This document shows, in pieces, positions 1-62,786 of a DNA stretch of 62,786 nucleotides. The first letter of the stretch is position 1. Each line of letters opens with the position of its first letter. This stretch comes from an uncultured Gemmatimonadota bacterium (lineage in GTDB: Bacteria; GCA-2686955). The notes under the pieces were generated by a model. The model made no database searches. It saw nothing but the letters and a program-made list of their open reading frames with translations, and was not told the DNA's origin. The stretch lies in NCBI GenBank assembly GCA_964490075.1, contig CAZBBK010000008.1:62001-124786 (forward strand). The letters run 5' to 3'. The position numbers and the translations under genes are program-made.

Positions 1-585
1 CACACACTGACGCCCATTAGCAAGGACCTTCAGCTTCCGGTCGTGGTTCTGCGCATGATCGACGAGCAAGGAACGGCCTGTCCCTTCCTCGGCGACGAGG
101 GTTGCACGGTGTACGAAGACCGCCCCTGGTCTTGTCGCATGTACCCTGTTGGGCTGGCGCTGCCGCCGGCGCGCGCCGGACTCGATCCCGAACCGATGTA
201 CTTCCTCTTCGAAGACAGTCACTGCGACGGCGGAACACAGCCCCAGAAATGGACGGTCGAAAGCTGGACCGAGAACCAGGGGATTCCGGAGCGGGAACGG
301 ATCGAGGAGGGCTTCCGTAAGCTCGTCTCGCATCCGTGGTTCATCGGTGGCAGACAGCTCGATCCTCGGCGCATGCAGATGTTCCACATGGCGTGCTACG
401 ACCTGGATGGCTTTCGCAGATTCGTATTCGACAGCACTTTCCTCGAGAGATTCGAGCTGGACCAAGCGCTCGTATCACAGCTTCGAGACGACGACGAGGC
501 GTTGCTGCGCTTCGCTTTCCGCTGGCTTCGATACGCACTTTTCGCTGAACCCACAATGAACCCGCACAAGAACGCGGAAACCTAG
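1..585 (+). CDS. YkgJ-family cysteine-cluster (putative Fe/Zn-chelating) protein, 5'-truncated by the window edge
   Basis: Frame is open from position 1; motif CPFLGDEGCTVYEDRPWSCRMYP is typical of YkgJ/CxxCxxCC proteins; directly upstream of qmoA. Confidence 0.8.
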   Translation, partial: HTLTPISKDLQLPVVVLRMIDEQGTACPFLGDEGCTVYEDRPWSCRMYPVGLALPPARAGLDPEPMYFLFEDSHCDGGTQPQKWTVESWTENQGIPERERIEEGFRKLVSHPWFIGGRQLDPRRMQMFHMACYDLDGFRRFVFDSTFLERFELDQALVSQLRDDDEALLRFAFRWLRYALFAEPTMNPHKNAET

Positions 586-649
586 CATTCGCCCATCCCC
601 GAGCGCTGCTTTCGAGAAGCTCACGGGGACCCGGCGAAGGGAGATTGCC

Positions 650-1906
650 GTGACCACACCGGCATCACGACCCATCCTGACGATCGGAGCAGGGATCGCT
701 GGCGTGACCACTGCTCTCGAGGCCGCAGAAGCAGGGCACGATGTGATTCTGGTCGAACGCGAGCCGGCGATCGGCGGGCGGGTCGTCAGGAACCACCAGT
801 ACTTCCCAAAGCTCTGTCCCCCGCTCTGCGGGATGGAGATCAACACCGGTCGTCTGGATCGCAACGAGCGCATCCGGCTGCTGACGAGCAGCGAGGTGAC
901 CAGTGCCGAGCGCATTGATGAAGGCTGGACGGTCGAGATCCGGCAGGCGCCGGAGCATGTGAATGGCCGTTGCACGGCATGCGGAGATTGCACCAAAGTT
1001 TGTCCGGCCACCACTCCCGATCGCTTCAACTACGCGATGAGCGAAGGACCGGCGATTCGACCTCTCCACACCGAGGCCTATCCGGCTCGCTACACGCTCG
1101 ATAGAGCCGCATGCCCGGCGGATTGCCGTGCCTGTGTCGATGCCTGCAAGTACGACGCCATCGACCTCGAAGCGCAGCCGACGGACCAGACGATCGACGT
1201 CGGTGCCGTTGTCTTGGCGACGGGATGGGATCCCTATCCACTGGAGAAGCTGAGCGAGTTGGGTGGCGGCGAGCTGGCGGACGTGATCGCCAATGTGCAC
1301 CTGGAGAGAATGGTTGCGACCTCGGGACCGTCGGAGGGGAAGATCCTGCGTCCGTCGAACGGAGAGCCCCCCAAGCGAGTGGCGTTCGTCCAATGCGCCG
1401 GCTCCCGCGACACCAACCACCTGCCCTACTGCTCCGCGGTCTGTTGTCTCGCCTCGTACAAGCAGGCGACCTACGTGCGCGACCAGCTCCCCGATGCGGA
1501 GGTGGCGATCTACTACATCGATCGCCGCGCCCCGGGCAGAAACGAGGAGATGCTGAAGCAGGCGGAGGAACTGGAAAGCGTCGATCTGGTCAAAGGCAAA
1601 GTGGGAAGGATCGAGGCCGGCGACGGAGGTGTGCTGAAGCTGCGCGTGGAGGACATCGACTCCGGCCGGCTGCTGGAAGCGGAGGCCGATCTGGTGGTTT
1701 TGGCTACCGGCATGGTGCCGCGCGTCGACCAGGACGGAGCGCCCTTCGGCGCTCAGCTGGATGACTACGGCTTCGGACTGGATGACAAGGACGCCAAGGT
1801 CTTCGTGGCGGGGGTCTCGCGCAGACCCGAAGATGTCGCCGCCTCGGTGCGGAACGCAACAGGCACGGCCGCGAAGGCGATCGTTGCAGCGTTGAGGAGT
1901 GCATGA
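650..1906 (+). CDS. qmoA: QmoA, HdrA-like flavoprotein of the quinone-interacting membrane-bound oxidoreductase
   Basis: FAD motif GAGIAG; YFPKLCPPLCG; ferredoxin Cys motifs; FVQCAGSRD..HLPYCSAVCC; 418 aa; first of an A-B-C triplet before sat. Confidence 0.92.
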   Translation: MTTPASRPILTIGAGIAGVTTALEAAEAGHDVILVEREPAIGGRVVRNHQYFPKLCPPLCGMEINTGRLDRNERIRLLTSSEVTSAERIDEGWTVEIRQAPEHVNGRCTACGDCTKVCPATTPDRFNYAMSEGPAIRPLHTEAYPARYTLDRAACPADCRACVDACKYDAIDLEAQPTDQTIDVGAVVLATGWDPYPLEKLSELGGGELADVIANVHLERMVATSGPSEGKILRPSNGEPPKRVAFVQCAGSRDTNHLPYCSAVCCLASYKQATYVRDQLPDAEVAIYYIDRRAPGRNEEMLKQAEELESVDLVKGKVGRIEAGDGGVLKLRVEDIDSGRLLEAEADLVVLATGMVPRVDQDGAPFGAQLDDYGFGLDDKDAKVFVAGVSRRPEDVAASVRNATGTAAKAIVAALRSA

Positions 1907-4158
1907 TGGAAAACGTCGGTGCATTCGTTTGCACGGGATGCGATATCGGTGAGGCGATCGACGTCGCGGAGCTCGAGGAGATCTGTGACGACGGCGGTGC
2001 CAAGACCTTCGTGACCCACGCCTGTCTCTGCTCGCCCGAGGGTGTGGCCGCGATCCAAGAGTCGGCGGAATCGGAAGGCTGCGACGGTCTGATGCTCGCG
2101 GCCTGCTCGGCCAGGTGCAAGAGGGCGGAGATCGGCTTCGACGACTCGGATCTGATCGTCGAGAGAGTGCCGCTCCGAGAGCAAGTGGTTTGGCCGCAGG
2201 AGCCGCAGCACGAAGACACGCAGATGCTGGCGGAGGACATGGTTCGCATGGGACTGGCCCGGATCTCGAAGCTCGGTCCGCCCCTTCCCATCGACGAGAC
2301 CATCGAGTCCGCGGTGCTGGTGCTCGGTGGCGGACTCGCAGGAATGAACGCGGCGTTGGCCGCGGCCGGAATGCATCATCCTGTGGTGTTGGTGGAGGAG
2401 AAGGAGGAGCTGGGCGGCTACCTTGCCGGGACCACCCACGTTGTGCCGGAGGCGCCTCCCTATGACGCTCCTCACCTGAATACGCTGCCGGGGCTGATTG
2501 CCGAAGTGCGCGCGGAGGAACGAATTCGGGTCTGCACGGGAACCACCGTGGAGCAGATATCCGGGCAGCCGGGTCAGTTCCAGGTGAGCCTGAAAGGCGA
2601 GGTCAGCGAGCAAGGGATCGGCATCGGAGCGATCGTTCAGGCAACGGGCGCGCTGCCATACGACGCATCCCGACTCACCGAGCTCGGCTACGCTGAATCG
2701 GCCGACGTCGTGACCACACACGAGATGGAGGCGATGCTCAAGAACGGCGGTGTGCGGCGCCCCTCGAACGGTGAGACACCGAGGCGCATCGTGTTCCTGC
2801 AGTGCGCCGGCTCCCGCGACGCGGCGCATCTGCCCTACTGCTCGTCGGAATGCTGCGCCACGACCTTGAAGCTCGTGTCGCGCCTGGGCGAGCTGTGCCC
2901 GGAATCAGAATCCGTTGTGGTGTACCGCGATATGCGGGCGCCGGGTCAGCTCGAGCACTTCTACGAGAGCGTCCAGGAGAACTCCGGATGCATTTTCACC
3001 CGGGGTGATGTGACCAGCGTCGGCAGCAACGGCAACGGGCGGATCGCGGTCGCCCTGCACGAGAGCCTGATCGGTCGCGACATGGTCCTCGACGCTGACC
3101 TGGTGGTGCTCGCAACGGGAATGGTCCCGCGCTCGGCCGACGGCGAGGCGATTCGCGCCTACCTGGACGCCAAGGCCCGTTCCGAGACCTCCGACTCGGA
3201 AGTGCAGAGGGCCGAGGCGGCGAAGGTGGCCGAGGGGCTAAAGGACCACGAAGGCACGGAGATCCTCAATCTGAGCTACCGCCAGGGACCGGACCTTCCG
3301 GTGCTCGGCTACAACTTCCCCGATTCGCACTACATCTGCTTCCCCTATGAGTCCCGCCGTACGGGCGTGTATGCAGCCGGCACGGTGCGGGCCCCGATGG
3401 ATGCCGCCCAGGCGGCGGAGGACGGCTGGGGCGCCGCCATGAAGGCCGTTCAGTGCATCGCGGCCAGCGAGCGTGGAGAGGCGGTCCATCCCCGCGCCGG
3501 CGATCGTTCGATAGCCGACTTCGCGCTGCAGCGATGCACTCAGTGCAAGCGCTGCACGGAGGAGTGCCCCTTCGGGACGCTGGACGAAGACGAGAAAGGC
3601 ACGCCCCAGTACAATGCACTGCGTTGTCGCCGTTGCGGAATCTGCCTCGGGGCATGCCCGGAGCGGATCATCTCCTTCCCGGAGTACACGGTCGACGCGG
3701 TGGCCAGCATGATCAAAGCCGTGGAGGTTCCGGATGAGGAGGACGAAAAACCCCGCATCCTGGCGTTCATGTGCGAGAACGATGCGCTGCCTGCCCTGGA
3801 GGAGGCGGCGAAGCGAGGCCTGAAGTGGAACCCGTGGATCCGCGTGATTCCGGTCCGATGCCTCGGCGCGGTCAACACCGTTTGGATCGCCGATTCGTTG
3901 TCGAGCGGATTCGACGGCGTGATGCTCTTCGGCTGCCGCCGCGGCGACGACTACCAATGCCACTACATCAAGGGCTCGGAGCTGGCCGCCGACCGCATGG
4001 GAAACGTCCAGGAGACACTCGATCGATTGGCCCTGGAATCCGAACGTCTGAAGGTCATCGAGATCGGCAGAGACGAGTTCCAGCGTGTGCCAGAGCTCTT
4101 CGAGGAGTTCGCGGAGACCATCGAGGAGGTCGGCCCCAATCCGTACAAGGACTTCTAG
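1903..4158 (+). CDS. qmoB: QmoB, HdrA-like with C-terminal MvhD-like domain
   Basis: N-terminal CTGC, GGGLAG FAD site, QCAGSRD, CTQCKRCTEECP and CRRCGICLGACP, C-terminal MvhD-like FMCEND..RCLG..GC..DYQCHY; ATGA overlap with qmoA. Confidence 0.93.
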   Translation: MMENVGAFVCTGCDIGEAIDVAELEEICDDGGAKTFVTHACLCSPEGVAAIQESAESEGCDGLMLAACSARCKRAEIGFDDSDLIVERVPLREQVVWPQEPQHEDTQMLAEDMVRMGLARISKLGPPLPIDETIESAVLVLGGGLAGMNAALAAAGMHHPVVLVEEKEELGGYLAGTTHVVPEAPPYDAPHLNTLPGLIAEVRAEERIRVCTGTTVEQISGQPGQFQVSLKGEVSEQGIGIGAIVQATGALPYDASRLTELGYAESADVVTTHEMEAMLKNGGVRRPSNGETPRRIVFLQCAGSRDAAHLPYCSSECCATTLKLVSRLGELCPESESVVVYRDMRAPGQLEHFYESVQENSGCIFTRGDVTSVGSNGNGRIAVALHESLIGRDMVLDADLVVLATGMVPRSADGEAIRAYLDAKARSETSDSEVQRAEAAKVAEGLKDHEGTEILNLSYRQGPDLPVLGYNFPDSHYICFPYESRRTGVYAAGTVRAPMDAAQAAEDGWGAAMKAVQCIAASERGEAVHPRAGDRSIADFALQRCTQCKRCTEECPFGTLDEDEKGTPQYNALRCRRCGICLGACPERIISFPEYTVDAVASMIKAVEVPDEEDEKPRILAFMCENDALPALEEAAKRGLKWNPWIRVIPVRCLGAVNTVWIADSLSSGFDGVMLFGCRRGDDYQCHYIKGSELAADRMGNVQETLDRLALESERLKVIEIGRDEFQRVPELFEEFAETIEEVGPNPYKDF

Positions 4159-4167
4159 GGGATCGCC

Positions 4168-5355
4168 ATGCCATCAACACCCACCCGTCCGGACTCCGAC
4201 GCCGATCCCGGGCGCATTCGCGAGCGCGGCGGTGAGAAGATCACCAAGTGCTGCCAATGCGGCACTTGCACCGCCGTCTGTGACTTGGCGACACCGGAAA
4301 CGTCGTTTCCCAGGCGGCAGGTTCAGCTGGCGCGTTGGGGACTGATGGCCGAGCTGGCCAGCGATCCAGCGATCTGGCTCTGCCACCAGTGCAACGATTG
4401 CACTCGGCGGTGTCCCAAAGACGCGCGGCCGGGCGATGTGTTGCAGGCGGTTCGCGCGACCGCGATCGAGACGCTCGCCGTGCCGCGCTTCATGGGGCGC
4501 CTGGTGGCCCGGGCCGAGGCGACCTGGCCGCTGCTTCTGGGAGTGCCAATCCTGTTCTTCGTGGTTCTATTGGCGCTCACGGGGCATCTGAACGTCCCGC
4601 AGGCACCTTTTCCCCTCGGCAGCTTCGCCTACGAGCTCTTCGTCCCCCACAACCTGATCTACGCGGTGTTCTTTCCGGCGGCGGGACTCGTGATGCTGGC
4701 AATGTGGAGCAGCGGTCGCCGTCTGTGGAGGCGCTTCGACGACGCCAAGCGGCGTCGTGGTTCGTTTCTGTCCAACCTCGTCCCGGTCGTGGTCGAGATC
4801 GCTACCCACGGTCGGTTCAGCGCTTGCGGTCCGTCCGAATCCCGAAAAGCGGGCCACCTGGCGCTGGTTTGGGGTTTCATCGGAGCGGCGGTAACCTCTG
4901 GTCTTCTGATCGTTGCGATCTATGTCATGGATGAGCCCATGCCCTTGCCCCTGGCGCACCCCTTCAAGCTCTTGGGAAATCTGTCGGCGCTCCTTCTTCT
5001 GGCCGGAGGATTTCTTCTGGTGCGCGGCAGGCTGGACCGCGATCCAAACTCCAGCGCATCCACTTCATTCGATCTGTTCTTTCTGTCGCTCGTGATCCTG
5101 GTGATCGTCACCGGGGTCTTGGCGGAGGCGGGGCGTTTCGCGTTTCCGAACGCCGTCAACTGCGCCGTCTATGTCGTTCATCTCGGCGCGGTTCTCAGTC
5201 TGTTTCTGACCTGTCCCTATTCGAAATTCTCTCACCTTTTGTATCGTACCTTGGCCATGGTCCATGAGCGCATGGTTCTGTCGCCATCAATAGAAGATCC
5301 CCAAACAGCGCCGTCGGAGGTCGTAGTGCCCGAGACGGTTGGAGTAACTACATGA
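4168..5355 (+). CDS. qmoC: QmoC, HdrC-like Fe-S domain plus membrane cytochrome b domain
   Basis: [11 protein letters not shown] and [12 protein letters not shown] followed by about 6 TM helices, HPFKLLGN and [11 protein letters not shown]. Confidence 0.9.
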
Positions 5356-6617
5356 GTATGTTGGTCAAGCCCCATGGTGGGCAAGATCTGCTGCCGCTGC
5401 TTCTCGATGATGCGGAGCGGGCTTCGGAGCTGGCTAAGGCCGAGGGCCTCAAGAAGGTCCCGATGACCACGAGGGAGACCTCGGACCTCATCATGATGGG
5501 AATCGGTGCGTTCACGCCCCTGACCGGCTTCATGGGGCACGACGACTGGAAGGGTTGCTGCAGCGAGTACACACTTCCCTCGATGAACGGGCTTTTCTGG
5601 CCAATTCCGATCACGCTCTCGGCCGCGCAGGGTCTGGCCGACTCGATCGGTATCGGTGAGGAGGTCGCGCTCGTCGACACCGAGACCGGAACCATCATGG
5701 GCACCATGAAGGTCACCGAGAAGTACACCATCGACCGGGCCTTCGAGTGCAAGCAGGTCTTCACGACCGACGACAGCGAGCATCCGGGCGTGGCCAAAGT
5801 GATGGAACAGGCCGACGTGAATCTGGCCGGCCCGGTCAAGGTGCTCTCCGAATCCTACTACCCCGACATGTTCAAGGAGATCTACCAGCGACCGGCGGAG
5901 GCGCGGGCGCTGTTCTCGGAGCGTGGCTGGAGCACCGTTGCGGCCCTGCAGCTGCGCAACCCGATGCACAACTCCCACGCCTATCTGGCCTGGATCGCCA
6001 ACGAGATCTGCGACGGCGTGTACATCCACCAGCTGGTCGGCAAGCTGAAGCCTGGCGACATCCCGGCTGATGTTCGTGTCCGAGCGATCGACGCCTTGGT
6101 GAAGAACTACTTCCGAGAAGAGCGCATCATTCAGGGCGGCTACCCGATGGAGATGCGCTACGCCGGGCCGCGCGAGGCTCTGCTGCACGCCGTGTTCCGG
6201 CAAAATTACGGCTGCAGCCACCTGATCGTCGGCCGCGACCACGCGGGCGTCGGGGACTACTACGGCCCCTTCGATGCGCAGAAGATCTTCCACGAGATCC
6301 CCAAGAACGCGCTGGACCTGCAGCCGCTGCCCCTCGACTGGACCTTCTATTGTTACGACTGCGAGACCATGGCCTCGATGAAGACCTGCCCGCACGATAG
6401 CAAGGCGGTCATCGACGACAACGGGCAGTACCAGGGCGGCTCCAGGCTGCTGCTCTCCGGAACCATGCTGCGCAAGCTCATGAGTGAGGGAAAGCCGGTG
6501 CCGAAGGAGTTCTCGAAGCCCGAGGTGGTGGCGATCCTCAAGGACTACTACGACAACCTCGAAGAGCGAGTGGAAATCAAGATGCACGGCGCCGCCACCG
6601 GCGACGTGAAGAAGTAA
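5352..6617 (+). CDS. sat: Sulfate adenylyltransferase (ATP sulfurylase, dissimilatory type)
   Basis: [44 protein letters not shown], CxxC..CPH Zn site, LSGT.LR. Confidence 0.97.
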
Positions 6618-6706
6618 CCAGGGCCGACGGATCTCCGTGGCGAGTGCCGGCTTCGAGACCGGCCTCGCTCCGGAGCCTGACGTCGAATGCACGATCGGGG
6701 ATCCTG

Positions 6707-7255
6707 ATGGCCGCGCAGAAGGTCTCGACAGATACCGTAGTGCGAGCAGTCCGCGAAGACATCACGCAGGTCGACGCCGACGCGTTCGTCTACCACGCCC
6801 AAGGGGATCTGGTTCTCGGAACCGGCTTCGGGAACGCCATAGCTCAGCGTGGCGGACCCTCCATCCAGGCCGAGCTGAATGAGCTGGGACCGTGCCAGAC
6901 CTGCGACGCCGTGATCACCAAGGCGGGCAATCTCAAGGCCAGCCACATCATTCACGCCGTCGGTCCGAGATTCCGCGAGGCGAACATCGAGGAGAAGGTC
7001 CGTCGGACCATCGCCAACGCGATGAAGGTCGCGGAGGAGAACGGGGTTCGCACGCTGGCTGTCCCCGCCTTGGGACGAGGATTCTACGGCGTTCCCCTTC
7101 CGGTCTCGGCCAAGAACACGGTGGCGGGTGTGCTGAACTACTTGCGGCAGGTTAGGTCGGGCCTCTCCGAGGTGCTCATCTGTGTGAACGATCGAAACGA
7201 GCTGGACGCGGTCGAGGCCGAGATCGCGCGAAGCGGCCCGCAAGAGGAGCGCTGA
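6707..7255 (+). CDS. Macro-domain protein with degenerate catalytic motif
   Basis: EDITQ..DA, AVITKAGNLKASHIIHAVGP and PALGRGFYG match the macro fold; canonical NAAN..GGGV is replaced by YHAQ..GTGFG. Start moved to ATG 6707. Confidence 0.85.
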   Translation: MAAQKVSTDTVVRAVREDITQVDADAFVYHAQGDLVLGTGFGNAIAQRGGPSIQAELNELGPCQTCDAVITKAGNLKASHIIHAVGPRFREANIEEKVRRTIANAMKVAEENGVRTLAVPALGRGFYGVPLPVSAKNTVAGVLNYLRQVRSGLSEVLICVNDRNELDAVEAEIARSGPQEER

Positions 7256-7258
7256 CCG

Positions 7259-7930
7259 ATGAGTGCAGCACTACATTTCTCCGAGCACACGCTGCAAGAG
7301 CTCGCGCTGGTGTTCATGGCGCTGGTTTACATCATTCGTCTGCGTTGGCTGTTTCGCTTCAAGGCGGGGCGGGAGCGCCAGGCGCCGACCGGTGCGTTGG
7401 ACACCACTCGGCCGCGAGGCGGGCGCTACTCCGTTGCCATCATCGCGATGCCCTGGGCGCTGGAGAGCTATCGCAAAAACCCTTGGATGTACCTTCAGTT
7501 CGTCGTGTTTCATCTGGGCGTGGTTGCCGCCATCGGATTGTCCTTCCTGATCCCCTACGCCCCCGGGATTCTCGCGAATCCGGCGATGGTCATGCTCATT
7601 CAGGTACTCACAGTGGCGGCGTTCTTCGTTTCCTGTATTCGCCTCTACCGCAGATTGAGCCAGCCGGTGATGCGCAAAATCAGCTCGCCCGACGACTATT
7701 TTTCGCTCGGCCTGCTAACCGTGTGGTTTCTATTCGCGTGTCTGTCGGCATCCAACTCTACCGCCAGGGGAGAAGGCGTTCTTCTCGCGTTCTTCATTCT
7801 CACGGCGTTTTTCCTGATCTACGTTCCATTCAGCAAGATATCCCACTACCTGTACTATCCCTTCACGCGTCTCTGGCTCGGCCGTTCCCTGGGCCACAGA
7901 GGCGTGTATCCGATGACCAAGGGAGCCTGA
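7259..7930 (+). CDS. NarI/TmcC/HmcE-like membrane cytochrome b subunit
   Basis: About 5 TM helices, FHLGV, RKISSPDDYFS, YVPFSKISHY; typical of the NarI/DsrM/TmcC family. Confidence 0.8.
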   Translation: MSAALHFSEHTLQELALVFMALVYIIRLRWLFRFKAGRERQAPTGALDTTRPRGGRYSVAIIAMPWALESYRKNPWMYLQFVVFHLGVVAAIGLSFLIPYAPGILANPAMVMLIQVLTVAAFFVSCIRLYRRLSQPVMRKISSPDDYFSLGLLTVWFLFACLSASNSTARGEGVLLAFFILTAFFLIYVPFSKISHYLYYPFTRLWLGRSLGHRGVYPMTKGA

Positions 7931-7985
7931 CGGAGCCACGAGCGGCGTAGCGCATCTGAAACCAAACGAAGAGCCCACTGACGGA

Positions 7986-9749
7986 GTGAAGGAAGTGCCG
8001 AGCGTGAAAACAGAAGAGAGATCGGAAAAGGCAGAACTCGTCATTCAGAGGTTGGGCGAAAAACTCAATCGACAGGTGGTGGGGTCTCTCGTTGCGTGCG
8101 TGCACTGCGGCATGTGCACCGAGGCATGTCACTACGTGCTCTCCAATCCGGAGGATCCCTCGCTGGCGCCGACGGTCAAAGCCGATCAGATCAGGCGGCT
8201 GTTCAAGCGGCATTTCGATTGGACGGGGCGGGTTTTTCCCTGGTGGGCGAAGGCAGGAAGCGTTGCCACGGAAGAAGACCTGGAAGCACTGAAAGACGTC
8301 GTTTTCGGCAAGTGCACCAACTGCCGCCGCTGCACCTTCAACTGTCCCATGGGGGTCGACTTCGCTACTCTGAACCGCATGGCTCGGGGTCTGTTGGTTT
8401 CTGTCGGCATCATGCCGGAAGGTGTGGCCGCGGTCAGTAAGGACCAATGGGAGATCGGCAATCAGATGGGAGTCCTGAAGGAGGACTACATCGAGACCAT
8501 CGAGTGGATGTCGGAGGAGCTCGTCGACGACGTCGAAGACGATGCGGCCGCGATCCCCATCGACAGGCCGGACTGCAAGATCATCTATACGATCAACCCC
8601 AGAGAGGTGAAGTACGATCCCCGCAGTATCGCCGATGCCGCCAAGATCTTCTACGCGGCGGGTGAGAGCTGGACGATGCCGAGCGAGGGTTGGGACATGA
8701 CCAACTTCGGCCTCTTCTCAGGCGATGATGATCTGGGCGGAACCGTCGCCAGGAGGCTCTACGAGAAGGCGGTGGAGCTCAGGGGCGAGACCGTGGTGAT
8801 GTCAGAGTGCGGACATGGTTATCGATCGACGCGCTGCGAAGGGCCGAACTGGGCCGGGATGGACATCCCCTTCGAGATGGAGAGCTCGGTCATCACCATG
8901 CTGCGCTACATCAAAGAAGGGCGTATCAAGGTCGACAGGAGCAAGAACACCGTCCCGGTTACCTTCCACGATTCCTGCAACAACGCGCGCAGCTGCGGTC
9001 TCACCGAGGAGCCGCGGGAGCTGCTCGACCTGGTGGTCACAGACTTCCGCGAGATGTACCCGAATCGCGCCGAGAACTACTGCTGCACCGGTGGCGGTGG
9101 CGCAATGTCGATGAGCGAGTACGCTTCGCGCCGCTTGGCCTCGGGAAAAGTGAAGGCCGATCAGCTGGCCGAGACGGGCGCAAAAATCGTCGTGACATCG
9201 TGCCACAACTGTGTTGATGGTCTGAGCGACGTGATCAAGCACTACAAGCTGGACATGGAGGTGACGCAGCTGGTGAACCTGGTCGCCAATGCGCTGGTGC
9301 TCGAGGAGAAGCCGGCGCCGGCGCCGGTGGAGCAGGCGCTGGCGGAAGCCGCGGAGACAACGGAGTTCAGCGGGCGCACGGTCCTGGTGGTGGATGACGA
9401 GCCAGACATCTGCACATTCCTGAGCGCGATTCTCGAGGATCACGGAGCGGAGGTGATCCAGGCGACCAGCGGGGAGGAAGCGCTGGGCGTGGCGAAGAAG
9501 CGGCGACCGGATCTGATTACGCTGGATCTGTCGATGCCTGGAATGGACGGCGGGCAAGTGTTCGAGGCGTTGAGGCATGACACCGATCTGGCATCGATTC
9601 CAGTCTGCGTCATTACCGGCAAGCCGGAGCTTCGGCGGGTCATCTACGAGAAAGACATCCTCCGTCCAGAGGGCTACCTGGACAAGCCGGTTGATGAGGA
9701 GACCTTCCTCACCAGTACGCGCAAAATCCTATTGCATGGCAAGGAGTGA
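7986..9749 (+). CDS. TmcB/DsrK/HdrD-like Fe-S CCG-domain protein fused to a C-terminal receiver domain
   Basis: CVHCGMCTEAC, CTNCRRCTFNCP, ECGHG, HDSC, YCCTGGGG, SCHNC; Pro/Ala/Glu linker; then VLVVDDE..DLITLDLSMPG..ITG..DKP. Exact GTG start uncertain (7986-8004). Confidence 0.88.
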   Translation: MKEVPSVKTEERSEKAELVIQRLGEKLNRQVVGSLVACVHCGMCTEACHYVLSNPEDPSLAPTVKADQIRRLFKRHFDWTGRVFPWWAKAGSVATEEDLEALKDVVFGKCTNCRRCTFNCPMGVDFATLNRMARGLLVSVGIMPEGVAAVSKDQWEIGNQMGVLKEDYIETIEWMSEELVDDVEDDAAAIPIDRPDCKIIYTINPREVKYDPRSIADAAKIFYAAGESWTMPSEGWDMTNFGLFSGDDDLGGTVARRLYEKAVELRGETVVMSECGHGYRSTRCEGPNWAGMDIPFEMESSVITMLRYIKEGRIKVDRSKNTVPVTFHDSCNNARSCGLTEEPRELLDLVVTDFREMYPNRAENYCCTGGGGAMSMSEYASRRLASGKVKADQLAETGAKIVVTSCHNCVDGLSDVIKHYKLDMEVTQLVNLVANALVLEEKPAPAPVEQALAEAAETTEFSGRTVLVVDDEPDICTFLSAILEDHGAEVIQATSGEEALGVAKKRRPDLITLDLSMPGMDGGQVFEALRHDTDLASIPVCVITGKPELRRVIYEKDILRPEGYLDKPVDEETFLTSTRKILLHGKE

Positions 9750-9752
9750 GCG

Positions 9753-11216
9753 GTGCCTGGCGAGTCAACCAAGGATCCAGGGGGGTATCGAGACTATTTC
9801 GATGCTTTGCCCTGCTACTTGACCGTTCAGGACCGCGATCTGCGGGTGATTCGAGCCAATCGGTTCTTTGAACAGGACTTCGGCAGACACGGCAATCGGC
9901 ACTGCTACGAACTCTTGAAGGGCAGCTCTGAAAGGTGTGATCTGTGTCCGGTGGCGGCCTCCTTCGAAGACGGCAGGCGACACCGAGTTGCAGAGGAAGT
10001 CAGGTGTCGCGACGGACGGTTGTTGACAGTGCTGGTCCATACCACGCCGATCACCGATGCCGAGGGGCAAGTGACTTCAGTGCTGCAAATGGGCACGGAT
10101 ATTACCAGCATGAGGCGTCTACAGGAGAGTTTGGCGGAGAGCCAGGAGCGGTATCGGCTGCTGTTCGGTTCCGTACCGTGCTACATCTCGATCCAGGATA
10201 GAGACCTGCGCATCCTGGAGGCGAACCGCCTATTCAAGGAGGAGTTCGGAGACGATATCGGAGCGAAGTGCTACGAGATCTACAAGCATAGAACCGAGCA
10301 ATGTGTGCCTTGTCCGGTGCAGGATACATTCCGAGATGGCAAGGTGCATCACAGCGAAGAGGCGGTGACTTCGCGATCCGGCCGGGAGATCAACACCATG
10401 GTCTACTCGGCGCCGATCGTCGATTCTGAAGGCGGAATCAAGTCGGTGATGGAGATGAGCGCGGACATTACGCCGATCCGCGAGCTGCAGTCGCAGCTGG
10501 AGTCGATTGGTCTGTTGATCAGCTCGGTTTCGCATGGCGTGAGAGGACTTCTGAACGGCCTGGACGGCGGCATGTACTTGCTGAAGACCGGTGTTTCGAA
10601 GGGCATCCGGAAGCGGCAGGATCAAGGCCTGGAAATGGTCCAGAGGAATGTCGACCGGATTCGCGGCATGGTCATGAACATCCTCTACTACGCAAAGGAG
10701 AGAACACCCAACTTAGAAGCCATCTCTGCCCGAGAGATCGCCGAAGAGGCGATTTCGGTCATCGAAGGCCAGGCAGAGCAGCTCGCCATTGGGTTGAAAC
10801 TGGAAATCGCCGATGCGGCCGGGGAGTTCCAGGCCGATCGACAGGCTGTGCGCTCGTTGCTCATCAATCTCTTGGAGAATGGTCTGGACGCATGCCGAGT
10901 CAAGGCTGGAGAGAGAGCGGGCGAAGTGGGACTGGTGGTGCGAGATGAGGGCGGTCGGGTCACCTTCGAAGTCTCCGACAATGGCATCGGCATGGACAGA
11001 GAGACGAAAGAGAAGGCATTTGGCCTCTTCTTCACGTCAAAGGGAGTGAAGGGGACAGGCCTGGGGCTCTTCATCGCGAACAAAATCGCGATGGCGCACG
11101 GTGGGGAGGTCGAGCTGGAGTCCGAGGAGGGACAAGGAACACGAATCACCGTAGTAATCCCCCGCTCGTCCGTCGAGAAGAAGGGCGAGCAGGAACGGCA
11201 TGGGTCTTCGCCATGA
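9753..11216 (+). CDS. Cytoplasmic sensor histidine kinase with two Cys-rich PAS domains
   Basis: Two PAS repeats (PCY...CY-x9-CxxCP), H-box VSHGVRG, N-box NLLENG, DNGIGM, FFTSK, GTGLGL; no TM segment. Confidence 0.92.
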   Translation: MPGESTKDPGGYRDYFDALPCYLTVQDRDLRVIRANRFFEQDFGRHGNRHCYELLKGSSERCDLCPVAASFEDGRRHRVAEEVRCRDGRLLTVLVHTTPITDAEGQVTSVLQMGTDITSMRRLQESLAESQERYRLLFGSVPCYISIQDRDLRILEANRLFKEEFGDDIGAKCYEIYKHRTEQCVPCPVQDTFRDGKVHHSEEAVTSRSGREINTMVYSAPIVDSEGGIKSVMEMSADITPIRELQSQLESIGLLISSVSHGVRGLLNGLDGGMYLLKTGVSKGIRKRQDQGLEMVQRNVDRIRGMVMNILYYAKERTPNLEAISAREIAEEAISVIEGQAEQLAIGLKLEIADAAGEFQADRQAVRSLLINLLENGLDACRVKAGERAGEVGLVVRDEGGRVTFEVSDNGIGMDRETKEKAFGLFFTSKGVKGTGLGLFIANKIAMAHGGEVELESEEGQGTRITVVIPRSSVEKKGEQERHGSSP

Positions 11217-11241
11217 GTGGCGGAAAGGCAGGCTGCAGGCA

Positions 11242-11631
11242 ATGGCAGATATGAAGACGGTCCTGATCGTGGACGACGAGCCGGACACAAGGACCTTCCT
11301 CCAGGTTCTGCTGGAGGACAATGGCTATGCCACGATTCTAGCAGGAGACGGCAACCAGGCGATCGAGAAGGTCAAGGAAGAAGCCCCTGACCTGATTTCT
11401 CTGGACATCACGATGCCGGAGAAGAGCGGAGTGAGGTTTTACCGCGAGATGAAGGAGAGCTCCGCGTGGGGCGCCATCCCGATCATCATCGTTACAGGAA
11501 TTTCAGGCGATTTCGAGCGCTTCATATCGACGCGACGCAAGGTACCGCCGCCCGACGGCTACATTTCCAAGCCGGTGGACAAGGCGAGTTTTCTCGATCT
11601 GGTCGCAAAACTGACGGAACGCCGAGGATGA
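11242..11631 (+). CDS. Single-domain response regulator (receiver only)
   Basis: VLIVDDE, DLISLDITMP, VTG, SKP; no output domain. Confidence 0.92.
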   Translation: MADMKTVLIVDDEPDTRTFLQVLLEDNGYATILAGDGNQAIEKVKEEAPDLISLDITMPEKSGVRFYREMKESSAWGAIPIIIVTGISGDFERFISTRRKVPPPDGYISKPVDKASFLDLVAKLTERRG

Positions 11632-11707
11632 AGGAGTACGGGGGAAGTCTCAACCTACCAACGCCTGGCAGAAAAGGCGGCTGTCACGCGGATCGGAAAG
11701 AAGCACT

Positions 11708-12664
11708 ATGATGGCACAGCTTCCCTACATTGCCGTCTATCTGGCAGCGGGGGCCTTTGTGGTCGCTGTGGTCGCGCGAGTTCTCATGTGGTCCAGGATG
11801 CCTTTGCATCTGCGCTGGGAGCTGTACCCGGTCGCTCATGAGGGGTCGCGGGCTCACTATGGTGGGTCCTACCTGGAAGAGGTGGATTGGTGGAAGAAGC
11901 CGAGGGAGGTCTCCTTGCTGGGGGAGCTCAAGGTCATGCTTCCGGAGATTTTGTTTCTGGTGGCGCTCAAGGAGCACAACAGGAAGCTCTGGCTACGCTC
12001 TTTTCCTTTCCATTTCGGCATCTACTTGTGCATTGTCTCGCTCCTCGCCATGTTCGGCGCCGGCGTCTTGACCGCGCTCTTGCCCGCGGCCATAGAGGGG
12101 AGTTTGGGCGCGGCAATCCAACAAGTGGCGCGAATCACCGCGATCGCGGGCCTCGGCCTTGGGATCCTGGGCGCGCTGGGATTGCTGCAGCGACGTCTGA
12201 GCGCGTCGGAGCTGAGGGAGTTCACGGCCGGCGCAGATCTGTTCAACCTTGCCTTCTTCGTGGTCGCCTTCGGGACCGGTCTGCTCAGCGTGATCTTATT
12301 CGATCCGGAGTTCTCTGGATCGATGGCCTTCTTTGCAAATCTAGTGCGGGGCAATATCGAACCGACTGCGGCCACAGGTCTCGGCGCCGTTCTGCCGACG
12401 CTTTCGGTGGTTCTGCTCAGCGCTCTGGTGATCTACATCCCGTTGACCCACATGTCGCATTTCGTCGGCAAGTTTTTCGCCTATCACCAGATCCGCTGGG
12501 CCGACAAGCCGAACCTCAGCGGTGGACCGGAGGAGAAGGCGATCAACCAGAACTTGCAGCGTAAGGTCAGCTGGGCAGCGCCTCACATCGAGGGCAAAGG
12601 CAGCAAGACATGGGCGGACCTCGCTACGGAGCTTCCGTCCGCCGAGCAGAAGGAAAAGAAGTGA
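11708..12664 (+). CDS. dsrM: DsrM-like membrane cytochrome b (NarI/HdrE family)
   Basis: MPLHLRWELYPVAHE..YGGSY, FPFHFGIY, YIPLTHMSHF; multiple TM helices; coupled to a dsrK-like gene. Orthology to true DsrM is not proven. Confidence 0.75.
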   Translation: MMAQLPYIAVYLAAGAFVVAVVARVLMWSRMPLHLRWELYPVAHEGSRAHYGGSYLEEVDWWKKPREVSLLGELKVMLPEILFLVALKEHNRKLWLRSFPFHFGIYLCIVSLLAMFGAGVLTALLPAAIEGSLGAAIQQVARITAIAGLGLGILGALGLLQRRLSASELREFTAGADLFNLAFFVVAFGTGLLSVILFDPEFSGSMAFFANLVRGNIEPTAATGLGAVLPTLSVVLLSALVIYIPLTHMSHFVGKFFAYHQIRWADKPNLSGGPEEKAINQNLQRKVSWAAPHIEGKGSKTWADLATELPSAEQKEKK

Positions 12665-14262
12665 AATCCGGCACGCGCCTTGATGACATATCCAAGGGTC
12701 ATGGACCGATCGGACATCTCGACCTCGAAGCCCAAGCGCCGCTTCCTCCCCCCTTCGACAAGCTCGAGGAGGAGCCGCCCTTCTCGCCTCTGACCGAGAA
12801 GGCGCTCGAGCGATTCGAGCAGTTGGATGATACGATAGCCGTTAGCATTCCGAAACCGACCAGCAAAGAGGAGGAGGACCGGCTGGTCGGGTTGTTTCTG
12901 AGCGGATTGAAGAGGTGTTTCAGCGAAGACGACAACTGGACGTTTTTGCAGCCGCTGGTGCTCTCGATGGAGCACTGCGCCAAGTGTCAGACCTGCAACG
13001 AAGCCTGCCACATCTACGAGGAGAGCGGACGCAATCCGCTGTACCGTCCAACCTATCGGTCAGAGGTGTTGCGGAGAATCTACCATAAGTACATCCGCGG
13101 TGGTTCGCCATGGGTTCGCGGAGACGTGGATTTGAACTGGAAGACCGTCGCTCGACTGATCGAGCTGTCTTTTCGCTGCAATGTCTGCCGGCGCTGCGCT
13201 CAAACTTGTCCTATCGGCGTAGACAATGCGTTGCTGGCGCGGGAGATCCGCAAGATCGCCAGCCAGGAGATGGGCATCACCGCCAACGAGCTGCACCAGG
13301 ATGGCTCGGTGCTGCAGCTGAGGGTCGGCTCATCGACCGGCATGAACGCTCTGGTGTTCAAGGACAACATGGAATTCATCGACGAGGACACGTCGGAGAA
13401 GACCGGAGTCGACGTCGCAACGCCGATCGACCAGGAGGGCGCGGATATCCTCCTGATTCACAATGCCGGCGAGATCATGTCCTGGCCCGAAAACGTGGGC
13501 GCCTTCTCACTCCTGTTCAACAGGGCGGGCCTGAGTTGGACGATGTCGAGCGAGCTCGCCGCCTACGACAGCATCAACTATGGTGTCTGGTACGACGATG
13601 TCCAATTCGCCAGAACGGCGTTGCTCCACGCTCAAGCAGCGAAGAACCTGGGCGTCAAGAAGATCGTTCTCGGGGAGTGCGGCCACGCGCACAAGGCGCT
13701 AACCGTCATCGCGGACAAGGTGCTGACCGGCGAACTGAACATCCCGCGAGAAAGCTGCATGCCCCTGCTGCGCGACATCGTGAAGTCGGGCAAGATCGAG
13801 TTCGACAAGAGCCGAAACAGCTTTCCCGTAACGCTGCACGACCCCTGCAACTATGTACGGCTGATGGGCATCGTGAGCCCGCAGCGAGAAGTCATCGACG
13901 AGATCGTTCCGGAAGGTCGGTTCAGGGAAATGGCGCCGAACGGCGTTGAGAACTACTGCTGCGGAGGAGGATCAGGCTTCGCGATCATGAGCGCCCATAA
14001 CTTCACCGATTGGCGCCATCGCGTGTCGGGGCGACGCAAGTTCCGGCAGGTTCTGGAGGCCTTTCGGGGTGAGACCATGGACGTCGATCACCCGAAGTAC
14101 CTCTGCGCTCCCTGCAGCAACTGCAAGGGCCAATTGAGAGACATCATCACCTACTACGATGCCTGGGAGAAGGCGGGTATCTACTACAGCGGCCTGGTCG
14201 AGTTGATCGTCAACGCGATGGTCGATGTTAATCCAGGCTTCATAGATTGGGAATGGCACTGA
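12661..14262 (+). CDS. dsrK: DsrK-like Fe-S/CCG catalytic subunit
   Basis: CAKCQTCNEAC, CNVCRRCAQTCP, GECGHAHK, HDPCN, YCCGGGSG, APCSNC; GTG start overlaps the dsrM stop (GTGA). Confidence 0.8.
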   Translation: MKSGTRLDDISKGHGPIGHLDLEAQAPLPPPFDKLEEEPPFSPLTEKALERFEQLDDTIAVSIPKPTSKEEEDRLVGLFLSGLKRCFSEDDNWTFLQPLVLSMEHCAKCQTCNEACHIYEESGRNPLYRPTYRSEVLRRIYHKYIRGGSPWVRGDVDLNWKTVARLIELSFRCNVCRRCAQTCPIGVDNALLAREIRKIASQEMGITANELHQDGSVLQLRVGSSTGMNALVFKDNMEFIDEDTSEKTGVDVATPIDQEGADILLIHNAGEIMSWPENVGAFSLLFNRAGLSWTMSSELAAYDSINYGVWYDDVQFARTALLHAQAAKNLGVKKIVLGECGHAHKALTVIADKVLTGELNIPRESCMPLLRDIVKSGKIEFDKSRNSFPVTLHDPCNYVRLMGIVSPQREVIDEIVPEGRFREMAPNGVENYCCGGGSGFAIMSAHNFTDWRHRVSGRRKFRQVLEAFRGETMDVDHPKYLCAPCSNCKGQLRDIITYYDAWEKAGIYYSGLVELIVNAMVDVNPGFIDWEWH

Positions 14263-14270
14263 GCGACGCA

Positions 14271-15140
14271 ATGGATCCAATTCGAGTACTGCTGGTCGAC
14301 GACGAGATCGATTTCGCGGAAGCCTTGGCCATGCGATTGGAGGCAGCCGGCTACGACGCCCGTGCCGTGGACAGCGGTGCGGATGCGCTGGAGCTTTTGG
14401 CAACGACCGACATGGACGTGGTTCTCCTCGATCTGGTGATGCCGGGATTGAGCGGAATCGACGTATTGCGGAGAATCAAGGATGACTGGCCCCTGATCGA
14501 AGTACTGCTCTTGACCGGAAAGGGTGCGGAGAAGGAGGCGATCGAGGCCATGCGCAGGGGCGCGTACGATTTCCTCGTGAAGCCTCCTGAGTTCGAGGGC
14601 GTGAAGGCGAGGATAGAAGGAGCGTTCGTCAGGGTTCAGAAACAGCGCGAGCGGATCGCGAAGGCCCAGGAAGCGAGCGGGATTGGTGCGCAGGTCGAAG
14701 CGACCGAGGAAGCTGGCGCCGAAGATGGCGTCAGAGAGGGCCGCGAGACCGGCAGGCTTCTGGCGGTGAGCACCCAAGCCGAGTTCTCGGGACAGCTGAT
14801 CGACTACGCTCTCGACATGGCGCAGAGAATCTCGGCCGAGGTGATTGCCTTGAACGCGGCGGGAATAGCGACCGACACGTTCGACGCCTTCCCGACGGCG
14901 AAACAACGTGTGTTGGCCGACTACCAGTCACTCTGCAAAGAGTCGATCGGGGAGTTCCGTCGTCAAGCCGACGAGCGAGAGATCCCATTTCATCACATCG
15001 TGAAGCCGAACGACGTCGCCGAGGCGATCCACGAGATCCAGGCGGAGATCGGGCAGGTCGACTTCGTGCTGTCTACCTCTACTGATGACGCGATGATCGA
15101 AAGCTCCAAGCCTACGATATTGGTATACTCACCGACTTGA
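14271..15140 (+). CDS. Receiver domain fused to a universal-stress-protein-like C-terminal domain
   Basis: VLLVDDE..VVLLDLVMPG..LLTG..VKP; C-terminal LLAVS..LIDYALDMAQRISAEVIALN..FHHIVK..VDFVLS resembles the USP fold. Confidence 0.75.
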   Translation: MDPIRVLLVDDEIDFAEALAMRLEAAGYDARAVDSGADALELLATTDMDVVLLDLVMPGLSGIDVLRRIKDDWPLIEVLLLTGKGAEKEAIEAMRRGAYDFLVKPPEFEGVKARIEGAFVRVQKQRERIAKAQEASGIGAQVEATEEAGAEDGVREGRETGRLLAVSTQAEFSGQLIDYALDMAQRISAEVIALNAAGIATDTFDAFPTAKQRVLADYQSLCKESIGEFRRQADEREIPFHHIVKPNDVAEAIHEIQAEIGQVDFVLSTSTDDAMIESSKPTILVYSPT

Positions 15141-15153
15141 TGAGAGTCACCAA

Positions 15154-15237
15154 ATGGACTCGACCTTCATCTATAGATGCGTGCTGGTTTTGGCGGTATT
15201 CGGCCTGTGCTTTCTCTTTCGCAGAGAGCATCGCTGA
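15154..15237 (+). CDS. Putative 27-aa single-TM small protein (MDSTFIYRCVLVLAVFGLCFLFRREHR)
   Basis: ATG preceded by GAGAG; hydrophobic core and basic C-terminus; fills the gap before the permease; below the ORF-track size cutoff. Confidence 0.4.
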   Translation: MDSTFIYRCVLVLAVFGLCFLFRREHR

Positions 15238-15264
15238 GGATCCAACGGAGAGGTTGTTGGTCAG

Positions 15265-17076
15265 ATGACTCCTGACATGATCTTGACGATGCTGGTCCTG
15301 GTCTGCGTAATCCTCGTTTTCGTATTCGAGTGGGTGCGCGTGGACGTGGTCGGGATCACGATGATGGTGCTGCTGCCCCTGATCGGGTTGATATCACCCG
15401 GCGATGCATTCGTTGGCCTCAGCAGCAACGCCGTGTGTTCGATCATCGCGGTCATCATCATCGGCGCGGGGCTCGACAAGACCGGAGTCATGAACCAGCT
15501 CGCAGCGCCGATCATTCGATTGGCCGGGGAAAGCGAGAAGAGAATCGTCATTCTGATCTCCGGAACCGTCGGCGTCATCTCGAGCATGATGCAGAATATC
15601 GGCGCGGCGGCGCTCTTCTTGCCCGCGGCGCAGCGGATTGGCAAGCGAGTCGGAGTGCCGGTCTCGCGGATCCTGATGCCGATGGGGTTTTGCGCGATCA
15701 TCGGCGGGACATTGACGCTGGTGGGAGCGAGCCCGACGATTCTGCTCAACGATCTCATGATCCTCGAAGGGCAGAAGCTGGAGCCCTTCGGGCTCTTTAC
15801 GCAAACCCCTATCGGTATCTGCCTTCTGGCGACCGCGATTCTTTACTTCGTGGTGCTGGGGCGGTTCATTCTGCCCGCCTCCGATGGCGAGGTGGATCGA
15901 GGCATCACCGCTTCGATTTCGGAGACCTACCAGCCCCTGGCCAAGACTTACGAGCTGCACATCCCAGAGGACTTCGGGGAGACTCGGACGCTGGCCGAGC
16001 TCGAAATCCGCACCGGGTTCCTGGTCACAGTGATCGGAATCAACCACGCGAGCCTGGGCCGCAAGAACATGGTCCCGCGCAGATACGATGCGATCTCTGG
16101 TGGGGATGATGTCGCCGTGGTGGGAGGGGAGAAGCAGGTTCGGGCGTTGGCGCAGGAGAAGGGGTGGATTCTGCGCGAAGATCTGGAGGTGTTCAGCGAA
16201 CACCTGTCGCGAATGAGCTCGGGAATGACGGAGACGGTCGTCGCCCATCGATCGGAGCTGATCGGCAAGACCTTGAACGAAGTCAATTTCAAAGAGGACT
16301 TCAGGGTGAACCCGCTCGCACTGATGAAGGGCAACCGCATCTACTACACGGGACTGGGGCACATCAAACTGCAGGTGGGAGATACTCTGCTGCTACAAGG
16401 AGGCTGGGGGCAATTTCATCGGCTGAAGAACTTGCCGCAACCGCGAGCTCTCACCTTCTCGACACCCCTGGAGGGAGAGATCCTGCGCCCGGGCAAGGCC
16501 CGGCTGGCGGTCTTCTGGCTGCTGCTCGCGCTCGCCCAGATCATCTTCTTCAAGGTGCAGCTCTCCGTTGCCTTGATGTCGGGCGCATTGGGCATGATCA
16601 TCACCGGAGTGCTGACGATCGATGAAGCCTATCGATCGGTCGATTGGATGACGGTGTTTCTCTTGGCCGGTCTGATCCCTCTGGGGATTGCGTTTGAGCA
16701 ATCGGGCACCGCAGCGTTCATCGCCCATTGGGTTCTGGGGTTGGTGGGGGAGCCCTCGCCGATCGTTCTGTTGGGTGTCGTTGGATTAATGACATCTTTC
16801 TTCACCTTGGTGGTGTCGAATGTCGGAGCAACAGTGTTGCTGGTACCGCTGTGTATGAATATGGCGGTGATGGCGGGAGGTGACCCACGGATGGCGGCAT
16901 TGGTGGTTGGGCTCTCGGCGTCGAATACCTTCGTGCTGCCGACTCACCAGGTAAACGCGCTGGTGATGAGGCCGGGGCGCTACCGCACGCTGGACTACGC
17001 GAAGGCTGGTGCGGGCATGACGGTGCTCTTCTTGGCTGTAGAACTCACGGTGCTCTACCTGTTCTACGGCGTCTGA
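15265..17076 (+). CDS. SLC13/DASS-family permease with TrkA-C domains (candidate sulfate or dicarboxylate transporter)
   Basis: RVDVVG, GLDKTG, MQNIGAAALFLP, GGTLTLVGASPTILL, central soluble domains, SNVGATVLL, PTHQVNALV. Confidence 0.9.
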   Translation: MTPDMILTMLVLVCVILVFVFEWVRVDVVGITMMVLLPLIGLISPGDAFVGLSSNAVCSIIAVIIIGAGLDKTGVMNQLAAPIIRLAGESEKRIVILISGTVGVISSMMQNIGAAALFLPAAQRIGKRVGVPVSRILMPMGFCAIIGGTLTLVGASPTILLNDLMILEGQKLEPFGLFTQTPIGICLLATAILYFVVLGRFILPASDGEVDRGITASISETYQPLAKTYELHIPEDFGETRTLAELEIRTGFLVTVIGINHASLGRKNMVPRRYDAISGGDDVAVVGGEKQVRALAQEKGWILREDLEVFSEHLSRMSSGMTETVVAHRSELIGKTLNEVNFKEDFRVNPLALMKGNRIYYTGLGHIKLQVGDTLLLQGGWGQFHRLKNLPQPRALTFSTPLEGEILRPGKARLAVFWLLLALAQIIFFKVQLSVALMSGALGMIITGVLTIDEAYRSVDWMTVFLLAGLIPLGIAFEQSGTAAFIAHWVLGLVGEPSPIVLLGVVGLMTSFFTLVVSNVGATVLLVPLCMNMAVMAGGDPRMAALVVGLSASNTFVLPTHQVNALVMRPGRYRTLDYAKAGAGMTVLFLAVELTVLYLFYGV

Positions 17077-17085
17077 ACCAGGCGG

Positions 17086-17889
17086 CTAGGCTACGAGCAG
17101 AGCGCTGACCCTGACGGCATCAAGCGGACGATGAGAGGCGGAAGCGTCGGAGCTCTGGTCGATGAGGCCCTTCACGACCTGCTCGGCCGAATCTTGTGCC
17201 TCGGCCGCATCCTGGAACGTCGACGGATCCCAGGGCAAGGTGGAGGTGGCGGCCTCGATGTTGGATCTGGCTACCTCGGCCGCGTGGCGGGCCGGCGCGA
17301 GTTGCTTCCTCGCAAACTGGGAGAGCTGCGCTCGCATGGAGCGAATCGCGTGCAGCGCCCGTTCCGAGGCCGCCACGCTGGTTCGGGCGCTGCCGATGCT
17401 GTCGAGGGCAAGATCGCCCTCCACCTCTCTCGCGACCGACCGCAGATCACGGGGCGGAAACTCGATCGTTCCGCGTGCGGTCTCGATCGACACGCGGGGC
17501 TGATCCGAGCGGGAATCGGCGGCGAGATCGCGCATGTAGCGCATGAGCTCGTGGACGCGGGCCTGGACCTCTGCGCGGCTCCAGATGTCTTTGACGCTGG
17601 TCTCCCCGGACCGCGCAGCCAGTGCCCGCAGTTCTTCGAGAGCGCCGGACATCTTGCGCGCGGAATGGCCGACTCGGGCGGTTTCCCGTGCAGCGCCTTC
17701 GAGCTCCTCGATCTCCGCGTCGTGGGCCACGAAATCGTTGGTGAGCCGTGCCTCGAACGAGAGCGGCGTGGTCTCGAACGGCTTTGGCGCGGACGTGGCG
17801 GTGACGTCGCGGGTCAGGCCGCGGAGCTCTCTGGGACTCCATATCTGTGTGGGGGGGCGGATGTTCCCCGCGGATTCAAGTGGGTTCAT
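17086..17889 (-). CDS. Divergent flagellin-like helical protein
   Basis: LEELRALAARS..RAEVQARVHEL resembles the flagellin N-D1 helix; ALHAIRSMRAQL..NIEAATS..QDAAEA..VSALL resembles the C-terminal D1/D0 region. AGGAG RBS favours ATG 17889. Confidence 0.55.
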   Translation of the reverse strand: MNPLESAGNIRPPTQIWSPRELRGLTRDVTATSAPKPFETTPLSFEARLTNDFVAHDAEIEELEGAARETARVGHSARKMSGALEELRALAARSGETSVKDIWSRAEVQARVHELMRYMRDLAADSRSDQPRVSIETARGTIEFPPRDLRSVAREVEGDLALDSIGSARTSVAASERALHAIRSMRAQLSQFARKQLAPARHAAEVARSNIEAATSTLPWDPSTFQDAAEAQDSAEQVVKGLIDQSSDASASHRPLDAVRVSALLVA

Positions 17890-17926
17890 GACCATCTCCT
17901 AATGCCCCAAGTCATTCAAGGAGATT

Positions 17927-17942
17927 TGCAATTGCCGTGCCA
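17927..17942 (-). promoter_or_regulatory. sigma54 (-24/-12) promoter of the flagellin-like gene
   Basis: Minus strand reads TGGCACGGCAATTGCA, matching consensus TGGCAC-N5-TTGCA. Confidence 0.85.
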
Positions 17943-18022
17943 GCGTAAGTGGCGGCGAATCAATGCGTCGAACCGGGGATCTGGCTCAGGGAACGAACAC
18001 CCTGTTCAGCGGTCGATCAGTG

Positions 18023-18041
18023 CTGTGCGAGATGTGCACAG
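18023..18041. promoter_or_regulatory. Candidate upstream activator site (palindrome CTGTGC-N7-GCACAG)
   Basis: Inverted repeat about 80-100 bp upstream of the sigma54 promoter, where enhancer-binding-protein sites usually lie. Confidence 0.35.
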
Positions 18042-18128
18042 GATCACTCCAAGCGGTCAATCGGAGCATCCTGGAAGCCGGTTATATAGGACCGCGGCAT
18101 TCGTCCATTGTCGCGTCAGAGAAGTCGG

Positions 18129-18719
18129 TCACCCGTTCCGTTCGACGATGAAATCGATCAAGCCGTAGTCCTTGGCCTCTTCCGCGGTCATGAAATTGTC
18201 GCGATCGGTGTCCTTGCCGATCTGTTCGACACTCACCCCCGTATGTCGCGCCAGGATTTCGTTGAGCTCGGATCGGACTCGGAGCATCTCTTCCGCCTGG
18301 ATCTCAAGATCGGACGTTGGAGCGTACATCCTCCCCGAGATCAAGGGTTGGTGGATCATGATCCGAGCGTGTTCCCAGGCGCCTCTCGTCCCCTTGGCAC
18401 CGCAGGTGAGCAGGACGGCCCCCATCGACGCGGCCTGTCCGGTGCAAATCGTCCGAACGGGCGCCTTGATCATCTGGATCGCATCATAGATAGCCAGCCC
18501 CGCTGAGATCACACCTCCCGGCGAGTTCACATAGAAGGTGATCTCCTGCTTGGAGTTCGACTCGTCCAGGAACATCAGCTCCTTGACAATCCGCTCCGAA
18601 GATTCGTCCGCGACCGGACCCCAGAGGAATATCTTCCTCGCATCCAGGAACTTGCGGCGCATCTCGTTGTCGGTGAGGAATCTCGCGAGGTCGGGCAGTC
18701 CGTGAGGGTGTTCAGGCAT
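18129..18719 (-). CDS. clpP: ATP-dependent Clp protease proteolytic subunit
   Basis: YVNSPGG, AASMG (Ser), MIHQP (His), DTDRDNFM (Asp). Confidence 0.96.
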   Translation of the reverse strand: MPEHPHGLPDLARFLTDNEMRRKFLDARKIFLWGPVADESSERIVKELMFLDESNSKQEITFYVNSPGGVISAGLAIYDAIQMIKAPVRTICTGQAASMGAVLLTCGAKGTRGAWEHARIMIHQPLISGRMYAPTSDLEIQAEEMLRVRSELNEILARHTGVSVEQIGKDTDRDNFMTAEEAKDYGLIDFIVERNG

Positions 18720-18772
18720 TTGTGGTCTCTCGAGGCGAAGCTACTCTGCGATCGGATCCAATCGGTCGCGGG

Positions 18773-18801
18773 ATGATATACACCGGCAGGTCATTTGTCG
18801 A
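18773..18801 (-). promoter_or_regulatory. Candidate sigma70 promoter for clpP
   Basis: TCGACA-N17-TATCAT on the minus strand. Confidence 0.4.
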
Positions 18802-20092
18802 TCGCGGGACGCCTGGTCTCCCGCAGCCCCTTCCACCACTCCAGGCGTCGCCGGATCTCTTTCTCGAACGCGAATGGGCCAGGTTCGTAGATTTCCTGGC
18901 CGGCGATCTCCTCGGGCAGATAGCCCAGGCCCGCATAGGCATCCGGCTCGTCGTGGTCGTATCGATACCCACTGCCATGTCCGAGCTCGGTGGCCAGCCG
19001 GGTCGGCGCGTTTCTCGCGTGCAAGGGCACCGCCAGAGCTCCATGCTCGCAAACGGCCGCCCGGGCCCTCTCGTGCGCCCGGTGGACCGCATTCGACTTG
19101 GGCGAAACCGCAAGGTAGATGGCCGCTTGCACCAGGGCAAGCGCGCCTTCCGGCATTCCGAGGAAGTGCACGGCGTCTTTTGCGGCCAGCGCCACCTGCA
19201 GAGCCTGAGGATCGGCCAACCCGACGTCCTCCGATGCCGTTCTCACCAATCTCCGGGCGACGTAGAGCGGCTCGTCTCCTCCCTCGAGCAACTTGGTCGT
19301 CCAGTACACCGCGGCCTGAGGATCCGATCCACGGATCGATTTCTGCAGTGCGGAGATCGCATCGAAGTGTGTGTCCGCGTCACCCCCGGGGACTCTCTGC
19401 TGCAGCGCCCGCTCGACGATCTCGGGAGTGATCCGCCCCCCTTTTCCTGCCAGCGCGGCCACGAGCTCCAGAGTATTCAGTGCGCGCCGCGCGTCTCCCG
19501 AGGACTGGACCGCGATCAACTCCAGCATCCCCTCATCCCAAACGAGCTCCACATCCGCCAACCCTTGGCCGGCCCGAAGCGCCCGCCGCAGCAGCTCGAC
19601 CATATCTCGCCGCTCGATCGCCCTCACGACCAACACCTTGACACGCGAGAGAAGGGGTGCATTGACCTGGAACGACGGGTTCTCCGTGGTAGCGCCGATG
19701 AAGACGATCGTTCCGGCCTCCACGTGCGGAAGAAAGGCGTCTTGCTGGGCACGGTTGAAGCGATGGAGCTCATCCACGAAGAGCACAGTGCGGGCCTCTC
19801 GATCTCGCGCCTCGGCGATCAGCGCCCGTGCCTCCCTAATGCCAGTCGATACCGCGCTGAATCGCTGTGTCACGGCTCCCACTGCATCGCCGAGCACCAT
19901 ACCGAGCGAGGTCTTCCCGCATCCCGGCGGTCCCCAAAGCACGAGCGAAGGAAGCTCCTGCCCTGCCACCGCCTCGCTCAGGAGCTCGCCGGGTCCCAGC
20001 AAGTGATCCTGTCCGACGATATCCGCGAGCCGCTTCGGGCGCATCCTGGCAGCCAGAGGCTCACGCGCCTTCGACCGATCCGGGGCGTTCAT
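18791..20092 (-). CDS. rarA: Replication-associated recombination protein A (MgsA/RarA AAA+ ATPase)
   Basis: [57 protein letters not shown]; real ATG at 20092 overlaps the carB stop. Confidence 0.96.
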
Positions 20093-23000
20093 GCGTCGTA
20101 AAGATCCTGCAAGCAGTGAACATCCAGCCGATTGGCGCGCAACGATCGGATTGCCTGCACCGCGGCGGCGGCGCCGGACAGAGTGGTGATCGTCGGGACA
20201 TCGAGATCCAGCGCGGCTCTGCGCATGGTCACCTCGTCCTCGTAGGCGGCCTTGCCGAGAGGTGTATTGATGATGAGATCGATGGCGCCGTTCTTCAGAT
20301 GATCCACCACGTGTGGTCTTCCCTCCGCGATCTTCTGACAGTCGATGGTGGCAAGCCCCGCCTGCCTCAGGCGCGCCGCGGTTCCGCAGGTGGCCACGAT
20401 CTGAAATCCGAGCTCCGAGAGCTCTCGCGCGATCGCCACGATGCTCTCTTTGTCGTTGTCGTTGACACTCACGAACACCGCGCCCCGCAGCGGCAGTATG
20501 GTACCGGCGGCCAGGTTCGCCTTGGAAAAGGCCATGCCGAAGTCCCTGGAGCAACCCATGACTTCTCCGGTTGCCCGCATTTCCGGTCCCAGAATAATGT
20601 CGCTACCAGGGAAGCGCTTGAAGGGCAGCACCGCTTCCTTGACGCAGATGTGCGCGGGACTGATCTCCGCATCGCACTCCAAGTCCTTGAGCCGTTCTCC
20701 CAGCATGACGCGGGTGGCGATTTTGGCCAGCGGCACGCCGGTGGCCTTTGAGACGAAGGGAACGGTCCTGGACGCTCTGGGATTCACCTCGATTACGTAG
20801 ACGACATCGTCCTTGATCGCGAATTGGATGTTCAGCAGGCCGCGGACATCGAGGGCTAGCCCCAGGCGTCTCGTGTAGTCTCTGATCGTGTCGAGGTGGT
20901 TGCTGGGAATGCGCGCCGGCGGCAGTACGCAGGCCGAGTCGCCCGAGTGTATTCCGGCTTCCTCGATGTGTTGCATGATGCCGCCGATGACAACGGATTC
21001 TCCGTCCGCCAGTGCGTCGACATCGACCTCGAACGCGTCCTCCAAGAAACGGTCGATCAAGATCGGATGGTTGGGCGAGCTGCGAGTTGCATGGGAGATG
21101 TAGTGATCGAGGGTGGCGCGATCGTAGACGATCGCCATCGCTCTCCCGCCCAGCACGTAGGATGGGCGCACCAAAACAGGGTAGCCAATTCGGTCCGCCA
21201 CGCGCTCCGCTTCTTCCAGGTTGGTAGCCGTTCCGTCGTCGGCTCTTGGAATGCCGAGATCATGGAGCAGTGCGCCGAAGCGCTTGCGGTCCTCCGCCAG
21301 ATCGATGCAATCCGGATCCGTGCCGAGGATCTTGACGCCGGCGGCCTTCAGCGCCTGCGCCAGGTTGAGCGGTGTCTGGCCGCCGAGTTGCACGATCACG
21401 CCGAGCGGGTCTTCGGCCGACGTGACCTCCAAGACATCCTCCAAAGTAAGCGGTTCGAAATAGAGTTTGTCCGACACATCGAAGTCGGTTGACACGGTCT
21501 CCGGATTGTTGTTGACCATGATCGCGTCGTAACCGGCCTGCCGAATTGTCTGCACCGCATGCACGCAGCAGTAGTCGAATTCGATTCCCTGTCCGATCCG
21601 ATTGGGGCCGCCACCGAGCACCACCACGCTTCGACGCTTGGATCGAGTGGTCTCCGACTCCTCGCCGTAGGTCGAGTAATGGTACGGTGTGTCGGCGTCG
21701 AACTCTGCGCCGCAGGTATCTACCGTTTTGTACGCCGCACGAATCGAATGCTCGATTCTGGTGCTGCGGATCGTCGTTTCGTCGCTGCCGACGAGAATCG
21801 CGATCTGCTGATCCGAGAAGCCGCGACGTTTCGCAGCCAGCAAGGTTTCCGGGGAGAGAGCAGCTCCGGTCGATGCCTCGATCTCCGCTTCCTGATCGAC
21901 GATCATCTGGATCTGGTCTATGAAGAAGGGGTCGATCTTGGTGAGTCCATGAACCTGGGCCGGCCCCCAGCCTGCGAGAAGCGCATTGCGGATGTGGAAG
22001 ATGCGGTCTGGATTGGGCGTGGATAGACGTTCCCTGAGATGCTCGATATCGTGTTCCTCGCTGCCGTCCGCGCCCAGCCCGGCGCGGCCAATCTCGAGGG
22101 ACCGAAGGCCCTTTTGCAGGGCTTCGGTAAAGGTCCGTCCCAGTGCCATGGTCTCACCGACGGAGCGCATCGTGGAAGTGAGCGCATCGCTCGTGCGCGG
22201 GAACTTCGCGAAATCCCAGCGCGGGATTTTGACCGCTACATAGTCGAGAGTTGGCTCGAAGCAGGCCGGGGTCTTCAGTGTTATGGCGTTGGGAAGCTCG
22301 TCGAGCGTGTGGCCGACGGCGAGCTTGGCGGCGATTCTCGCGATCGGAAAGCCTGTCGCCTTGGAGGCAAGAGCCGAAGAGCGAGAAACACGGGGGTTCA
22401 TTTCGATGACCACCGTACGGCCGGTCTCGGGATGGACTGCGAACTGAATGTTGGAGCCACCAGTATCTACACCCACGCGTCGAATGACCGCCAAAGCGAT
22501 ATCTCGAAGACGCTGGTATTCCCGATCGGTCAGCGTCATGGCCGGCGCGACGGTGATGGAGTCTCCAGTGTGAACCCCCATGGGATCTATGTTCTCGATA
22601 GAGCAGACGACCACGGCGTTGTCTTTGTGGTCCCGCATCACTTCGAGCTCGAACTCCTTCCAGCCGACCAGGCATTCCTCTAGCAGCACTTCGTTGATGG
22701 GGGAGGCGGAGATCCCGTTGGCGACGATGTCGCGCAGCTCCTGGATGTTGTAGGCGATGCCGCCACCCTCGCCGCCGAGCGTGAAAGAGGGACGGGCGAT
22801 GATGGGGAAGCCGAGGTCGTTGCTGGCGTCCTCGGCATCTCTCAGCGTGGACACCAGCGTCGAACGTGGCAGATCGATGTTGATGCTCGCCATCGCCTGG
22901 CGAAACAGGCGTCGATCCTCCGCCGTCTTGATCGCGTCGCATGTGGCGCCGATCAGCTTTACTCCGTACTGACGGAGTATGCCGCTCTCGGCGAGCTGAA

Positions 23001-23298
23001 CTGCGAGGTTCAACGCGGTTTGCCCCCCGACCGTCGGCAGGAGCACATCCGGCTTCTCTTCTTCCAAGATCTTGGAGATCGAGGCGACCGTGAGCGGCTC
23101 GATGTAGGTACGATCGGCCAACTCCGGGTCGGTCATGATCGTGGCCGGGTTGGAGTTCACCAGCACCACTCGGTAGCCCTCTTCCTTCAGGGCTCGAACC
23201 GCCTGTGTGCCCGAATAGTCGAATTCGCATCCCTGTCCAATGACGATCGGACCGGAGCCGATGACGAAGACCGATTCGATGTCCAACCGAGGAGGCAT
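20089..23298 (-). CDS. carB: Carbamoyl-phosphate synthase large subunit
   Basis: [40 protein letters not shown], duplicated ATP-grasp domains, C-terminal MGS domain. Confidence 0.98.
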
Positions 23299-23300
23299 GT

Positions 23301-24434
23301 CTAGCTTCTCTCGAAGGAGCTGTGCTGGATCATGTTGACCAGGGCGTCGAATGCCGGGGTTGCATCCGATGGACCGGGGGCCGCTTCCGGGTGGTACTGG
23401 TAGCCAATTACTTCCAGCTCTCGATGCTGCAGTCCTTCGACGGTATCGTCGTTGAGGTTGCGGCGGATGACCTCCGCGCCGGTGGCGAGCAATGACGCTT
23501 CGTCGACGGCGAAGCCGTGGTTCTGCGAGGTGATCTCGATTTCGCCGCTGCGCAGGTTCGCCACCGGGTGATTGGCGCCGTGATGTCCGAACTTGAGCTT
23601 GTAGGTCCGCGCGCCGAGCGCCAGGGCCAAGAGTTGATGGCCAAGGCAGATTCCCACCATCGGCATCTGGCCTAGGAGCGCGCGCGTGATCTCGAGGGCC
23701 GTGCCGGCGGCTTCCGGGTCGCCCGGTCCGTTCGAAATCAAGAGGGCTTTCGGTCGCCACTCCCGGATCCGGTCGATGGGCGCATCGGCGGGGAACACCC
23801 TCACCTGCTCCACTCTCCGGCGCAGGTTGCGCAGAATGCTGTGCTTCACGCCGCAGTCCAGCACCGCGATTCTCTCGCCAATGGGCTGCGTCACCGGCCT
23901 ACCGAAGGGAAGCCACTGCGGCGCGGTCGGGATCTCCCAGTCGTGAGCGGAGGGGCTCTTGACCTCTGACACGAGGTCTCTGCCGATCAGGCCTGGGGAT
24001 GATTTCACGGTGGAGACCAGCTCCCGCTCCTCCATTCCGACGCCGATGCCGCCGCGCAACGCTCCATGGGTGCGGATATGCCGGGTCACCGCTCGGGTAT
24101 CGACTCCGGTGATGGCACCCACGCCCGCGCGTTGGAGCATCGAGCCGAGAGATTCCCTGGCCCTCCAGGAAGAGGGGATCTCACAGTACTCCCGAACCAC
24201 GAAGCCCGCCAGGTGGAGACCCCTGGATTCGGCATCTTCTCTTGTCACCCCGCAGTTGCCGATGTGCGGGGCGGTCATCACGACGATCTGCCCGCGATAG
24301 GACGGATCGGAGACCACTTCCTGGTACCCCGTCATTCCGGTATGGAATACCACCTCACCAAACGCAGGCCCCGGGGCGCCGAACGACCGTCCGGGGAAGA
24401 CCCGGCCATCCTCCAGAGCCAGCACTGCGCGCAT
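23301..24434 (-). CDS. carA: Carbamoyl-phosphate synthase small subunit
   Basis: [46 protein letters not shown]. Confidence 0.98.
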
Positions 24435-24554
24435 TGCCAAACCGCTCGCCAGCGGCGCTCGTTCGGGGTCTGCAGCTCATTGTTCCGCCAGTGAGTTGCG
24501 CCGCTCGAGTGGCACTGGCGGAGCCCGTTCCGGTGCTGCGTATCGTGCGGGAGC

Positions 24555-24583
24555 AGGTTAGCATTGGCCCTCATCAGCGTCCA
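24555..24583 (-). promoter_or_regulatory. Candidate sigma70 promoter for carA-carB-rarA
   Basis: TGGACG-N17-TAACCT with extended -10 TG. Confidence 0.45.
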
Positions 24584-24626
24584 CAGGCGCCTCTTTTGAG
24601 GCGGGCGGGGGGTCCGCCGGCGCTGC

Positions 24627-24655
24627 TGGACACGTCGGTTGCCCGATGGTACGTT
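24627..24655 (+). promoter_or_regulatory. Candidate sigma70 promoter for the DUF2723 gene
   Basis: TGGACA-N17-TACGTT with extended -10 TG; divergent from the carA promoter. Confidence 0.45.
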
Positions 24656-24755
24656 CCAGGCGGCCTTTGCGAACAGCCAGGGCCGCTCCAAGAGGCTGCT
24701 GCGCCGATGCCTTGCGGACGGCCTCTCTCCCCATCCGGCGTCGGAGCAGTCCCCT

Positions 24756-27413
24756 GTGAGCTCACCGCAACTTCCGCATCTGCGATTCATCTCCGGACGC
24801 GCGGAGGCGAGCGCCGCCCTTGCTACCCTCTTCGTGGTGGGCGCCGTCTACCTTCGGACCATCGCACCCACCCTTACCTTTTGGGACGCCGGGGAGTTCA
24901 TCGCCTGCTCGCACATATTGGGCATCCCACACCCCCCGGGAACGCCCTTCTTCATCCTGCTGGGGCGTTTCGCCACACTCGCGCTCTCGTTCCATCCCGA
25001 GGTGGCGTGGCGCGTCAACATGCTGAGCGCCGTGTCGAGCATCGCCGCTGCTGTGCTCGGCTGCCTCATCGTTTTCAGAGTCGTGCGCCCGTGGCTGGAG
25101 CGAATGGGGCACCGGAGCGCCGATCTCGTGGCGTCGGCCGCGGCGATGAGCGGATCGAGCGCGCTGGCCTTCGGCTCCACGTTCTGGGCCAACGGTACCG
25201 AGTCAGAGGTCTACGGCACCTCGATGCTCTTCCTGATGCTGATCACCTGGCTCGCCGTTGTGTGGTATCACGCCGCCGGATCAAGAGGTGCCGACCGGCT
25301 ACTGATTTTGACCTTCTACCTGGTTTACCTCGGGATTGGCGTGCACATGCAAAATCTGATGCTCGTCGTTCCCGTCTTTCTGATGGTTGCCATCAGAGAC
25401 CGTCGCAAGCTCGCGGATCCGCTCCTCTGGACCGTGGCCGTCGTCGGATGCCTGGCGCTCGTGCATACGACAGGGTTTCTGGTAGCCGGTACGCTGGGGT
25501 TGGTGGCCCTCGCGGCGGTCCAGACACTCGCCCGCAAGGAGATCCGCTTCCGCCTGGCGCTTCCCCTCGCTCTGTTCACGGTTATGGCGGTCGGCTACTC
25601 CCCCCATATCTACATACCGGTTCGATCCATGCTGGATCCAGCCATCGACGAAAACGACCCCGAGACGTGGGAGAGCTTCAAGGGGTTCCTCGAACGTAAG
25701 CAGTACGGCTCAGAGTCGATGTTGACTCGCGCTATGACTCGACGCGGCACCTGGAAGAGCCAGCTGATCAGCAACCAGAAAATGGGTCTCTGGCACACCT
25801 TCTCCGAGCAATGGTCGTCGGAACGATCGGCGGTGCTGATCTTCACTTTCGCGGGAGCCCTGGGTCTGCTGGTGCTGTACCGGCGCAGCGTCGGGCTCGG
25901 ATCACTGATCGGGCTGGCGATGATCGTCGGATCGATCGGGCTGGTGTTCTACTTGAACCTGTCGGATGGCACCCTGGGCGCGAAAGAGGAGGTGAGAAAC
26001 CGCGACTACTTCTTTGCCCCCGGGTTCGTCTACTTCTCGCTGCTGTTTGGAGTCGGGGTCGCCGCCTTCTTGGACTTCCTTCACAGGTGGGTGCGCGAGA
26101 CGCCCTGGTCGGCCGGCTTGGCGGCGGCGGTTCTCTCGGTTCCCTACCTGGTCCCGTTGGCGACGGAGGGACTCGGTTGGTGGCAGAGCCTATCTCTCGG
26201 TGCGTTGATCGTAGCACTTCTCATGCTGCTCATCGGCGCGGCCGCGAGCCTGCTGCCGAGAGGTTTGCGCCCGACCGCCGTGACCCTGGGCTCCGCGGCG
26301 CTGTTTCTGGCTTTCTCGGCGCAGCAGCCCTTGTACGCGAACTTCCACACCCATGACCGCTCGCGCGACCGCATCGCAAACGACTATGGCTACAATATTC
26401 TCCATTCCTGCGAAGAAGGCGGCCTGATCTTCACCAATGGAGACAACGATACGTTTCCGCTTTGGTACCTGCAGGAAGTGGAGGAATTCCGCAAAGACGT
26501 GCGAGTACTCAATCTGTCGCTTCTCAATACCAATTGGTACATCAAGCAGCTGAGAGATCGAGAACCCCGAGTGTCTATCGCGCTGAGCGATGAGGAAGTC
26601 GAAGCGATTCCTCCATACGTCGTCACCAAGGGCAATCGCGTCGTGCGCAAGCAGGACCGCATGATCGAGCATATCATCACGCAGAACCGCTGGCGTCAGC
26701 CGATCTACTTCGCAATCACGGTTCCCGAGCAGAACCGCCTAGGACTCGACAAACACCTGCAAATGGAGGGATTCGTGTATCGCCTGCATCCCACTCCGGT
26801 GGATGCCGGCGTGCATGCCGAGCGAACCAGGAGATTGCTCGAGGAGTATCGCTACGATGGCCTGGCAGATCCCACTATCTTCAAGGACGACAACACCCTC
26901 AACCTACTCAACAACTACGTAGCGATCATCTACCAGCTGGCGATTCAGTACAAGGACGCGGGCGATCTGCAGTCGGCGGCGGAAATTCTGGAGTTGGGCC
27001 TGACTGAAGTGCGAACAAAGCGTTGGGAGGTCCCGGGGCAGCTTGCACAGCTCTACGTGCGCCTGGGACGCGATGATGACGCGAATCGTGTTGCCAAGAC
27101 CATTCTTGAGGATTACGGGGAATCGACTGACGCGATTGCATACGTGGGTCGAGTATTTCTCAGCGGCGGACTGACGGATGCGGCCATCGAGGTGTACGAG
27201 CGCGCGCTCGAGCGGTGGCCGGAGTCGGATGTGCTTTACCAGGCTCTCTTCTATGCTTTCTACCAGGGCGGCAGACAGAAAGCCGCCAGAGAGACGTTGG
27301 ACGATTGGCTGGCGGCGATCCCGGGCAGCAGCAACGCCGCACAGATCATGCGTCAGATGTCGGCGCTAGACCGCGCGCCAGAGGAGAAGGAGGTGGCCGG
27401 CGGCGGATCTTAG
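24756..27413 (+). CDS. DUF2723 / TMEM260-like GT-C membrane glycosyltransferase with C-terminal TPRs
   Basis: WDAGEFIACSHILGIPHPPGTPFF, ESEVY, RKQYG, EVRNRDYFF, FTNGDNDTFPLWYLQEVE, NLSLLNTNWY; many TM helices; GTG start after GGAG. Confidence 0.9.
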   Translation: MSSPQLPHLRFISGRAEASAALATLFVVGAVYLRTIAPTLTFWDAGEFIACSHILGIPHPPGTPFFILLGRFATLALSFHPEVAWRVNMLSAVSSIAAAVLGCLIVFRVVRPWLERMGHRSADLVASAAAMSGSSALAFGSTFWANGTESEVYGTSMLFLMLITWLAVVWYHAAGSRGADRLLILTFYLVYLGIGVHMQNLMLVVPVFLMVAIRDRRKLADPLLWTVAVVGCLALVHTTGFLVAGTLGLVALAAVQTLARKEIRFRLALPLALFTVMAVGYSPHIYIPVRSMLDPAIDENDPETWESFKGFLERKQYGSESMLTRAMTRRGTWKSQLISNQKMGLWHTFSEQWSSERSAVLIFTFAGALGLLVLYRRSVGLGSLIGLAMIVGSIGLVFYLNLSDGTLGAKEEVRNRDYFFAPGFVYFSLLFGVGVAAFLDFLHRWVRETPWSAGLAAAVLSVPYLVPLATEGLGWWQSLSLGALIVALLMLLIGAAASLLPRGLRPTAVTLGSAALFLAFSAQQPLYANFHTHDRSRDRIANDYGYNILHSCEEGGLIFTNGDNDTFPLWYLQEVEEFRKDVRVLNLSLLNTNWYIKQLRDREPRVSIALSDEEVEAIPPYVVTKGNRVVRKQDRMIEHIITQNRWRQPIYFAITVPEQNRLGLDKHLQMEGFVYRLHPTPVDAGVHAERTRRLLEEYRYDGLADPTIFKDDNTLNLLNNYVAIIYQLAIQYKDAGDLQSAAEILELGLTEVRTKRWEVPGQLAQLYVRLGRDDDANRVAKTILEDYGESTDAIAYVGRVFLSGGLTDAAIEVYERALERWPESDVLYQALFYAFYQGGRQKAARETLDDWLAAIPGSSNAAQIMRQMSALDRAPEEKEVAGGGS

Positions 27414-27420
27414 GGTCCGA

Positions 27421-28278
27421 TCAATCATCAGGTTGGTCGACCCGGAGCCACGTCAGTCTTGTCGTGGTCACGATGGTCTGCTCAGTGGTTCGCGAGGCCA
27501 AGACAGATTTGACCAATCCGTAGCGACCGAACCAGGTGCTCTCGGCGGCAGTAGCGGTCGGTGTCACCCAGCGATCCTCCACCAGAAATGTCTCCACTTC
27601 GGCGGCGATCGTCTCGGAGAATTCCTCATCATAGCAAATGGTCGGATTGCCGAAGGCGTCCTCGCAAGGCTCTTGGGTGAGGATGTCTATGTTGTAGTTG
27701 ACGACTATGTTGCGTAGACCGTGCATCCAGCGGGTCACGGAGGCCTGGAACTCGACCCAGGTGGCAACGGAATCGGGACCCAACTCCGGAGTTGTGAGGG
27801 GGTAGTGGAGCACCGGGCGAGGTTCGGTGAGCTCTTGGGTGCCGGATTCGAGGCGGTAGTCGCCGATCATAGCGAAGGTCGCGGAGGTGTCCGCGGAGAG
27901 CTCGAGCCGGTACCACGCCGTCGAGCTGTCCGCCAGCGTGCCGAGGGTCTGAACACTGATTACGGGAGTGGCCCGGTTCCAGATCCCGAAGGGCTCGTCG
28001 GGCATGACCCGCACGACGAGCTCCCCGAATTGCGTCTGATCGACCACGCCGTCGCCCGGAGTCGTATCCCAAGTTCGGTCGACTGCGTAGCGGTACCTGT
28101 CTCCCGTCACGGGAAACTCTGGACCGGCCGGGAACTCGCCGAGTACAGTGAGGGGCGAGCGCAGAATCTCGTCTTCGGGCGGTGGGGGCGGGGGGTCGAC
28201 CACCTCCGTCGTGGTGCAGGCCGATGCGATGATGGCCAGGGCAAAGACGGGTGCTGCGGTCTTGAATCGTTCGATCAA
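27421..28278 (-). CDS. Hypothetical lipoprotein
   Basis: TTG start after GGAG; lipobox-like IASA-C; poly-Pro linker; beta-rich body. Confidence 0.6.
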   Translation of the reverse strand: MIERFKTAAPVFALAIIASACTTTEVVDPPPPPPEDEILRSPLTVLGEFPAGPEFPVTGDRYRYAVDRTWDTTPGDGVVDQTQFGELVVRVMPDEPFGIWNRATPVISVQTLGTLADSSTAWYRLELSADTSATFAMIGDYRLESGTQELTEPRPVLHYPLTTPELGPDSVATWVEFQASVTRWMHGLRNIVVNYNIDILTQEPCEDAFGNPTICYDEEFSETIAAEVETFLVEDRWVTPTATAAESTWFGRYGLVKSVLASRTTEQTIVTTTRLTWLRVDQPDD

Positions 28279-28325
28279 TGCTGGTCTCCGAAGCTGGGCC
28301 CCGGTGCAGGGCGGGAGAGTTCTCG

Positions 28326-28670
28326 ATGATTCACCGCGATGAGGGCTTCGTTTGCGAGGCATGCGGTGCCAATGTACGGCCTTTGGGGAGAAAGACATGC
28401 AGGAATCACTGCCCGGCGTGCCTGGCGTCCAAGCACGTCGACTCCGAAAGACCTGGAGATCGCGCGGGCGATTGCGGCGGGTTGATGCCTGCGGTAGGGG
28501 CGATCACGGATGCCCGTCGTGGGATCGTGCTGGTGCATCGTTGTGATCGCTGTGGTTTCGAACGCGCGAATCGGATCGCCGAGCCGGGGCCGGAGGTCGA
28601 GATGCCGGACTCGATGGATCGAGTGCTCGAGTTGATGCGGCGCGTCGCGGAGCGCGGTCCTAATCCATGA
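28326..28670 (+). CDS. RNHCP-domain protein
   Basis: FVCEACG..RNHCPACLASKHVD..PGDRA..CGGLM..HRCDRCG. Confidence 0.92.
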   Translation: MIHRDEGFVCEACGANVRPLGRKTCRNHCPACLASKHVDSERPGDRAGDCGGLMPAVGAITDARRGIVLVHRCDRCGFERANRIAEPGPEVEMPDSMDRVLELMRRVAERGPNP

Positions 28671-29958
28671 CTCCGGGCAACCACAAAGAGAGCGAAGGCA
28701 CGAAGGTGATCAAGGCGAGTGCGACCAGCAGCAAGAGGATGAAGGCGATCGACGCACGATAGAGAGTCAGGACGGGGCGCCCGAAGCGAAAGCTGGAGAT
28801 GAAGAGGTTGATCCCCACCGGCGGCGTGGAGAACCCGATCTCGAGGTTGGTGAGGAAGATGATCCCGAGGTGAATGGGGTGAACGCCGTACTCGGCGGCG
28901 ATCGGGCTGATGAGTGGAACCACCACCAGGAGCGCCGAGAAGATGTCCATCAGCGCTCCGACCATCAGCAGGAAGATGTTCAGAGTGACCAGGAAGCCGA
29001 ATCGCGAGTGGATGTGCTCGCGCATCGCTTCGAGGATCGCCATGGGTACTTCCTGGTCGACCAGGAAGTTGGTCAGGCCGAGCGACGCCGCGATGATGAT
29101 CAGGATGCCGCCCACCAAGAGCATGCTGTGCGACATGACCCGTGGCAGGGCTCTCAGCGGCACATCCCGATGGATGAGCGCCTCGACCACTACGACGTAG
29201 AGAGCGGTGGTCGCCGCGATTTCGTTGACCGTTAGCACTCCGCTGAAGAAGCCACCGAGCACCAGGATCGGGAGCAGGATCTCGAACGCTGCACCACGCA
29301 GCGCCGACCACACCCGTTCGGGTCTGAATTCGATCCGCTGCACGCCGGCTCCTCGAGCGATGAAGCTGGCGTAGCCCGACAGAATCGCGATCAGGAGGAA
29401 GCCCGGAATGATGCCGGCTCGAAACAGCTTGTCGACATCGGCTCCGCCGACGAACGCGTAGATGATGAGCGGCAGCGAGGGAGGAAAGAGGAGGCCCAGG
29501 CTGCCTCCCGTCGTCAGGAGGCCGAGGCTGAACTTCTCGGGGTAGCGCTCCGCGATCAGCGGCGGTAGGAGCAGGCCGCCCAGGGCGATGATCGTGACGC
29601 CGGACGCTCCGGTGAAGGCGGTGAAGAAGGCGCATGCGACCAGACTGACGATCGCCAGGCCTCCGGGCATCCAGCCGAAGAGCGCCCGCGATACGTCCAC
29701 AAGGCGTCGCGGCGCCCGGCTCTCCGCCAGGACATATCCCGCGAAGGTGAAGAGCGGGATCGGAACGAGTGTTGGGTTGGTCAGTCGCACCATGTCGACC
29801 GCTGATTGCATCCCGGCGATCAGCAGTTGGAGTGAAAGCGGCTCCCCCGGATCGAAACCCGACCAACAAAACCCCCCGACGGCGATCGCCGCGAGGATCG
29901 CGAAGAGCGGAGTGCCCAGGACGGCGAGCAGCACCAGCAGGAGGACGATGACGACCAT
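28660..29958 (-). CDS. TRAP transporter large permease (DctM)
   Basis: IPLFTFAG, FTGASGVTIIALGG, GSLGLLFPPS, EIGFSTPPVGINLF. Confidence 0.95.
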   Translation of the reverse strand: MVVIVLLLVLLAVLGTPLFAILAAIAVGGFCWSGFDPGEPLSLQLLIAGMQSAVDMVRLTNPTLVPIPLFTFAGYVLAESRAPRRLVDVSRALFGWMPGGLAIVSLVACAFFTAFTGASGVTIIALGGLLLPPLIAERYPEKFSLGLLTTGGSLGLLFPPSLPLIIYAFVGGADVDKLFRAGIIPGFLLIAILSGYASFIARGAGVQRIEFRPERVWSALRGAAFEILLPILVLGGFFSGVLTVNEIAATTALYVVVVEALIHRDVPLRALPRVMSHSMLLVGGILIIIAASLGLTNFLVDQEVPMAILEAMREHIHSRFGFLVTLNIFLLMVGALMDIFSALLVVVPLISPIAAEYGVHPIHLGIIFLTNLEIGFSTPPVGINLFISSFRFGRPVLTLYRASIAFILLLLVALALITFVPSLSLWLPGVMD

Positions 29959-29961
29959 CGG

Positions 29962-30675
29962 TCAGCCCCCGCCCTCTTGGTCGTCCGTCTCCTGATCTAG
30001 AGCGAGATCGAGGGGCGAATCGAGCGGGTCATCCTCCGCCTCTTCCACAGCGTTCGCGGCTTCGGAGACATCGGCGGCGTCCGCCACCTCTCCTCCACCT
30101 TCTACTTCCATGCCGGCGATGCCCATCGCCGCCCGGGCCGCGAACCGGACCGACATGAGGGAGAAGCCGACCGGGACGACCAAAGTCGCCACCCAGTCGC
30201 GAACCGGCAGGCGGAACGAATCCCCCACCGCGATCGTGAACGCGATCCCCTCATCTCCCACCAGGTAGTCGGTCCAGGTGGCGAAGAGGCTGTCCGGGAT
30301 CACCCAGGAGATGGGTGCGAGCAGCGTCGCGCCGGGGTCCGGAGGGAGGAACGCACAGGAGGTCGCGACGAAGAGCAGCAGAGTGACGGCGGCGGCCGAG
30401 AGATCGGCCACGATCTCCGCCACGCGCGCCGGGCCCGCGGGCAGAAAACGCGAGAGCGCATCGACCGAGATGTGGCGGCCGCGGCGCGTCGCGACCGACG
30501 CGGCGATGAACCCGATCCACAGCACGGAGTAACGGATCGCCGGATCCGCCCAGATCAGTGATGCTCCCATCTTCCGCAGCACTACCTGCAAGACTCCGAG
30601 TGTGATCATCAAGCAAAGAAAAGACGCCAAAAGCGCCTGCTCGATGGCCTGGACTGATCGCAGGATGATCTTCAC
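29962..30675 (-). CDS. TRAP transporter small permease (DctQ)
   Basis: QVVLR, WADPAIRYSVLWIGFIAASVATRRGRHISVD; GTG start inferred at 30675; acidic tail. Confidence 0.88.
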   Translation of the reverse strand: MKIILRSVQAIEQALLASFLCLMITLGVLQVVLRKMGASLIWADPAIRYSVLWIGFIAASVATRRGRHISVDALSRFLPAGPARVAEIVADLSAAAVTLLLFVATSCAFLPPDPGATLLAPISWVIPDSLFATWTDYLVGDEGIAFTIAVGDSFRLPVRDWVATLVVPVGFSLMSVRFAARAAMGIAGMEVEGGGEVADAADVSEAANAVEEAEDDPLDSPLDLALDQETDDQEGGG

Positions 30676-30707
30676 ACTGGGTCGCCCGGTTTCAGGCCCT
30701 GGGTCGA

Positions 30708-31718
30708 TCAGCCCCCGTGAGCTGTGCGGTAGTCCTCGAGCGCGCCCAGCACTTTGTCTAGAGTTTCGCGATCGTAGAGACGGCCGACCAGATCCTCTCG
30801 GGCCTTGGCTCCGATGGTCTCCCACGACTCCACCAGGGAGTCATCGACCGGCACCACCTCGATGCCTTCCTTCTTCATGCGCGCGATCGCGGTCTCCTGG
30901 TCCTGGCGCGTTTGAGCATTCAAAGATGCGCAGTGGCGCCGACAGATTTGCAGTGTTCGCTCGCGATGTTCGGGAGACGCCTTGTCGAACTGCTTCTTCG
31001 AGACGACTACGGCCCCCAGGGCGTCCGTGAAAGGGAGATTCATCATGTACTTGACGCGCGTGAACCACTGCAGACCGACCGCGGCGTAGGGCGATGTGTA
31101 GATCGCATCGATCAATCCGGTCTGAAGCGATGTCAAGACATCGGTGATCTGTAGGGGCGTCGGATTGATCTGGAAAGCCCTGAAGAACGCTTCCGCCAGC
31201 GGGTCCCCCTCCCACATCCACATTCGGACCTTGCGCAAATCGTCCACATCGCGCACCGGCTCGTTGGCGAATATGTGCACGAATCCGACCTCCGCCCACC
31301 CCAGAAGCACGTAGCCCTCTTGCTCCAAGTCCGACGCGAACTCGTCTTCCAGTTGGGCACGAACGTGGTCTACTTCGGCGTAGGTCCGGTACAGGAAAGG
31401 CACCTCCAAGGCGCGAATTCTCGGCATGATCTCGCCCAGCCCCACGCCGGTGAATCCCCCTCCGTGCAGCTGTCCCACGCGCATCTTACGCAACACGTCG
31501 TGCTCGTCGCCCGCAACTCCACCCGCGTAGAACTTGAACTTCACCTCTCCCCCGGTGGCCGCCTGAACCTCCTCGTTCATGGCGTCCATTACGGACATCC
31601 ACGTCGTGCCCTCCGGAGCGAGGGTAGCGATCTTGATGACGACCGCGGAGGCGGGGCCGCAGCTCAGCGTGACAGTGGCGGCGAGCGCCAAGGCAACGTG
31701 GGAAATCGTGAGGTGCAT
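30708..31718 (-). CDS. TRAP substrate-binding protein (DctP, TatP_T-like)
   Basis: Signal peptide; IKIATLAPEGTTW, YAGGVAGDE, LQTGLID. Confidence 0.93.
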   Translation of the reverse strand: MHLTISHVALALAATVTLSCGPASAVVIKIATLAPEGTTWMSVMDAMNEEVQAATGGEVKFKFYAGGVAGDEHDVLRKMRVGQLHGGGFTGVGLGEIMPRIRALEVPFLYRTYAEVDHVRAQLEDEFASDLEQEGYVLLGWAEVGFVHIFANEPVRDVDDLRKVRMWMWEGDPLAEAFFRAFQINPTPLQITDVLTSLQTGLIDAIYTSPYAAVGLQWFTRVKYMMNLPFTDALGAVVVSKKQFDKASPEHRERTLQICRRHCASLNAQTRQDQETAIARMKKEGIEVVPVDDSLVESWETIGAKAREDLVGRLYDRETLDKVLGALEDYRTAHGG

Positions 31719-31770
31719 TGAAATCTGTCCCTCTCAGGGTTGCTGAGGCGGTGGCGGTGAAGCTCGCAGA

Positions 31771-32640
31771 TCAGAACCACTCATCCGTCTTGGTGAGCAG
31801 CCGTTGGGCCTTTTCTTTCGCGATGGCGTTGGCCAATCCTGCGTCCGGGTAGAGGCCCTTTGGTTGTGCCAGGACCCAATTCAGAGTCTCCGAGAACAGC
31901 TCCGCGTCCCAGGCTTGCCGGGCAAAGTACTGCGCGTAGAACACGTGGGCCAATAGATAATGGTTGCGCGTGCGCGCGAAGACCTGGTCGAAATGCTGCT
32001 GCGCCTGGACCGGGTCGCCGCCCAGGATCTTGGAGCGGGATGCGTAATACACTCCGAGAAAGAGATGAGGTCCTGCGTGGTAGAAGTTGGGATCGATCTC
32101 CAGAGCCCGACGCATCATCTCCTCGACCCGGGGTAGATCGGCCAGAGCCTCGGTGTCGTCGAGGTTCAAGTTGATCCACGATCCCCAGGCGTTGGCGGCC
32201 CAGAAGATCGCTTCGACCTGGTCGTCGTCGAGTGCCCGAACGGCGGATCGAAACTGATCGAGCGTCCCTTGCAGGCCGATCGCGAAATCGTCGTCGTGGC
32301 GGCGCAGCACGTCCAGTGCGTGGTCGCGCGCGCGCATGTAGAGCGCGCCGGCTCGGTGACGATCATGATCTTCGACGAAACCCAGTGCGTAGCCGGTGAT
32401 GCTGCGGGCTTGCAGAAGGTGCAGGGCGTCGTCCTTGGGAGAGGTCTCCAGCAAGCCCTCGACCAGCAAGATCGTGCCCGGAAGCCCCAGGCGCACGAGC
32501 TCCAGGTCGGTGTCGCGCTCGATTCGATCGGCCGCGTCGACCAGAACCGGATCGAGAAAGCCGATGGCGGCGCGATTCATCGCTCCGCATCCGAACCACG
32601 TGAAAGCGGGAAGAGCCAAGATCCATAGCGGTTTGCGCAT
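31771..32640 (-). CDS. TRAP transporter TatT component (TPR-like lipoprotein)
   Basis: Lipobox-like WFG-C; EGLLETSP, YALGFVE, GGDP..AQQHF, NAIAKEKA; first gene of a T-P-Q-M operon. Confidence 0.88.
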   Translation of the reverse strand: MRKPLWILALPAFTWFGCGAMNRAAIGFLDPVLVDAADRIERDTDLELVRLGLPGTILLVEGLLETSPKDDALHLLQARSITGYALGFVEDHDRHRAGALYMRARDHALDVLRRHDDDFAIGLQGTLDQFRSAVRALDDDQVEAIFWAANAWGSWINLNLDDTEALADLPRVEEMMRRALEIDPNFYHAGPHLFLGVYYASRSKILGGDPVQAQQHFDQVFARTRNHYLLAHVFYAQYFARQAWDAELFSETLNWVLAQPKGLYPDAGLANAIAKEKAQRLLTKTDEWF

Positions 32641-32778
32641 TGTCTGGACCACCGTTCCTTCGCGACTCCTCGAGTCGGTTCGGCGCATGGGGCGATCGAC
32701 GTGCTGGCCGGCTAAGCGCCTTTCGAAGGCCGGGCGGGAAGCGCGTAACCGCCTTCCATGAAACGAGAAAGGGATCCC

Positions 32779-32807
32779 AGGCTAGATGACCGAGAGGGCG
32801 CTGTCAA
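32779..32807 (-). promoter_or_regulatory. sigma70 promoter for the TPAT/TRAP operon
   Basis: TTGACA-N17-TAGCCT on the minus strand. Confidence 0.65.
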
Positions 32808-32858
32808 TTCGCCCATCGAGCCGACGCGGGCGCAGCCCCGGGGAGGCCGCGTGGGGTA

Positions 32859-32887
32859 TTGCTCGCCCCGAACTTCTCTGATAGCCT
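32859..32887 (+). promoter_or_regulatory. Candidate sigma70 promoter for the TonB-receptor operon
   Basis: TTGCTC-N17-TAGCCT with extended -10 TG; lies inside the inverted repeat at 32844-32897. Confidence 0.5.
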
Positions 32888-33339
32888 CACGCGGCCTTTT
32901 GATCATGCTGCGTAAGTTGATGAGCAACAGCAGCTTGCGCAACGCGGGCGGCGTTGATCCCGGCACCGCGATCGGTGCCGGATCGGGGCCATCCACGAGC
33001 TCTCGGCGGAATCGCCGCGCAACTCGACACTCGAATTCCAATGGAGGTGCCCCCCCGCCAACCTTGATCACGCTTTCGAACCGGGACGTTCATGGCGGAC
33101 CGCCGTCGGCGGCTCCACGCTCGCCTGCACGCTCGACCGGGCCCCCCACGCAACAGCGCTCGCCCCTGCTCGGATAGGATCGACTTCCACGCGGCAGCTC
33201 GCCCCCAGGGAGTCGAGCAGAAGCGATCGTGAGGGCGGGTCGCCCGGCGAGGATGTCGACGTGGCCCGGCAGTAGGTTTGGTCGACGTGGATCGGGCATG
33301 GCCCCGAATCCTCGGCTTTCATAATCAGGGAGTCTTCTT

Positions 33340-36132
33340 ATGACCTCGAGACTTGGCATCTATCTCCTGGCCGTCACACTGGCGTTAGGCCTGGCGGCAC
33401 CAGAAGCCTTGGCCGGCGTGGCCGGCAAGGTGACCGGCAAGGTGACCGACCGGGATACCGGCGAAGGCCTGGCGGCGGCGAACGTTTCGCTCGTCGGAAC
33501 GCTCTACGGCGCCAGCACCGACGATGACGGCAACTACTACATTCTCAACGTCCCCGCAGGAGGCTACGACCTGCGAGTGGACTACATCGGCTACAAGAGC
33601 TTCGTCCTCCGCAACGTCAAGGTCTCGCCCGACCTCACGACCCGGGTTCCGATCGCGCTCGAAGCCACCGCGCTCGAGATTGGAGCCGAAACGGTCGTGA
33701 TCGCGGAGCGGGAGCTGATTCAGCCGAGCATCACCAATTCCTATCGGGTCACCAGCGGCGAGGAACTCGAGGATGCGCCGATCCGTGGTTACCAGCAGGC
33801 GGTCGCGATCAACGCGGGTGTAGTCACCGACGACGACGGCGACATGCACTTCCGCGGAGGCCGGGGCAACGAAATCGCCTTCTACGTCGATGGCGTTCTC
33901 CAGAACGATCTGCTCTCGGGCACCAACAATACCGATGTCTCCTCCGGCGCCATCGAGGAGGTATCCGTGCAGAACGGCGGATTCAACGCCGAGTACGGAT
34001 ATACGATGTCGGGCATCGTCAATGTCGTCACCAAGAGCGGTCGAGAGGACTGGACCGGCAGAATCGAAGCCGTGTCCGACGCCCTGGCGGGCGAATGGGC
34101 CAACACGCTAAGCTTTGGCTACAGTCTGGTCAACGCTTCGGCGGGCGGACCGCTGGGCTCCGAGAAGCTGACCTTGTTTGGCTCGCTCGAGTACCAGAAC
34201 ACCGACGATAGGAACCCCTCGACGGTCGCCGTCGACGATGGGTCGATTCTCAATCATAATGCTCTCGAGCGTCTCAACGGGACCGTGAAGCTCACCTACA
34301 AGCCGACAGAATCACTTTCTCTCCAGGCGTCCTACCTGAGATCTCAGCGCGACCAACAGAACTACACGACCTCCAGCCGAACCGGCAACGATGGAGACGC
34401 CTGGCGCTTCAACCAGGAGCATGCGCCCAGAGTCGAGGACTACACCAACAACCTCGGCCTGAAGGGCACGCTCTTCTTCGGAACCGCAACCTTCGCCGAG
34501 GCGCAGTTCTCGTACTTCGAGACCGACTACCAGGATGGAGACGGCGTCTACTTCGACGACCTGGCCGCCTATGCAGGCCATGGCGAGACCTTCGACAACA
34601 TGGGGCTGTTCATAACTCCGGGCTCCGCCTTCGACGACTATCGCCACCGTAACTCGCGCAAGCTCGAGCTCCGGACCAGCATCGTTCACCAATTCACCGA
34701 TCTCTTCGCGGACGATTTCGACCACGAAGTCAAGACCGGTGTCGATCTGCAGCGACACACGCTACGGAGCTACCGCAACGCCTTTCCGTCGGTCGGCAAC
34801 CGAGACATCGACGCCTACGGATATGACAGCGCCGGAGATCAGTACGACGGAGAGGACGACTTCACGGACCTGCTCTCGGGGCCCAAGGAGCCGGTGCTTC
34901 TCGGCGCATACCTCCAAGACAAGATGGAGTTCGAAGATCTGGTCGTGAACGCCGGCGTGCGCTTCGACTACCTGGACTCGAAGTCAGATATCTTCAAGAG
35001 CCTCTCGAACGAGCCTCAGGTCGGCGTCGAGCTGCCGCTGGCCGGTGCCGACCAGGTCTTGAGCGCCGACGACTTCGAGCCCAACGAGGCCTCGACGCAA
35101 GTCTCTCCGCGCCTCGGAATCAGCTTCCCGGTCAGCGAGCAGACCCAATTCCATCTGAACTACGGTCACTTCTTCCAGCAGCCGAACCTGAACGATCTCT
35201 ACTCGGGATTGGCGTGGTACAACAAGCTGATCATCCAGCCGGGATTTGCCGCTCAAGTGGGCAATCCCAACCTGGAAGCGCAGCGTACGACCTCCTATGA
35301 AGTGGGTGTCAAGCACGAGCCCAGCGACGGCATGATGGTCGATGTCACGGCCTTCTATCGCGACACGGAGGGTTTGATCAATCTTTCCACGCAGGATGGC
35401 GATCCCGCGGGATTCATCGCTCCCTTCAATCTCGATGTGGGCACCAACAAGGGCGTCGACGTCGCCTTCGAGATGCTCCGCCGCAACAAGATCAGTGGGC
35501 GCGCGAGCTACACGCTGTCGTTCGCCAGCGGCACGGGCTCGAGCGACAATTCGGCATTCAACAACGTTTGGCTCGACTTCGAAACCGCCAAGTCGACCAA
35601 GGCTCTCGACTTCGACCAGCGCCACACCTTCAATATCGCGTTCGATGTGCGCAATTCCGACGGCGACGGGCCCGAGCTCTTCGACACGCACCTGTTGGAA
35701 AACGCGGGCGTCAACTTCATCGTTCAAGGGGGCAGCGGACTGGCCTACACCGCGACCAACGTCCACAACGCGATGGATCTGGGTGCGGTACCCCGTTTCG
35801 AACCTGTCGAGGGAATCAACCAATCGTATCGACCCTGGAATGTGCGGGTGGATATGAAGGCGAACAAGGAGTTCCGGACCTCGGGCGCCAGCGCCAACGT
35901 TTACGTCGAGGTTTTGAATCTCTTCAATCGCGCCAATGCGATCGATGTCTACACCGGCACCGGCACCGCCACCGACGACGGTTACCTGGGGACCGCCGCT
36001 GCCGACGCACAGATCGAATCGCTCCAGGTCGATCCCGACCTGTTCCGCGCCCGCTACTCCGATCGCCTGTCCAATCCCTTCTTCTGGGATATTCCGCGAC
36101 TCGTTCGCGTGGGTATGGTACTTAGTTTCTAG
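33340..36132 (+). CDS. TonB-dependent receptor with N-terminal carboxypeptidase-regulatory-like domain
   Basis: Signal peptide; GKVTGKVTD..GEGL..ANV; plug motif RGGRGNE..YVDG..GGFNAEYG..SGIVNVVTKSG; SPRLGISFP; terminal Phe. Confidence 0.95.
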   Translation: MTSRLGIYLLAVTLALGLAAPEALAGVAGKVTGKVTDRDTGEGLAAANVSLVGTLYGASTDDDGNYYILNVPAGGYDLRVDYIGYKSFVLRNVKVSPDLTTRVPIALEATALEIGAETVVIAERELIQPSITNSYRVTSGEELEDAPIRGYQQAVAINAGVVTDDDGDMHFRGGRGNEIAFYVDGVLQNDLLSGTNNTDVSSGAIEEVSVQNGGFNAEYGYTMSGIVNVVTKSGREDWTGRIEAVSDALAGEWANTLSFGYSLVNASAGGPLGSEKLTLFGSLEYQNTDDRNPSTVAVDDGSILNHNALERLNGTVKLTYKPTESLSLQASYLRSQRDQQNYTTSSRTGNDGDAWRFNQEHAPRVEDYTNNLGLKGTLFFGTATFAEAQFSYFETDYQDGDGVYFDDLAAYAGHGETFDNMGLFITPGSAFDDYRHRNSRKLELRTSIVHQFTDLFADDFDHEVKTGVDLQRHTLRSYRNAFPSVGNRDIDAYGYDSAGDQYDGEDDFTDLLSGPKEPVLLGAYLQDKMEFEDLVVNAGVRFDYLDSKSDIFKSLSNEPQVGVELPLAGADQVLSADDFEPNEASTQVSPRLGISFPVSEQTQFHLNYGHFFQQPNLNDLYSGLAWYNKLIIQPGFAAQVGNPNLEAQRTTSYEVGVKHEPSDGMMVDVTAFYRDTEGLINLSTQDGDPAGFIAPFNLDVGTNKGVDVAFEMLRRNKISGRASYTLSFASGTGSSDNSAFNNVWLDFETAKSTKALDFDQRHTFNIAFDVRNSDGDGPELFDTHLLENAGVNFIVQGGSGLAYTATNVHNAMDLGAVPRFEPVEGINQSYRPWNVRVDMKANKEFRTSGASANVYVEVLNLFNRANAIDVYTGTGTATDDGYLGTAAADAQIESLQVDPDLFRARYSDRLSNPFFWDIPRLVRVGMVLSF

Positions 36133-36161
36133 CTGCAGCAATGCGGAATCGAGGAATCGTT

Positions 36162-39100
36162 ATGTCGACGAACCGACATGGATGGTTGCTGGGCGGTGCC
36201 GTCGCGACGGCGGCGATGCTGGCTGCAACGACGGCTGCTCTGGCGCGGCCTTCCGGCGGATCCGGAGGGGCCCGGGTGGCAATCCGAGATCAACAGACGC
36301 TCGGCGTCAACAACTGGGGCCTGGAGATCACCAACTACGGGTCCTTTGGCTACGATATCTCCGGATCGGATGCCGGGGGCGAGTTCCCGCGCGGCTCCGG
36401 CCACCACGTGCTCTTTGCCGGGGGCTTTCAGTTCGGAACGCTGGTCGACAGCAGCCCCCAGGTGAGTCAGGTGGAGTTCGATTCGGAGTACCAACCGGGC
36501 GCGATCACCAACGGGCCGGCGGCGGTCGCCGACCTCACGGCCGACGATCCGGGTGGTGCCGACCAGGTGGTGCTGGAAGCCGCCAAGGGCGCGAGCCTGC
36601 CAAGCGGCTGGCCCGAAGGGCTGGACGTGATCGGCGACGGAGCGACCTACGCCACCTTCAACGACCTGGATGTGGGGCTCTCATCCGATGACGGGCAACG
36701 GCCGCTGGGGATAGAAGTCTCTCAGCACGCCTTTGCCTTCGCCAAGCAAGGCGCACAGGGAGATATCGTCTATCTTCGTTTCTTCCTGACCAACTACTCC
36801 GACCAGGATTACGTCGACTCCTACGCCGAGGTCTGGTTCGATCCGGACAACGGCTCGGCAGGCAACGACCTGACTGGCAGCGACGTAGAGACCTCGCTCG
36901 GGTACGTCTACAACGCCGACGAAGAGGATCGCAACACTGCGATGGGTGCCGACTTTTTCCAGGGACCGATCGTCGACGATTCGACCTCGACCGTCGTGCA
37001 GCGCGGAAGAGTCACCTTCAACAAGGACGAGGGCTACGAGCCGGTCGACGGTGACGTGGAGATCGAGAACAAGCGAGTGCTGGGCATGAGCGCCTTCTCG
37101 TTCTACATCAACGGCACCGATCCCGACGACGATACTCAGCGCTACAACCTCATGAAGGGACTCACCCGCGACGGCGATGCGCGCCCCAACGGTCCCTTCG
37201 ACTACGCCGGCGACCCGGTGACGGGGGAAGGAGTCAACGACGGGGCGCCCAACGACAAGCGCATGGCCTTGATCACCGGCCCCTTCACGCTGGCCTCCGG
37301 CGAGAGCCAGGAGATCGTGGTCGCGATCATCGGGTCGGAGGTTACCACCAGCGATGATCCACTGGTGGCTCTGACGGCGGTGCGCGAGACCGACCGCGAG
37401 GCGCAAATTGCCTACAACTTCAACTACATCCAGCAGTCCGCGCCGCTGCCTCCGCTCACCCAGATAGAGGCTTACGACACTCAGGTGACGCTGACCTGGG
37501 ACGACAGCCCCGAGAGCGAGGTGGATCGTTACGGGTTGCTGTTGGGGCTCGGCGAAGTCCGAACCGACACCCTCGGTATGACGGAGATCGTGGTCGGCTA
37601 CGACACTCTCGGCGTCGCCATCATCGATACCGTCTACGAAACCGAAACGGCCGGCTACGATTCCCTCGACTTCCAGGGGTATCGCGTCTACCGCAGCGAG
37701 ACCGGTGAGAGCGGCGATTGGGAGCTGCTCGCCGAGTACGACAAGGTCGACGGAGTCGCCGAAGTTCGGAACCGTGTTTTCAACAACACCCTGCAGGAGT
37801 ACGAGATTACGCAGCTCCACATCGGGACCGATTCCGGGCTGCGTTACTTCTACGTCGATGACGGGCTCACCAACGGCCAAGTCTATCACTACGCCGTGAC
37901 CTCGTACGACTACCAGCCCGCGGAGTTCCTCGAGCGGACGCTGGAGTCTCCGCTGGGTCAGAACGAGCTCGTGATCGTGCCGAAGGAGGCGCCGGCCGGC
38001 TGGGCGGTCGCAACGGTCAGCGCGCAGGAAGACACCGCGATTCACGTCGAGGGAACCTCCGACGGTGTGGTGACCTACCAGATGGTCAGACCGGAGCTGT
38101 TGACCGGCGAGACCTACGCCGTCACCTTCAACGCCGACGACACCTGGATGCTCACCAACACAAGCGCGGGAGACACGATCTACGATGCGGTCGCCGATCA
38201 GGACGGCAACCCGTCCACCAAGATGGTCGACGGTTTCATCATGCGCGTCGTGAATCCGCCCTTCCACCCGCGCGAGGTGATCTCCGGAGCACCGGAGGAC
38301 ACCACGGCGTGGTGGACCGGGGTCAACTGGGGAGGAGCGGTCGTTGGTGGTGGCATGGACTACGGCCACTACTTCTTCGACTCGGAGCTGGATCCCGCCG
38401 ATGTGCACGAGGTGCAGATAGACTTCACCACCGATCCGGCGCACTACTCGAAGGCAGTGACCTACCGTCGCGATCTGGGATACGTAGCGAGCGGAGTCGG
38501 TACCTTCCCGGGCGAGATCTGGGATATGGACGTCGACCCGCCGAGGAGGCTGAACGTCTGCTTCGTGGAGTACGAGTTCGCGGGCAAGGCGGCCAACCTC
38601 CACTGGGATCCGGAGTCCTCCGCGGACAACGGAAGCTACGATTACACCCGCGAGTACCTGTTCATCATGAACTCGGACTACACGGAGACCCCTGACGCGG
38701 TCTACGACGACGTCAATTGGGGACCCGTGGCGGACGTGATATACGCCTGGTGGCCGGATGTCGTGGCTGGGAGGTCGTTCGAGGACATCGAGTCCGACAT
38801 GACTCTGATTCCCAACCGGGTGAACACGCCCGCGGACACCTTCGAGTTCGTGCCCGAGATCTCATCCACCTTCGCGAGCGCGGACGCCGAAGCCGATCTC
38901 GATGACATTCGCGTCGTTCCCAACCCCTACTACGCGACTTCGGACTACGACGAGACGCAGTTCGATCGCCGCGTGAAGTTCTTCGGGCTTCCAGAGGAGT
39001 GTACGATCCGGATCTTCAACGTAGCCGGTGACCTGGTGCGGACCTTGGAGCACAATGCCGGCTCGGACAACGATCGGACCGAAGACGGCGAAGGGAACGG

Positions 39101-39263
39101 ACCCGAGACGACGACGTCGATCGAGGGCTGGGACTTGAAGAACGAAGGAGGCTTCTGGGCCGCTTCCGGTGTCTATGTCGCGCACATCGACGCACCGAAC
39201 ATCGGCACCACCTTCGTCAAGTTCGCCATCATCCAGGGCACGGAGGAGCTGGGTGTCTTCTGA
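36162..39263 (+). CDS. Large acidic secreted protein with FnIII-like segment and T9SS-type/FlgD-like C-terminal domain
   Basis: Signal peptide; FQGYRVYRS..YHYAVTSYD; C-terminal IRVVPNPY..CTIRIFNVAGDLVRTL..WDLKN..ASGVY..KFAII. Confidence 0.85.
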   Translation: MSTNRHGWLLGGAVATAAMLAATTAALARPSGGSGGARVAIRDQQTLGVNNWGLEITNYGSFGYDISGSDAGGEFPRGSGHHVLFAGGFQFGTLVDSSPQVSQVEFDSEYQPGAITNGPAAVADLTADDPGGADQVVLEAAKGASLPSGWPEGLDVIGDGATYATFNDLDVGLSSDDGQRPLGIEVSQHAFAFAKQGAQGDIVYLRFFLTNYSDQDYVDSYAEVWFDPDNGSAGNDLTGSDVETSLGYVYNADEEDRNTAMGADFFQGPIVDDSTSTVVQRGRVTFNKDEGYEPVDGDVEIENKRVLGMSAFSFYINGTDPDDDTQRYNLMKGLTRDGDARPNGPFDYAGDPVTGEGVNDGAPNDKRMALITGPFTLASGESQEIVVAIIGSEVTTSDDPLVALTAVRETDREAQIAYNFNYIQQSAPLPPLTQIEAYDTQVTLTWDDSPESEVDRYGLLLGLGEVRTDTLGMTEIVVGYDTLGVAIIDTVYETETAGYDSLDFQGYRVYRSETGESGDWELLAEYDKVDGVAEVRNRVFNNTLQEYEITQLHIGTDSGLRYFYVDDGLTNGQVYHYAVTSYDYQPAEFLERTLESPLGQNELVIVPKEAPAGWAVATVSAQEDTAIHVEGTSDGVVTYQMVRPELLTGETYAVTFNADDTWMLTNTSAGDTIYDAVADQDGNPSTKMVDGFIMRVVNPPFHPREVISGAPEDTTAWWTGVNWGGAVVGGGMDYGHYFFDSELDPADVHEVQIDFTTDPAHYSKAVTYRRDLGYVASGVGTFPGEIWDMDVDPPRRLNVCFVEYEFAGKAANLHWDPESSADNGSYDYTREYLFIMNSDYTETPDAVYDDVNWGPVADVIYAWWPDVVAGRSFEDIESDMTLIPNRVNTPADTFEFVPEISSTFASADAEADLDDIRVVPNPYYATSDYDETQFDRRVKFFGLPEECTIRIFNVAGDLVRTLEHNAGSDNDRTEDGEGNGPETTTSIEGWDLKNEGGFWAASGVYVAHIDAPNIGTTFVKFAIIQGTEELGVF

Positions 39264-39282
39264 TCCCAGACTCCTGCACGAA

Positions 39283-39306
39283 CCGCGGCTCGGTGCCGAG
39301 CCGCGG
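39283..39306. repeat. Perfect intergenic inverted repeat (stem-loop)
   Basis: CCGCGGCTCGG-TG-CCGAGCCGCGG with no U-tract; possibly an mRNA stabilising or processing hairpin. Confidence 0.6.
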
Positions 39307-39321
39307 ATCGGGAGACAAGAC

Positions 39322-40314
39322 ATGAAAAGCAAGTTGCTGATATGTGGGATTGCCCTGGCTGCCATCGCCGCACAGGCAAGCGCCGCGGATTCGCGTGTCG
39401 GGACGGCCGGCGCCCAGTTCCTGAGGGTTCCGGTCGGGGCGGCGATGACCGCCACCGCGGCCGCGGCCGTGGCCGGTGTCGAGGGCGCGGAAGCGCTGTT
39501 CTGGAACCCGGCCGGTGTCTCCGCCGTCGATGGCGCGAGCGCGACCTTCACCCACCATGAGTACTTCGCCGAGATGTCACAGGACTATCTGGGCATGTCG
39601 ATGGCGGTGGGCTCCGACGCCGCGGTTGGCGCCAGCGTGAACTACTTCACCGCGGGTGACATGCTGCGCACGACGGAGGACGAAACGGAGGGCATTGGCT
39701 ACTTCGCGCCCTACTCGGTGGCTGTCGGGTTGACCTACTCGCGACAGATGACCGATCGTGTGGCCGTCGGTGCGACCGCCAAGTACATCAACGAGGCGAT
39801 CGACGCGGTCAGTGCCCAGGGCATGGGATTCGACGTGGGGTTCCGATACCTCACCGGATATCACGGCTTCCGATTCGCCATCGTCATGAAGGACCTGGGG
39901 CCCAAGATGCGCTTCAAGGGATCCGGATTGACCGATGAGGTGGAGGGAGTGCCGGTCGATCGCCGGGCAGAGGCCTACGAGATTCCCGCGTCGGTGAATC
40001 TGGGCGCGAGCTTCGATCTGATCAGCACCGAATCCGCGCTCGTGACGGTGAGCGGCGCCGCGGATCTGCAGAACTTCGCGGAGGAGGTCTTCAATCTCGG
40101 AGCCGAGGCCAACCTTCTCGACAACTACTATCTGCGCGTCGGATACGGAGGAGTCGGTGCCGATGACCTGGGCTACGACCGAGGCGGTCTGACCGCCGGT
40201 GCGGGGCTCTACCTCGATCTCTCGGATGCGATGGGGATCGCGGTGGACTACGCATATGCCGATCTGGGCCTGCTCGACACCACCGATCGTTTCTCCCTGA
40301 CCGTGTTCTTCTAA
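39322..40314 (+). CDS. PorV/PorQ-family outer-membrane beta-barrel
   Basis: Signal peptide; GTAGAQFLRVPVGA, ALFWNPAG, GLTAGAG, VDYAY..GLL; terminal FF. Confidence 0.88.
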   Translation: MKSKLLICGIALAAIAAQASAADSRVGTAGAQFLRVPVGAAMTATAAAAVAGVEGAEALFWNPAGVSAVDGASATFTHHEYFAEMSQDYLGMSMAVGSDAAVGASVNYFTAGDMLRTTEDETEGIGYFAPYSVAVGLTYSRQMTDRVAVGATAKYINEAIDAVSAQGMGFDVGFRYLTGYHGFRFAIVMKDLGPKMRFKGSGLTDEVEGVPVDRRAEAYEIPASVNLGASFDLISTESALVTVSGAADLQNFAEEVFNLGAEANLLDNYYLRVGYGGVGADDLGYDRGGLTAGAGLYLDLSDAMGIAVDYAYADLGLLDTTDRFSLTVFF

Positions 40315-40370
40315 CATCCAAGAGGCGTCAGAGCAATCCGGCGCCGAAGATCAACCGAGAGGGGTGGATC

Positions 40371-41825
40371 GTGGACGGTCCACCCCTCGTCGATTTGAGG
40401 CGAGGACCAGCGACTCTGTTCGGAAAGGCGCTACCCCCGGTGCAAGACGGGAGCGATCGATCGCTGCAGGTCGACCTGGCCAAGCGCAAGAGACAGGTCT
40501 TGGTGGGCCTGGTCTTCTCGGCGCTCTTTCTCGTGTTGCTGAACGCCGGGGCGTGGCTGCGCTATGTGCAGACGAAAGCGCGATTCGAAGCGCTCCATGG
40601 CCAGCGGCTCTTGGCCGTGGCCCGAACCACGGCACAGGGATTGGGCTACTCCGAGCTGCAACTGCTGCACAGTCCTCGCATGCCCGAGACATGGGAGGTG
40701 CAGCATCGACTCGAGAAGATCGGCGCGGCCAACGATCTGGGCGCCCTGTTCGTCGTGGACGGTGGAGGGGCGGTGCTGCTGGATACCCGAACTCCGGCCG
40801 CGGCGGGGGGGCGCTTCACCCATCTCGGACCCGATACGACGGCGTGCAGGCACGCGCTCAATGGCCATGAAGCCCTGGGCGAGCTGCACCGGATCGCCGG
40901 TGAGCTCTTCCGGGTGGCGGCGGTGCCGATCTGGATCACCACCTCGACCGGAGATCGCGACATCGGCGCGGCGCTGGGGGTCGACGCGGCGGCCTCGTAC
41001 CTCTCGGTGTTGGACAGCCAGCGGCGCTCTCTCTTGTTCTTCGGATTCGCGTCGCTATTGGGACTGGTCGCTGTCGTGGGGGTCTTGGCGCGCTCGGTAA
41101 CGGCGTTGATCCGGGCGCAGGACGCCCTGCGAGAGGCCGAGCAGCTCTCCGTTATCGGAAGGCTGGCGCCCGCGATCGCCCACGAGATCCGCAATCCGCT
41201 CGAGATCATCAAGGGCTCCGCCGACGTGATCCGGAGAAAGTACGGTGCTTCCGCGGACATCGACGAGCTCTTCACCTTCATCCCCGCCGAAGTGTCGCGA
41301 ATCGATCGCCTGATCGCGGGCTTTCTCTCGCTGGCGAGACCGCTGGCCCTGTCGATCGAGGCGGTCGATGCCGTGGAGCTTGTGCGGCGGGTCGTCGTGG
41401 GCCTGCAGGCGCGTTTCGAAGAGAGCGCCATCGATTGCCACATCGAATCCCCGGACGGCTTACCACGCGTGGCGGCCGACCCGGACCGACTGCAACAGGT
41501 TGTCTTGAATCTGGTCGTGAACGCCGCGGCCAGTCTGGAGAGCCAGAATCCGAATCAAGAGCGGCAGCTGCGTATCGTCGCGACGGCGTGCACGCTGCAC
41601 GGCCGAGATGCGATCGAGCTGGCGGTGGAGGACAACGGGCCGGGGATCGCGAAAGAGCATCGTGTTCGCATCTTCGAGCCCTTCTTCACCACGCGAGGAG
41701 CCAAAGGTACCGGGCTCGGTCTGGCGGTCACACGTAGGATCGTGCGCGACCACGGCGGCGAGATCGAGCTCGACGAGTCCTGCGAGGGCGGCGCACGCTT
41801 CAGCGTCCGCCTTCCCGCAATTTGA
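40371..41825 (+). CDS. Membrane sensor histidine kinase
   Basis: Two TM segments around a periplasmic domain; AHEIRNPL, NLVVNA, DNGPG, FFTT, GTGLGL. Confidence 0.93.
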   Translation: MDGPPLVDLRRGPATLFGKALPPVQDGSDRSLQVDLAKRKRQVLVGLVFSALFLVLLNAGAWLRYVQTKARFEALHGQRLLAVARTTAQGLGYSELQLLHSPRMPETWEVQHRLEKIGAANDLGALFVVDGGGAVLLDTRTPAAAGGRFTHLGPDTTACRHALNGHEALGELHRIAGELFRVAAVPIWITTSTGDRDIGAALGVDAAASYLSVLDSQRRSLLFFGFASLLGLVAVVGVLARSVTALIRAQDALREAEQLSVIGRLAPAIAHEIRNPLEIIKGSADVIRRKYGASADIDELFTFIPAEVSRIDRLIAGFLSLARPLALSIEAVDAVELVRRVVVGLQARFEESAIDCHIESPDGLPRVAADPDRLQQVVLNLVVNAAASLESQNPNQERQLRIVATACTLHGRDAIELAVEDNGPGIAKEHRVRIFEPFFTTRGAKGTGLGLAVTRRIVRDHGGEIELDESCEGGARFSVRLPAI

Positions 41826-41849
41826 CCCGTCGCCCGAGGAGGAGCAGGC

Positions 41850-43193
41850 ATGGCGAAGATCCTGATCGTGGACGACGAGCGCAAGGTGCGCGTAGTGCTC
41901 AAGAACCTGCTGGAGTTGGACGGGCACGATGTGCGCGAAGCGGAGGATGGGGCCTACGCCCTCCAGGCGATCGAAGGCGAGGCGCCCGACCTGGTGATCT
42001 CCGATATCAAGATGCCGGGACTGGACGGTCTTGCGCTGCTCAGGGAGCTCAAGGCGCGGGCGATTCCCAGCGAGGTGATCTTGATGACGGCCTACGCGTC
42101 GGCGAAGACCGCGGTGGAAGCGATGCGCGCGGGCGCTCACGACTACCTCATCAAGCCCTTCGAAAACGACGAAGTGTTGCTGCGAATCAACCGACTGCTG
42201 GAGGGGCGAGGCCTGGAGCGCCAGAACGCGGCGCTCCGCCAGGAGCTGTCGGTCGGACCCTTCGGCGTCGACCGAGTCGTCTATCGCAGCGCCGCGATGG
42301 GGATCGTGCTGCAGATGGCCGAAAAGGTGGCGGCCACCGATGCGACCGTGCTCTTGCGGGGTGAGAGCGGGACCGGCAAGGAGGTGATCGCGGAGTGCAT
42401 CCACACCTCTTCCAGCCGCGCATCGCGACCCCTGCTGCGGATCAACTGCGGAGCGCTGGCCGAGAACCTCCTGGAATCGGAGCTCTTCGGCCACGAGAAG
42501 GGTGCCTTCACCGGAGCCCTTGCGCGCAAGATCGGCGTGTTCGAGACGGCCGACGGGGGCACCATCTTCCTCGACGAGATCGGTGAGACCCCACCGCCCC
42601 TGCAGGTGAAGCTGCTGCGGGTGCTGGAGAGCAGCACCTTCTCGCGGCTCGGCAGCCTGGACCCGATCACGGTCGATGTGCGCGTCATCGCAGCCACCAA
42701 CAAGGACCTGGAAGAGGCCATGGCCGAAGGTGCATTTCGCGAGGATCTCTTCTACCGGCTGGCCGTGTTTCCGATCGAGATGCCGCCGCTGCGCTCCCGA
42801 AGCGAGGACATCTTGCCGCTGGCGGAGCATTTCCTGCGCCGCCACGGCCGCGATTCCTCCGCCCTCACCGAGAACGCGCGCCAGCGCCTGGAGGGTTACC
42901 GGTGGCCCGGCAACGTCCGGGAGCTCCGGAACGTCATCGAGCGGGCGTGCATCCTGGCCGCCGCCGCGGCGATCGACGGGGACGCTTTGCCCGATCAGGT
43001 TCGCCCGGGCGAGGCGCTCTCCTACAACATCCCCTTCCCGGACGAGGGGCTGGACCTGCGCCAGGTCGAGCAGGACTTGATCCGCCAGGCGCTGCGCAAG
43101 TCGGAGGGCAACAAGTCCCGAGCGGCTGGACTGCTCGGCATCACGCGCAGGACCCTGTACTCGAAGCTGGAGAAGTACGGAGATCTCTCGTGA
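41850..43193 (+). CDS. sigma54-dependent response regulator (NtrC/ZraR family)
   Basis: Receiver domain; GESGTGKE, ESELFGHEKGAFTGA, FLDEIGE, WPGNVREL; Fis-type HTH. Confidence 0.97.
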   Translation: MAKILIVDDERKVRVVLKNLLELDGHDVREAEDGAYALQAIEGEAPDLVISDIKMPGLDGLALLRELKARAIPSEVILMTAYASAKTAVEAMRAGAHDYLIKPFENDEVLLRINRLLEGRGLERQNAALRQELSVGPFGVDRVVYRSAAMGIVLQMAEKVAATDATVLLRGESGTGKEVIAECIHTSSSRASRPLLRINCGALAENLLESELFGHEKGAFTGALARKIGVFETADGGTIFLDEIGETPPPLQVKLLRVLESSTFSRLGSLDPITVDVRVIAATNKDLEEAMAEGAFREDLFYRLAVFPIEMPPLRSRSEDILPLAEHFLRRHGRDSSALTENARQRLEGYRWPGNVRELRNVIERACILAAAAAIDGDALPDQVRPGEALSYNIPFPDEGLDLRQVEQDLIRQALRKSEGNKSRAAGLLGITRRTLYSKLEKYGDLS

Positions 43194-43285
43194 TCGTGGA
43201 CGCTTTCGGTCAATGGGTGCACCGAAGGGGGCGGCATCCGGATCGGTCGGGCGCCAAGGGTGTTGCGGCGCGAGGACCCGGTGGC

Positions 43286-43301
43286 CGGCACGGAAGTTGC
43301 A
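43286..43301 (+). promoter_or_regulatory. sigma54 (-24/-12) promoter
   Basis: CGGCACGGAAGTTGCA (GG-N10-GC) immediately downstream of the activator gene. Confidence 0.75.
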
Positions 43302-43344
43302 TTTCCATAGACGCCGGGCTTTGGGACTCACCAGGTGCGAACCC

Positions 43345-44619
43345 GTGATTCAGCGAACCTCCAGGCTCCGCAACGCCATCCGATTCTCTGCGGCATTGAT
43401 CTTCTTGCTCGCCGCCAGTTCGATGGCGGATGCCGCGCTCCGTTCTCAGCGCCCGCACCATCCGGGGCATCGTGTCCGACCCCACGATGGGCACGCACCG
43501 GCCGCGCCGGGAAGGGCGGTCGCTCCGCGGCACGACCTGCCGCCTTCCCGGGCGGTGGTTCCGCAGCGCCCGATCGCGGAGCGTGGGGCCCTGGCCGAAA
43601 GAGCGCGCGCTCTGATCGAGCAGGCGCGTGCCGTGGAGCAGCCGAGGGACCTTCTGCTCGGCGCCTCGACGCTGCTGGAGGCCAGGCTGGCGAAACGCCA
43701 CACTCCTTCCGAGGAATCCTTGCGCCAACGCATCGCGGCGCTCTCCACGGAGCTCGACCGGCGCGGTGGCGAGGCACACGCCGAGCTCCTCTGCCGGGAG
43801 AGCGAAAGGGCGAGGGCGCGGGTCGACGAGCATCTGGCTCGTGGCGCCTTGACCGACGCAGACCTGGCGCAGAGCGCCGCCGAGCTGCTCTTCCGCCGCT
43901 CCTTCCACGCCGGGGAGATCGACGCTCGGGACGTTGGAGACGTGGACCTCGGCCTGCTCGAGCAGAGGGTTGCCAAGCTGCGCGGCCAGGGCCGGCATCC
44001 GGCGATCGCAGAGAGCGTGGAGCTCGAGCTGACACTGGCCAGGGAGGCGATGGCGAAGGGATCGGGAGACATCGCCGGGAGGAGCGCCGCGCGTGCCCAC
44101 AAGCTCTTGCAGCTGGGCGCGAGCCTGGAGCGGAATCGTCCTTCCGCCGGCCTGGGGCTCGCCGATCGCGAGCGTCCGCTCGATCGCGAGTTCGCCCGCT
44201 TCGACCAGATGCTCTCCGAGACCGCCCCTCGCGTGGGGGAGGCGCCGCGCCACCGCGAGCTCTATCGCCGGGCCGTCGAGCACCAATCCCGAGCCAGGCG
44301 ATGGGTCGTGGCCGGGCAACCGCGCAGAGCCCATCGCGAGATCGTCGATGGCACCCGGCTCTTGCTCAGGCTGATCGAGGAGTCTCGAAGCGTCGACCTG
44401 AGCGCCGATCTCGCCAAGCTCGACGAGCTTTTGGTCGTCGCACGGGAACGTGTCGAGGGCCTGCCCGCGGATGCTCGGGCGCGGGCCCTGCTCCTGCGGG
44501 CGGAGCGGCTGCGGGCCGAGGCCGAAGCCGGCGCCGCGGATCCGAAGCGCGCGAAGGAATCCGCGAACACCGCCCAGGAGATCCTCTTCGAAGTGCTCTC
44601 GTTGACGAGGGATCGATAG
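43345..44619 (+). CDS. Secreted all-helical hypothetical protein with His/Pro-rich N-terminus
   Basis: GTG start downstream of the sigma54 site; signal peptide ending ADA; RPHHPGHRVRPHDGH; Ala/Arg/Glu/Leu-rich helices. Confidence 0.6.
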   Translation: MIQRTSRLRNAIRFSAALIFLLAASSMADAALRSQRPHHPGHRVRPHDGHAPAAPGRAVAPRHDLPPSRAVVPQRPIAERGALAERARALIEQARAVEQPRDLLLGASTLLEARLAKRHTPSEESLRQRIAALSTELDRRGGEAHAELLCRESERARARVDEHLARGALTDADLAQSAAELLFRRSFHAGEIDARDVGDVDLGLLEQRVAKLRGQGRHPAIAESVELELTLAREAMAKGSGDIAGRSAARAHKLLQLGASLERNRPSAGLGLADRERPLDREFARFDQMLSETAPRVGEAPRHRELYRRAVEHQSRARRWVVAGQPRRAHREIVDGTRLLLRLIEESRSVDLSADLAKLDELLVVARERVEGLPADARARALLLRAERLRAEAEAGAADPKRAKESANTAQEILFEVLSLTRDR

Positions 44620-44729
44620 CGCGACGTAGCCCGCGACGTGCTAGCCTTCAGAGCGGTCCCGGCGCCGGCAGTGGTAGCAGCCAGCAATCGCTCGAGGACC
44701 GAACCAGTACCAAATCGGAGTCTCGTCCC

Positions 44730-45317
44730 GTGGTCAACAAGGTCATTCTGATCGGCAATCTCACCGCCGACCCCGAACGACGCACCACCCCCCAGGGGAA
44801 CGTCGTCGTCAACATCCGCTTCGCCACCAACGAGAAGTACAAGGACCGGGAAGGTACTCTCCAGGAGCGAACCGAGTTCCACCGTGTCGTCTTCTGGGGG
44901 AAGCAGGCGGAGACCATCGACCGCTTCGCCCGCAAGGGTAAGGCCCTCTTCATCGAAGGGCGCATCCAGACGCGTGAGTACCAGGATCGCGACGGCAACC
45001 GAAGATGGGCCACCGACATCGTCGCTCGAGATTTTAAGTTCCTGGGCTCGCGGCGAGATGGCGAGGGCGGCGACTGGCAACGCGACCGTGCCGAGACATC
45101 TCAGGCCAATCGCCCCGAAAACGATCGCGGATCCTCGGGCGGCGGCGACGCGCGCCCCTCAGCCCCGCCGAACAATCGCGACCAGGCTCCGGGTGGCTCC
45201 TCCGGCTCCGACTGGGGGCAGCGCTCGAACCCGGGCTCGGGCGAATCGACCAAGGAGCCCTTCAACGACGCCGATCCATGGGGCGGGCCGGGTTCCGACG
45301 AGGATCTGCCCTTCTGA
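44730..45317 (+). CDS. ssb: Single-stranded DNA-binding protein
   Basis: VNKVILIGNL.ADPE, TEFHRVVFWG, EGRIQTR, disordered tail ending EDLPF. Confidence 0.97.
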   Translation: MVNKVILIGNLTADPERRTTPQGNVVVNIRFATNEKYKDREGTLQERTEFHRVVFWGKQAETIDRFARKGKALFIEGRIQTREYQDRDGNRRWATDIVARDFKFLGSRRDGEGGDWQRDRAETSQANRPENDRGSSGGGDARPSAPPNNRDQAPGGSSGSDWGQRSNPGSGESTKEPFNDADPWGGPGSDEDLPF

Positions 45318-46223
45318 TCACTCGTCGACGATCAGTCGGGCGACCTTCTCCAGGCGAAGCTCGCTTCCCACGAGCATGTTGGATCGCTGGCCATCGAGTC
45401 GGACCAGGGCGTTGAGCGGCTGAGCCTTGGCGCGGAAGCGCAGCGGCGGTTTTCGCCCCCGCAGGAACAGGGTGTCGAGCGCCGTCTTTTCGAACTCGAC
45501 TCCCGCCGGTCCCGCCGCCACGAAGCCCCCGATCTTCATCGATTCGGGCCAGCTCAGGTGCCATCCGAGCTCGTCCAACCACAGATTCGCGCCGGCCTCT
45601 TCCGGCGGGGGCAGTCCCGCGGACCAGGCGTCGCCGAGCGTCGCTCTGTGCGGGACCGCGATGCCGGCGAGGGCGAGATCCAGCCAGTTTTCGCGTCGTT
45701 CCAGCGAATCGCTGAAAGCTGCCCGAGGATCGGGGTCGGCGCCGGCTCCGCTCGATGCGCCAAGCGGATCGCGCTCAGTCGGCAGCAAGAAAGGGAAACC
45801 GGGTGGGTGCCGGTCCCCCTCGCGCCCCAGGAAGACCGCCTCGCGGTCCTCGAGCCCGTCGATGGTGATCCGCAGGCTGATCGCCGCTCCCGATGCGTCG
45901 AGATCGAGCCCCTGGGACGTGCCGGCGTAGCGGGCTCTGAACTGCACCCGGCGCGGAGCCGCCTCGATTCGTAGCCGGGTCGAGTCGGCTCCGACGGCGT
46001 ACGCGGCATCGAAGTGCCCCGGGCCACGCAGCACGACATCGCCTTCGAACACCGCCCTCTCGTTGCTGGTATCCCAGCGCAGATGCCATCCCTTCGCGCC
46101 GGCCCAGACGCGAACCCTATGGGGCGAGCTTTCCTCTTCTTCCTCCGCGGCCTCTTCGGCCGGCGCGGCGAGCGTGGAGGCGAGGATGCAGAGGGTCGTC
46201 AGGATCCGAGTTGCTGTGCGCAC
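45318..46223 (-). CDS. Secreted hypothetical protein with an internally duplicated GWHLxW domain
   Basis: Signal peptide; VWAGAKGWHLRW and LWLDELGWHLSW repeats. Confidence 0.55.
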   Translation of the reverse strand: MRTATRILTTLCILASTLAAPAEEAAEEEEESSPHRVRVWAGAKGWHLRWDTSNERAVFEGDVVLRGPGHFDAAYAVGADSTRLRIEAAPRRVQFRARYAGTSQGLDLDASGAAISLRITIDGLEDREAVFLGREGDRHPPGFPFLLPTERDPLGASSGAGADPDPRAAFSDSLERRENWLDLALAGIAVPHRATLGDAWSAGLPPPEEAGANLWLDELGWHLSWPESMKIGGFVAAGPAGVEFEKTALDTLFLRGRKPPLRFRAKAQPLNALVRLDGQRSNMLVGSELRLEKVARLIVDE

Positions 46224-46230
46224 GGCACGC

Positions 46231-46259
46231 AGACTAGGAACCGGTCGCCCGTGTGTCAA
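46231..46259 (-). promoter_or_regulatory. sigma70 promoter, probably giving a leaderless mRNA
   Basis: TTGACA-N17-TAGTCT; GTG start 7 nt after the -10 box. Confidence 0.6.
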
Positions 46260-46315
46260 TCGCGGGCGAGGGAGGCCCCGTTGCGGATAGGCTCTTCCCC
46301 CTACAGGAGACATCG

Positions 46316-47089
46316 ATGCGGGCGGAACCGAAGCTCGTTCTTTCCCTGGCCTGGTGCGTTGCGCTCCGGGCGAACGCGTCGCCGCTGGACCTCCCCTTCT
46401 CGGCGGCAATGGCGGGAGCGGGGACGGCGATCGCCAGAGGTGCCCAAGCGCTCGAAACGAACCCGGCGGGGGTGGCTCTGGGCGAGCCTCTCGACCTGGC
46501 GCTCTACTGGTCCGAGGACCGCGCCGCGTCGCGGAACGAGCTGGGGGCCGGCCTGACGTTGCGCAGCGACCAGCTCGGCGTGGGGGCGCTGGTCGCGATC
46601 CCGGCGGAGCGCGCCAATCCCCTTCCCTCGGACTGGGCCCTGGTCGTCGCGGCCGCTCCAATGAGGCGGCCTCATGGCGGATACCTCGCACTCGGCGGCG
46701 CACTACGCAAAAGGGAGGAGCGCGTGCTCGGCGAGATCGCGCTGGCGGCCGAGCCGGTGCCGATGGTCAGCGTGGGCGCAGTGATCCGAGCCGCCCTCGA
46801 GCGGAACGATCCGAGTCCGGAGATCACCGCCGGCGTGGCGCATCGCTGGGCCGATGTTCTCGAGCTGGTCGCCGAGCGTAGCTTCCGGTCAGGGGCCGCG
46901 GACGAGGTCCGATTCGGCGCCCAGCTCGAGCTGAGTGAGGCGGTGGCGCTGCGCACCGGCGCCCTGCCGCACGGCCTCAGCTGGGGAGTGGGCTGGCGCC
47001 TGGGCGGCTGGCGCGCCGATCTCGCGGCGGTTGCCGACCGCCGCAGGGGTCTGGCCTGGAGCGGCGGCGTCGGGATCGAGGTGCGATGA
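46316..47089 (+). CDS. Divergent PorV/PorQ-like outer-membrane beta-barrel
   Basis: AGGAG RBS; signal peptide; AMAGAGTA..ALETNPAG; alternating beta-strand pattern; LRTG..GLSWGVG. Confidence 0.6.
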   Translation: MRAEPKLVLSLAWCVALRANASPLDLPFSAAMAGAGTAIARGAQALETNPAGVALGEPLDLALYWSEDRAASRNELGAGLTLRSDQLGVGALVAIPAERANPLPSDWALVVAAAPMRRPHGGYLALGGALRKREERVLGEIALAAEPVPMVSVGAVIRAALERNDPSPEITAGVAHRWADVLELVAERSFRSGAADEVRFGAQLELSEAVALRTGALPHGLSWGVGWRLGGWRADLAAVADRRRGLAWSGGVGIEVR

Positions 47090-48474
47090 AGCGTTCGGCG
47101 TCTTCGGCGGGACTGTGGATGCTCCTTGCTTCCCGATGCCTGGGCGACGTCGCGATCGATTCGACCGTAGTCGCCTTCGAGCTGCGGCGGAGCTTGAGCG
47201 GCGGCGAGGACCTCGTGGAACCGGAGCGGCTCGACCTGACGTTGGCCTTGCCCGGCGCCGACTGGCGAGCGTCGGCGACGGCACGAATTCCGCTGCAGGC
47301 CGATCCCGTCCGCCTGCAGATCGATTCGGGCCATCTCGGCTGGACTTTCCCCGGGGAGCGTTTCGGCGGGATCTTCTTCTACGGAGAGAACCGGTCGATG
47401 CTGCCCCAGAACCGGCTGCCCCTGGTCGACCTGTCCGATCGCTGGCAGGGCATGAGGGGGGTCCGTTTCGAAACCGCGGGCGGCCGATCGGGCGGCACTA
47501 CGGTCGGTGCGATTCAGCTCGCCACCCTTCCGGGCACCGGGAGCTCGACGGCCTCCGCCTGGGCCGAACACAGGACGGCCCGGGTGAGCCATCGGGTCGC
47601 CGGGCTGCGCTTCGACGATTCCGGCGCCGGCCCGGAGGCAGAGGGTTGCGCCGCCGCGGTCTGGACTCTGAGCGGGCGGACCGGGGCCGATCGATCGCTC
47701 TGGATCGGCGAGCTGGGGATCTCTTCGGGAGGAGGATGGGCCGCCGCCCTCGAGGCCCGCGAGCTGCGGGTCTCGGGTGGGTCGATGGGTGCGATCGTCT
47801 TCCAGCCGAGGGTCGAGTGGATCACGCCGGATTGGCGATCGCCGATGGCGACGGCGGAGCCGGGAGAAACGCGGCTGGCGATCGAGCTCCGAGCGCTACC
47901 CTTCGGGGTCCGATTCGGCCTCCGCGCTCAGCGCTCCTCGGCCTGGCATCGAAGGCCGTGGGACGGTGACGCCGATCACAGAATCGAAGTCGATGCCGGC
48001 GGACCCCTGGGAGTCGGACTCGACTGGCGACTGCGCGGCTCGAGCGGGCGCAGCGCCGAGCGGATCGAGGTGACAGCCGTGGGGCCGAGAGTCGTGGAGC
48101 TCGATGCGTCTACCGCCCAGCACGACCTGCTCGCTGAGCTGAGCGGGGCGACGCAATCGACCTGGGCCAGAGCTCAGGTGCGTCATGCCTGGTTCGACGA
48201 ATCGACGGTCGTTGGCACCGAGTGGGGGGCGCGATTGAGCCCCAGCGTCACCGCGATCGGGCGCTTGCTGGCCGGCGCGCGCTCAGGAGCCCAGGCCCGC
48301 ACAGCCCATCTGGCCATGCTGCAATCCACGCCCCATCCGCGCCTACAAGTGGAGCTCCAGGTCGGCATGCCCGGGCTCGGCGATCGAGGCACGCTGACCG
48401 AGGACGCGTCGCTCTTCGACCTCGAACGCCCCGATCAGCGGGTGTCGGTGGTCTTGAGGGGGGCCATCGATTGA
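47086..48474 (+). CDS. Hypothetical secreted or outer-membrane beta-rich protein
   Basis: Signal-like N-terminus; amphipathic strands; ATGA coupling to the upstream gene. Confidence 0.55.
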   Translation: MKRSASSAGLWMLLASRCLGDVAIDSTVVAFELRRSLSGGEDLVEPERLDLTLALPGADWRASATARIPLQADPVRLQIDSGHLGWTFPGERFGGIFFYGENRSMLPQNRLPLVDLSDRWQGMRGVRFETAGGRSGGTTVGAIQLATLPGTGSSTASAWAEHRTARVSHRVAGLRFDDSGAGPEAEGCAAAVWTLSGRTGADRSLWIGELGISSGGGWAAALEARELRVSGGSMGAIVFQPRVEWITPDWRSPMATAEPGETRLAIELRALPFGVRFGLRAQRSSAWHRRPWDGDADHRIEVDAGGPLGVGLDWRLRGSSGRSAERIEVTAVGPRVVELDASTAQHDLLAELSGATQSTWARAQVRHAWFDESTVVGTEWGARLSPSVTAIGRLLAGARSGAQARTAHLAMLQSTPHPRLQVELQVGMPGLGDRGTLTEDASLFDLERPDQRVSVVLRGAID

Positions 48475-50582
48475 GGCGCGCTCTCCTCGTTGCTCTGATC
48501 GCGCTCGGCGCGGCATGGCCTCGACGCGCGGCCGCACAGGCTCCGGCAGTGGCCGAAGACGCCGAGCCGATCGCCGGAGGGCTGGAGGCGCAGGGCGGAT
48601 TCGAGCGAGTGCATCCGGATACGCTGCGTTTCAGCTTGTTCCACGCCACTGCCACCGAGGTCTGGCTGGCCGGGTCCTGGGACGATTGGCGCACGCACCC
48701 GATGCGGCGCGGCGCCGACCGTGCGTGGGTCGCGCGGCTGGCGGTCGCGCCGGGCCGCCACGTCTACCGCTACACGATCGATGGGTTCCCATCCACGGAT
48801 CCGGCGAACCAGGCCATGGATGTCGCCGCGGACGGCGGTCTGGTGAGCGTGCTCGACACGGCCTCGCCCGTTCCGTTGACCGCCGCGTCGAGCGCGACGA
48901 CCGCGGATGCCTCGGCCTCGATCGCCCCGTCTCTGGGTCCGCTGCGTCTGGGAGTGCGCTACCGGGGGGTCAGCCTGCAGGATGTCGAGGGGACCGAGGC
49001 GCTGCCGATCGAGGGCCTGCACACCCTGGATCTTCCGGTGGCGGCCAAGCTCCGCGGCTACGGCAGAACCGACCTGCTCTTTGGATCCCGGGCCAGCGGC
49101 GACACGGAGACCGCCGATGTTCGCCTGCTCCACGTGCGCGCCGCGGTGCGTCTCGACCGGGCCCGGGTGCGCCTGTTCCGGAACTTCCCGGCGCTGCCTT
49201 CCGGCGCTGCCCCTCCGCCCTTGGTGGCGTCGATCGGTCGCTTCGGTCATCCCCTCGGACTCGAATCGCAGGGTGCTTCGGGCAGGCTGCGCTTCGGCGA
49301 TCTGCGGGCGACGGTGTTGCAGCTCGTGGGCGAGGAGGGATTGCTGGGACCCGCGGCTCGACTCGGGGCGGCCGGCGTCTCGGGCCCGATCGCGGGCCTG
49401 CGCCTCTCGTGGTCGGGCGCACGCGAGAGCGACCGCGAGACCCGTTTCGTGGCGGGAGACGAGATCTGGGACGCGCGCCCGGTCGAGGTCGATTCGCTGC
49501 GCGAGGATCGCTCCTCGTGCAACGGCTGGCGCCTGGCGCTGAGCATGCCCGCGCCGGAAGAGGATGGACCGCTGGGGGCGATTTCCTATACACGCGGGGA
49601 GTCGCGTTGGAGCGAGGAGGCCTGGTGGATTGGCGAGCGGCGGTCCGAAGCCGGCGCCGAGGAGAGCTTCGCGATCTCAGACAACCAGAGCTGGAGCGTG
49701 GCGCTCGGCTGGGTCTGGAGCCGAGAGCGAAGGTCGAGCCTGCCGCGCTGGGCGAGGGTTGACTGGGATCGGGAGGAGATCGATCCGGCGCCCGATGCGC
49801 GGCGCTCCGCCGATCGGCTGCGGGGCCGGGTCGGGTGGATCGGGTCGCGGCTCTCGCTCGTCGCCGGGGCCTCCCACCGGCGCACAACCGGTGTCGATCG
49901 TCGCAACGATCCGCTCTTGACCGATTGGGTCTGGCGCGGCATGGCGGAAGGAGTCGGGCGGGCGTCCTGGTGGGAGCTGCCGCTGCTCGGGCTCCCGGGC
50001 CGCTCGGAGCTGACTCTGAGCCTCGAGTACCCCTCCACCGAAGCGGGCGCGCAGGTGATCGACCTCGCTGCCGCCGGAGCCCGCTTCCCCACGCCCGTCT
50101 CGTCGAAACAGCTCCCGTGGGTCGCCAGGCTCGAGAGCGCCGCCTCTTTCGACGGTATGCGCGCCCCGCTCCTGACCACCACGCGCTGCATCGTGGAGCG
50201 AGCGATCGGCGACCAGTTCTTCGCGCGCGCAGACCTCTGGCTGGTGACCCGCGATCAGCCGGCCCTGGCTCTGAGCAGCCGCACGATCGCCCCGTACGGG
50301 GAGTTTGGCTACCGGCCCGGAGGCGGGCTGCTGCTGACCCTGGGACTGGGCGTCGACCCCATTGCCGACGACCCGCTGACCCGCGAGCCGCTCGATCGCG
50401 GCCGCGAGGATTTCCTGGTTGGTCGCGCCGACTACTACGATCTGGTGGAGCTCGACGACGCGCCCTTCGCGCGCTCCCTGCGATCGGCCGAGCACGCGCT
50501 GGCCGGGCGAATTCGAGTGGGATTGGAGCTCGTCTACCGCTTCGGCGAGCCACGCCCGAGGATCCTCGGAGGTTCCCGATGA
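48471..50582 (+). CDS. CBM48/AMPK-beta-like glycogen-binding domain fused to a probable beta-barrel
   Basis: TTG start overlapping the upstream stop; signal peptide; EVWLAGSWDDW..M..W..L..GRHVYRYTIDG..DPAN; C-terminal amphipathic strands. Confidence 0.7.
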   Translation: MRRALLVALIALGAAWPRRAAAQAPAVAEDAEPIAGGLEAQGGFERVHPDTLRFSLFHATATEVWLAGSWDDWRTHPMRRGADRAWVARLAVAPGRHVYRYTIDGFPSTDPANQAMDVAADGGLVSVLDTASPVPLTAASSATTADASASIAPSLGPLRLGVRYRGVSLQDVEGTEALPIEGLHTLDLPVAAKLRGYGRTDLLFGSRASGDTETADVRLLHVRAAVRLDRARVRLFRNFPALPSGAAPPPLVASIGRFGHPLGLESQGASGRLRFGDLRATVLQLVGEEGLLGPAARLGAAGVSGPIAGLRLSWSGARESDRETRFVAGDEIWDARPVEVDSLREDRSSCNGWRLALSMPAPEEDGPLGAISYTRGESRWSEEAWWIGERRSEAGAEESFAISDNQSWSVALGWVWSRERRSSLPRWARVDWDREEIDPAPDARRSADRLRGRVGWIGSRLSLVAGASHRRTTGVDRRNDPLLTDWVWRGMAEGVGRASWWELPLLGLPGRSELTLSLEYPSTEAGAQVIDLAAAGARFPTPVSSKQLPWVARLESAASFDGMRAPLLTTTRCIVERAIGDQFFARADLWLVTRDQPALALSSRTIAPYGEFGYRPGGGLLLTLGLGVDPIADDPLTREPLDRGREDFLVGRADYYDLVELDDAPFARSLRSAEHALAGRIRVGLELVYRFGEPRPRILGGSR

Positions 50583-51001
50583 GAAGCGCCCGCATGGCCG
50601 CGATCTTCGCGGCGCTGGGGCTCTTGCCCTGCTGCGCCGGCACGCCGCCGCTCGCCTGGAGCGGCCCGCAGCAGAGCGAGGCGGGGGTGCGTTTCACGCT
50701 GCGGGCGCCCTCCGCGCATCGCGTCCAGGTGGTCGGGAGCTGGGAAGGAAACGCCTGGGGAGGGCTGGCCGAGGGCGGCGGCTGGCTCGACCCGCAACGC
50801 GGCGCCATGGCGGACCGAGACGGCGACGGCATCTGGGAGCGCACCGTGCGGCTCGAATCCGGGATCTACGCCTACCGCTTCGTCGTCGACGGCACCTTGT
50901 GGATGGTCGATCCGTCCAACCCGGAACGCACCGGCCGCTACGGATCCGAGGCTTCGATCGTAACGGTTCACCGCGCCGCAGCCGTCGCGGCGCGCCATTG
51001 A
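50579..51001 (+). CDS. Glycogen-binding-domain (CBM48-like) lipoprotein
   Basis: Lipoprotein-like signal (LLPCC); VRFTLRAPSAHRVQVVGSW, DGDGIW, GIYAYRFVVDG..DPSNP. Confidence 0.8.
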   Translation: MRSARMAAIFAALGLLPCCAGTPPLAWSGPQQSEAGVRFTLRAPSAHRVQVVGSWEGNAWGGLAEGGGWLDPQRGAMADRDGDGIWERTVRLESGIYAYRFVVDGTLWMVDPSNPERTGRYGSEASIVTVHRAAAVAARH

Positions 51002-51055
51002 CCCCCAAATTGCACTGACCTAGGTTGATTTCGCCATACCGACTACAACCGGAGA

Positions 51056-51406
51056 ATGACCATGAGTGTATCGATCGTCCCGCTCGTTCTTCTGACGGCG
51101 CTGGCCGCGCGCCCCGCCGGCGAGCAGCAAGGGGGGCCGCGCGAGATCGAGGCGGAGGTCGTTTGCATCGGGTGCGAGCTGAGGAAGAACGACGGAATCG
51201 ATTCTCAATGCAGTCTCTACGCCAAGCACGAGCACGGCTTGCTCGTGGACTCGGGCCAGATCTGGTCGATCGTCAACAATGAGACCGGACACGAGCTGCG
51301 CACGGATCACGACTTCCTCACGCGGCGGGTGCGCGTCTCGGCGCGCCCCTTGCCACGCGCCCAGTACCTGGATGTTCGAAGCGTGGAGCTGATCCCAAAC
51401 CGATAG
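51056..51406 (+). CDS. Small secreted Cys/His protein
   Basis: Signal peptide; VCIGC..QC..KHEHG; beta-rich; start may be 51062. Confidence 0.6.
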   Translation: MTMSVSIVPLVLLTALAARPAGEQQGGPREIEAEVVCIGCELRKNDGIDSQCSLYAKHEHGLLVDSGQIWSIVNNETGHELRTDHDFLTRRVRVSARPLPRAQYLDVRSVELIPNR

Positions 51407-51439
51407 ATGCCCCTCTGGGCCGCGTCGAGGCGCGAGACC

Positions 51440-54400
51440 ATGACTATCCCATTCCAGACCATCCGAACGAGGCTCCGCCTCTGCTTCGTACTCGTTTCGC
51501 TCGCCGTTGCATCGGCTTCCGGGCAGCTCTTCGGCAAGAACAAAGTCCAGTACGAGAACTGGGAGTGGTTTCTCCTCGAGAGCCGCCATTTCGATGTCTA
51601 CTTCTATGCCGGAGCCGAGGATCTGGCGGAGTTCGCGGCGATCGAATCGGAGCGCGCCCTGACCCAGATCGCGCGCGATTTCCGCTACGAGATCAGTGGC
51701 CGGATCCCGCTGATCATCTACAAATCTCACAACGATTTTCAGACCACCAATGTCACTCCCGGCCTGCTGCCCGAGGGCGTCGGGGGGTTCACCGAGTTCC
51801 TCAAACATCGCGTGGTGGTGCCCTACGAGGGCGACTACGGCCAATTTCGACACGTGCTGCATCACGAGCTGATCCACGCGGTGATGTTCGACATGCTCTA
51901 TGGCCGCTCGCTGGCCAATTTGATTGGTGGCAGAGGGTCGTTGCGGCTGCCTTTGTGGTTCAGCGAAGGACTCGCGGAGTTCGCTTCAGTGGGTTGGGAC
52001 ACCAAGGCCGACATGTTCATCAGGGACGCGGTCCTGAGTGGGACCTTGCCTCCGGTCGGTTACCTGGGCGGCTACTTCGCCTACAAAGGCGGGCAATCGT
52101 TGTTTCGTTTTCTGGGCGATCGCTACGGTCGTGAAAAGGTGGGAGAGCTGCTCGGCAACGTGCGATCGATCCGCCAGCTGGACTCCGCCCTGCAGAGCGC
52201 TTGCGGCATGACGCTCGAGGAGCTCGACAACGAGTGGCGCAAGAGCGTGCGCAAGGAGTACTGGCCGGAGATCTCCTCTCGAGAAGAACCGCAGGAATTC
52301 GCGCGCCGTCTCACCGATCACAGAGCGCTGGAGAACTACTACAACACCAGCCCAGCGATCTCTCCGGACGGGTCACGGGTGGCGTTCCTTTCCGATCGAA
52401 ATGTGTACGCTGATGTCTACTTACTGTCGACGATCGACGGCGAGGTCATTCGCAGACTGGTCAAGGGGCAGCGCAGCGGCAAGTTCGAAGAGCTGCACTG
52501 GCTGCGCCCGGGGATCGCCTGGTCACCGTCGAGCGACCGCATCGCCTTGGCCGCCAAGGCGGGGGAGCGCGACCACTTGTTCGTTATTCGGGCATCCGAC
52601 GGCGAGGTCGAGCAAGAGCTGGATTTCGACCTCGACGGCCTCTTCAGCCCGGCCTGGTCGCCGCTGGGGAATCGGTTGGCATTCGTCGGCCTGAAGGATG
52701 GGGCGTCCGACATCTATCGCGTCGATCTGGGTGACGGTACCCTGCACACGGTCACATCGGACGTCTACAGCGATACCGATCCTAGCTGGTCCCCGGATGG
52801 CGAGCGCCTGGTCTTCATCAGCGATCGAGGAGCCGACACCGTTGACGATGACGCCGCCCGTCCGATGTGGCAGCACGACTACCGCCACACAGACGTCTAC
52901 ATGGTCGACGCCGGCGGGGGGAGGATCACCAGAATCACCCACGATCCCTTCGTCGAAGAGACGCCGCTGATCGCACCGGATGGACGCCACGTGCTCTACA
53001 CGGCCGATCCCAACGGCTGTTTCAACGTCTTCGCCCAGAACATCGACAGCGGAGAGCGCTGGCCGCTCACCAATGTGCTGACCGGGGCGTTCGACATCAC
53101 CTTGTCGCGGGATGGATCGAAGTTGGTCTTCGCTTCGCTGAGCGACGCCGGGTGGGACGTGTTCGAGATGTCGAATCCGCTCGCCGTGAAGGCGGGGCAG
53201 ATCGAGCTCACTCCCACCGCATTTCGCCAGCGCGAGGCGGACGACAAGCTCTGGGCGGCGGAGAACGAGTCCCCCGAGCCGCGGGATGAGCTCGAGCCTT
53301 TGGACGTCGGCGCTCCGGACTTCGAGCGCTTCGTGTTTTCGAAGGAGAGCGTGGAGCGAGTGGGCGAGCTGGCGCAAGCTTCGGCGGGATTGGATTCAAG
53401 CGACCAATCGAACGACGTCGGCATCGCCGACTCCGTGCTGGTGGGCGCCGGATCAGCCGGAGAATCGGGTGAAGATGACGATGCCGACGACTTCAATATC
53501 AGCCGCTACTCACCCAAGTTTTCCCCCGATCTGGTTTACGGCGCCGCCGCCTACAGCCAGTATTTCGGTGTGGTAGGAGCGAGTCAGATCGCGCTCTCCG
53601 ACGTGCTCGGAAACCATCAGATCTACATCGCCACGAACCTCTACTTCGACCTCGAGAACTCGGATTTCTATGGTTCGTACTTCTACATGCCGAATCGCAA
53701 CGACTACGGATTCTCGGCCTTTCACAATGCATTCCTCTGGTTCAGCGATCGCCAGGATTTCGTCGAAGAGAAGCTCAATGAGGGTGGCTTTTCGTACCTG
53801 CCAGGCTCCTATATCTTGTTCCGAGATCGCTACTACGGAGGCGGAGTCGCCATGCGACGGCCTTTGGATCGCTTCCATCGCCTGGAAGGCGAGCTGGGAA
53901 TGGTCTTCATTGATCGGGAGTTCCTGGATCTCGATGTGGGAACGCAGCACCGCCGCCTGGTGCAGCTTGGCGCCGCCCATGTGACGGACACCGCGCTGTG
54001 GGGGATCACCGGCCCCATGGGAGGAGCGGTGTCCCGCTTCGGTATCGCGCTGAGTCCGGCGTTGACGGAGGACTACCTGAGCTTCGCCACCTTTGACGCC
54101 GATCTTCGACGCTACTTCTTGATCGGCAAGGAGTACGCTCTGGCTCTCCGGTTTTTCGGCGGGGCGTCGATGGGCGACGATCCGCAGCAGTTCTTCCTGG
54201 GCGGCATGCAGAACTGGCTCAACCGCGACTTGAGCAACGATTTTCGGATCGAGAACCTGGACGACCTCTACTTCGCGTCTTTCGCCACACCCTTGCGAGG
54301 GGCCGACTTCTACGCCCAGGTCGGACGCCGTGTGGCGCTCGCCAACATCGAATTCCGTTTTCCGATGCTGCGGCACTTGGCGCTCGGCTTTCCCTTGCCC

Positions 54401-54652
54401 ATCGAGCTCGGGAACATCCGCGGCGCGCTCTTTGCCGACGTAGGATCGGCCTGGAACAACAACTCGGATTGGCGCTTGACCTCAAGGACCGAGAGAGGCG
54501 AGCGCAGGCTCCACGATCTGCTTCTGGGCTACGGTCTAGGGGCGCGCTGGAATCTAGGCTTCTTCGTGCTGAAGCTCGATGTAGGCTGGCAGGATGATCT
54601 GAGCAGAAGAACCAAACCTCATTGGTACCTGACCCTGGGACCGGAGTTCTGA
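51440..54652 (+). CDS. Zn-peptidase (MA-like) + PD40/TolB-like propeller + Omp85/BamA-type barrel fusion
   Basis: QLFGKNKVQY; HHELIH..EGLAEF; repeated PAISPDG/PAWSP/PSWSPDG; LRG..NIEFRFP..FADVG.AW..GARW; terminal F. Start could be 51407. Confidence 0.88.
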   Translation: MTIPFQTIRTRLRLCFVLVSLAVASASGQLFGKNKVQYENWEWFLLESRHFDVYFYAGAEDLAEFAAIESERALTQIARDFRYEISGRIPLIIYKSHNDFQTTNVTPGLLPEGVGGFTEFLKHRVVVPYEGDYGQFRHVLHHELIHAVMFDMLYGRSLANLIGGRGSLRLPLWFSEGLAEFASVGWDTKADMFIRDAVLSGTLPPVGYLGGYFAYKGGQSLFRFLGDRYGREKVGELLGNVRSIRQLDSALQSACGMTLEELDNEWRKSVRKEYWPEISSREEPQEFARRLTDHRALENYYNTSPAISPDGSRVAFLSDRNVYADVYLLSTIDGEVIRRLVKGQRSGKFEELHWLRPGIAWSPSSDRIALAAKAGERDHLFVIRASDGEVEQELDFDLDGLFSPAWSPLGNRLAFVGLKDGASDIYRVDLGDGTLHTVTSDVYSDTDPSWSPDGERLVFISDRGADTVDDDAARPMWQHDYRHTDVYMVDAGGGRITRITHDPFVEETPLIAPDGRHVLYTADPNGCFNVFAQNIDSGERWPLTNVLTGAFDITLSRDGSKLVFASLSDAGWDVFEMSNPLAVKAGQIELTPTAFRQREADDKLWAAENESPEPRDELEPLDVGAPDFERFVFSKESVERVGELAQASAGLDSSDQSNDVGIADSVLVGAGSAGESGEDDDADDFNISRYSPKFSPDLVYGAAAYSQYFGVVGASQIALSDVLGNHQIYIATNLYFDLENSDFYGSYFYMPNRNDYGFSAFHNAFLWFSDRQDFVEEKLNEGGFSYLPGSYILFRDRYYGGGVAMRRPLDRFHRLEGELGMVFIDREFLDLDVGTQHRRLVQLGAAHVTDTALWGITGPMGGAVSRFGIALSPALTEDYLSFATFDADLRRYFLIGKEYALALRFFGGASMGDDPQQFFLGGMQNWLNRDLSNDFRIENLDDLYFASFATPLRGADFYAQVGRRVALANIEFRFPMLRHLALGFPLPIELGNIRGALFADVGSAWNNNSDWRLTSRTERGERRLHDLLLGYGLGARWNLGFFVLKLDVGWQDDLSRRTKPHWYLTLGPEF

Positions 54653-54655
54653 TCC

Positions 54656-55942
54656 ATGAATCGGCGCAGCGCGACATCTCGTACAGCCCGCGGGCTTTAT
54701 CTAGTGGTGGTTCTGGTCGCGCAGACCGCAGTGCAACCATCGTTCGCGGAGCCGGCAGAGGATGAGGCCGTGTTCGAGCTCGGCGCCTATGCCACGCCGG
54801 CGCGCGCCGGTGATTTGGGCTCGGTGGACGTGTTCGTCGGAGTGTCGAACGATCGCCTGCAATTCGCCAAGCGTCGCGGCCGGCTCACGGCAGAGTATAC
54901 GGTCGGGATCGACCTGTTGACCGAGGATGGGATCCGGGTGAAGGGCAAGACGATACGCCATCGACGCACGGCACGCGGCTATGGGGAGACCAACAATGCC
55001 GAGCTGCGTCAGATAACTCATGCGCGATTCGACATGGCCTTCGGCGAATTCCGCGTGGCGGTGCGGCTCCGGGACGAGGATCTGCGCAAGGAGTTCCGGC
55101 GCTCCCGCAAGATCGAGGTGAAGAGCGTCGGTCCGGGAGAGCTCGGATTGAGCGACATCATTCTGTTGGCTGATCGTGCCGAGGCGGCAGCGGGACGCTT
55201 CGACGATTTCCAATCGATCTGTTTCCAGATCAAGGCCGATCACAAACCGGCCCTCTACGCAGTGTTCCGTGCCGTGGGAGATGTCGGCGAACAGGCGACC
55301 GGTCGCGCGCTGCTCCGGCATCCTGCCGGAGAGGTGGCGCGAGACGTGCAGTTCACGTTGCCGGGGCAGGACGCGTGGCGCTTCATCGAGCTCAGCTCCG
55401 AGGGACTCCCGACCACCGCCTACGATGTCGAGATCACGCTTCGAAACGACAAGGGCCTCGAGGCGAAATCCAAGAGGAAGCTGGTGATTCGCGCCGCCGG
55501 CATGTCACCTTTGGTGGATGACCTGGACGAGGCGATCGAGCAGCTCCGTTACGTCGCCGACAACAAGCAGCGGAAGCGGATGATGGAGGCGCAGGGAGAT
55601 GAACGCAGGGAGCTCTTCGACGCCTTCTGGAAGACGCGCGACCCCTCTCCGGGAACGCCCGTCAACGAGCTGATGGACGAGTACTACCGTCGCATCCAGG
55701 AGGCCGACGCTCGTTTCCGTTGCTACAAGGCCGGATGGAAAACCGACCGCGGCTGGGTCTACGTCACGCACGGTGAACCGAGCGAGATCGAGCGCTTCCC
55801 CTTCGAGCTCGATACCCACCCCTACGAGATCTGGCGCTACTACAACCCCGATCGACGTTTCGTGTTCGTCGATCGCAACGGGTTCGGCGACTACGACATG
55901 GTCGAGAGCGAAGGCGGGAATTTTCGCTACGGAGTCGATTGA
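54656..55942 (+). CDS. GWxTD-domain protein
   Basis: FWKTRDPSPGTPVNE..EYYRR..GWKTDRGWVYVTHGEP..YEIWRY; signal peptide. Confidence 0.92.
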   Translation: MNRRSATSRTARGLYLVVVLVAQTAVQPSFAEPAEDEAVFELGAYATPARAGDLGSVDVFVGVSNDRLQFAKRRGRLTAEYTVGIDLLTEDGIRVKGKTIRHRRTARGYGETNNAELRQITHARFDMAFGEFRVAVRLRDEDLRKEFRRSRKIEVKSVGPGELGLSDIILLADRAEAAAGRFDDFQSICFQIKADHKPALYAVFRAVGDVGEQATGRALLRHPAGEVARDVQFTLPGQDAWRFIELSSEGLPTTAYDVEITLRNDKGLEAKSKRKLVIRAAGMSPLVDDLDEAIEQLRYVADNKQRKRMMEAQGDERRELFDAFWKTRDPSPGTPVNELMDEYYRRIQEADARFRCYKAGWKTDRGWVYVTHGEPSEIERFPFELDTHPYEIWRYYNPDRRFVFVDRNGFGDYDMVESEGGNFRYGVD

Positions 55943-55944
55943 CC

Positions 55945-56889
55945 CTACTGAAAGGACCCATAGGTCACGGCGATGTAGGTCACGTAGCCGATCAAGAGCA
56001 TCACCCCTTCGCGCCTGCGCACGCGGCCCGAAGTGGCGAGAATCGGCACCAGGGCGACACCGAAGAGCAGCGCGGCCGGCATGTCGAGCTGCAGGCTGCT
56101 GGGGTTCACCTTCAAGGGGCGCAGCAGCGCCGTCAAACCCAGCACCGCGCCGATATTGTAGATGTTGGATCCAACGACATTGCCCAGGCCCAGCTCTTCG
56201 TGACGCCGGAGTGATGCCAGCCAGGTCGTCGCTGCTTCCGGCAGAGATGTCCCCACCGCGACCACTGTCAGGCCGATCAAGAGCTCCGGGATTCCGAGGC
56301 TCGCTCCGATCGACACCGCCGAGTCGATCAGGAGGTTGGCGGCGAACGCGATCCCGACCAACGCCAGGATCAGAAAGGCCAGCGAGGCCGGCAGCGAGAG
56401 CGACGCAGCGCTCTCTCCCTTGGAGTCGTTCGGGCGATTGGCCGGTCGATCACCCCGGACCGAGCTCACCACGAAGATCGCCAACCCCAGCAGGAGCAGC
56501 GCGCCATCCAGCCGACCGACGGTACCGTCCATGGCCAGGACCAGCATGATCACCGTGGCCGCCAGCATCAGCGGAACGTCGCGTGTGAGCACCCGCCGGC
56601 GGGCGTTGATCGGTCGCAGCAGGGCACCACCACCCAGCACCAGGCCGATGTTCGCGATGTTGCTGCCCAGCACGTTGCCCATCGCCACGTCCTGCCGCCC
56701 CTCGAGCACCGCGATGACGCAGACGAAGATCTCCGGCGCGGAGGTTCCGAAGGCAACCACCGTGAGTCCGATGACGCGCTGGGTCATCCCGATGTGGCGC
56801 GCCAGCGCGATCGAGGCTTTGAGCAACAGCTCCGCCGTCACGTAGAGCAGCGCGATGCTGAGCGTGAGGGCGGCGAGATCGGCGGACAT
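55945..56889 (-). CDS. Calcium/sodium antiporter (YrbG-like, CaCA family)
   Basis: GLTVVAFGTSAPE..GNVLGSNIAN and GTSLPE..GNVVGSNIYN alpha repeats. Confidence 0.93.
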   Translation of the reverse strand: MSADLAALTLSIALLYVTAELLLKASIALARHIGMTQRVIGLTVVAFGTSAPEIFVCVIAVLEGRQDVAMGNVLGSNIANIGLVLGGGALLRPINARRRVLTRDVPLMLAATVIMLVLAMDGTVGRLDGALLLLGLAIFVVSSVRGDRPANRPNDSKGESAASLSLPASLAFLILALVGIAFAANLLIDSAVSIGASLGIPELLIGLTVVAVGTSLPEAATTWLASLRRHEELGLGNVVGSNIYNIGAVLGLTALLRPLKVNPSSLQLDMPAALLFGVALVPILATSGRVRRREGVMLLIGYVTYIAVTYGSFQ

Positions 56890-56924
56890 GCAGGGACCAG
56901 GAAAGGGTGTTCACGCGAGCCCCC

Positions 56925-56959
56925 AACAAAAGGGCCGACGCAGTTTCCCACGTCGGCCC
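56925..56959 (-). terminator. Intrinsic terminator of dnaK
   Basis: Minus strand GGGCCGACG-loop-CGTCGGCCC followed by TTTTGTT. Confidence 0.75.
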
Positions 56960-56991
56960 CGGTAGGCGCAGCATAATCGGCCCGCTGCCGC

Positions 56992-58935
56992 CTATTTGTC
57001 GTCTACGACTTCGAAGTCGGCGTCCACCACACCGTCCGAGCCTTCGGACTTGCTCGATGTGCTGCCAGCCGTCTGCTCCGGGCCGGGGGCGGCCCCCATG
57101 TCGGGCTGCTCGGGTCCGCCCTCTGGGCCGGCCTGCTGCTGGTAGAGCTTCTGCGCGACGGCGTGCTGAGACTCCATCAGCTCGTCCTTGGCGGCCTTGA
57201 TCGCGGCCAGATCGTCGCTGGTCACCACCTTGCGGACCGACTCGATCGCGCTCTCGATCCGCGATTTCTCAGCATCGTCGAGCTTGTCGCCGTGCTCCTT
57301 GATCAGGCGCTCCGCCTGGTAGGCGGCGTTGTCGGTCTCGTTGCGTGTGTCGACCAGCTCGCGGCGCGCGCGGTCGTCTTCGGCGTGCAGTTCCGCGTCC
57401 TTGACCATCCGATCGACCTCGCTGTCGGACAGCCCGCCGGTCGCCTCGATCTTGATCGACTGCTCCTTGCCGGTGGCCTTGTCTTGCGCCGACACGTGCA
57501 AGATGCCGTTGGCGTCGATGTCGAAGGTGACCTCGATCTGCGGCATGCCGCGCGGTGCGGGCGGAATGCCGGTCAACTGGAAGCGGCCGATGGTCTTGTT
57601 CTGCGCGGCCATTTTGCGCTCACCCTGGAGCACATGAATCTCGACCGTGTCCTGGTTGTCGGCGGCGGTCGAGAAAATCTGGCTCTTGCGCGATGGAATG
57701 GTGGTGTTGCGGTCGATCAGAGCGGTGGAGACCCCGCCCAGCGTCTCGATGCCGAGCGTCAGCGGCGTGACGTCGAGCAGCAGCACGTCCTTCACATCGC
57801 CGCCGAGCACGCCACCCTGAATCGCCGCGCCGACCGAGACGACCTCGTCCGGGTTGACGCCGCGATTGGAGTCCTTGCCGAAGAACTCCTTGACCAGTTC
57901 CTGGACGCGTGGGATGCGCGTCGAGCCGCCGACCAGGATGATCTCGTCGATCTGCGAGGGCTGTAGATTCGCGTCGGAGAGCGCCTGCCGGCAGGGCTGC
58001 AGCGTGCGCCGGAAGAGGGGATCGCAAAGAGCTTCGAACTTGGAGCGCGTGAGCGTCTTGACCAGGTGCTTCGGCCCGGTGGCGTCGGCGGTGATGAAGG
58101 GCAGGTTGATCTCGGATTGGCCGGTGGTCGAGAGCTCGCACTTGGCCTTCTCCGACGCCTCCTTCAGGCGCTGCAGCGCCATCGGATCGGATGTGATGTC
58201 GATTCCCTCCGCGCCGCGGAATTCCTCGATCAACCAGTCGATGATCGCCTGGTCGAAATCGTCCCCGCCCAGATGGGTGTCGCCATTGGTCGCCTTGACC
58301 TCGGTCACGCCGTCACCCAGCTCCAACACCGAGATGTCGAAGGTGCCGCCACCCAGGTCGAAGACCGCGATCGTCTGGTCTTTGTCCTTGCCCATGCCGT
58401 AGGCGAGGGCGGCCGCGGTCGGCTCGTTGATGATCCGCTTGACGTCGAGACCGGCGATGCGCCCGGCATCTTTGGTCGCCTGGCGCTGCGAGTCATTGAA
58501 GTAGGCGGGGACCGTGATCACGGCTTCGGTGACCGTTTCGCCCAGGTACTCCTCGGCCGTGGTCTTGAGCTTCTGCAGGATCTTCGCGGCGATCTCCGGA
58601 GGCGCGTGGAGCTTGTCGTCGATCCGCACCCGCGCGTCGCCGTTGTCGCCCGCGGCCACGGTGTAGGGGACCTCGGAGGTTTCGGTGCCGACTTCGGAGA
58701 GCTTGCGCCCCATGAAGCGCTTGATCGAGTAGACGGTCTTGGTGGGGTTGGTGATGGCCTGGCGCTTGGCGACCTGGCCGACCAGGAGCTCGCCGTCCTT
58801 GGAAAAGGCGACGACGGAGGGGGTGGTGCGCCCACCTTCGGAGTTGGGAACGACGGTCGGCTCGCCGCCTTCCATGACGGCGATGACCGAGTTCGTGGTT
58901 CCCAGGTCGATCCCGACGATCTTGCCCATGTTCAT
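56992..58935 (-). CDS. dnaK: Chaperone DnaK (Hsp70)
   Basis: [38 protein letters not shown], tail DADFEVV; start 58935 or 58929. Confidence 0.99.
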
Positions 58936-59049
58936 TCACCTCTCGAATTGGGGCCGGAGTGCGCTGCTGGCCCGCGCCCCTCGCCCGCGCCCGGAGCGCG
59001 CGGGCGGATGCTGGTGAGGAGCGAGGGTGGCGGAGTTTCGGAGTCGAAC

Positions 59050-59065
59050 TGCAAGGGACGTGCCA
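59050..59065 (-). promoter_or_regulatory. sigma54 (-24/-12) promoter of dnaK
   Basis: Minus strand TGGCACGTCCCTTGCA; IHF-like TTTCAATAGGTTG at 59093-59105. Confidence 0.8.
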
Positions 59066-59188
59066 TGCCCCATGATCCCCCAGCAAGATGTCCAACCTAT
59101 TGAAAGACAATGTGTTGCTCGAGAGGTGCCGGTCCGCCCCCGCGCTCGGCGGGACTGCCAGGATGGCAGCAAACTGCCATTCTCGCTG

Positions 59189-60691
59189 TCAGCGCGGGGT
59201 GTCGGGTTGATCGTCCCAGGGGACCGCGAGATCGGAGGCGAGTACCACCGCGGTCGAACGGCGATGGAGCGGCTCGGCGGATGTCGGGGTGCAGATGGCT
59301 CCCACGATGGAGTAGCTGCCCGCCACGTGCTCGGGCTCGAAGATCAGGCTGAGGATCTCCTCGTCGACGCTGCTGTAGCCCGGCACCACGCGGTTGTACT
59401 GGCGGGAGCTGGCGAGTGCGGCGCGGTCTGGAGCTTCGATCCAGACTCGCAGATCGATTGGCGCGTCGGCGGGAGCGTCGTTGTAGATCCGCGCTTCCAC
59501 GATCAAGGTATCGCCGAAGGTGTAGTCGGTCCGCTCCGTTTGCAGCGTGATCCCCGGCGCCCCCTCGTCCTTGGCCCAAACCGACCAATCGATGGTGCTG
59601 TAGATCGTGCCATCCCCGCCGATCGTGATCGGACCGTGGAAGATCCCCTGGCCGATCCGGTACTTGAAGGTGCCGTCGGGGTAGAAGGACTGGATGTCGC
59701 CCGTGGTCGCGCCAGCGTAGATGATGCCGGCGTCGTCGATAGTCGGCGGAGCCTCGATCGGTCCCAGCAGGTCTCTGGACCAGAGCAGGTCGCCGGTCTC
59801 CTTGTCGAGCACATAGAGGTTGAAGTCGGATGAGCCGGCGACCACCTGATCGGCTCCGACGGCCAGCCCGCGCAGGAACTCGCCGCCGAGCGGATTCCAC
59901 CACGAGCTCTGGGGCGAGAGGCCGATCGCTTCGACGCTGCCCGAGAGCGTCGCCACGAACACCCGACCATCGGTGTCGATCGCCGGGCTCGCCGCCACGC
60001 CGCCGCCGTCGCTGACCGCGCCGTAATCGACGATTTGACCGCCGGGATCGACCCGCACCAGGGCCCGCCCGGGGGTCTCGGTCGGCACCAGGATCGATCC
60101 GTCCGGCAGCAGGCTCGGTGTGCTGCGGTGCGTGGCGGCGCCGAGGTCGCTGATCCAGTCGAGTCCGCCCTCGGGGCGGAGGGAGTAGAGCGAGCCACCG
60201 GCTGAGACCAGGTAGATCTGGCCGGCATCGCCGATCACCGGATCGGCCAGGAATCCGTCCCCCCCGGAGCAGTAGACCCACAGCGAGGTGCCCGTGAGCT
60301 CGTCGATTCCATGCACACAGCCCCCCGAGGAGGCCACCACGAGGAGGCCGTCCTGGCTCAGCGCGGGCGTCGAGGAGGTGGGGAAGGAGAGCCGGTGGGT
60401 CCAGAGCAAAGTGCCGTCGTGACGCACCGAGTGGATGGTCCCTTCGTCGGCGGTGTAGATCACCTGGCCGAACGATCCGCAGGTGACGCCGGTCTTGAAA
60501 GCGGTGCCGGGCAAGCTGTGGCGCCAACGGTAGCGGGCCGGCTGGTCGTGGCCGACGAAGGGCGCGCGGAAGCTGTGGCGGGCGTTCTGCCCCCACATCG
60601 GCCAGGCGGTGCCGGCCGGTTGGGCGAGGGCGCTGGCGGCGCAGAGCAGCAGGGCGAAGGCCGGAACGCAGTGGGAGATCCTCAACGCCAT
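59189..60691 (-). CDS. Secreted PQQ-like beta-propeller repeat protein with C-terminal Ig-like domain
   Basis: Signal peptide; WPMWGQNARH; repeated G..LW motifs; C-terminal beta-sandwich-like segment. Confidence 0.85.
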   Translation of the reverse strand: MALRISHCVPAFALLLCAASALAQPAGTAWPMWGQNARHSFRAPFVGHDQPARYRWRHSLPGTAFKTGVTCGSFGQVIYTADEGTIHSVRHDGTLLWTHRLSFPTSSTPALSQDGLLVVASSGGCVHGIDELTGTSLWVYCSGGDGFLADPVIGDAGQIYLVSAGGSLYSLRPEGGLDWISDLGAATHRSTPSLLPDGSILVPTETPGRALVRVDPGGQIVDYGAVSDGGGVAASPAIDTDGRVFVATLSGSVEAIGLSPQSSWWNPLGGEFLRGLAVGADQVVAGSSDFNLYVLDKETGDLLWSRDLLGPIEAPPTIDDAGIIYAGATTGDIQSFYPDGTFKYRIGQGIFHGPITIGGDGTIYSTIDWSVWAKDEGAPGITLQTERTDYTFGDTLIVEARIYNDAPADAPIDLRVWIEAPDRAALASSRQYNRVVPGYSSVDEEILSLIFEPEHVAGSYSIVGAICTPTSAEPLHRRSTAVVLASDLAVPWDDQPDTPR

Positions 60692-62193
60692 GCCGCGCTC
60701 CCCGGCGCCGGCGACGCGCCCGTGGCCCGTTGTGCCGCGGTCTCGACCACGTCGAAGCGCGCCACCGCCTCGGCCAGCCGCCGGCCCGTTTCCGGCTCGA
60801 GCAGGCGCGCGCCGGCACGGTAGGCGCCCAGGGGACCGTCGGGCGGCACTTTGATCTTGGCCACCACGGTGCTGTCACGCGATCCCGCTCCGAGGATCCG
60901 ATCGTTGGTCCGCTCGATCGACGCCGGGTCCTCGTCGGGACCGGCGATCCAGGTGCGCTGGTCGACCCGCCACGCGCTCTCGGCGCCGTTCTCGATCACC
61001 AGAGAGATGGTGACGGTCTGGTTCGGAATCGCCTGCCGCGGCTCCGCGTAGATATCGACCCGCGGCCGCCGCGCGCCGTACGCTGCGATCCGGGTCTCCG
61101 AGGCGGCGTAGAGGCGGCCGTCGCCATCGATGCTGACCACGCCGTCGGTGACGTCGAGCCCGAAGAGATAGAGGATCTCGCCGTCGGCGTCGAGAGCGGT
61201 GAAGGAGGAGCCGGTGCCGCCGGCATAGATCCGATCGGCCGCGTCGACCACCGGGGAGCCTTCGATCGCGACGGCGATGCGGGTGCTCCAGAGGATGGCG
61301 CCGGTCGCGGGATCGTGGGCGTGGATCTTGCCGTCGAAGGTGCCGATGATCACGTTTCCGTTGGGCGAGATGGCCGCGGAGGAGCGGATCTCGGCGCCGT
61401 GATCGACCTGCCAGAGGATCTCGCCCCAGGGGGCGACGCAGTAGAAGACGCCGCCGCGGGTTCCGATGTAGATGTTGCCGTTCGGATGCAGGGCCGGGGT
61501 GTTGCGAGGGGCGCCCTGGGCTGCCACCGACCAGACCAGGCTGCCGTCGCCGGCGCGCAGCTTGAGCAGGCCCTCGTCGGTGTAACCGCCGGTGTAGAGC
61601 GACCCCCGCGAGTCGAGGGTGGGAGCGCCGGCGGTGATCGAGCGGCCGACGTCGTACGCCCAGAGCAGCTCCCCCTCGGGGTCGAGGCAGCGCAGGTAGC
61701 CATCGGTGCAGCCGAAGAAGACCCGGCCGTGACGGTCGACCACCGGCGGGGAGGAGATCTGCTCGCCGACGCAGTAGGTCCAATCGAGCAGTCCGGAGCG
61801 GGTGCGCAGGGCGTAGAGGCAGCCGTCGAAGGAGCCGAAGTAGAGCCGATCGTCCTGGGTCAAACAGGGGGCCGAGCGGATCGGACCCTGGGTCGCGAAA
61901 CGCCAGCGCAGCTCGCCGGCCCGGGTCAGGGAAACGACCTCGCCGTTGTTGGTGCCGAAGTAGAGATCGCCGCGCGGGCCGACCATGACGCCGGTCTGGC
62001 TGGAGCCGGGGATCGGGAAGGACCAGTGCAGCTCCGGCGCCGGGTCGGCGGCGGCGGGGGAGCGGCCGGTGTGGGCGACATCGTGGCGATAGAGCGGCCA
62101 CGCGGAGCCCGCGAGCTGCGCCGCCCGGGCGGCGGGGGGTGAGGCGAGCAGGGCGAGGGTGGCGAGGGTGGCGAGGAGGAGGAGTGTGCGCAT
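60682..62193 (-). CDS. Secreted PQQ-like beta-propeller repeat protein (paralog of the downstream gene)
   Basis: Signal peptide; WPLYRHDVAHTG; YFGSFDGCLYAL, GELLW repeats. Confidence 0.88.
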   Translation of the reverse strand: MRTLLLLATLATLALLASPPAARAAQLAGSAWPLYRHDVAHTGRSPAAADPAPELHWSFPIPGSSQTGVMVGPRGDLYFGTNNGEVVSLTRAGELRWRFATQGPIRSAPCLTQDDRLYFGSFDGCLYALRTRSGLLDWTYCVGEQISSPPVVDRHGRVFFGCTDGYLRCLDPEGELLWAYDVGRSITAGAPTLDSRGSLYTGGYTDEGLLKLRAGDGSLVWSVAAQGAPRNTPALHPNGNIYIGTRGGVFYCVAPWGEILWQVDHGAEIRSSAAISPNGNVIIGTFDGKIHAHDPATGAILWSTRIAVAIEGSPVVDAADRIYAGGTGSSFTALDADGEILYLFGLDVTDGVVSIDGDGRLYAASETRIAAYGARRPRVDIYAEPRQAIPNQTVTISLVIENGAESAWRVDQRTWIAGPDEDPASIERTNDRILGAGSRDSTVVAKIKVPPDGPLGAYRAGARLLEPETGRRLAEAVARFDVVETAAQRATGASPAPGSAAWR

Positions 62194-62241
62194 GCGGGCC
62201 TTGGCGGCGGGTGGCGCGTTTTCGATGAAGGTCGTAGGGTC

Positions 62242-62270
62242 AGGGTACGGAATGCTGGGGTGTGGTGCAA
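62242..62270 (-). promoter_or_regulatory. Candidate sigma70 promoter for the propeller gene pair
   Basis: TTGCAC-N17-TACCCT on the minus strand. Confidence 0.45.
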
Positions 62271-62547
62271 TTGGGGGGGAGGTGCGCTGGGGTTTCGATA
62301 TAGCGAGCCTCTACGCAGGGAGCGGACGGTATGGGACAAGACCTGCCCTAGCCCCCGCCCTGTAGCGTTTCTCCCAACCTGGCTGGAGCCTCTGATCAGG
62401 GATGATCCAGTCAGGCCAGGCCAATCCGCCGGGAGCCACCTTTCCTGCTCAGCGCTTCGAGCGCCAGTACAGGGGTGACCCGACCATCGCGGCGGCCTTG
62501 TCTGTGCGTTTCAGCAAGGAGTTGGCCATGGAAGAGACGAATGTGTC

Positions 62548-62760
62548 GCGGAGCCGATGGTGATCGAGCTTCGGGAGTGGTCGCGGATGACCGAGCAGCT
62601 GCGCCAGGAGCACACGCGACTCACGAATCGTCTGCGCGAGCAGCTGCGGCGCTACTACCCGCAAACCCTGCGCTTCGATCCCGATCTCGGGACGGACTGG
62701 TTCCCACGCCGGAGCGCGTGGTCGAGGTGCAACCTGAGGCGATCGGCCGCGTCCTGTCTA
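62548..62760 (+). pseudogene. IS110-family transposase internal remnant
   Basis: EPMVIELREWSRMTEQLRQEHTRLTNRLREQLRRYYPQ..DLGTDWF, then frameshifted PTPERV..AIGRVL; no N-terminal DEDD domain upstream. Confidence 0.7.
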
Positions 62761-62786
62761 CGTGGCCCCGGGGACCCAAGAGGCGG

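What the first reader, a model, noticed from the sequence alone, without database searches (positions are those of the whole stretch)
7259..15140. Candidate new system: a phosphorelay with no DNA-binding output built into the DsrMK/Tmc-type electron-transfer genes
Seen: one soluble kinase and three intact receiver domains (one fused to a CCG Fe-S enzyme, one stand-alone, one fused to a USP-like domain) sit between and around two membrane cytochrome b plus CCG-protein pairs, in the same gene string as qmoABC and sat. None of the receivers has an HTH. Established: DsrK/TmcB/HdrD-family CCG proteins reduce disulfide or trisulfide carriers such as DsrC, and the Desulfovibrio tmc locus also has adjacent kinase, receiver and USP genes. 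Inference: a redox or O2-sensing kinase switches electron flow into sulfur metabolism post-translationally, for example choosing between the two complexes or the direction of the pathway.
Basis: partly seen in the sequence, partly recalled or inferred. Interest (0 to 1): 0.85.

Follow-up and report, generated by a model that had tools for sequence, protein, structure and literature searches.

The report
Phospho-switch fused to sulfur-respiration enzyme
A membrane-linked iron-sulfur enzyme of the type sulfate reducers use to finish sulfite respiration carries a built-in phosphorylation switch and sits beside its own sensor kinase and an ADP-ribose-type binding protein, which suggests that signalling acts on electron flow itself rather than on gene expression.

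Summary
The genes are real and intact. On the + strand lie qmoABC, sat, a macro-domain gene, a TmcC/HmcE-like cytochrome b, a TmcB/HmcF-like CCG Fe-S protein fused to a receiver, a soluble kinase with two Cys-rich PAS domains, a lone receiver, a DsrM/DsrK-like pair, a receiver with a weakly USP-like domain, and a DASS transporter. No receiver has an HTH.

Across 80 related loci from at least 9 phylum labels, the conserved unit is five genes: macro, cytochrome b, CCG-REC, kinase, REC.
- Fusion and kinase co-vary: 62 of 63 fused loci have the kinase, and 5 of 6 unfused loci lack it.
- dsrMK lies beside the cassette in 11 of 80 loci.
- A full-length REC-USP-like gene occurs in 0 of 80, and the full gene order in 0 of 80.
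- 48 of 50 carrier genomes have dsrB.
- In a Planctomycetota sample only 2 of 4 carriers and 2 of 7 dsrB genomes showed both.

There is no Hpt domain, so this is a branched two-component system, not a phosphorelay.

My best reading (0.45) is a quinol-linked DsrC-type reductase gated by phosphorylation. This scan has found the same fusion before in other genomes. I found no paper on it. It is a new variant of a known kind.

The parts
650..6617 (+). Context: qmoA (650-1906), qmoB (1903-4158), qmoC (4168-5355) and sat (5352-6617). aprBA and the dsr genes lie just upstream of the window.
   Evidence: Pfam and NCBIfam: QmoC 367.7 bits (cut-off 300), sulfate adenylyltransferase 474.3 bits (cut-off 387). 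Upstream genes.
6644..7255 (+). Macro-domain protein, the first gene of the conserved cassette. The start is probably the Met at 6707.
   Evidence: PF01661 89 bits, cut-off 22. It lies next to the cytochrome b gene in 67 of 68 loci with enough upstream DNA. Glycine-rich loops are conserved, but the NAAN-type positions are not.
7259..7930 (+). TmcC/HmcE-like membrane cytochrome b candidate with about 5 hydrophobic segments.
   Evidence: NCBIfam HmcE 56.6 and TmcC 53.1 bits, both under cut-off. His85 and His196 are kept in 76 of 76 sequences; His6 and His10 in about 62 of 76. Hydropathy.
7986..9305 (+). TmcB/HmcF-like cytoplasmic Fe-S domain: two CX2CX2CX3C motifs, a SECGH cysteine, and a five-Cys CCG motif written CCT.
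   Evidence: Of the 16 listed Cys, 15 are kept in 120 of 120 sequences and Cys409 in 119 of 120. The closest solved chain is 9ojn, EtfD.
9306..9374 (+). Variable Pro/Ala-rich linker between the enzyme and the receiver.
   Evidence: Mean column identity 0.24, against 0.63-0.83 in the flanking domains. pLDDT is under 50 at residues 443-458.
9375..9749 (+). Fused receiver domain, intact.
   Evidence: PF00072 74.8 bits. D470, D471, D514 and K567 are invariant and T544 nearly invariant in 59 sequences. The best NCBIfam response-regulator family is DVU0259_DivK at 79.5 bits. The nearest folds are DivK, RR468 and Spo0F.
9753..11216 (+). Soluble histidine kinase with two PAS domains, each carrying a conserved four-Cys pattern.
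   Evidence: C51, C62, C65, C143, C173, C184 and C187 are kept in 64-65 of 66 sequences, C21 in 49 of 66, and H261 in 66 of 66. No hydrophobic segment. Present in 62 of 63 fused loci.
11200..11631 (+). Single-domain receiver, the closest paralogue of the fused receiver. The start is probably near 11242.
   Evidence: PF00072 75.7 bits; DVU0259_DivK family 98.2 bits, under the cut-off of 160. It is 39% identical to the fused receiver over 114 aa. The two are reciprocal best hits within the genome. Present in 38 of 54 fused loci with enough downstream DNA.
11708..14262 (+). Second pair: DsrM-like cytochrome b (11708-12664) and DsrK-like CCG protein (12610-14262). This is a variable neighbour, not part of the core.
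   Evidence: DsrM 33.6 bits; DsrK 321.5 bits, under the cut-off of 400. GECGH and CCG motifs seen. Adjacent to the cassette in 11 of 80 loci. The true DsrK (734 bits) lies elsewhere on the contig.
14247..15140 (+). NtrC/FixJ-like receiver plus a C-terminal alpha/beta domain that is weakly USP-like.
   Evidence: No full-length homologue in any of 80 loci. Better receiver paralogues lie on contig C20.
15265..17076 (+). CitMHS/DASS-type anion transporter with a TrkA_C domain, the last gene of the string.
   Evidence: PF03600 249.7 bits and PF02080 54.7 bits. A relative lies in 2 of 80 loci.

Best explanation
The region holds a conserved, unstudied five-gene cassette:
- a macro-domain protein;
- a TmcC/HmcE-like membrane cytochrome b;
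- a TmcB/HmcF-like CCG iron-sulfur protein with an intact receiver on a flexible tether;
- a soluble kinase with two four-cysteine PAS domains;
- a free receiver that is the fused receiver's closest paralogue.

In this genome the cassette sits inside a sulfate-reduction gene string: aprBA, qmoABC, sat, the cassette, a second DsrMK-like pair, a receiver with an alpha/beta domain, and a DASS transporter.

Proposed mechanism, all of it inferred:
- The cytochrome b and CCG pair moves electrons between the menaquinone pool and a cytoplasmic thiol/trisulfide carrier of the DsrC type, as DsrMK does.
- The kinase senses redox state, O2 or sulfide through a metal or Fe-S site in its PAS domains, and phosphorylates Asp514 of the tethered receiver.
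- The phosphorylated receiver changes the enzyme's activity, oligomeric state or partner binding.
- The free receiver competes for the same phosphoryl groups, as a sink or as a second branch.
- The macro protein reads an ADP-ribose-like nucleotide rather than hydrolysing it.

What is shown: the gene content, the intact motifs, the conservation, the co-variation of fusion and kinase, and the link with dissimilatory sulfur genes.
For: - **Anatomy and motifs:**
- **Cluster and catalytic Cys:** 15 of the 16 listed Cys are kept in 120 of 120 fused homologues and Cys409 in 119 of 120. The SECGH cysteine matches the T/GECGH motif that PMC10861901 gives for DsrK, HmcF and TmcB (passages).
- **Receiver residues:** D470, D471, D514 and K567 are invariant.
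- **Linker:** variable and modelled with low confidence.
- **Spread:** at least 578 stretches in the one-genome-per-species collection encode a relative, at 69-80% identity among the 80 kept.
- **Synteny:** cytochrome b plus macro in 67 of 68 loci; kinase in 62 of 63 fused loci; 5 of 6 unfused loci lack the kinase, and the sixth has the receiver as a separate ORF.
- **Paralogy:** the fused and free receivers are reciprocal best paralogues in this genome, at 90.5 bits against 71.6 and 70.5 for the next best.
- **Kinase Cys:** conserved in 64-65 of 66 sequences. The same motif occurs in kinases next to canonical tmcBC.
- **Sulfur link:** dsrB scores over cut-off in 48 of the 50 carrier genomes searched. 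I chose these 50 from the 80 for long flanks.
- **No periplasmic subunit:** no CxxCH motif in any gene of the string.
- **Output:** no HTH or other DNA-binding family was found in any cassette protein.
Against: - Nothing tests phosphotransfer, enzyme activity or the substrate.
- Family scores are far under the curated cut-offs: TmcB 310 against 735, HmcF 320 against 750, HmcE 57 against 275. The substrate may therefore differ from that of Tmc or Hmc.
- The cytochrome b has only two invariant His. A dihaem NarI-type protein needs four (recalled).
- The sulfur link is not strict. In a sample of 301 Planctomycetota genomes, which includes the centre genome chosen for having both genes, full-length fused matches occur in 4 and dsrB in 7, with only 2 genomes sharing both. 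One carrier (G258) showed neither dsrA, dsrB nor aprA.
- The free receiver is missing from 16 of 54 fused loci.
- Transcription-factor genes lie near the cassette in some relatives: Rrf2 in 14, and MerR/HTH_17 types in 17 and 12 of 80 loci, plus sigma-54 activators. A transcriptional layer is therefore not excluded.
- The loci are related to each other, so the counts are not independent events.
Confidence: 0.45

Rival explanations
1. The membrane and CCG module is a sensor or scaffold, not a metabolic enzyme. Its redox state, set by the quinone pool or a thiol carrier, changes how the tethered receiver engages the kinase. The true output is the free single-domain receiver, acting on targets elsewhere in the way DivK-type receivers do.
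For: - Both receivers score best against the DVU0259_DivK family.
- The fused receiver's nearest folds are single-domain regulators: DivK, RR468 and Spo0F.
- The genome already has a full DsrMKJOP, so a further reductase is not obviously needed.
- No output domain is encoded in the cassette.
Against: - All cluster ligands and the SECGH cysteine are invariant in 120 homologues, as expected of a working catalytic site.
- The catalytic part is more conserved than the receiver: 0.76-0.83 against 0.63 mean column identity.
- The free receiver is absent from 16 of 54 fused loci, which is odd for the sole output.
Confidence: 0.2
2. The kinase's main partner is a DNA-binding regulator encoded elsewhere. 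The fused and free receivers are phosphate sinks or feedback elements, so control is mostly transcriptional.
For: - In canonical tmc loci, several kinases and receivers are clustered.
- A passage of PMC5109826 calls the neighbouring regulators DNA-binding.
- Regulator genes of the Rrf2, MerR and sigma-54 activator types lie near the cassette in a minority of loci.
- The window genome has at least 43 receiver-like stretches.
Against: - Fusion and kinase co-vary tightly: 62 of 63 against 1 of 6.
- No DNA-binding receiver is conserved beside the cassette in the 80 loci.
- The two receivers next to the kinase are each other's best paralogues, which is the usual sign of shared kinase specificity.
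Confidence: 0.15
3. One reading: one kinase drives three receivers and switches electron flow between the Tmc-like pair and the DsrMK-like pair, or reverses the pathway.
For: - All these genes are contiguous on one strand here.
- dsrM2K2, a kinase and a receiver also lie beside canonical tmcBC in 2 of the 12 loci fetched, L123 and L124.
- The closest relative's REC-USP-like protein (P0125) and fused protein (P0005) list the same longest contig length.
Against: - The full order occurs in 0 of 80 loci, dsrK2 is adjacent in 11 of 80, and a full-length REC-USP-like gene occurs in 0 of 80.
- The third receiver scores only 45-48 bits against the other two. It has better paralogues elsewhere, up to 99.8 bits.
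- In L029, L062 and L074, the receivers most like it sit beside a second, different kinase.
Confidence: 0.08

Closest known systems
TmcABCD complex of Desulfovibrio vulgaris, with the kinase, receiver and USP genes beside the tmc operon
   Same: - Cytochrome b plus a one-CCG-motif Fe-S subunit.
- Both receivers score best against the DVU0259_DivK family.
- Four of 12 canonical TmcB loci have a kinase and receiver next to tmcBC, and their kinases carry the same Cys-PAS motif.
- A passage of PMC5109826 describes regulators, a USP and kinases beside tmc/hmc.
   Different: - Scores are far under the family cut-offs.
- No TmcA-type cytochrome c: no CxxCH motif was found.
- The receiver is fused to the Fe-S subunit.
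- A macro-domain gene is always attached here, and none was found in the 12 canonical loci.
- Found mostly outside the classical sulfate-reducer lineages.
HmcE/HmcF, the tail of the hmc operon, with rrf1 and rrf2 (rrf1/rrf2 are recalled; the original paper is not held)
   Same: - HmcF is the best-scoring NCBIfam family (320.5 bits), and HmcE the best for the membrane protein (56.6 bits).
- Rrf2-family genes lie in 14 of 80 loci.
   Different: - In 12 HmcF-type loci with 1.5 kb flanks, none had a same-strand receiver gene after hmcF.
- No HmcABCD-type subunits occur here.
DsrMK module of DsrMKJOP, a menadiol:DsrC-trisulfide oxidoreductase (PMC10861901 passages; bioRxiv 10.64898/2026.08.25.746951, abstract only)
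   Same: - Cytochrome b plus a CCG protein with two cubane motifs, one CCG motif and the conserved extra cysteine.
- Occurs in dsrAB genomes.
- The likely chemistry is the same.
   Different: - DsrK scores only 231.8 bits for the fused protein and 321.5 for the second pair, against a cut-off of 400.
- The genome's true DsrK scores 734 bits and sits in dsrMKJOP.
- No DsrK with a receiver has been described in the papers searched.
EtfD of Mycobacterium smegmatis (PDB 9ojn), the closest solved structure
   Same: It is the only solved chain found by sequence (47.7 bits). It is also the top fold match: TM 0.46 on the query over 475 columns, 19% identity. The Fe-S and CCG architecture is tied to a membrane haem domain.
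   Different: - EtfD is a single fused polypeptide that takes electrons from ETF to menaquinone (function recalled).
- It has no receiver, kinase or macro partner.
Receiver domains fused to enzymes, such as CheB, PleD and PorX (recalled class)
   Same: A receiver tethered to a catalytic domain, so that phosphorylation acts on activity and not on DNA binding.
   Different: Those outputs are methylesterase, cyclase or phosphodiesterase domains. A respiratory Fe-S subunit as the output was not found in print.

Membership tests
TmcB (NF045724) / HmcF (NF045711) | Whole-protein HMM score over the curated cut-off | tested here: not met
   TmcB 310 against 735 bits; HmcF 320.5 against 750 bits.
TmcB / HmcF / DsrK class of CCG proteins | Two CX2CX2CX3C motifs, one five-Cys CCG motif and the T/GECGH cysteine (features as given in PMC10861901) | tested here: met
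   C38/41/44/48 and C110/113/116/120; SECGH with C275; C331, C366, C367, C406 and C409, with CCT in place of CCG. Every one is kept in 119-120 of 120 homologues.
Tmc or Hmc complex | Periplasmic multihaem cytochrome c subunit (TmcA or HmcA) encoded with it | tested here: not met
   No CxxCH motif in any of the 16 proteins of the string. No cytochrome c family.
TmcC (NF045723) / HmcE (NF045716) | HMM score over cut-off | tested here: not met
   53.1 against 240 bits; 56.6 against 275 bits.
DsrK (NF045796), second pair | HMM score over cut-off | tested here: not met
   321.5 against 400 bits for 12610-14262. The genome's true DsrK scores 734.4 bits.
Two-component system | Kinase with H-box His and ATPase domain; receivers with acid pocket, acceptor Asp, Thr/Ser and Lys | tested here: met
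   HATPase_c 85.6 bits; H261 kept in 66 of 66 sequences. Fused receiver: D470, D471, D514, T544, K567. Free receiver: D25, D26, D69, T99, K124. Third receiver: D18, D19, D62, T90, K112.
Phosphorelay (His-Asp-His-Asp) | Hpt domain or hybrid kinase | tested here: not met
   No Hpt family was found, and no receiver is fused to the kinase.
DVU0259_DivK response-regulator family (NF045717) | HMM score over cut-off | tested here: not met
   98.2 bits (free receiver) and 79.5 bits (fused receiver) against a cut-off of 160. It is still the best response-regulator family for both.
Universal stress protein (PF00582) | Pfam score over the gathering cut-off, or a USP fold | tested here: inconclusive
   17.8 against 24 bits. 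Usp matched 7 of 44 family members. Atlas feature score 0.90. The model has a b-a-b-a-b-a-b-b order. The fold searches were filled by the receiver.
Macro domain (PF01661) | Pfam score over cut-off | tested here: met
   89 bits against 22.
MacroD-type hydrolase | Catalytic Asn and Asp in the NAAN...GGGVD motifs (motif recalled) | tested here: not met
   The window has YHAQ...GTGFGN where TTHA0132 has NAAN...GAGVAG. These positions are not conserved in 51-71 homologues, while the glycine loops are. All NCBIfam deacetylase models score under cut-off.

The most novel reading that the evidence does not exclude
A two-component receiver acts directly on a respiratory enzyme. Phosphorylation of the tethered receiver opens or closes a quinol-to-DsrC-type electron path. 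A macro-domain subunit adds a nucleotide (ADP-ribose-like) input. Together they form a post-translational valve on dissimilatory sulfur metabolism that has spread with dsr/apr gene islands through many uncultured phyla.
Probability: 0.35. Interest if true: 0.8.

Novelty: new variant of a known kind. Interest (0 to 1): 0.64.

Why it matters
Dissimilatory sulfite and sulfate reduction in the newly recognised dsrAB-bearing phyla is known only from gene lists. How flux through its last, energy-conserving step is controlled is unknown even in model sulfate reducers. The kinase, receiver and USP genes beside tmc have been noted but never explained.

A receiver fused to the catalytic subunit is a Rosetta-stone link between that signalling set and the enzyme. 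It gives a direct biochemical test: compare activity with and without phosphorylation. The constant macro-domain partner adds an unexplained nucleotide link.

If the gating model holds, it would be a rare case of two-component control acting on an electron-transport complex rather than on transcription.

Tried and rejected
- **Complex prediction** (macro protein against the CCG domain, alignments A1 and A2): the queue was full, then the tool was declared unavailable. Nothing was folded, so whether the macro protein binds the complex is untested.
- **RNA evidence:** no RNA holder was listed. There were four DNA runs from one marine-metagenome study. I did not lay reads.
- **USP fold:** Foldseek and VIA-align on the whole REC-USP-like model returned only receiver matches.
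- **HmcF followed by a receiver (rrf1-like):** not seen in 0 of 12 HmcF-type loci with 1.5 kb flanks. The 1993 hmc paper is not held, and the search for rrf1 found nothing relevant.
- **Fused, longer forms of the macro protein:** none at E 1e-20. This is weak evidence.
- **DsrD in the genome:** no match, but the control rang nowhere, so this is uninformative.
- **Sigma-54 promoter at the cassette:**
  - None in this window. The sat-macro gap is 26 nt.
  - In 66 other loci, the best -24/-12 scores upstream of macro were no higher than in a control stretch inside tmcB.
  - However, 9 loci with 8 of 10 matches cluster at -284 to -329.
  - One search had an indexing error and is void.
- **Promoter and terminator scans:** nothing above shuffles.
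- it used ORF limits and miscounted neighbours. One search replaces it.
- **Neighbour clustering:** no ADP-ribosyltransferase or sirtuin family turned up. I Pfam-scanned 25 representatives of the 40 commonest neighbour clusters.
- **Literature:** no paper joining a DsrK/TmcB/HmcF/HdrD term with a receiver term was found. Subscription journals and supplements are not covered.

Full report
**What is there**

The window is G000:C8:62001-124786 of a 5.7 Mb, 95% complete MAG. From 43 to 17076 one + strand string of ORFs runs with gaps of at most 124 nt. Pfam and NCBIfam give, in order:
- a small CxxCxxCC-like protein;
- qmoA, qmoB and qmoC (367.7 bits, over cut-off);
- sat (474 bits);
- a macro-domain protein (6644-7255);
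- a membrane protein with weak HmcE/TmcC likeness (7259-7930);
- a TmcB/HmcF/DsrK-like Fe-S CCG protein ending in a receiver (7986-9749);
- a PAS-PAS histidine kinase (9753-11216);
- a lone receiver (11200-11631);
- a DsrM-like and a DsrK-like protein (11708-14262);
- a receiver with an unassigned C-terminal domain (14247-15140);
- a CitMHS/DASS transporter with TrkA_C (15265-17076).

Downstream genes on the other strand (ClpP, MgsA-type ATPase, carAB) are unrelated.

Just upstream of the window lie aprBA on the + strand. On the - strand lie dsrAB, a DsrL-like gene, dsrN-like, dsrC, dsrMKJOP and cysG. The region is therefore the end of a complete dissimilatory sulfur island. The genome's true DsrK (734 bits) is part of dsrMKJOP. 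Both CCG proteins in the finding are paralogues under the DsrK cut-off.

**Check of the observation**

- The kinase, the macro protein, both CCG proteins and all receivers lack hydrophobic segments. The two cytochrome b candidates have about five and six.
- All three receivers carry the acid pocket, acceptor Asp, Thr and Lys. None has an HTH family.
- The kinase has a weak HisKA match (22.1 bits), but its H-box His is kept in 66 of 66 relatives.
- No Hpt domain was found, so this is a two-component system with more than one receiver and not a phosphorelay.
- The 'USP-like' label is weak. Pfam gives 17.8 bits against a cut-off of 24. Usp matched 7 of 44 family members, while CoA_binding_2 matched 13 of 44. 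The Atlas feature score is 0.90. A confident model (pLDDT 87) has a Rossmann-like strand-helix order, but fold searches returned only receiver matches.

**What is conserved**

The fused protein has very many close relatives. The 119 best non-self clusters are 72-80% identical, and all carry both CCG and Response_reg.

The 80 loci kept come from MAGs labelled Planctomycetota, Acidobacteriota, Gemmatimonadota, Zixibacteria, Calditrichota, Ignavibacteria, Fibrobacteraceae, Thermodesulfobacteriota/Deltaproteobacteria, Myxococcota and others.

I called ORFs in these loci and compared them with the window's proteins (one search was faulty and is void):
- Of 68 loci with at least 1600 nt upstream, 67 have both the cytochrome b and the macro gene.
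- Of 63 fused loci with at least 1700 nt downstream, 62 have the kinase.
- Of 6 unfused close homologues, 5 lack the kinase. The sixth (L018) has the receiver as a separate ORF.
- Of 54 fused loci with at least 2600 nt downstream, 38 also have the free receiver.
- A DsrK2 homologue of at least 50% identity is in 11 of 80 loci (7 directly after the receiver, 4 on the other strand).
- qmo or sat is in 3 of 80, and a DASS relative in 2 of 80.
- A full-length relative of the third receiver protein is in 0 of 80; every hit ends by residue 147.

The unit is therefore macro, cytochrome b, CCG-REC, kinase and usually REC. The loci are related to each other, so these are not independent counts.

**State of the parts**

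*Fused protein.* In 120 fused proteins, every cubane ligand, the SECGH cysteine and the five Cys of the CCG motif (written CCT) are kept in 119-120 of 120. This fits the description of DsrK, HmcF and TmcB in PMC10861901: one CCG motif plus a T/GECGH cysteine (passages). D470, D471, D514 and K567 are invariant and T544 nearly so. The 23-residue linker is the least conserved part (0.24 mean identity) and is modelled with pLDDT under 50.

*Cytochrome b.* It keeps His85 and His196 in 76 of 76 sequences, and His6 and His10 in about 62 of 76.

*Kinase.* It keeps C51, C62 and C65 in the first PAS domain and C143, C173, C184 and C187 in the second, in 64-65 of 66 sequences. C21 is kept in 49 of 66. 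This pattern, PC...C...CxxC, suggests a metal or Fe-S site. That is my inference, by analogy with Fe-S PAS kinases recalled from memory.

*Macro protein.* It keeps the glycine loops and the HAVGP and GxYG elements, but not the NAAN-type and following Asp positions. I therefore read it as a binder rather than a MacroD-type hydrolase. The motif definition is recalled.

*Structures.* The only solved relative of the Fe-S part is EtfD of M. smegmatis, by sequence and by fold. The receiver's nearest folds are DivK, RR468 and Spo0F.

**Which receivers belong to the kinase**

- The fused and free receivers are 39% identical over 114 residues.
- They are reciprocal best hits among 43 and 34 receiver-like stretches of the genome: 90.5 bits, against 71.6 and 70.5 for the next best.
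- Both score best against the DVU0259_DivK family.
- The third receiver scores 45-48 bits against them. It has better paralogues on contig C20 (up to 99.8 bits) and resembles NtrC1, NtrX and FixJ receivers.
- Its family is small: about 43 full-length clusters at 38-49% identity.

I conclude that the kinase probably serves two receivers, not three.

**Link with sulfur metabolism**

- Of the 80 loci I searched the genomes of 50, chosen for long flanks. In these, 48 have dsrB over cut-off, one has a dsrB cut by a contig end, and one (G039) has none. G039 does have aprA.
- The link is looser in an unselected sample. Among 301 Planctomycetota genomes (including the centre genome), full-length fused matches occur in G005, G258, G485 and G291. 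dsrB occurs in 7 genomes. Only G005 and G485 have both.
- G291 and the unfused carrier G217 have aprA but no dsrA or dsrB match. G258 has none of the three. MAG incompleteness may explain part of this.
- The cassette is neither needed by all dsrAB organisms nor strictly confined to them.
- The window's own phylum has only five species genomes in the held set, and two carry the cassette.

**Comparison with the known**

I sampled 151 genomes of the phylum of a Thermodesulfobacteriota-labelled carrier. True TmcB (over cut-off) occurs in 18 of them. I fetched about 9 kb of DNA on each side of 12 such genes.
- Four (L114, L118, L123, L124) have a kinase and receiver beside tmcBC.
- In L123 and L124 there is also a dsrM2-dsrK2 pair (54-55% identical to the window's), followed by a receiver and a kinase 40% identical over its whole length.
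- These kinases carry the same Cys-PAS motif, repeated.
- None of the 12 loci has a macro gene.

A passage of PMC5109826 reports response regulators, a USP and kinases beside tmc/hmc in D. multivorans, 'resembling' D. vulgaris. PMC4215793 (passages) shows that Tmc matters for hydrogen oxidation and suggests DsrC as its partner.

The signalling set is thus an old companion of Tmc-type modules. What is new here:
- the fusion itself;
- the loss of any cytochrome c subunit (no CxxCH motif);
- the constant macro partner;
- the spread outside the classical sulfate reducers.

The recalled hmcF-rrf1 adjacency was not seen in 12 HmcF-type loci.

**Mechanism**

The most economical reading has three steps:
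1. The cytochrome b and CCG pair connects the quinone pool with a DsrC-type trisulfide or disulfide, as shown for DsrMK(JOP) (PMC10861901; abstract of bioRxiv 10.64898/2026.08.25.746951).
2. The Cys-PAS kinase reports a redox-type signal.
3. Phosphorylation of the tethered receiver changes the enzyme, with the free receiver competing for phosphoryl groups.

Only the gene-level facts are shown; every functional step is inferred. They are set out with their evidence in their own sections.

**Prior notes and print**

Eight earlier notes of this scan describe the same fusion in other genomes. I had stated my own reading before seeing them, and my counts above are independent tests on this window's relatives. 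Their paper lead (PMC10861901) and the sigma-54 lead were followed. The sigma-54 lead was not confirmed for this window. No paper joining a CCG-protein term with a receiver term was found, within the limits of the held library.

**Verdict**

The unit is smaller at one end and larger at the other than proposed. It is a new variant of the Tmc/DsrMK kind with a direct signalling fusion, and its function is unproven.

Noticed in passing
window 17928-17942 (- strand): A perfect sigma-54 -24/-12 consensus (TGGCACGGCAATTGC) lies 33 nt upstream of the - strand ORF 17086-17895 (269 aa, no Pfam family). The window total of 3 such sites is what chance gives.
   Followed up: no
G000:C11:63666-66841 (L002, L092, L093): A further DsrK-like gene (352 bits) is flanked by DsrC-like genes, including two DsrC-like stretches within one 249-aa open frame. 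The genome has five DsrC/TusE-like matches in all.
   Followed up: no
window 43-585: A small CxxCxxCC-like protein (PF03692, 22.2 bits, just under the cut-off of 23) lies between aprA and qmoA. Relatives sit in L015, L057 and L067.
   Followed up: no
whole genome G000: The window's phylum has only five species genomes in the held collection. Two of the five (G000 and G200) carry the fused protein.
   Followed up: partly
L018:10001-11721: In one Pirellulales MAG, the receiver of the otherwise 77% identical protein lies in a separate ORF directly after the CCG part. This is either a frameshift or a natural split form.
   Followed up: no
L006-L085 flanks: Regulator genes recur near the cassette: Rrf2 family in 14 loci, HTH_17/MerR in 17, MerR_1 in 12 of 80, and sigma-54 activators. 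dsrAB, dsrC, dsrN and DsrL-like genes also occur in subsets.
   Followed up: partly
L013, L040, L058, L072, L073, L078 and others, about 284-329 nt before the first aligned macro residue: YGGCAY-N5-xTGC elements cluster at a similar distance upstream of the macro gene in 9 of 66 loci. The overall score distribution is no better than that of a control stretch.
   Followed up: partly
L119, L120, L125: Three genomes carry two canonical TmcB genes (about 800 bits each) about 3.6 kb apart, followed by a QmoB/HdrA-like gene.
   Followed up: no

What the first reader, a model, noticed from the sequence alone, without database searches (positions are those of the whole stretch)
7986..9749. Heterodisulfide-reductase-like Fe-S enzyme fused to an intact receiver domain
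One uninterrupted ORF carries two ferredoxin motifs and the CCG motifs, a linker (EEKPAPAPVEQALAEAAETTE, about 9303-9365), then a receiver retaining DD, the phosphoacceptor Asp (LDLSMP), Thr and Lys. I do not know of a characterised respiratory catalytic subunit gated by its own receiver. The fused receiver resembles the stand-alone one at 11242 (PDLIxLD..MP, IPxxxxTG, PxGYxxKPVD), suggesting duplication followed by fusion.
Basis: partly seen in the sequence, partly recalled or inferred. Interest (0 to 1): 0.8.

Follow-up and report, generated by a model that had tools for sequence, protein, structure and literature searches.

The report
Receiver-fused DsrK-like iron-sulfur redox subunit
An iron-sulfur enzyme subunit of the kind that feeds membrane electrons into sulfite respiration carries its own phosphorylation switch and sits beside its membrane anchor and a dedicated sensor kinase, a conserved but unstudied design suggesting that signalling acts on the enzyme itself rather than on its gene.

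Summary
ORF 7986-9749 is one uninterrupted 587-aa protein. It has two 4Fe-4S ferredoxin motifs, one complete CCG motif plus the SECGH catalytic cysteine typical of DsrK/HmcF/TmcB, a 21-residue disordered linker, and a canonical receiver (D470/D471, D514, T544, Y564, K567).

It is not a misassembly:
- Contigs from two runs bridge the linker with no differences.
- At least 578 species genomes encode relatives.
- 73 of 78 informative loci carry the same fusion.

It belongs to a colinear cassette: macro-domain protein, NarI-like cytochrome b, the fusion, a soluble kinase with two Cys-motif PAS domains, and a sister stand-alone receiver. The cassette co-occurs with dsrA (44 of 50 genomes) and here lies in a complete dsr/apr/qmo/sat island that also has a true DsrMKJOP.

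Five loci lack the receiver. They are nested inside the fused clade and have also lost the kinase and the second receiver, so the signalling module is an accessory inherited and lost as a unit.

My best reading (about 0.5) is post-translational phospho-control of a menaquinol:DsrC-type redox module. Substrate, phosphorylation and its effect are inferred.

Ten literature searches found no paper on it. Earlier reports of this scan found the same family in at least eight other genomes. I class it as a new variant of a known kind.

The parts
6707..7255 (+). Macro-domain protein. The ORF opens at GTG 6644; ATG 6707 is the likely start. It is the first gene of the conserved cassette.
   Evidence: Pfam Macro at 89 bits. 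Nearest NCBIfam models are O-acetyl-ADP-ribose deacetylase / ADP-ribose-binding protein, all below cut-off. It lies directly upstream in 68 of 69 loci with enough upstream DNA. Orthologue matches begin near residue 22.
7259..7930 (+). NarI-like membrane cytochrome b subunit (HmcE/TmcC-like), the presumed quinone-facing anchor.
   Evidence: NCBIfam HmcE 56.6 bits and TmcC 53.1 bits, both below cut-off. Present upstream in 74 of 74 loci. H85 and H196 are invariant in 75 sequences; H6 and H10 are kept in about 84%. Five hydrophobic segments are visible in the translation.
7986..9749 (+). DsrK/HmcF/TmcB-like Fe-S CCG subunit fused to a C-terminal receiver (587 aa).
8097..8348 (+). Two CX2CX2CX3C ferredoxin motifs (C38-C48 and C110-C120-P121).
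   Evidence: All eight Cys are invariant in 27 family members.
8802..8816 (+). SECGH motif holding the presumed catalytic Cys275.
   Evidence: S273, E274, C275, G276 and H277 are invariant. A T/GECGH cysteine is described as conserved in DsrK, HmcF and TmcB (PMC10861901 passages).
8958..9212 (+). Single complete CCG domain (C331, C337, C366, C367, C406, C409), the presumed site of a non-cubane 4Fe-4S cluster.
   Evidence: Pfam CCG residues 325-409. The six Cys are invariant.
9303..9365 (+). Flexible Pro/Ala/Glu-rich linker.
   Evidence: pLDDT below 50 at residues 449-457. The gap between the catalytic and receiver matches ranges from 22 to 66 aa across loci, and the stretch is hypervariable in A1. 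Contigs from two runs bridge it.
9381..9713 (+). Receiver (REC) domain. The phospho-acceptor D514 is nt 9525-9527.
   Evidence: Pfam Response_reg E 7.6e-21. D470, D471, D514 and K567 are invariant. The model has pLDDT above 90 and superposes on DivK with TMt 0.89.
9753..11216 (+). Soluble histidine kinase: PAS, PAS, H-box, HATPase_c. It starts 4 nt after the fusion's stop codon.
   Evidence: Pfam. H261 is 100% conserved. C51/C62/C65 and C173/C184/C187 are 100%, C143 98% and C21 75% conserved in 64 sequences. It lies downstream in 65 of 66 receiver-bearing loci and in 0 of 5 receiver-less loci.
11200..11631 (+). Stand-alone single-domain receiver (REC2), sister of the fused receiver. It overlaps the kinase gene's end by 17 nt.
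   Evidence: Pfam Response_reg E 4.1e-21. 39% identity to the fused receiver. Sister clades in the receiver tree. Same-strand copy after the kinase in 41 of 54 receiver-bearing loci and in 0 of 4 receiver-less loci.

Best explanation
The ORF encodes the cytoplasmic catalytic subunit of a two-subunit membrane redox module of the DsrMK / HmcEF / TmcBC type. Its partner is the NarI-like cytochrome b encoded at 7259-7930.

The module is an accessory paralogue inside a dissimilatory sulfate/sulfite-reduction island. It most likely exchanges electrons between the menaquinone pool and a DsrC-type protein thiol/(tri)sulfide.

A canonical receiver hangs from its C-terminus on a flexible tether. The adjacent soluble kinase probably senses redox state or a metal through its two PAS domains, each of which carries a conserved Cys motif. 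The kinase would phosphorylate D514 of the tethered receiver and also the free sister receiver. The phosphorylation state would then switch or tune the enzyme post-translationally, for example by occluding and releasing the partner-docking surface or by receiver-driven dimerisation. In this reading the output of the two-component system is electron flow, not transcription.

Shown here: the architecture, residue conservation, cassette synteny, joint inheritance and joint loss of the signalling genes, and the linkage to dsr.

Inferred: the substrate, the phosphotransfer, and the direction and nature of the effect.
For: Family features:
- Two Fer4 motifs, one CCG motif and SECGH are invariant.
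- The best NCBIfam models are HmcF (320 bits), TmcB (310) and DsrK (232).
- These are the features described for DsrK/HmcF/TmcB in PMC10861901.

Membrane partner: present in 74 of 74 loci, with two invariant His.

Receiver chemistry: the key residues are conserved and the fold is confident.

Signalling genes travel together:
- The kinase follows in 65 of 66 receiver-bearing loci and in 0 of 5 receiver-less loci.
- The receiver-less forms end at the catalytic domain with a stop codon.
- They are nested inside the fused clade in at least 3 places on branches with SH-aLRT of 95 or more. So REC, the kinase and REC2 are lost together while macro, cytochrome b and the Fe-S core persist.
- The cassette holds no DNA-binding output.
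- Gene spacing of 4 nt and a 17-nt overlap suggest co-translation.

Link to Dsr:
- dsrA scores over its curated cut-off in 44 of 50 cassette genomes.
- In 201 genomes of one phylum, 4 of 5 cassette-positive genomes carry dsrA, against 3 of 196 cassette-negative ones.
- The cassette lies 11-21 kb from dsrA on four contigs.
- The own contig holds CysG, DsrPOJKM, DsrC, DsrN, a DsrL-like protein, DsrBA and AprA upstream, and Qmo and Sat next to the cassette.
Against: - No biochemical or expression data exist. No RNA run was listed.
- The protein scores below all three equivalog cut-offs. True HmcF is only 33-36% identical to it.
- The closest solved fold is EtfD, an HdrD-like protein that is not a disulfide reductase. 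LutA comes next. CCG proteins therefore need not act on disulfides.
- The DsrC-like domain fused to the relative P0130 has no cysteine, so it is not a substrate fusion.
- The cassette is not needed for Dsr. Three of 7 dsrA-positive genomes in the phylum sample lack it, and G054 in the own phylum lacks it. One cassette genome (G072) showed no dsrA at E 1e-100 or below. Six of 50 fell below the cut-off, one of them with no match at all. These are MAGs, so absence is uncertain.
- REC2 is missing from its usual place in 13 of 54 loci.
- The direction of the Dsr pathway in this genome is undetermined. DsrH was not found. The DsrD search was uninformative because its control matched nowhere.
Confidence: 0.5

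Rival explanations
1. The membrane module is a sensor, not a metabolic enzyme. The cytochrome b / Fe-S / CCG unit reads the quinone-pool or thiol redox state. The tethered receiver relays this to the kinase and the free receiver, as DivK-type receivers modulate kinases allosterically. The real output would then be REC2 acting on an unknown target.
For: - Both receivers are nearest to the single-domain DivK-like family: NF045717 is the best receiver model and DivK is among the top structural matches.
- The kinase has no transmembrane sensor.
- The cassette has no DNA-binding output.
- The genome already has a bona fide DsrMKJOP.
Against: - The macro / cytochrome b / Fe-S core persists after repeated loss of REC, the kinase and REC2. 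The redox module therefore has a function of its own.
- The catalytic part is more conserved (74-82% identity) than the signalling parts (42-70%).
- The kinase has conserved Cys-PAS sites of its own that could do the sensing.
Confidence: 0.2
2. The fused receiver is a phosphate sink or scaffold. It competes with REC2 for phosphoryl groups, or merely anchors the kinase at the membrane, without changing enzyme activity.
For: - One kinase is paired with two sister receivers.
- The long, hypervariable linker argues against a fixed intramolecular interface.
Against: - REC2 is absent from its usual position in 13 of 54 receiver-bearing loci, while the fused receiver and kinase remain. The fused receiver is therefore the constant partner of the kinase.
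- The receiver surface motif GxPELRRLIY...PEGYLDKP is strongly conserved.
Confidence: 0.12
3. The enzyme part does not act on DsrC. It would be an electron-transfer or quinone-linked CCG protein for another substrate, such as an EtfD/LutA/GlpC-like role or a reaction tied to the ligand of the always-adjacent macro-domain protein. The regulation question stays open in this reading.
For: - The closest solved structures are EtfD and LutA.
- Scores are below the DsrK/HmcF/TmcB cut-offs.
- The macro gene is present in 68 of 69 loci.
- For Hmc and Tmc the cytoplasmic partner is itself reported as unknown, with DsrC or ferredoxin suggested (PMC4215793 passages).
Against: - The SECGH cysteine plus single CCG motif is the DsrK/HmcF/TmcB signature.
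- There is strong co-occurrence and physical linkage with dsrAB.
- The genome holds five DsrC-like genes.
Confidence: 0.15
4. Assembly artefact, or a decayed and inert receiver.
For: None found.
Against: - Contigs from two runs cross the linker unchanged.
- 73 of 78 loci from many phyla carry the fusion.
- All 120 listed homologues share the architecture.
- The phospho-chemistry residues are invariant.
Confidence: 0.01

Closest known systems
DsrMK core of DsrMKJOP, the menaquinol:DsrC-trisulfide oxidoreductase (PMC10861901; passages read)
   Same: A NarI-like cytochrome b pairs with a cytoplasmic subunit that has two 4Fe-4S motifs, one CCG motif and the xECGH cysteine. Both are encoded within dsr gene clusters.
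   Different: It scores only 232 bits against the DsrK cut-off of 400. The genome has a separate true DsrK at 735 bits with DsrM, J, O and P. DsrK has no receiver. Here a macro-domain gene and a kinase are attached.
HmcE/HmcF and TmcC/TmcB of the Hmc and Tmc complexes of Desulfovibrio, whose operons lie beside regulatory genes. PMC5109826 passage: response regulators and kinases next to hmc. bioRxiv 10.1101/2023.11.02.564894 legend: rrf1/rrf2 regulate hmc expression. That Rrf1 is a receiver protein, and that DVU0259 lies near tmc, is recalled and was not seen.
   Same: These are the best-scoring NCBIfam models for both subunits. Redox genes sit next to two-component genes. In 1 of 12 bona fide hmcF loci, a same-strand stand-alone receiver downstream falls inside the fused + REC2 clade.
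   Different: There is no periplasmic cytochrome c subunit. Identity to true HmcF is only 33-36%. Here the receiver is covalently fused and no DNA-binding regulator is present, so control would act on the protein rather than on transcription. In the other 11 of 12 hmcF loci, no related receiver lies within 1.5 kb.
Receiver-controlled enzymes such as CheB and PleD (recalled; not examined here)
   Same: It would work like them: phosphorylation of a receiver controls an attached catalytic domain.
   Different: In those the receiver is N-terminal and the output is a soluble methylesterase or cyclase. Here the receiver is C-terminal on a long tether, and the output is a membrane-bound respiratory Fe-S subunit.
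Mycobacterium smegmatis EtfD (PDB 9ojn), the closest solved structure
   Same: The Fer4 + CCG fold matches: Foldseek E 2.9e-17 with TMq 0.53, and phmmer E 9.9e-12.
   Different: Identity is 19%. EtfD has its membrane domain fused in one chain, carries no receiver, and has a different physiological partner.
DivK / DVU0259-type single-domain receivers (NF045717)
   Same: NF045717 is the best receiver model for both the fused receiver and REC2. DivK superposes with TMt 0.89 at 32% identity.
   Different: Both score below the 160-bit cut-off (79.5 and 98.2 bits). One of them is fused to an enzyme.

Membership tests
DsrK/HmcF/TmcB group of HdrD-like CCG Fe-S proteins | Two canonical CX2CX2CX3C 4Fe-4S motifs | tested here: met
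   C38/41/44/48 and C110/113/116/120 are invariant in 27 sequences. Pfam Fer4_8 matches.
DsrK/HmcF/TmcB group of HdrD-like CCG Fe-S proteins | A single five-cysteine CCG motif CXnCCGXnCX2C | tested here: met
   There is one Pfam CCG stretch, residues 325-409. C331/C337, C366, C367, C406 and C409 are invariant. The residue after CC is T368 and then G369, a small departure from 'CCG'.
DsrK/HmcF/TmcB group of HdrD-like CCG Fe-S proteins | A conserved cysteine in a T/GECGH motif (PMC10861901) | tested here: met
   S273-E-C275-G-H277 is invariant. Ser stands in place of Thr/Gly.
DsrK/HmcF/TmcB group of HdrD-like CCG Fe-S proteins | An adjacent NarI-like cytochrome b membrane partner | tested here: met
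   The partner is ORF 7259-7930, with HmcE/TmcC as best models although below cut-off. It is present in 74 of 74 loci. H85 and H196 are invariant. Haem binding itself was not testable.
HmcF, TmcB or DsrK equivalogs (NF045711, NF045724, NF045796) | Score at or above the curated equivalog cut-off | tested here: not met
   Scores are 320.4 against 750, 310 against 735, and 231.7 against 400. It is a separate subfamily. At the 50% clustering level only one other full-length fused representative exists (P0122), and the next relatives are 43-44% identical.
DsrK/HmcF/TmcB group of HdrD-like CCG Fe-S proteins | Quinol-dependent reduction of DsrC trisulfide/disulfide, and the EPR signal of a non-cubane cluster | not testable with these tools
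   This needs purified protein.
Methanogen-type HdrD/HdrB heterodisulfide reductase | Two complete CCG motifs | tested here: not met
   Only one complete motif is present. The second is reduced to SECGH...C284.
Response-regulator receiver domain (PF00072) | Profile match over the gathering score, and a (beta-alpha)5 fold | tested here: met
   The score is 74.8 bits against 30.2. The AF2 model shows five strands alternating with five helices at pLDDT above 90. The Foldseek match to DivK has TMt 0.89.
Response-regulator receiver domain (PF00072) | Acidic pocket DD, phospho-acceptor Asp, and switch Thr, Tyr and Lys | tested here: met
   D470, D471, D514 and K567 are invariant. T544 and Y564 are kept in at least 90% of 27 sequences.
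Response-regulator receiver domain (PF00072) | A cognate histidine kinase and actual phosphotransfer | tested here: inconclusive
   A kinase with conserved H261 and HATPase_c motifs lies adjacent in 65 of 66 loci. Phosphotransfer itself is not testable here.
DVU0259-family single-domain receivers (NF045717) | Score at or above the curated cut-off of 160 bits | tested here: not met
   The fused receiver scores 79.5 bits and REC2 scores 98.2 bits.

The most novel reading that the evidence does not exclude
A two-component system whose output is a respiratory enzyme. A cytoplasmic kinase, sensing through Cys-ligated (possibly Fe-S or Zn) PAS domains, phosphorylates a receiver that is covalently tethered to a DsrK-like subunit. 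This would open or close an auxiliary menaquinol-to-DsrC electron route within seconds, without transcription. The always-adjacent macro-domain protein would add a nucleotide input (an ADP-ribose-like or adenylyl-sulfur ligand). If so, it would be the first case of direct phospho-control of electron flow in dissimilatory sulfur metabolism, spread by gene transfer over more than ten phyla.
Probability: 0.4. Interest if true: 0.85.

Novelty: new variant of a known kind. Interest (0 to 1): 0.68.

Why it matters
How sulfate and sulfite reducers partition electrons between parallel membrane complexes is an open question. PMC4215793 states that even for Hmc and Tmc the cytoplasmic partner is unknown (passages).

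This family offers a built-in handle. The phospho-acceptor Asp, the dedicated kinase and natural receiver-less variants together make regulation of a DsrK-type enzyme directly testable.

The family is widespread in uncultured dsrAB-bearing lineages, including Acidobacteriota, Gemmatimonadota, Planctomycetota, Zixiibacteriota, Calditrichota and Ignavibacteriota. Public records annotate it only as 'response regulator' or 'Fe-S oxidoreductase', so metabolic reconstructions currently overlook it.

Tried and rejected
- **Docking prediction.** The catalytic part (1-445) against the receiver (460-587) returned 'no answer', score 0.00. This counts neither for nor against binding.
- **Expression.** No RNA holder was listed for 7259-11631. 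Four DNA runs of one marine study hold it.
- **Substrate-fusion argument.** The relative P0130 carries a C-terminal DsrC-like domain, but that domain has no cysteine. I dropped it as evidence for DsrC as substrate.
- **Direction of the Dsr pathway.** DsrH was not found. The DsrD search was uninformative because its control matched nowhere.
- **Promoters and terminators.** Sigma-70 promoter and terminator scans of 5300-15300 found no more than chance. A sigma-54 consensus scan with up to 2 mismatches gave 47 matches against 50.9 expected, and no +-strand match between sat and the macro gene. An earlier scan note of a sigma-54-driven cassette is therefore not reproduced in this window.
- **Background in the own phylum.** Only 5 species genomes are held, so I used another phylum.
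- **Kinase PAS region against PDB sequences.** The only match was 3luq_A at E 0.023.
- **Context of P0122.** The metagenome scan returned 5 loci at only 50-56% identity to it. All hold the fusion followed by a kinase. The most divergent, L096, shows no REC2 match in the 3.4 kb downstream. This did not settle the duplication-versus-fusion question.
- **A mislabel.** In one search I labelled window ORF 1-585 'AprB'. It has no family match.
- **Papers not held.** Pereira et al. 2011 and Rossi et al. 1993 could not be read. No supplements were opened, including SI Figs S3/S4 of PMC10861901, which show the motif alignments.
- One search used an overwritten query file and is void. It was redone.
Full report
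**1. Observation**

Window 7986-9749 (+) is one open frame of 587 codons.

Pfam finds three domains:
- a 4Fe-4S dicluster domain at residues 36-124
- one CCG domain at residues 325-409
- a Response_reg domain at residues 466-576, E 7.6e-21

I aligned 27 family members (A1). The invariant residues are:
- the eight ferredoxin cysteines
- S273-E-C275-G-H277 and C284
- C331, C337, C366, C367, C406 and C409
- the receiver residues D470, D471, D514 and K567

T544 and Y564 are kept in at least 90% of the sequences. The linker is hypervariable. The gap between the catalytic and receiver matches is 22-66 aa across loci, with a median of 31.

An AlphaFold2 model built on 63 sequences has mean pLDDT 93.7 and pTM 0.79. 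Only residues 1-5 and 449-457 fall below 50.

So the description is right, with one correction. There is one complete CCG motif, not two.

**2. Not an artefact**

Logan contigs of two coded runs cross the linker with zero differences and no indel or joint. These are X1 record 7 (9071-9900) and X3 record 23 (9066-9481). The runs come from one marine study and may include the source sample.

Independent support comes from homologues:
- All 120 listed homologues (72-80% identity, 575-602 aa) carry Fer4 + CCG + Response_reg. Sources name them only 'response regulator' or 'Fe-S oxidoreductase/CheY-like'.
- The best 80 loci are all MAGs. Their titles or origins name 13 phyla.

**3. The cassette**

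I ran tblastn with the window's proteins against the 80 loci and counted only loci whose contig reaches far enough.

| Component | Count |
|---|---|
| Cytochrome-b-like gene upstream | 74 of 74 |
| Macro-domain gene upstream | 68 of 69 (exception L040) |
| Fused receiver | 73 of 78 |
| Kinase directly downstream, receiver-bearing loci | 65 of 66 (exception L003) |
| Kinase directly downstream, receiver-less loci | 0 of 5 |
| Same-strand REC2 after the kinase, receiver-bearing loci | 41 of 54 |
| Same-strand REC2 after the kinase, receiver-less loci | 0 of 4 |

Identity to the window's proteins:

| Part | Identity |
|---|---|
| Catalytic part | 74-82% |
| Cytochrome b | 51-76% |
| Fused receiver | 51-70% |
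| Kinase | 42-65% |
| REC2 | 36-69% |
| Macro | 39-56% |

In the window the genes are packed tightly. The cytochrome b gene starts 4 nt after the macro stop. The kinase gene starts 4 nt after the fusion's stop. REC2 overlaps the kinase gene's end by 17 nt.

The five receiver-less genes (L014, L022, L029, L036, L078) stop at or just after the last helix of the catalytic domain.

I built a tree of the catalytic domain with 80 loci, the window and 4 outgroups (IQ-TREE quick, LG+G4). L052 was left ungrouped because its contig ends. In this tree:
- The family is one clade (SH-aLRT 99).
- The divergent fused representative P0122 is its sister.
- The receiver-less forms are nested in at least three places on branches with SH-aLRT of 95 or more.

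The fusion is therefore ancestral to this family. The receiver, kinase and REC2 have been lost together several times, while the macro, cytochrome b and Fe-S core stayed.

**4. What the enzyme part is**

The best NCBIfam models are HmcF (320 bits, cut-off 750), TmcB (310, cut-off 735) and DsrK (232, cut-off 400). All are below cut-off.

Passages of PMC10861901 state that DsrK, HmcF and TmcB share one CCG motif and a conserved cysteine in T/GECGH. They also state that DsrMKJOP reduces the DsrC trisulfide with menaquinol. The present protein has SECGH and one CCG motif.

At the 50% clustering level, only one other full-length fused representative exists (P0122, 52% identity). The next relatives are 43-44% identical and unfused. 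True HmcF from 12 loci is 33-36% identical.

No DsrK, HmcF or TmcB structure surfaced. The nearest solved entries are M. smegmatis EtfD and a LutA model.

The membrane partner has two invariant histidines, H85 and H196, and five hydrophobic segments.

**5. Link to dissimilatory sulfur metabolism**

The own genome (5.70 Mb, 95.3% complete) has dsrA about 13 kb upstream of the fusion gene on the same contig.

The 19 kb before the window encode:
- CysG
- DsrP, DsrO and DsrJ
- DsrK (735 bits) and DsrM
- DsrC
- a DsrN-like amidase
- a DsrL-like flavoprotein
- DsrB and DsrA
- AprA

The window then gives QmoA-like, QmoB-like, QmoC (over cut-off) and Sat directly before the cassette.

The genome has four DsrK-type paralogues and five DsrC-like genes. 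The fused protein is therefore an accessory.

Across the genomes behind L001-L050, dsrA is over its cut-off in 44 of 50. It matches at E 0.001 or below in 49 of 50 and has no match in one. It is over cut-off in 0 of 14 control genomes. L051-L080 were not searched.

I then sampled 201 genomes of the phylum of G023, titled Gemmatimonadota. G023 was chosen because it holds the cassette.
- dsrA is present in 7, and the catalytic domain at 77-79% identity in 5. The overlap is 4.
- Without the centre genome, 3 of 4 cassette-positive genomes carry dsrA, against 3 of 196 cassette-negative genomes.
- Related genomes are not independent, so I give no P value.

Evidence against a strict link:
- G072 has the cassette without a strong dsrA match.
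- G112, G181 and G220 have dsrA without the cassette.
- In the window's own five-species phylum, G054 has dsrA without the cassette.

**6. The receivers**

The fused receiver and REC2 share 39% identity. The receiver of the third regulator, at 14247, shares 38% over only 81 aa.

I built a receiver tree from:
- 25 fused receivers: the window plus 24 drawn at random from 73
- 25 REC2s: the window plus 24 drawn at random from 44
- 73 other receivers of the own genome. There were 84 domain hits in all; I dropped the two query genes and 9 short matches.

Fused receivers form one group (SH-aLRT 98) and REC2s another (94). Together they form a clade (99). The only background is the own genome's receivers.

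The receiver of P0122 lies inside this clade (96). It is closer to REC2 (median 110 bits, 42% identity) than to the fused group (86 bits, 35%).

Of the 12 bona fide hmcF loci with 1.5 kb flanks, 4 have a receiver gene downstream. Only one of these (L087, same strand) falls inside the fused + REC2 clade (98). The other three are on the opposite strand and unrelated.

The direction of the fusion is open.

**7. The kinase**

The kinase has 487 aa: two PAS domains, an H-box and HATPase_c. No hydrophobic segment is apparent in its translation.

In 64 orthologues, H261 is invariant. Each PAS domain carries a C-x29-C-x10-C-x2-C pattern. C51, C62, C65, C173, C184 and C187 are 100% conserved, C143 98% and C21 75%. 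This suggests a metal or Fe-S site. No close solved relative exists.

**8. Mechanism**

My best-supported reading is a DsrMK-like auxiliary module whose catalytic subunit is controlled at the protein level by its tethered receiver.

The strongest arguments are:
- the kinase, receiver and REC2 are inherited and lost together
- the cassette contains no transcriptional output
- the phospho-chemistry residues are conserved
- the redox core persists when signalling is lost, which argues that the module is more than a sensor

Rivals are a redox-sensor role, a phosphate-sink or scaffold role, and a substrate other than DsrC. None is excluded. The docking prediction gave no answer.

**9. Literature and earlier notes**

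Ten full-text searches found no paper on this architecture. Papers outside the held library cannot be excluded.

I read passages only of:
- PMC10861901
- PMC4215793
- PMC5109826
- PMC2702500
- PMC10504309
- bioRxiv 10.1101/2023.11.02.564894

I did not see Rossi 1993, Keon 1997, or Pereira 2006 and 2011.

Earlier reports of this scan describe the same family in at least eight other genomes, with the same general reading. I tested most of their claims here. The sigma-54 promoter mentioned in one of them is not seen in this window.

**10. Verdict**

This is a real, conserved and unstudied feature. It is a new variant of a known kind: a DsrK/HmcF/TmcB-type module joined to two-component signalling by fusion. 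Interest 0.68.

Noticed in passing
window 9753-11216: Each of the kinase's two PAS domains carries a conserved C-x29-C-x10-C-x2-C(P) pattern, with six Cys at 100% in 64 orthologues. This is a possible Fe-S or Zn redox-sensing site. The only PDB sequence match is 3luq_A at E 0.023.
   Followed up: partly
window 6644-7255: The macro-domain protein is always first in the cassette, including the receiver-less variants. Its glycine-rich motifs are conserved, but the position where I recall the NAAN motif of macro hydrolases is not conserved. It may be a binding module rather than a hydrolase. Its ligand and its link to the redox module are unknown.
   Followed up: partly
window 11708-15140: A second DsrM-like/DsrK-like pair follows (DsrK model 321 bits, below the 400 cut-off, with an N-terminal extension of about 110 aa). 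After it comes a 297-aa regulator with a receiver and a C-terminal half that matches no family. A DsrK-like gene at 50% identity or more lies near the cassette in 11 of 80 loci.
   Followed up: partly
P0130 (protein): A 44%-identical HmcF-like relative carries a C-terminal DsrC-like domain (PF04358) that has no cysteine. It sits at the position where the present family carries its receiver.
   Followed up: partly
G000:C11:63666-66841: Another DsrK-type paralogue (352 bits) is flanked by three DsrC-like genes on contig 11 of the same genome.
   Followed up: no
window 8297-8367, 8652-8722, 9007-9148: Summed contig depth jumps from about 4-10 to about 60-100 at three short stretches of the catalytic domain in runs X1-X3. 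The likely cause is near-identical conserved segments of relatives in the same metagenomes.
   Followed up: no
window 43-585: The ORF before QmoA has no Pfam or NCBIfam match but has 45%-identical counterparts in L053 and L062. My provisional label 'AprB' is unsupported.
   Followed up: no
window 17928-17942 (-) and 59051-59065 (-): There are two perfect matches to the sigma-54 promoter consensus TGGCAC-N5-TTGC, and a sigma-54 activator gene lies at 41850-43193. Neither match is near the cassette.
   Followed up: no
G000 (whole genome): The window's phylum holds only five species genomes in the collection. The window also encodes PorV-like, TonB-receptor and GWxTD proteins. On the catalytic-domain tree its protein groups with loci titled Planctomycetota (L010, L035). 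Since the organism is in a five-species phylum of its own, this suggests gene transfer of the cassette.
   Followed up: partly
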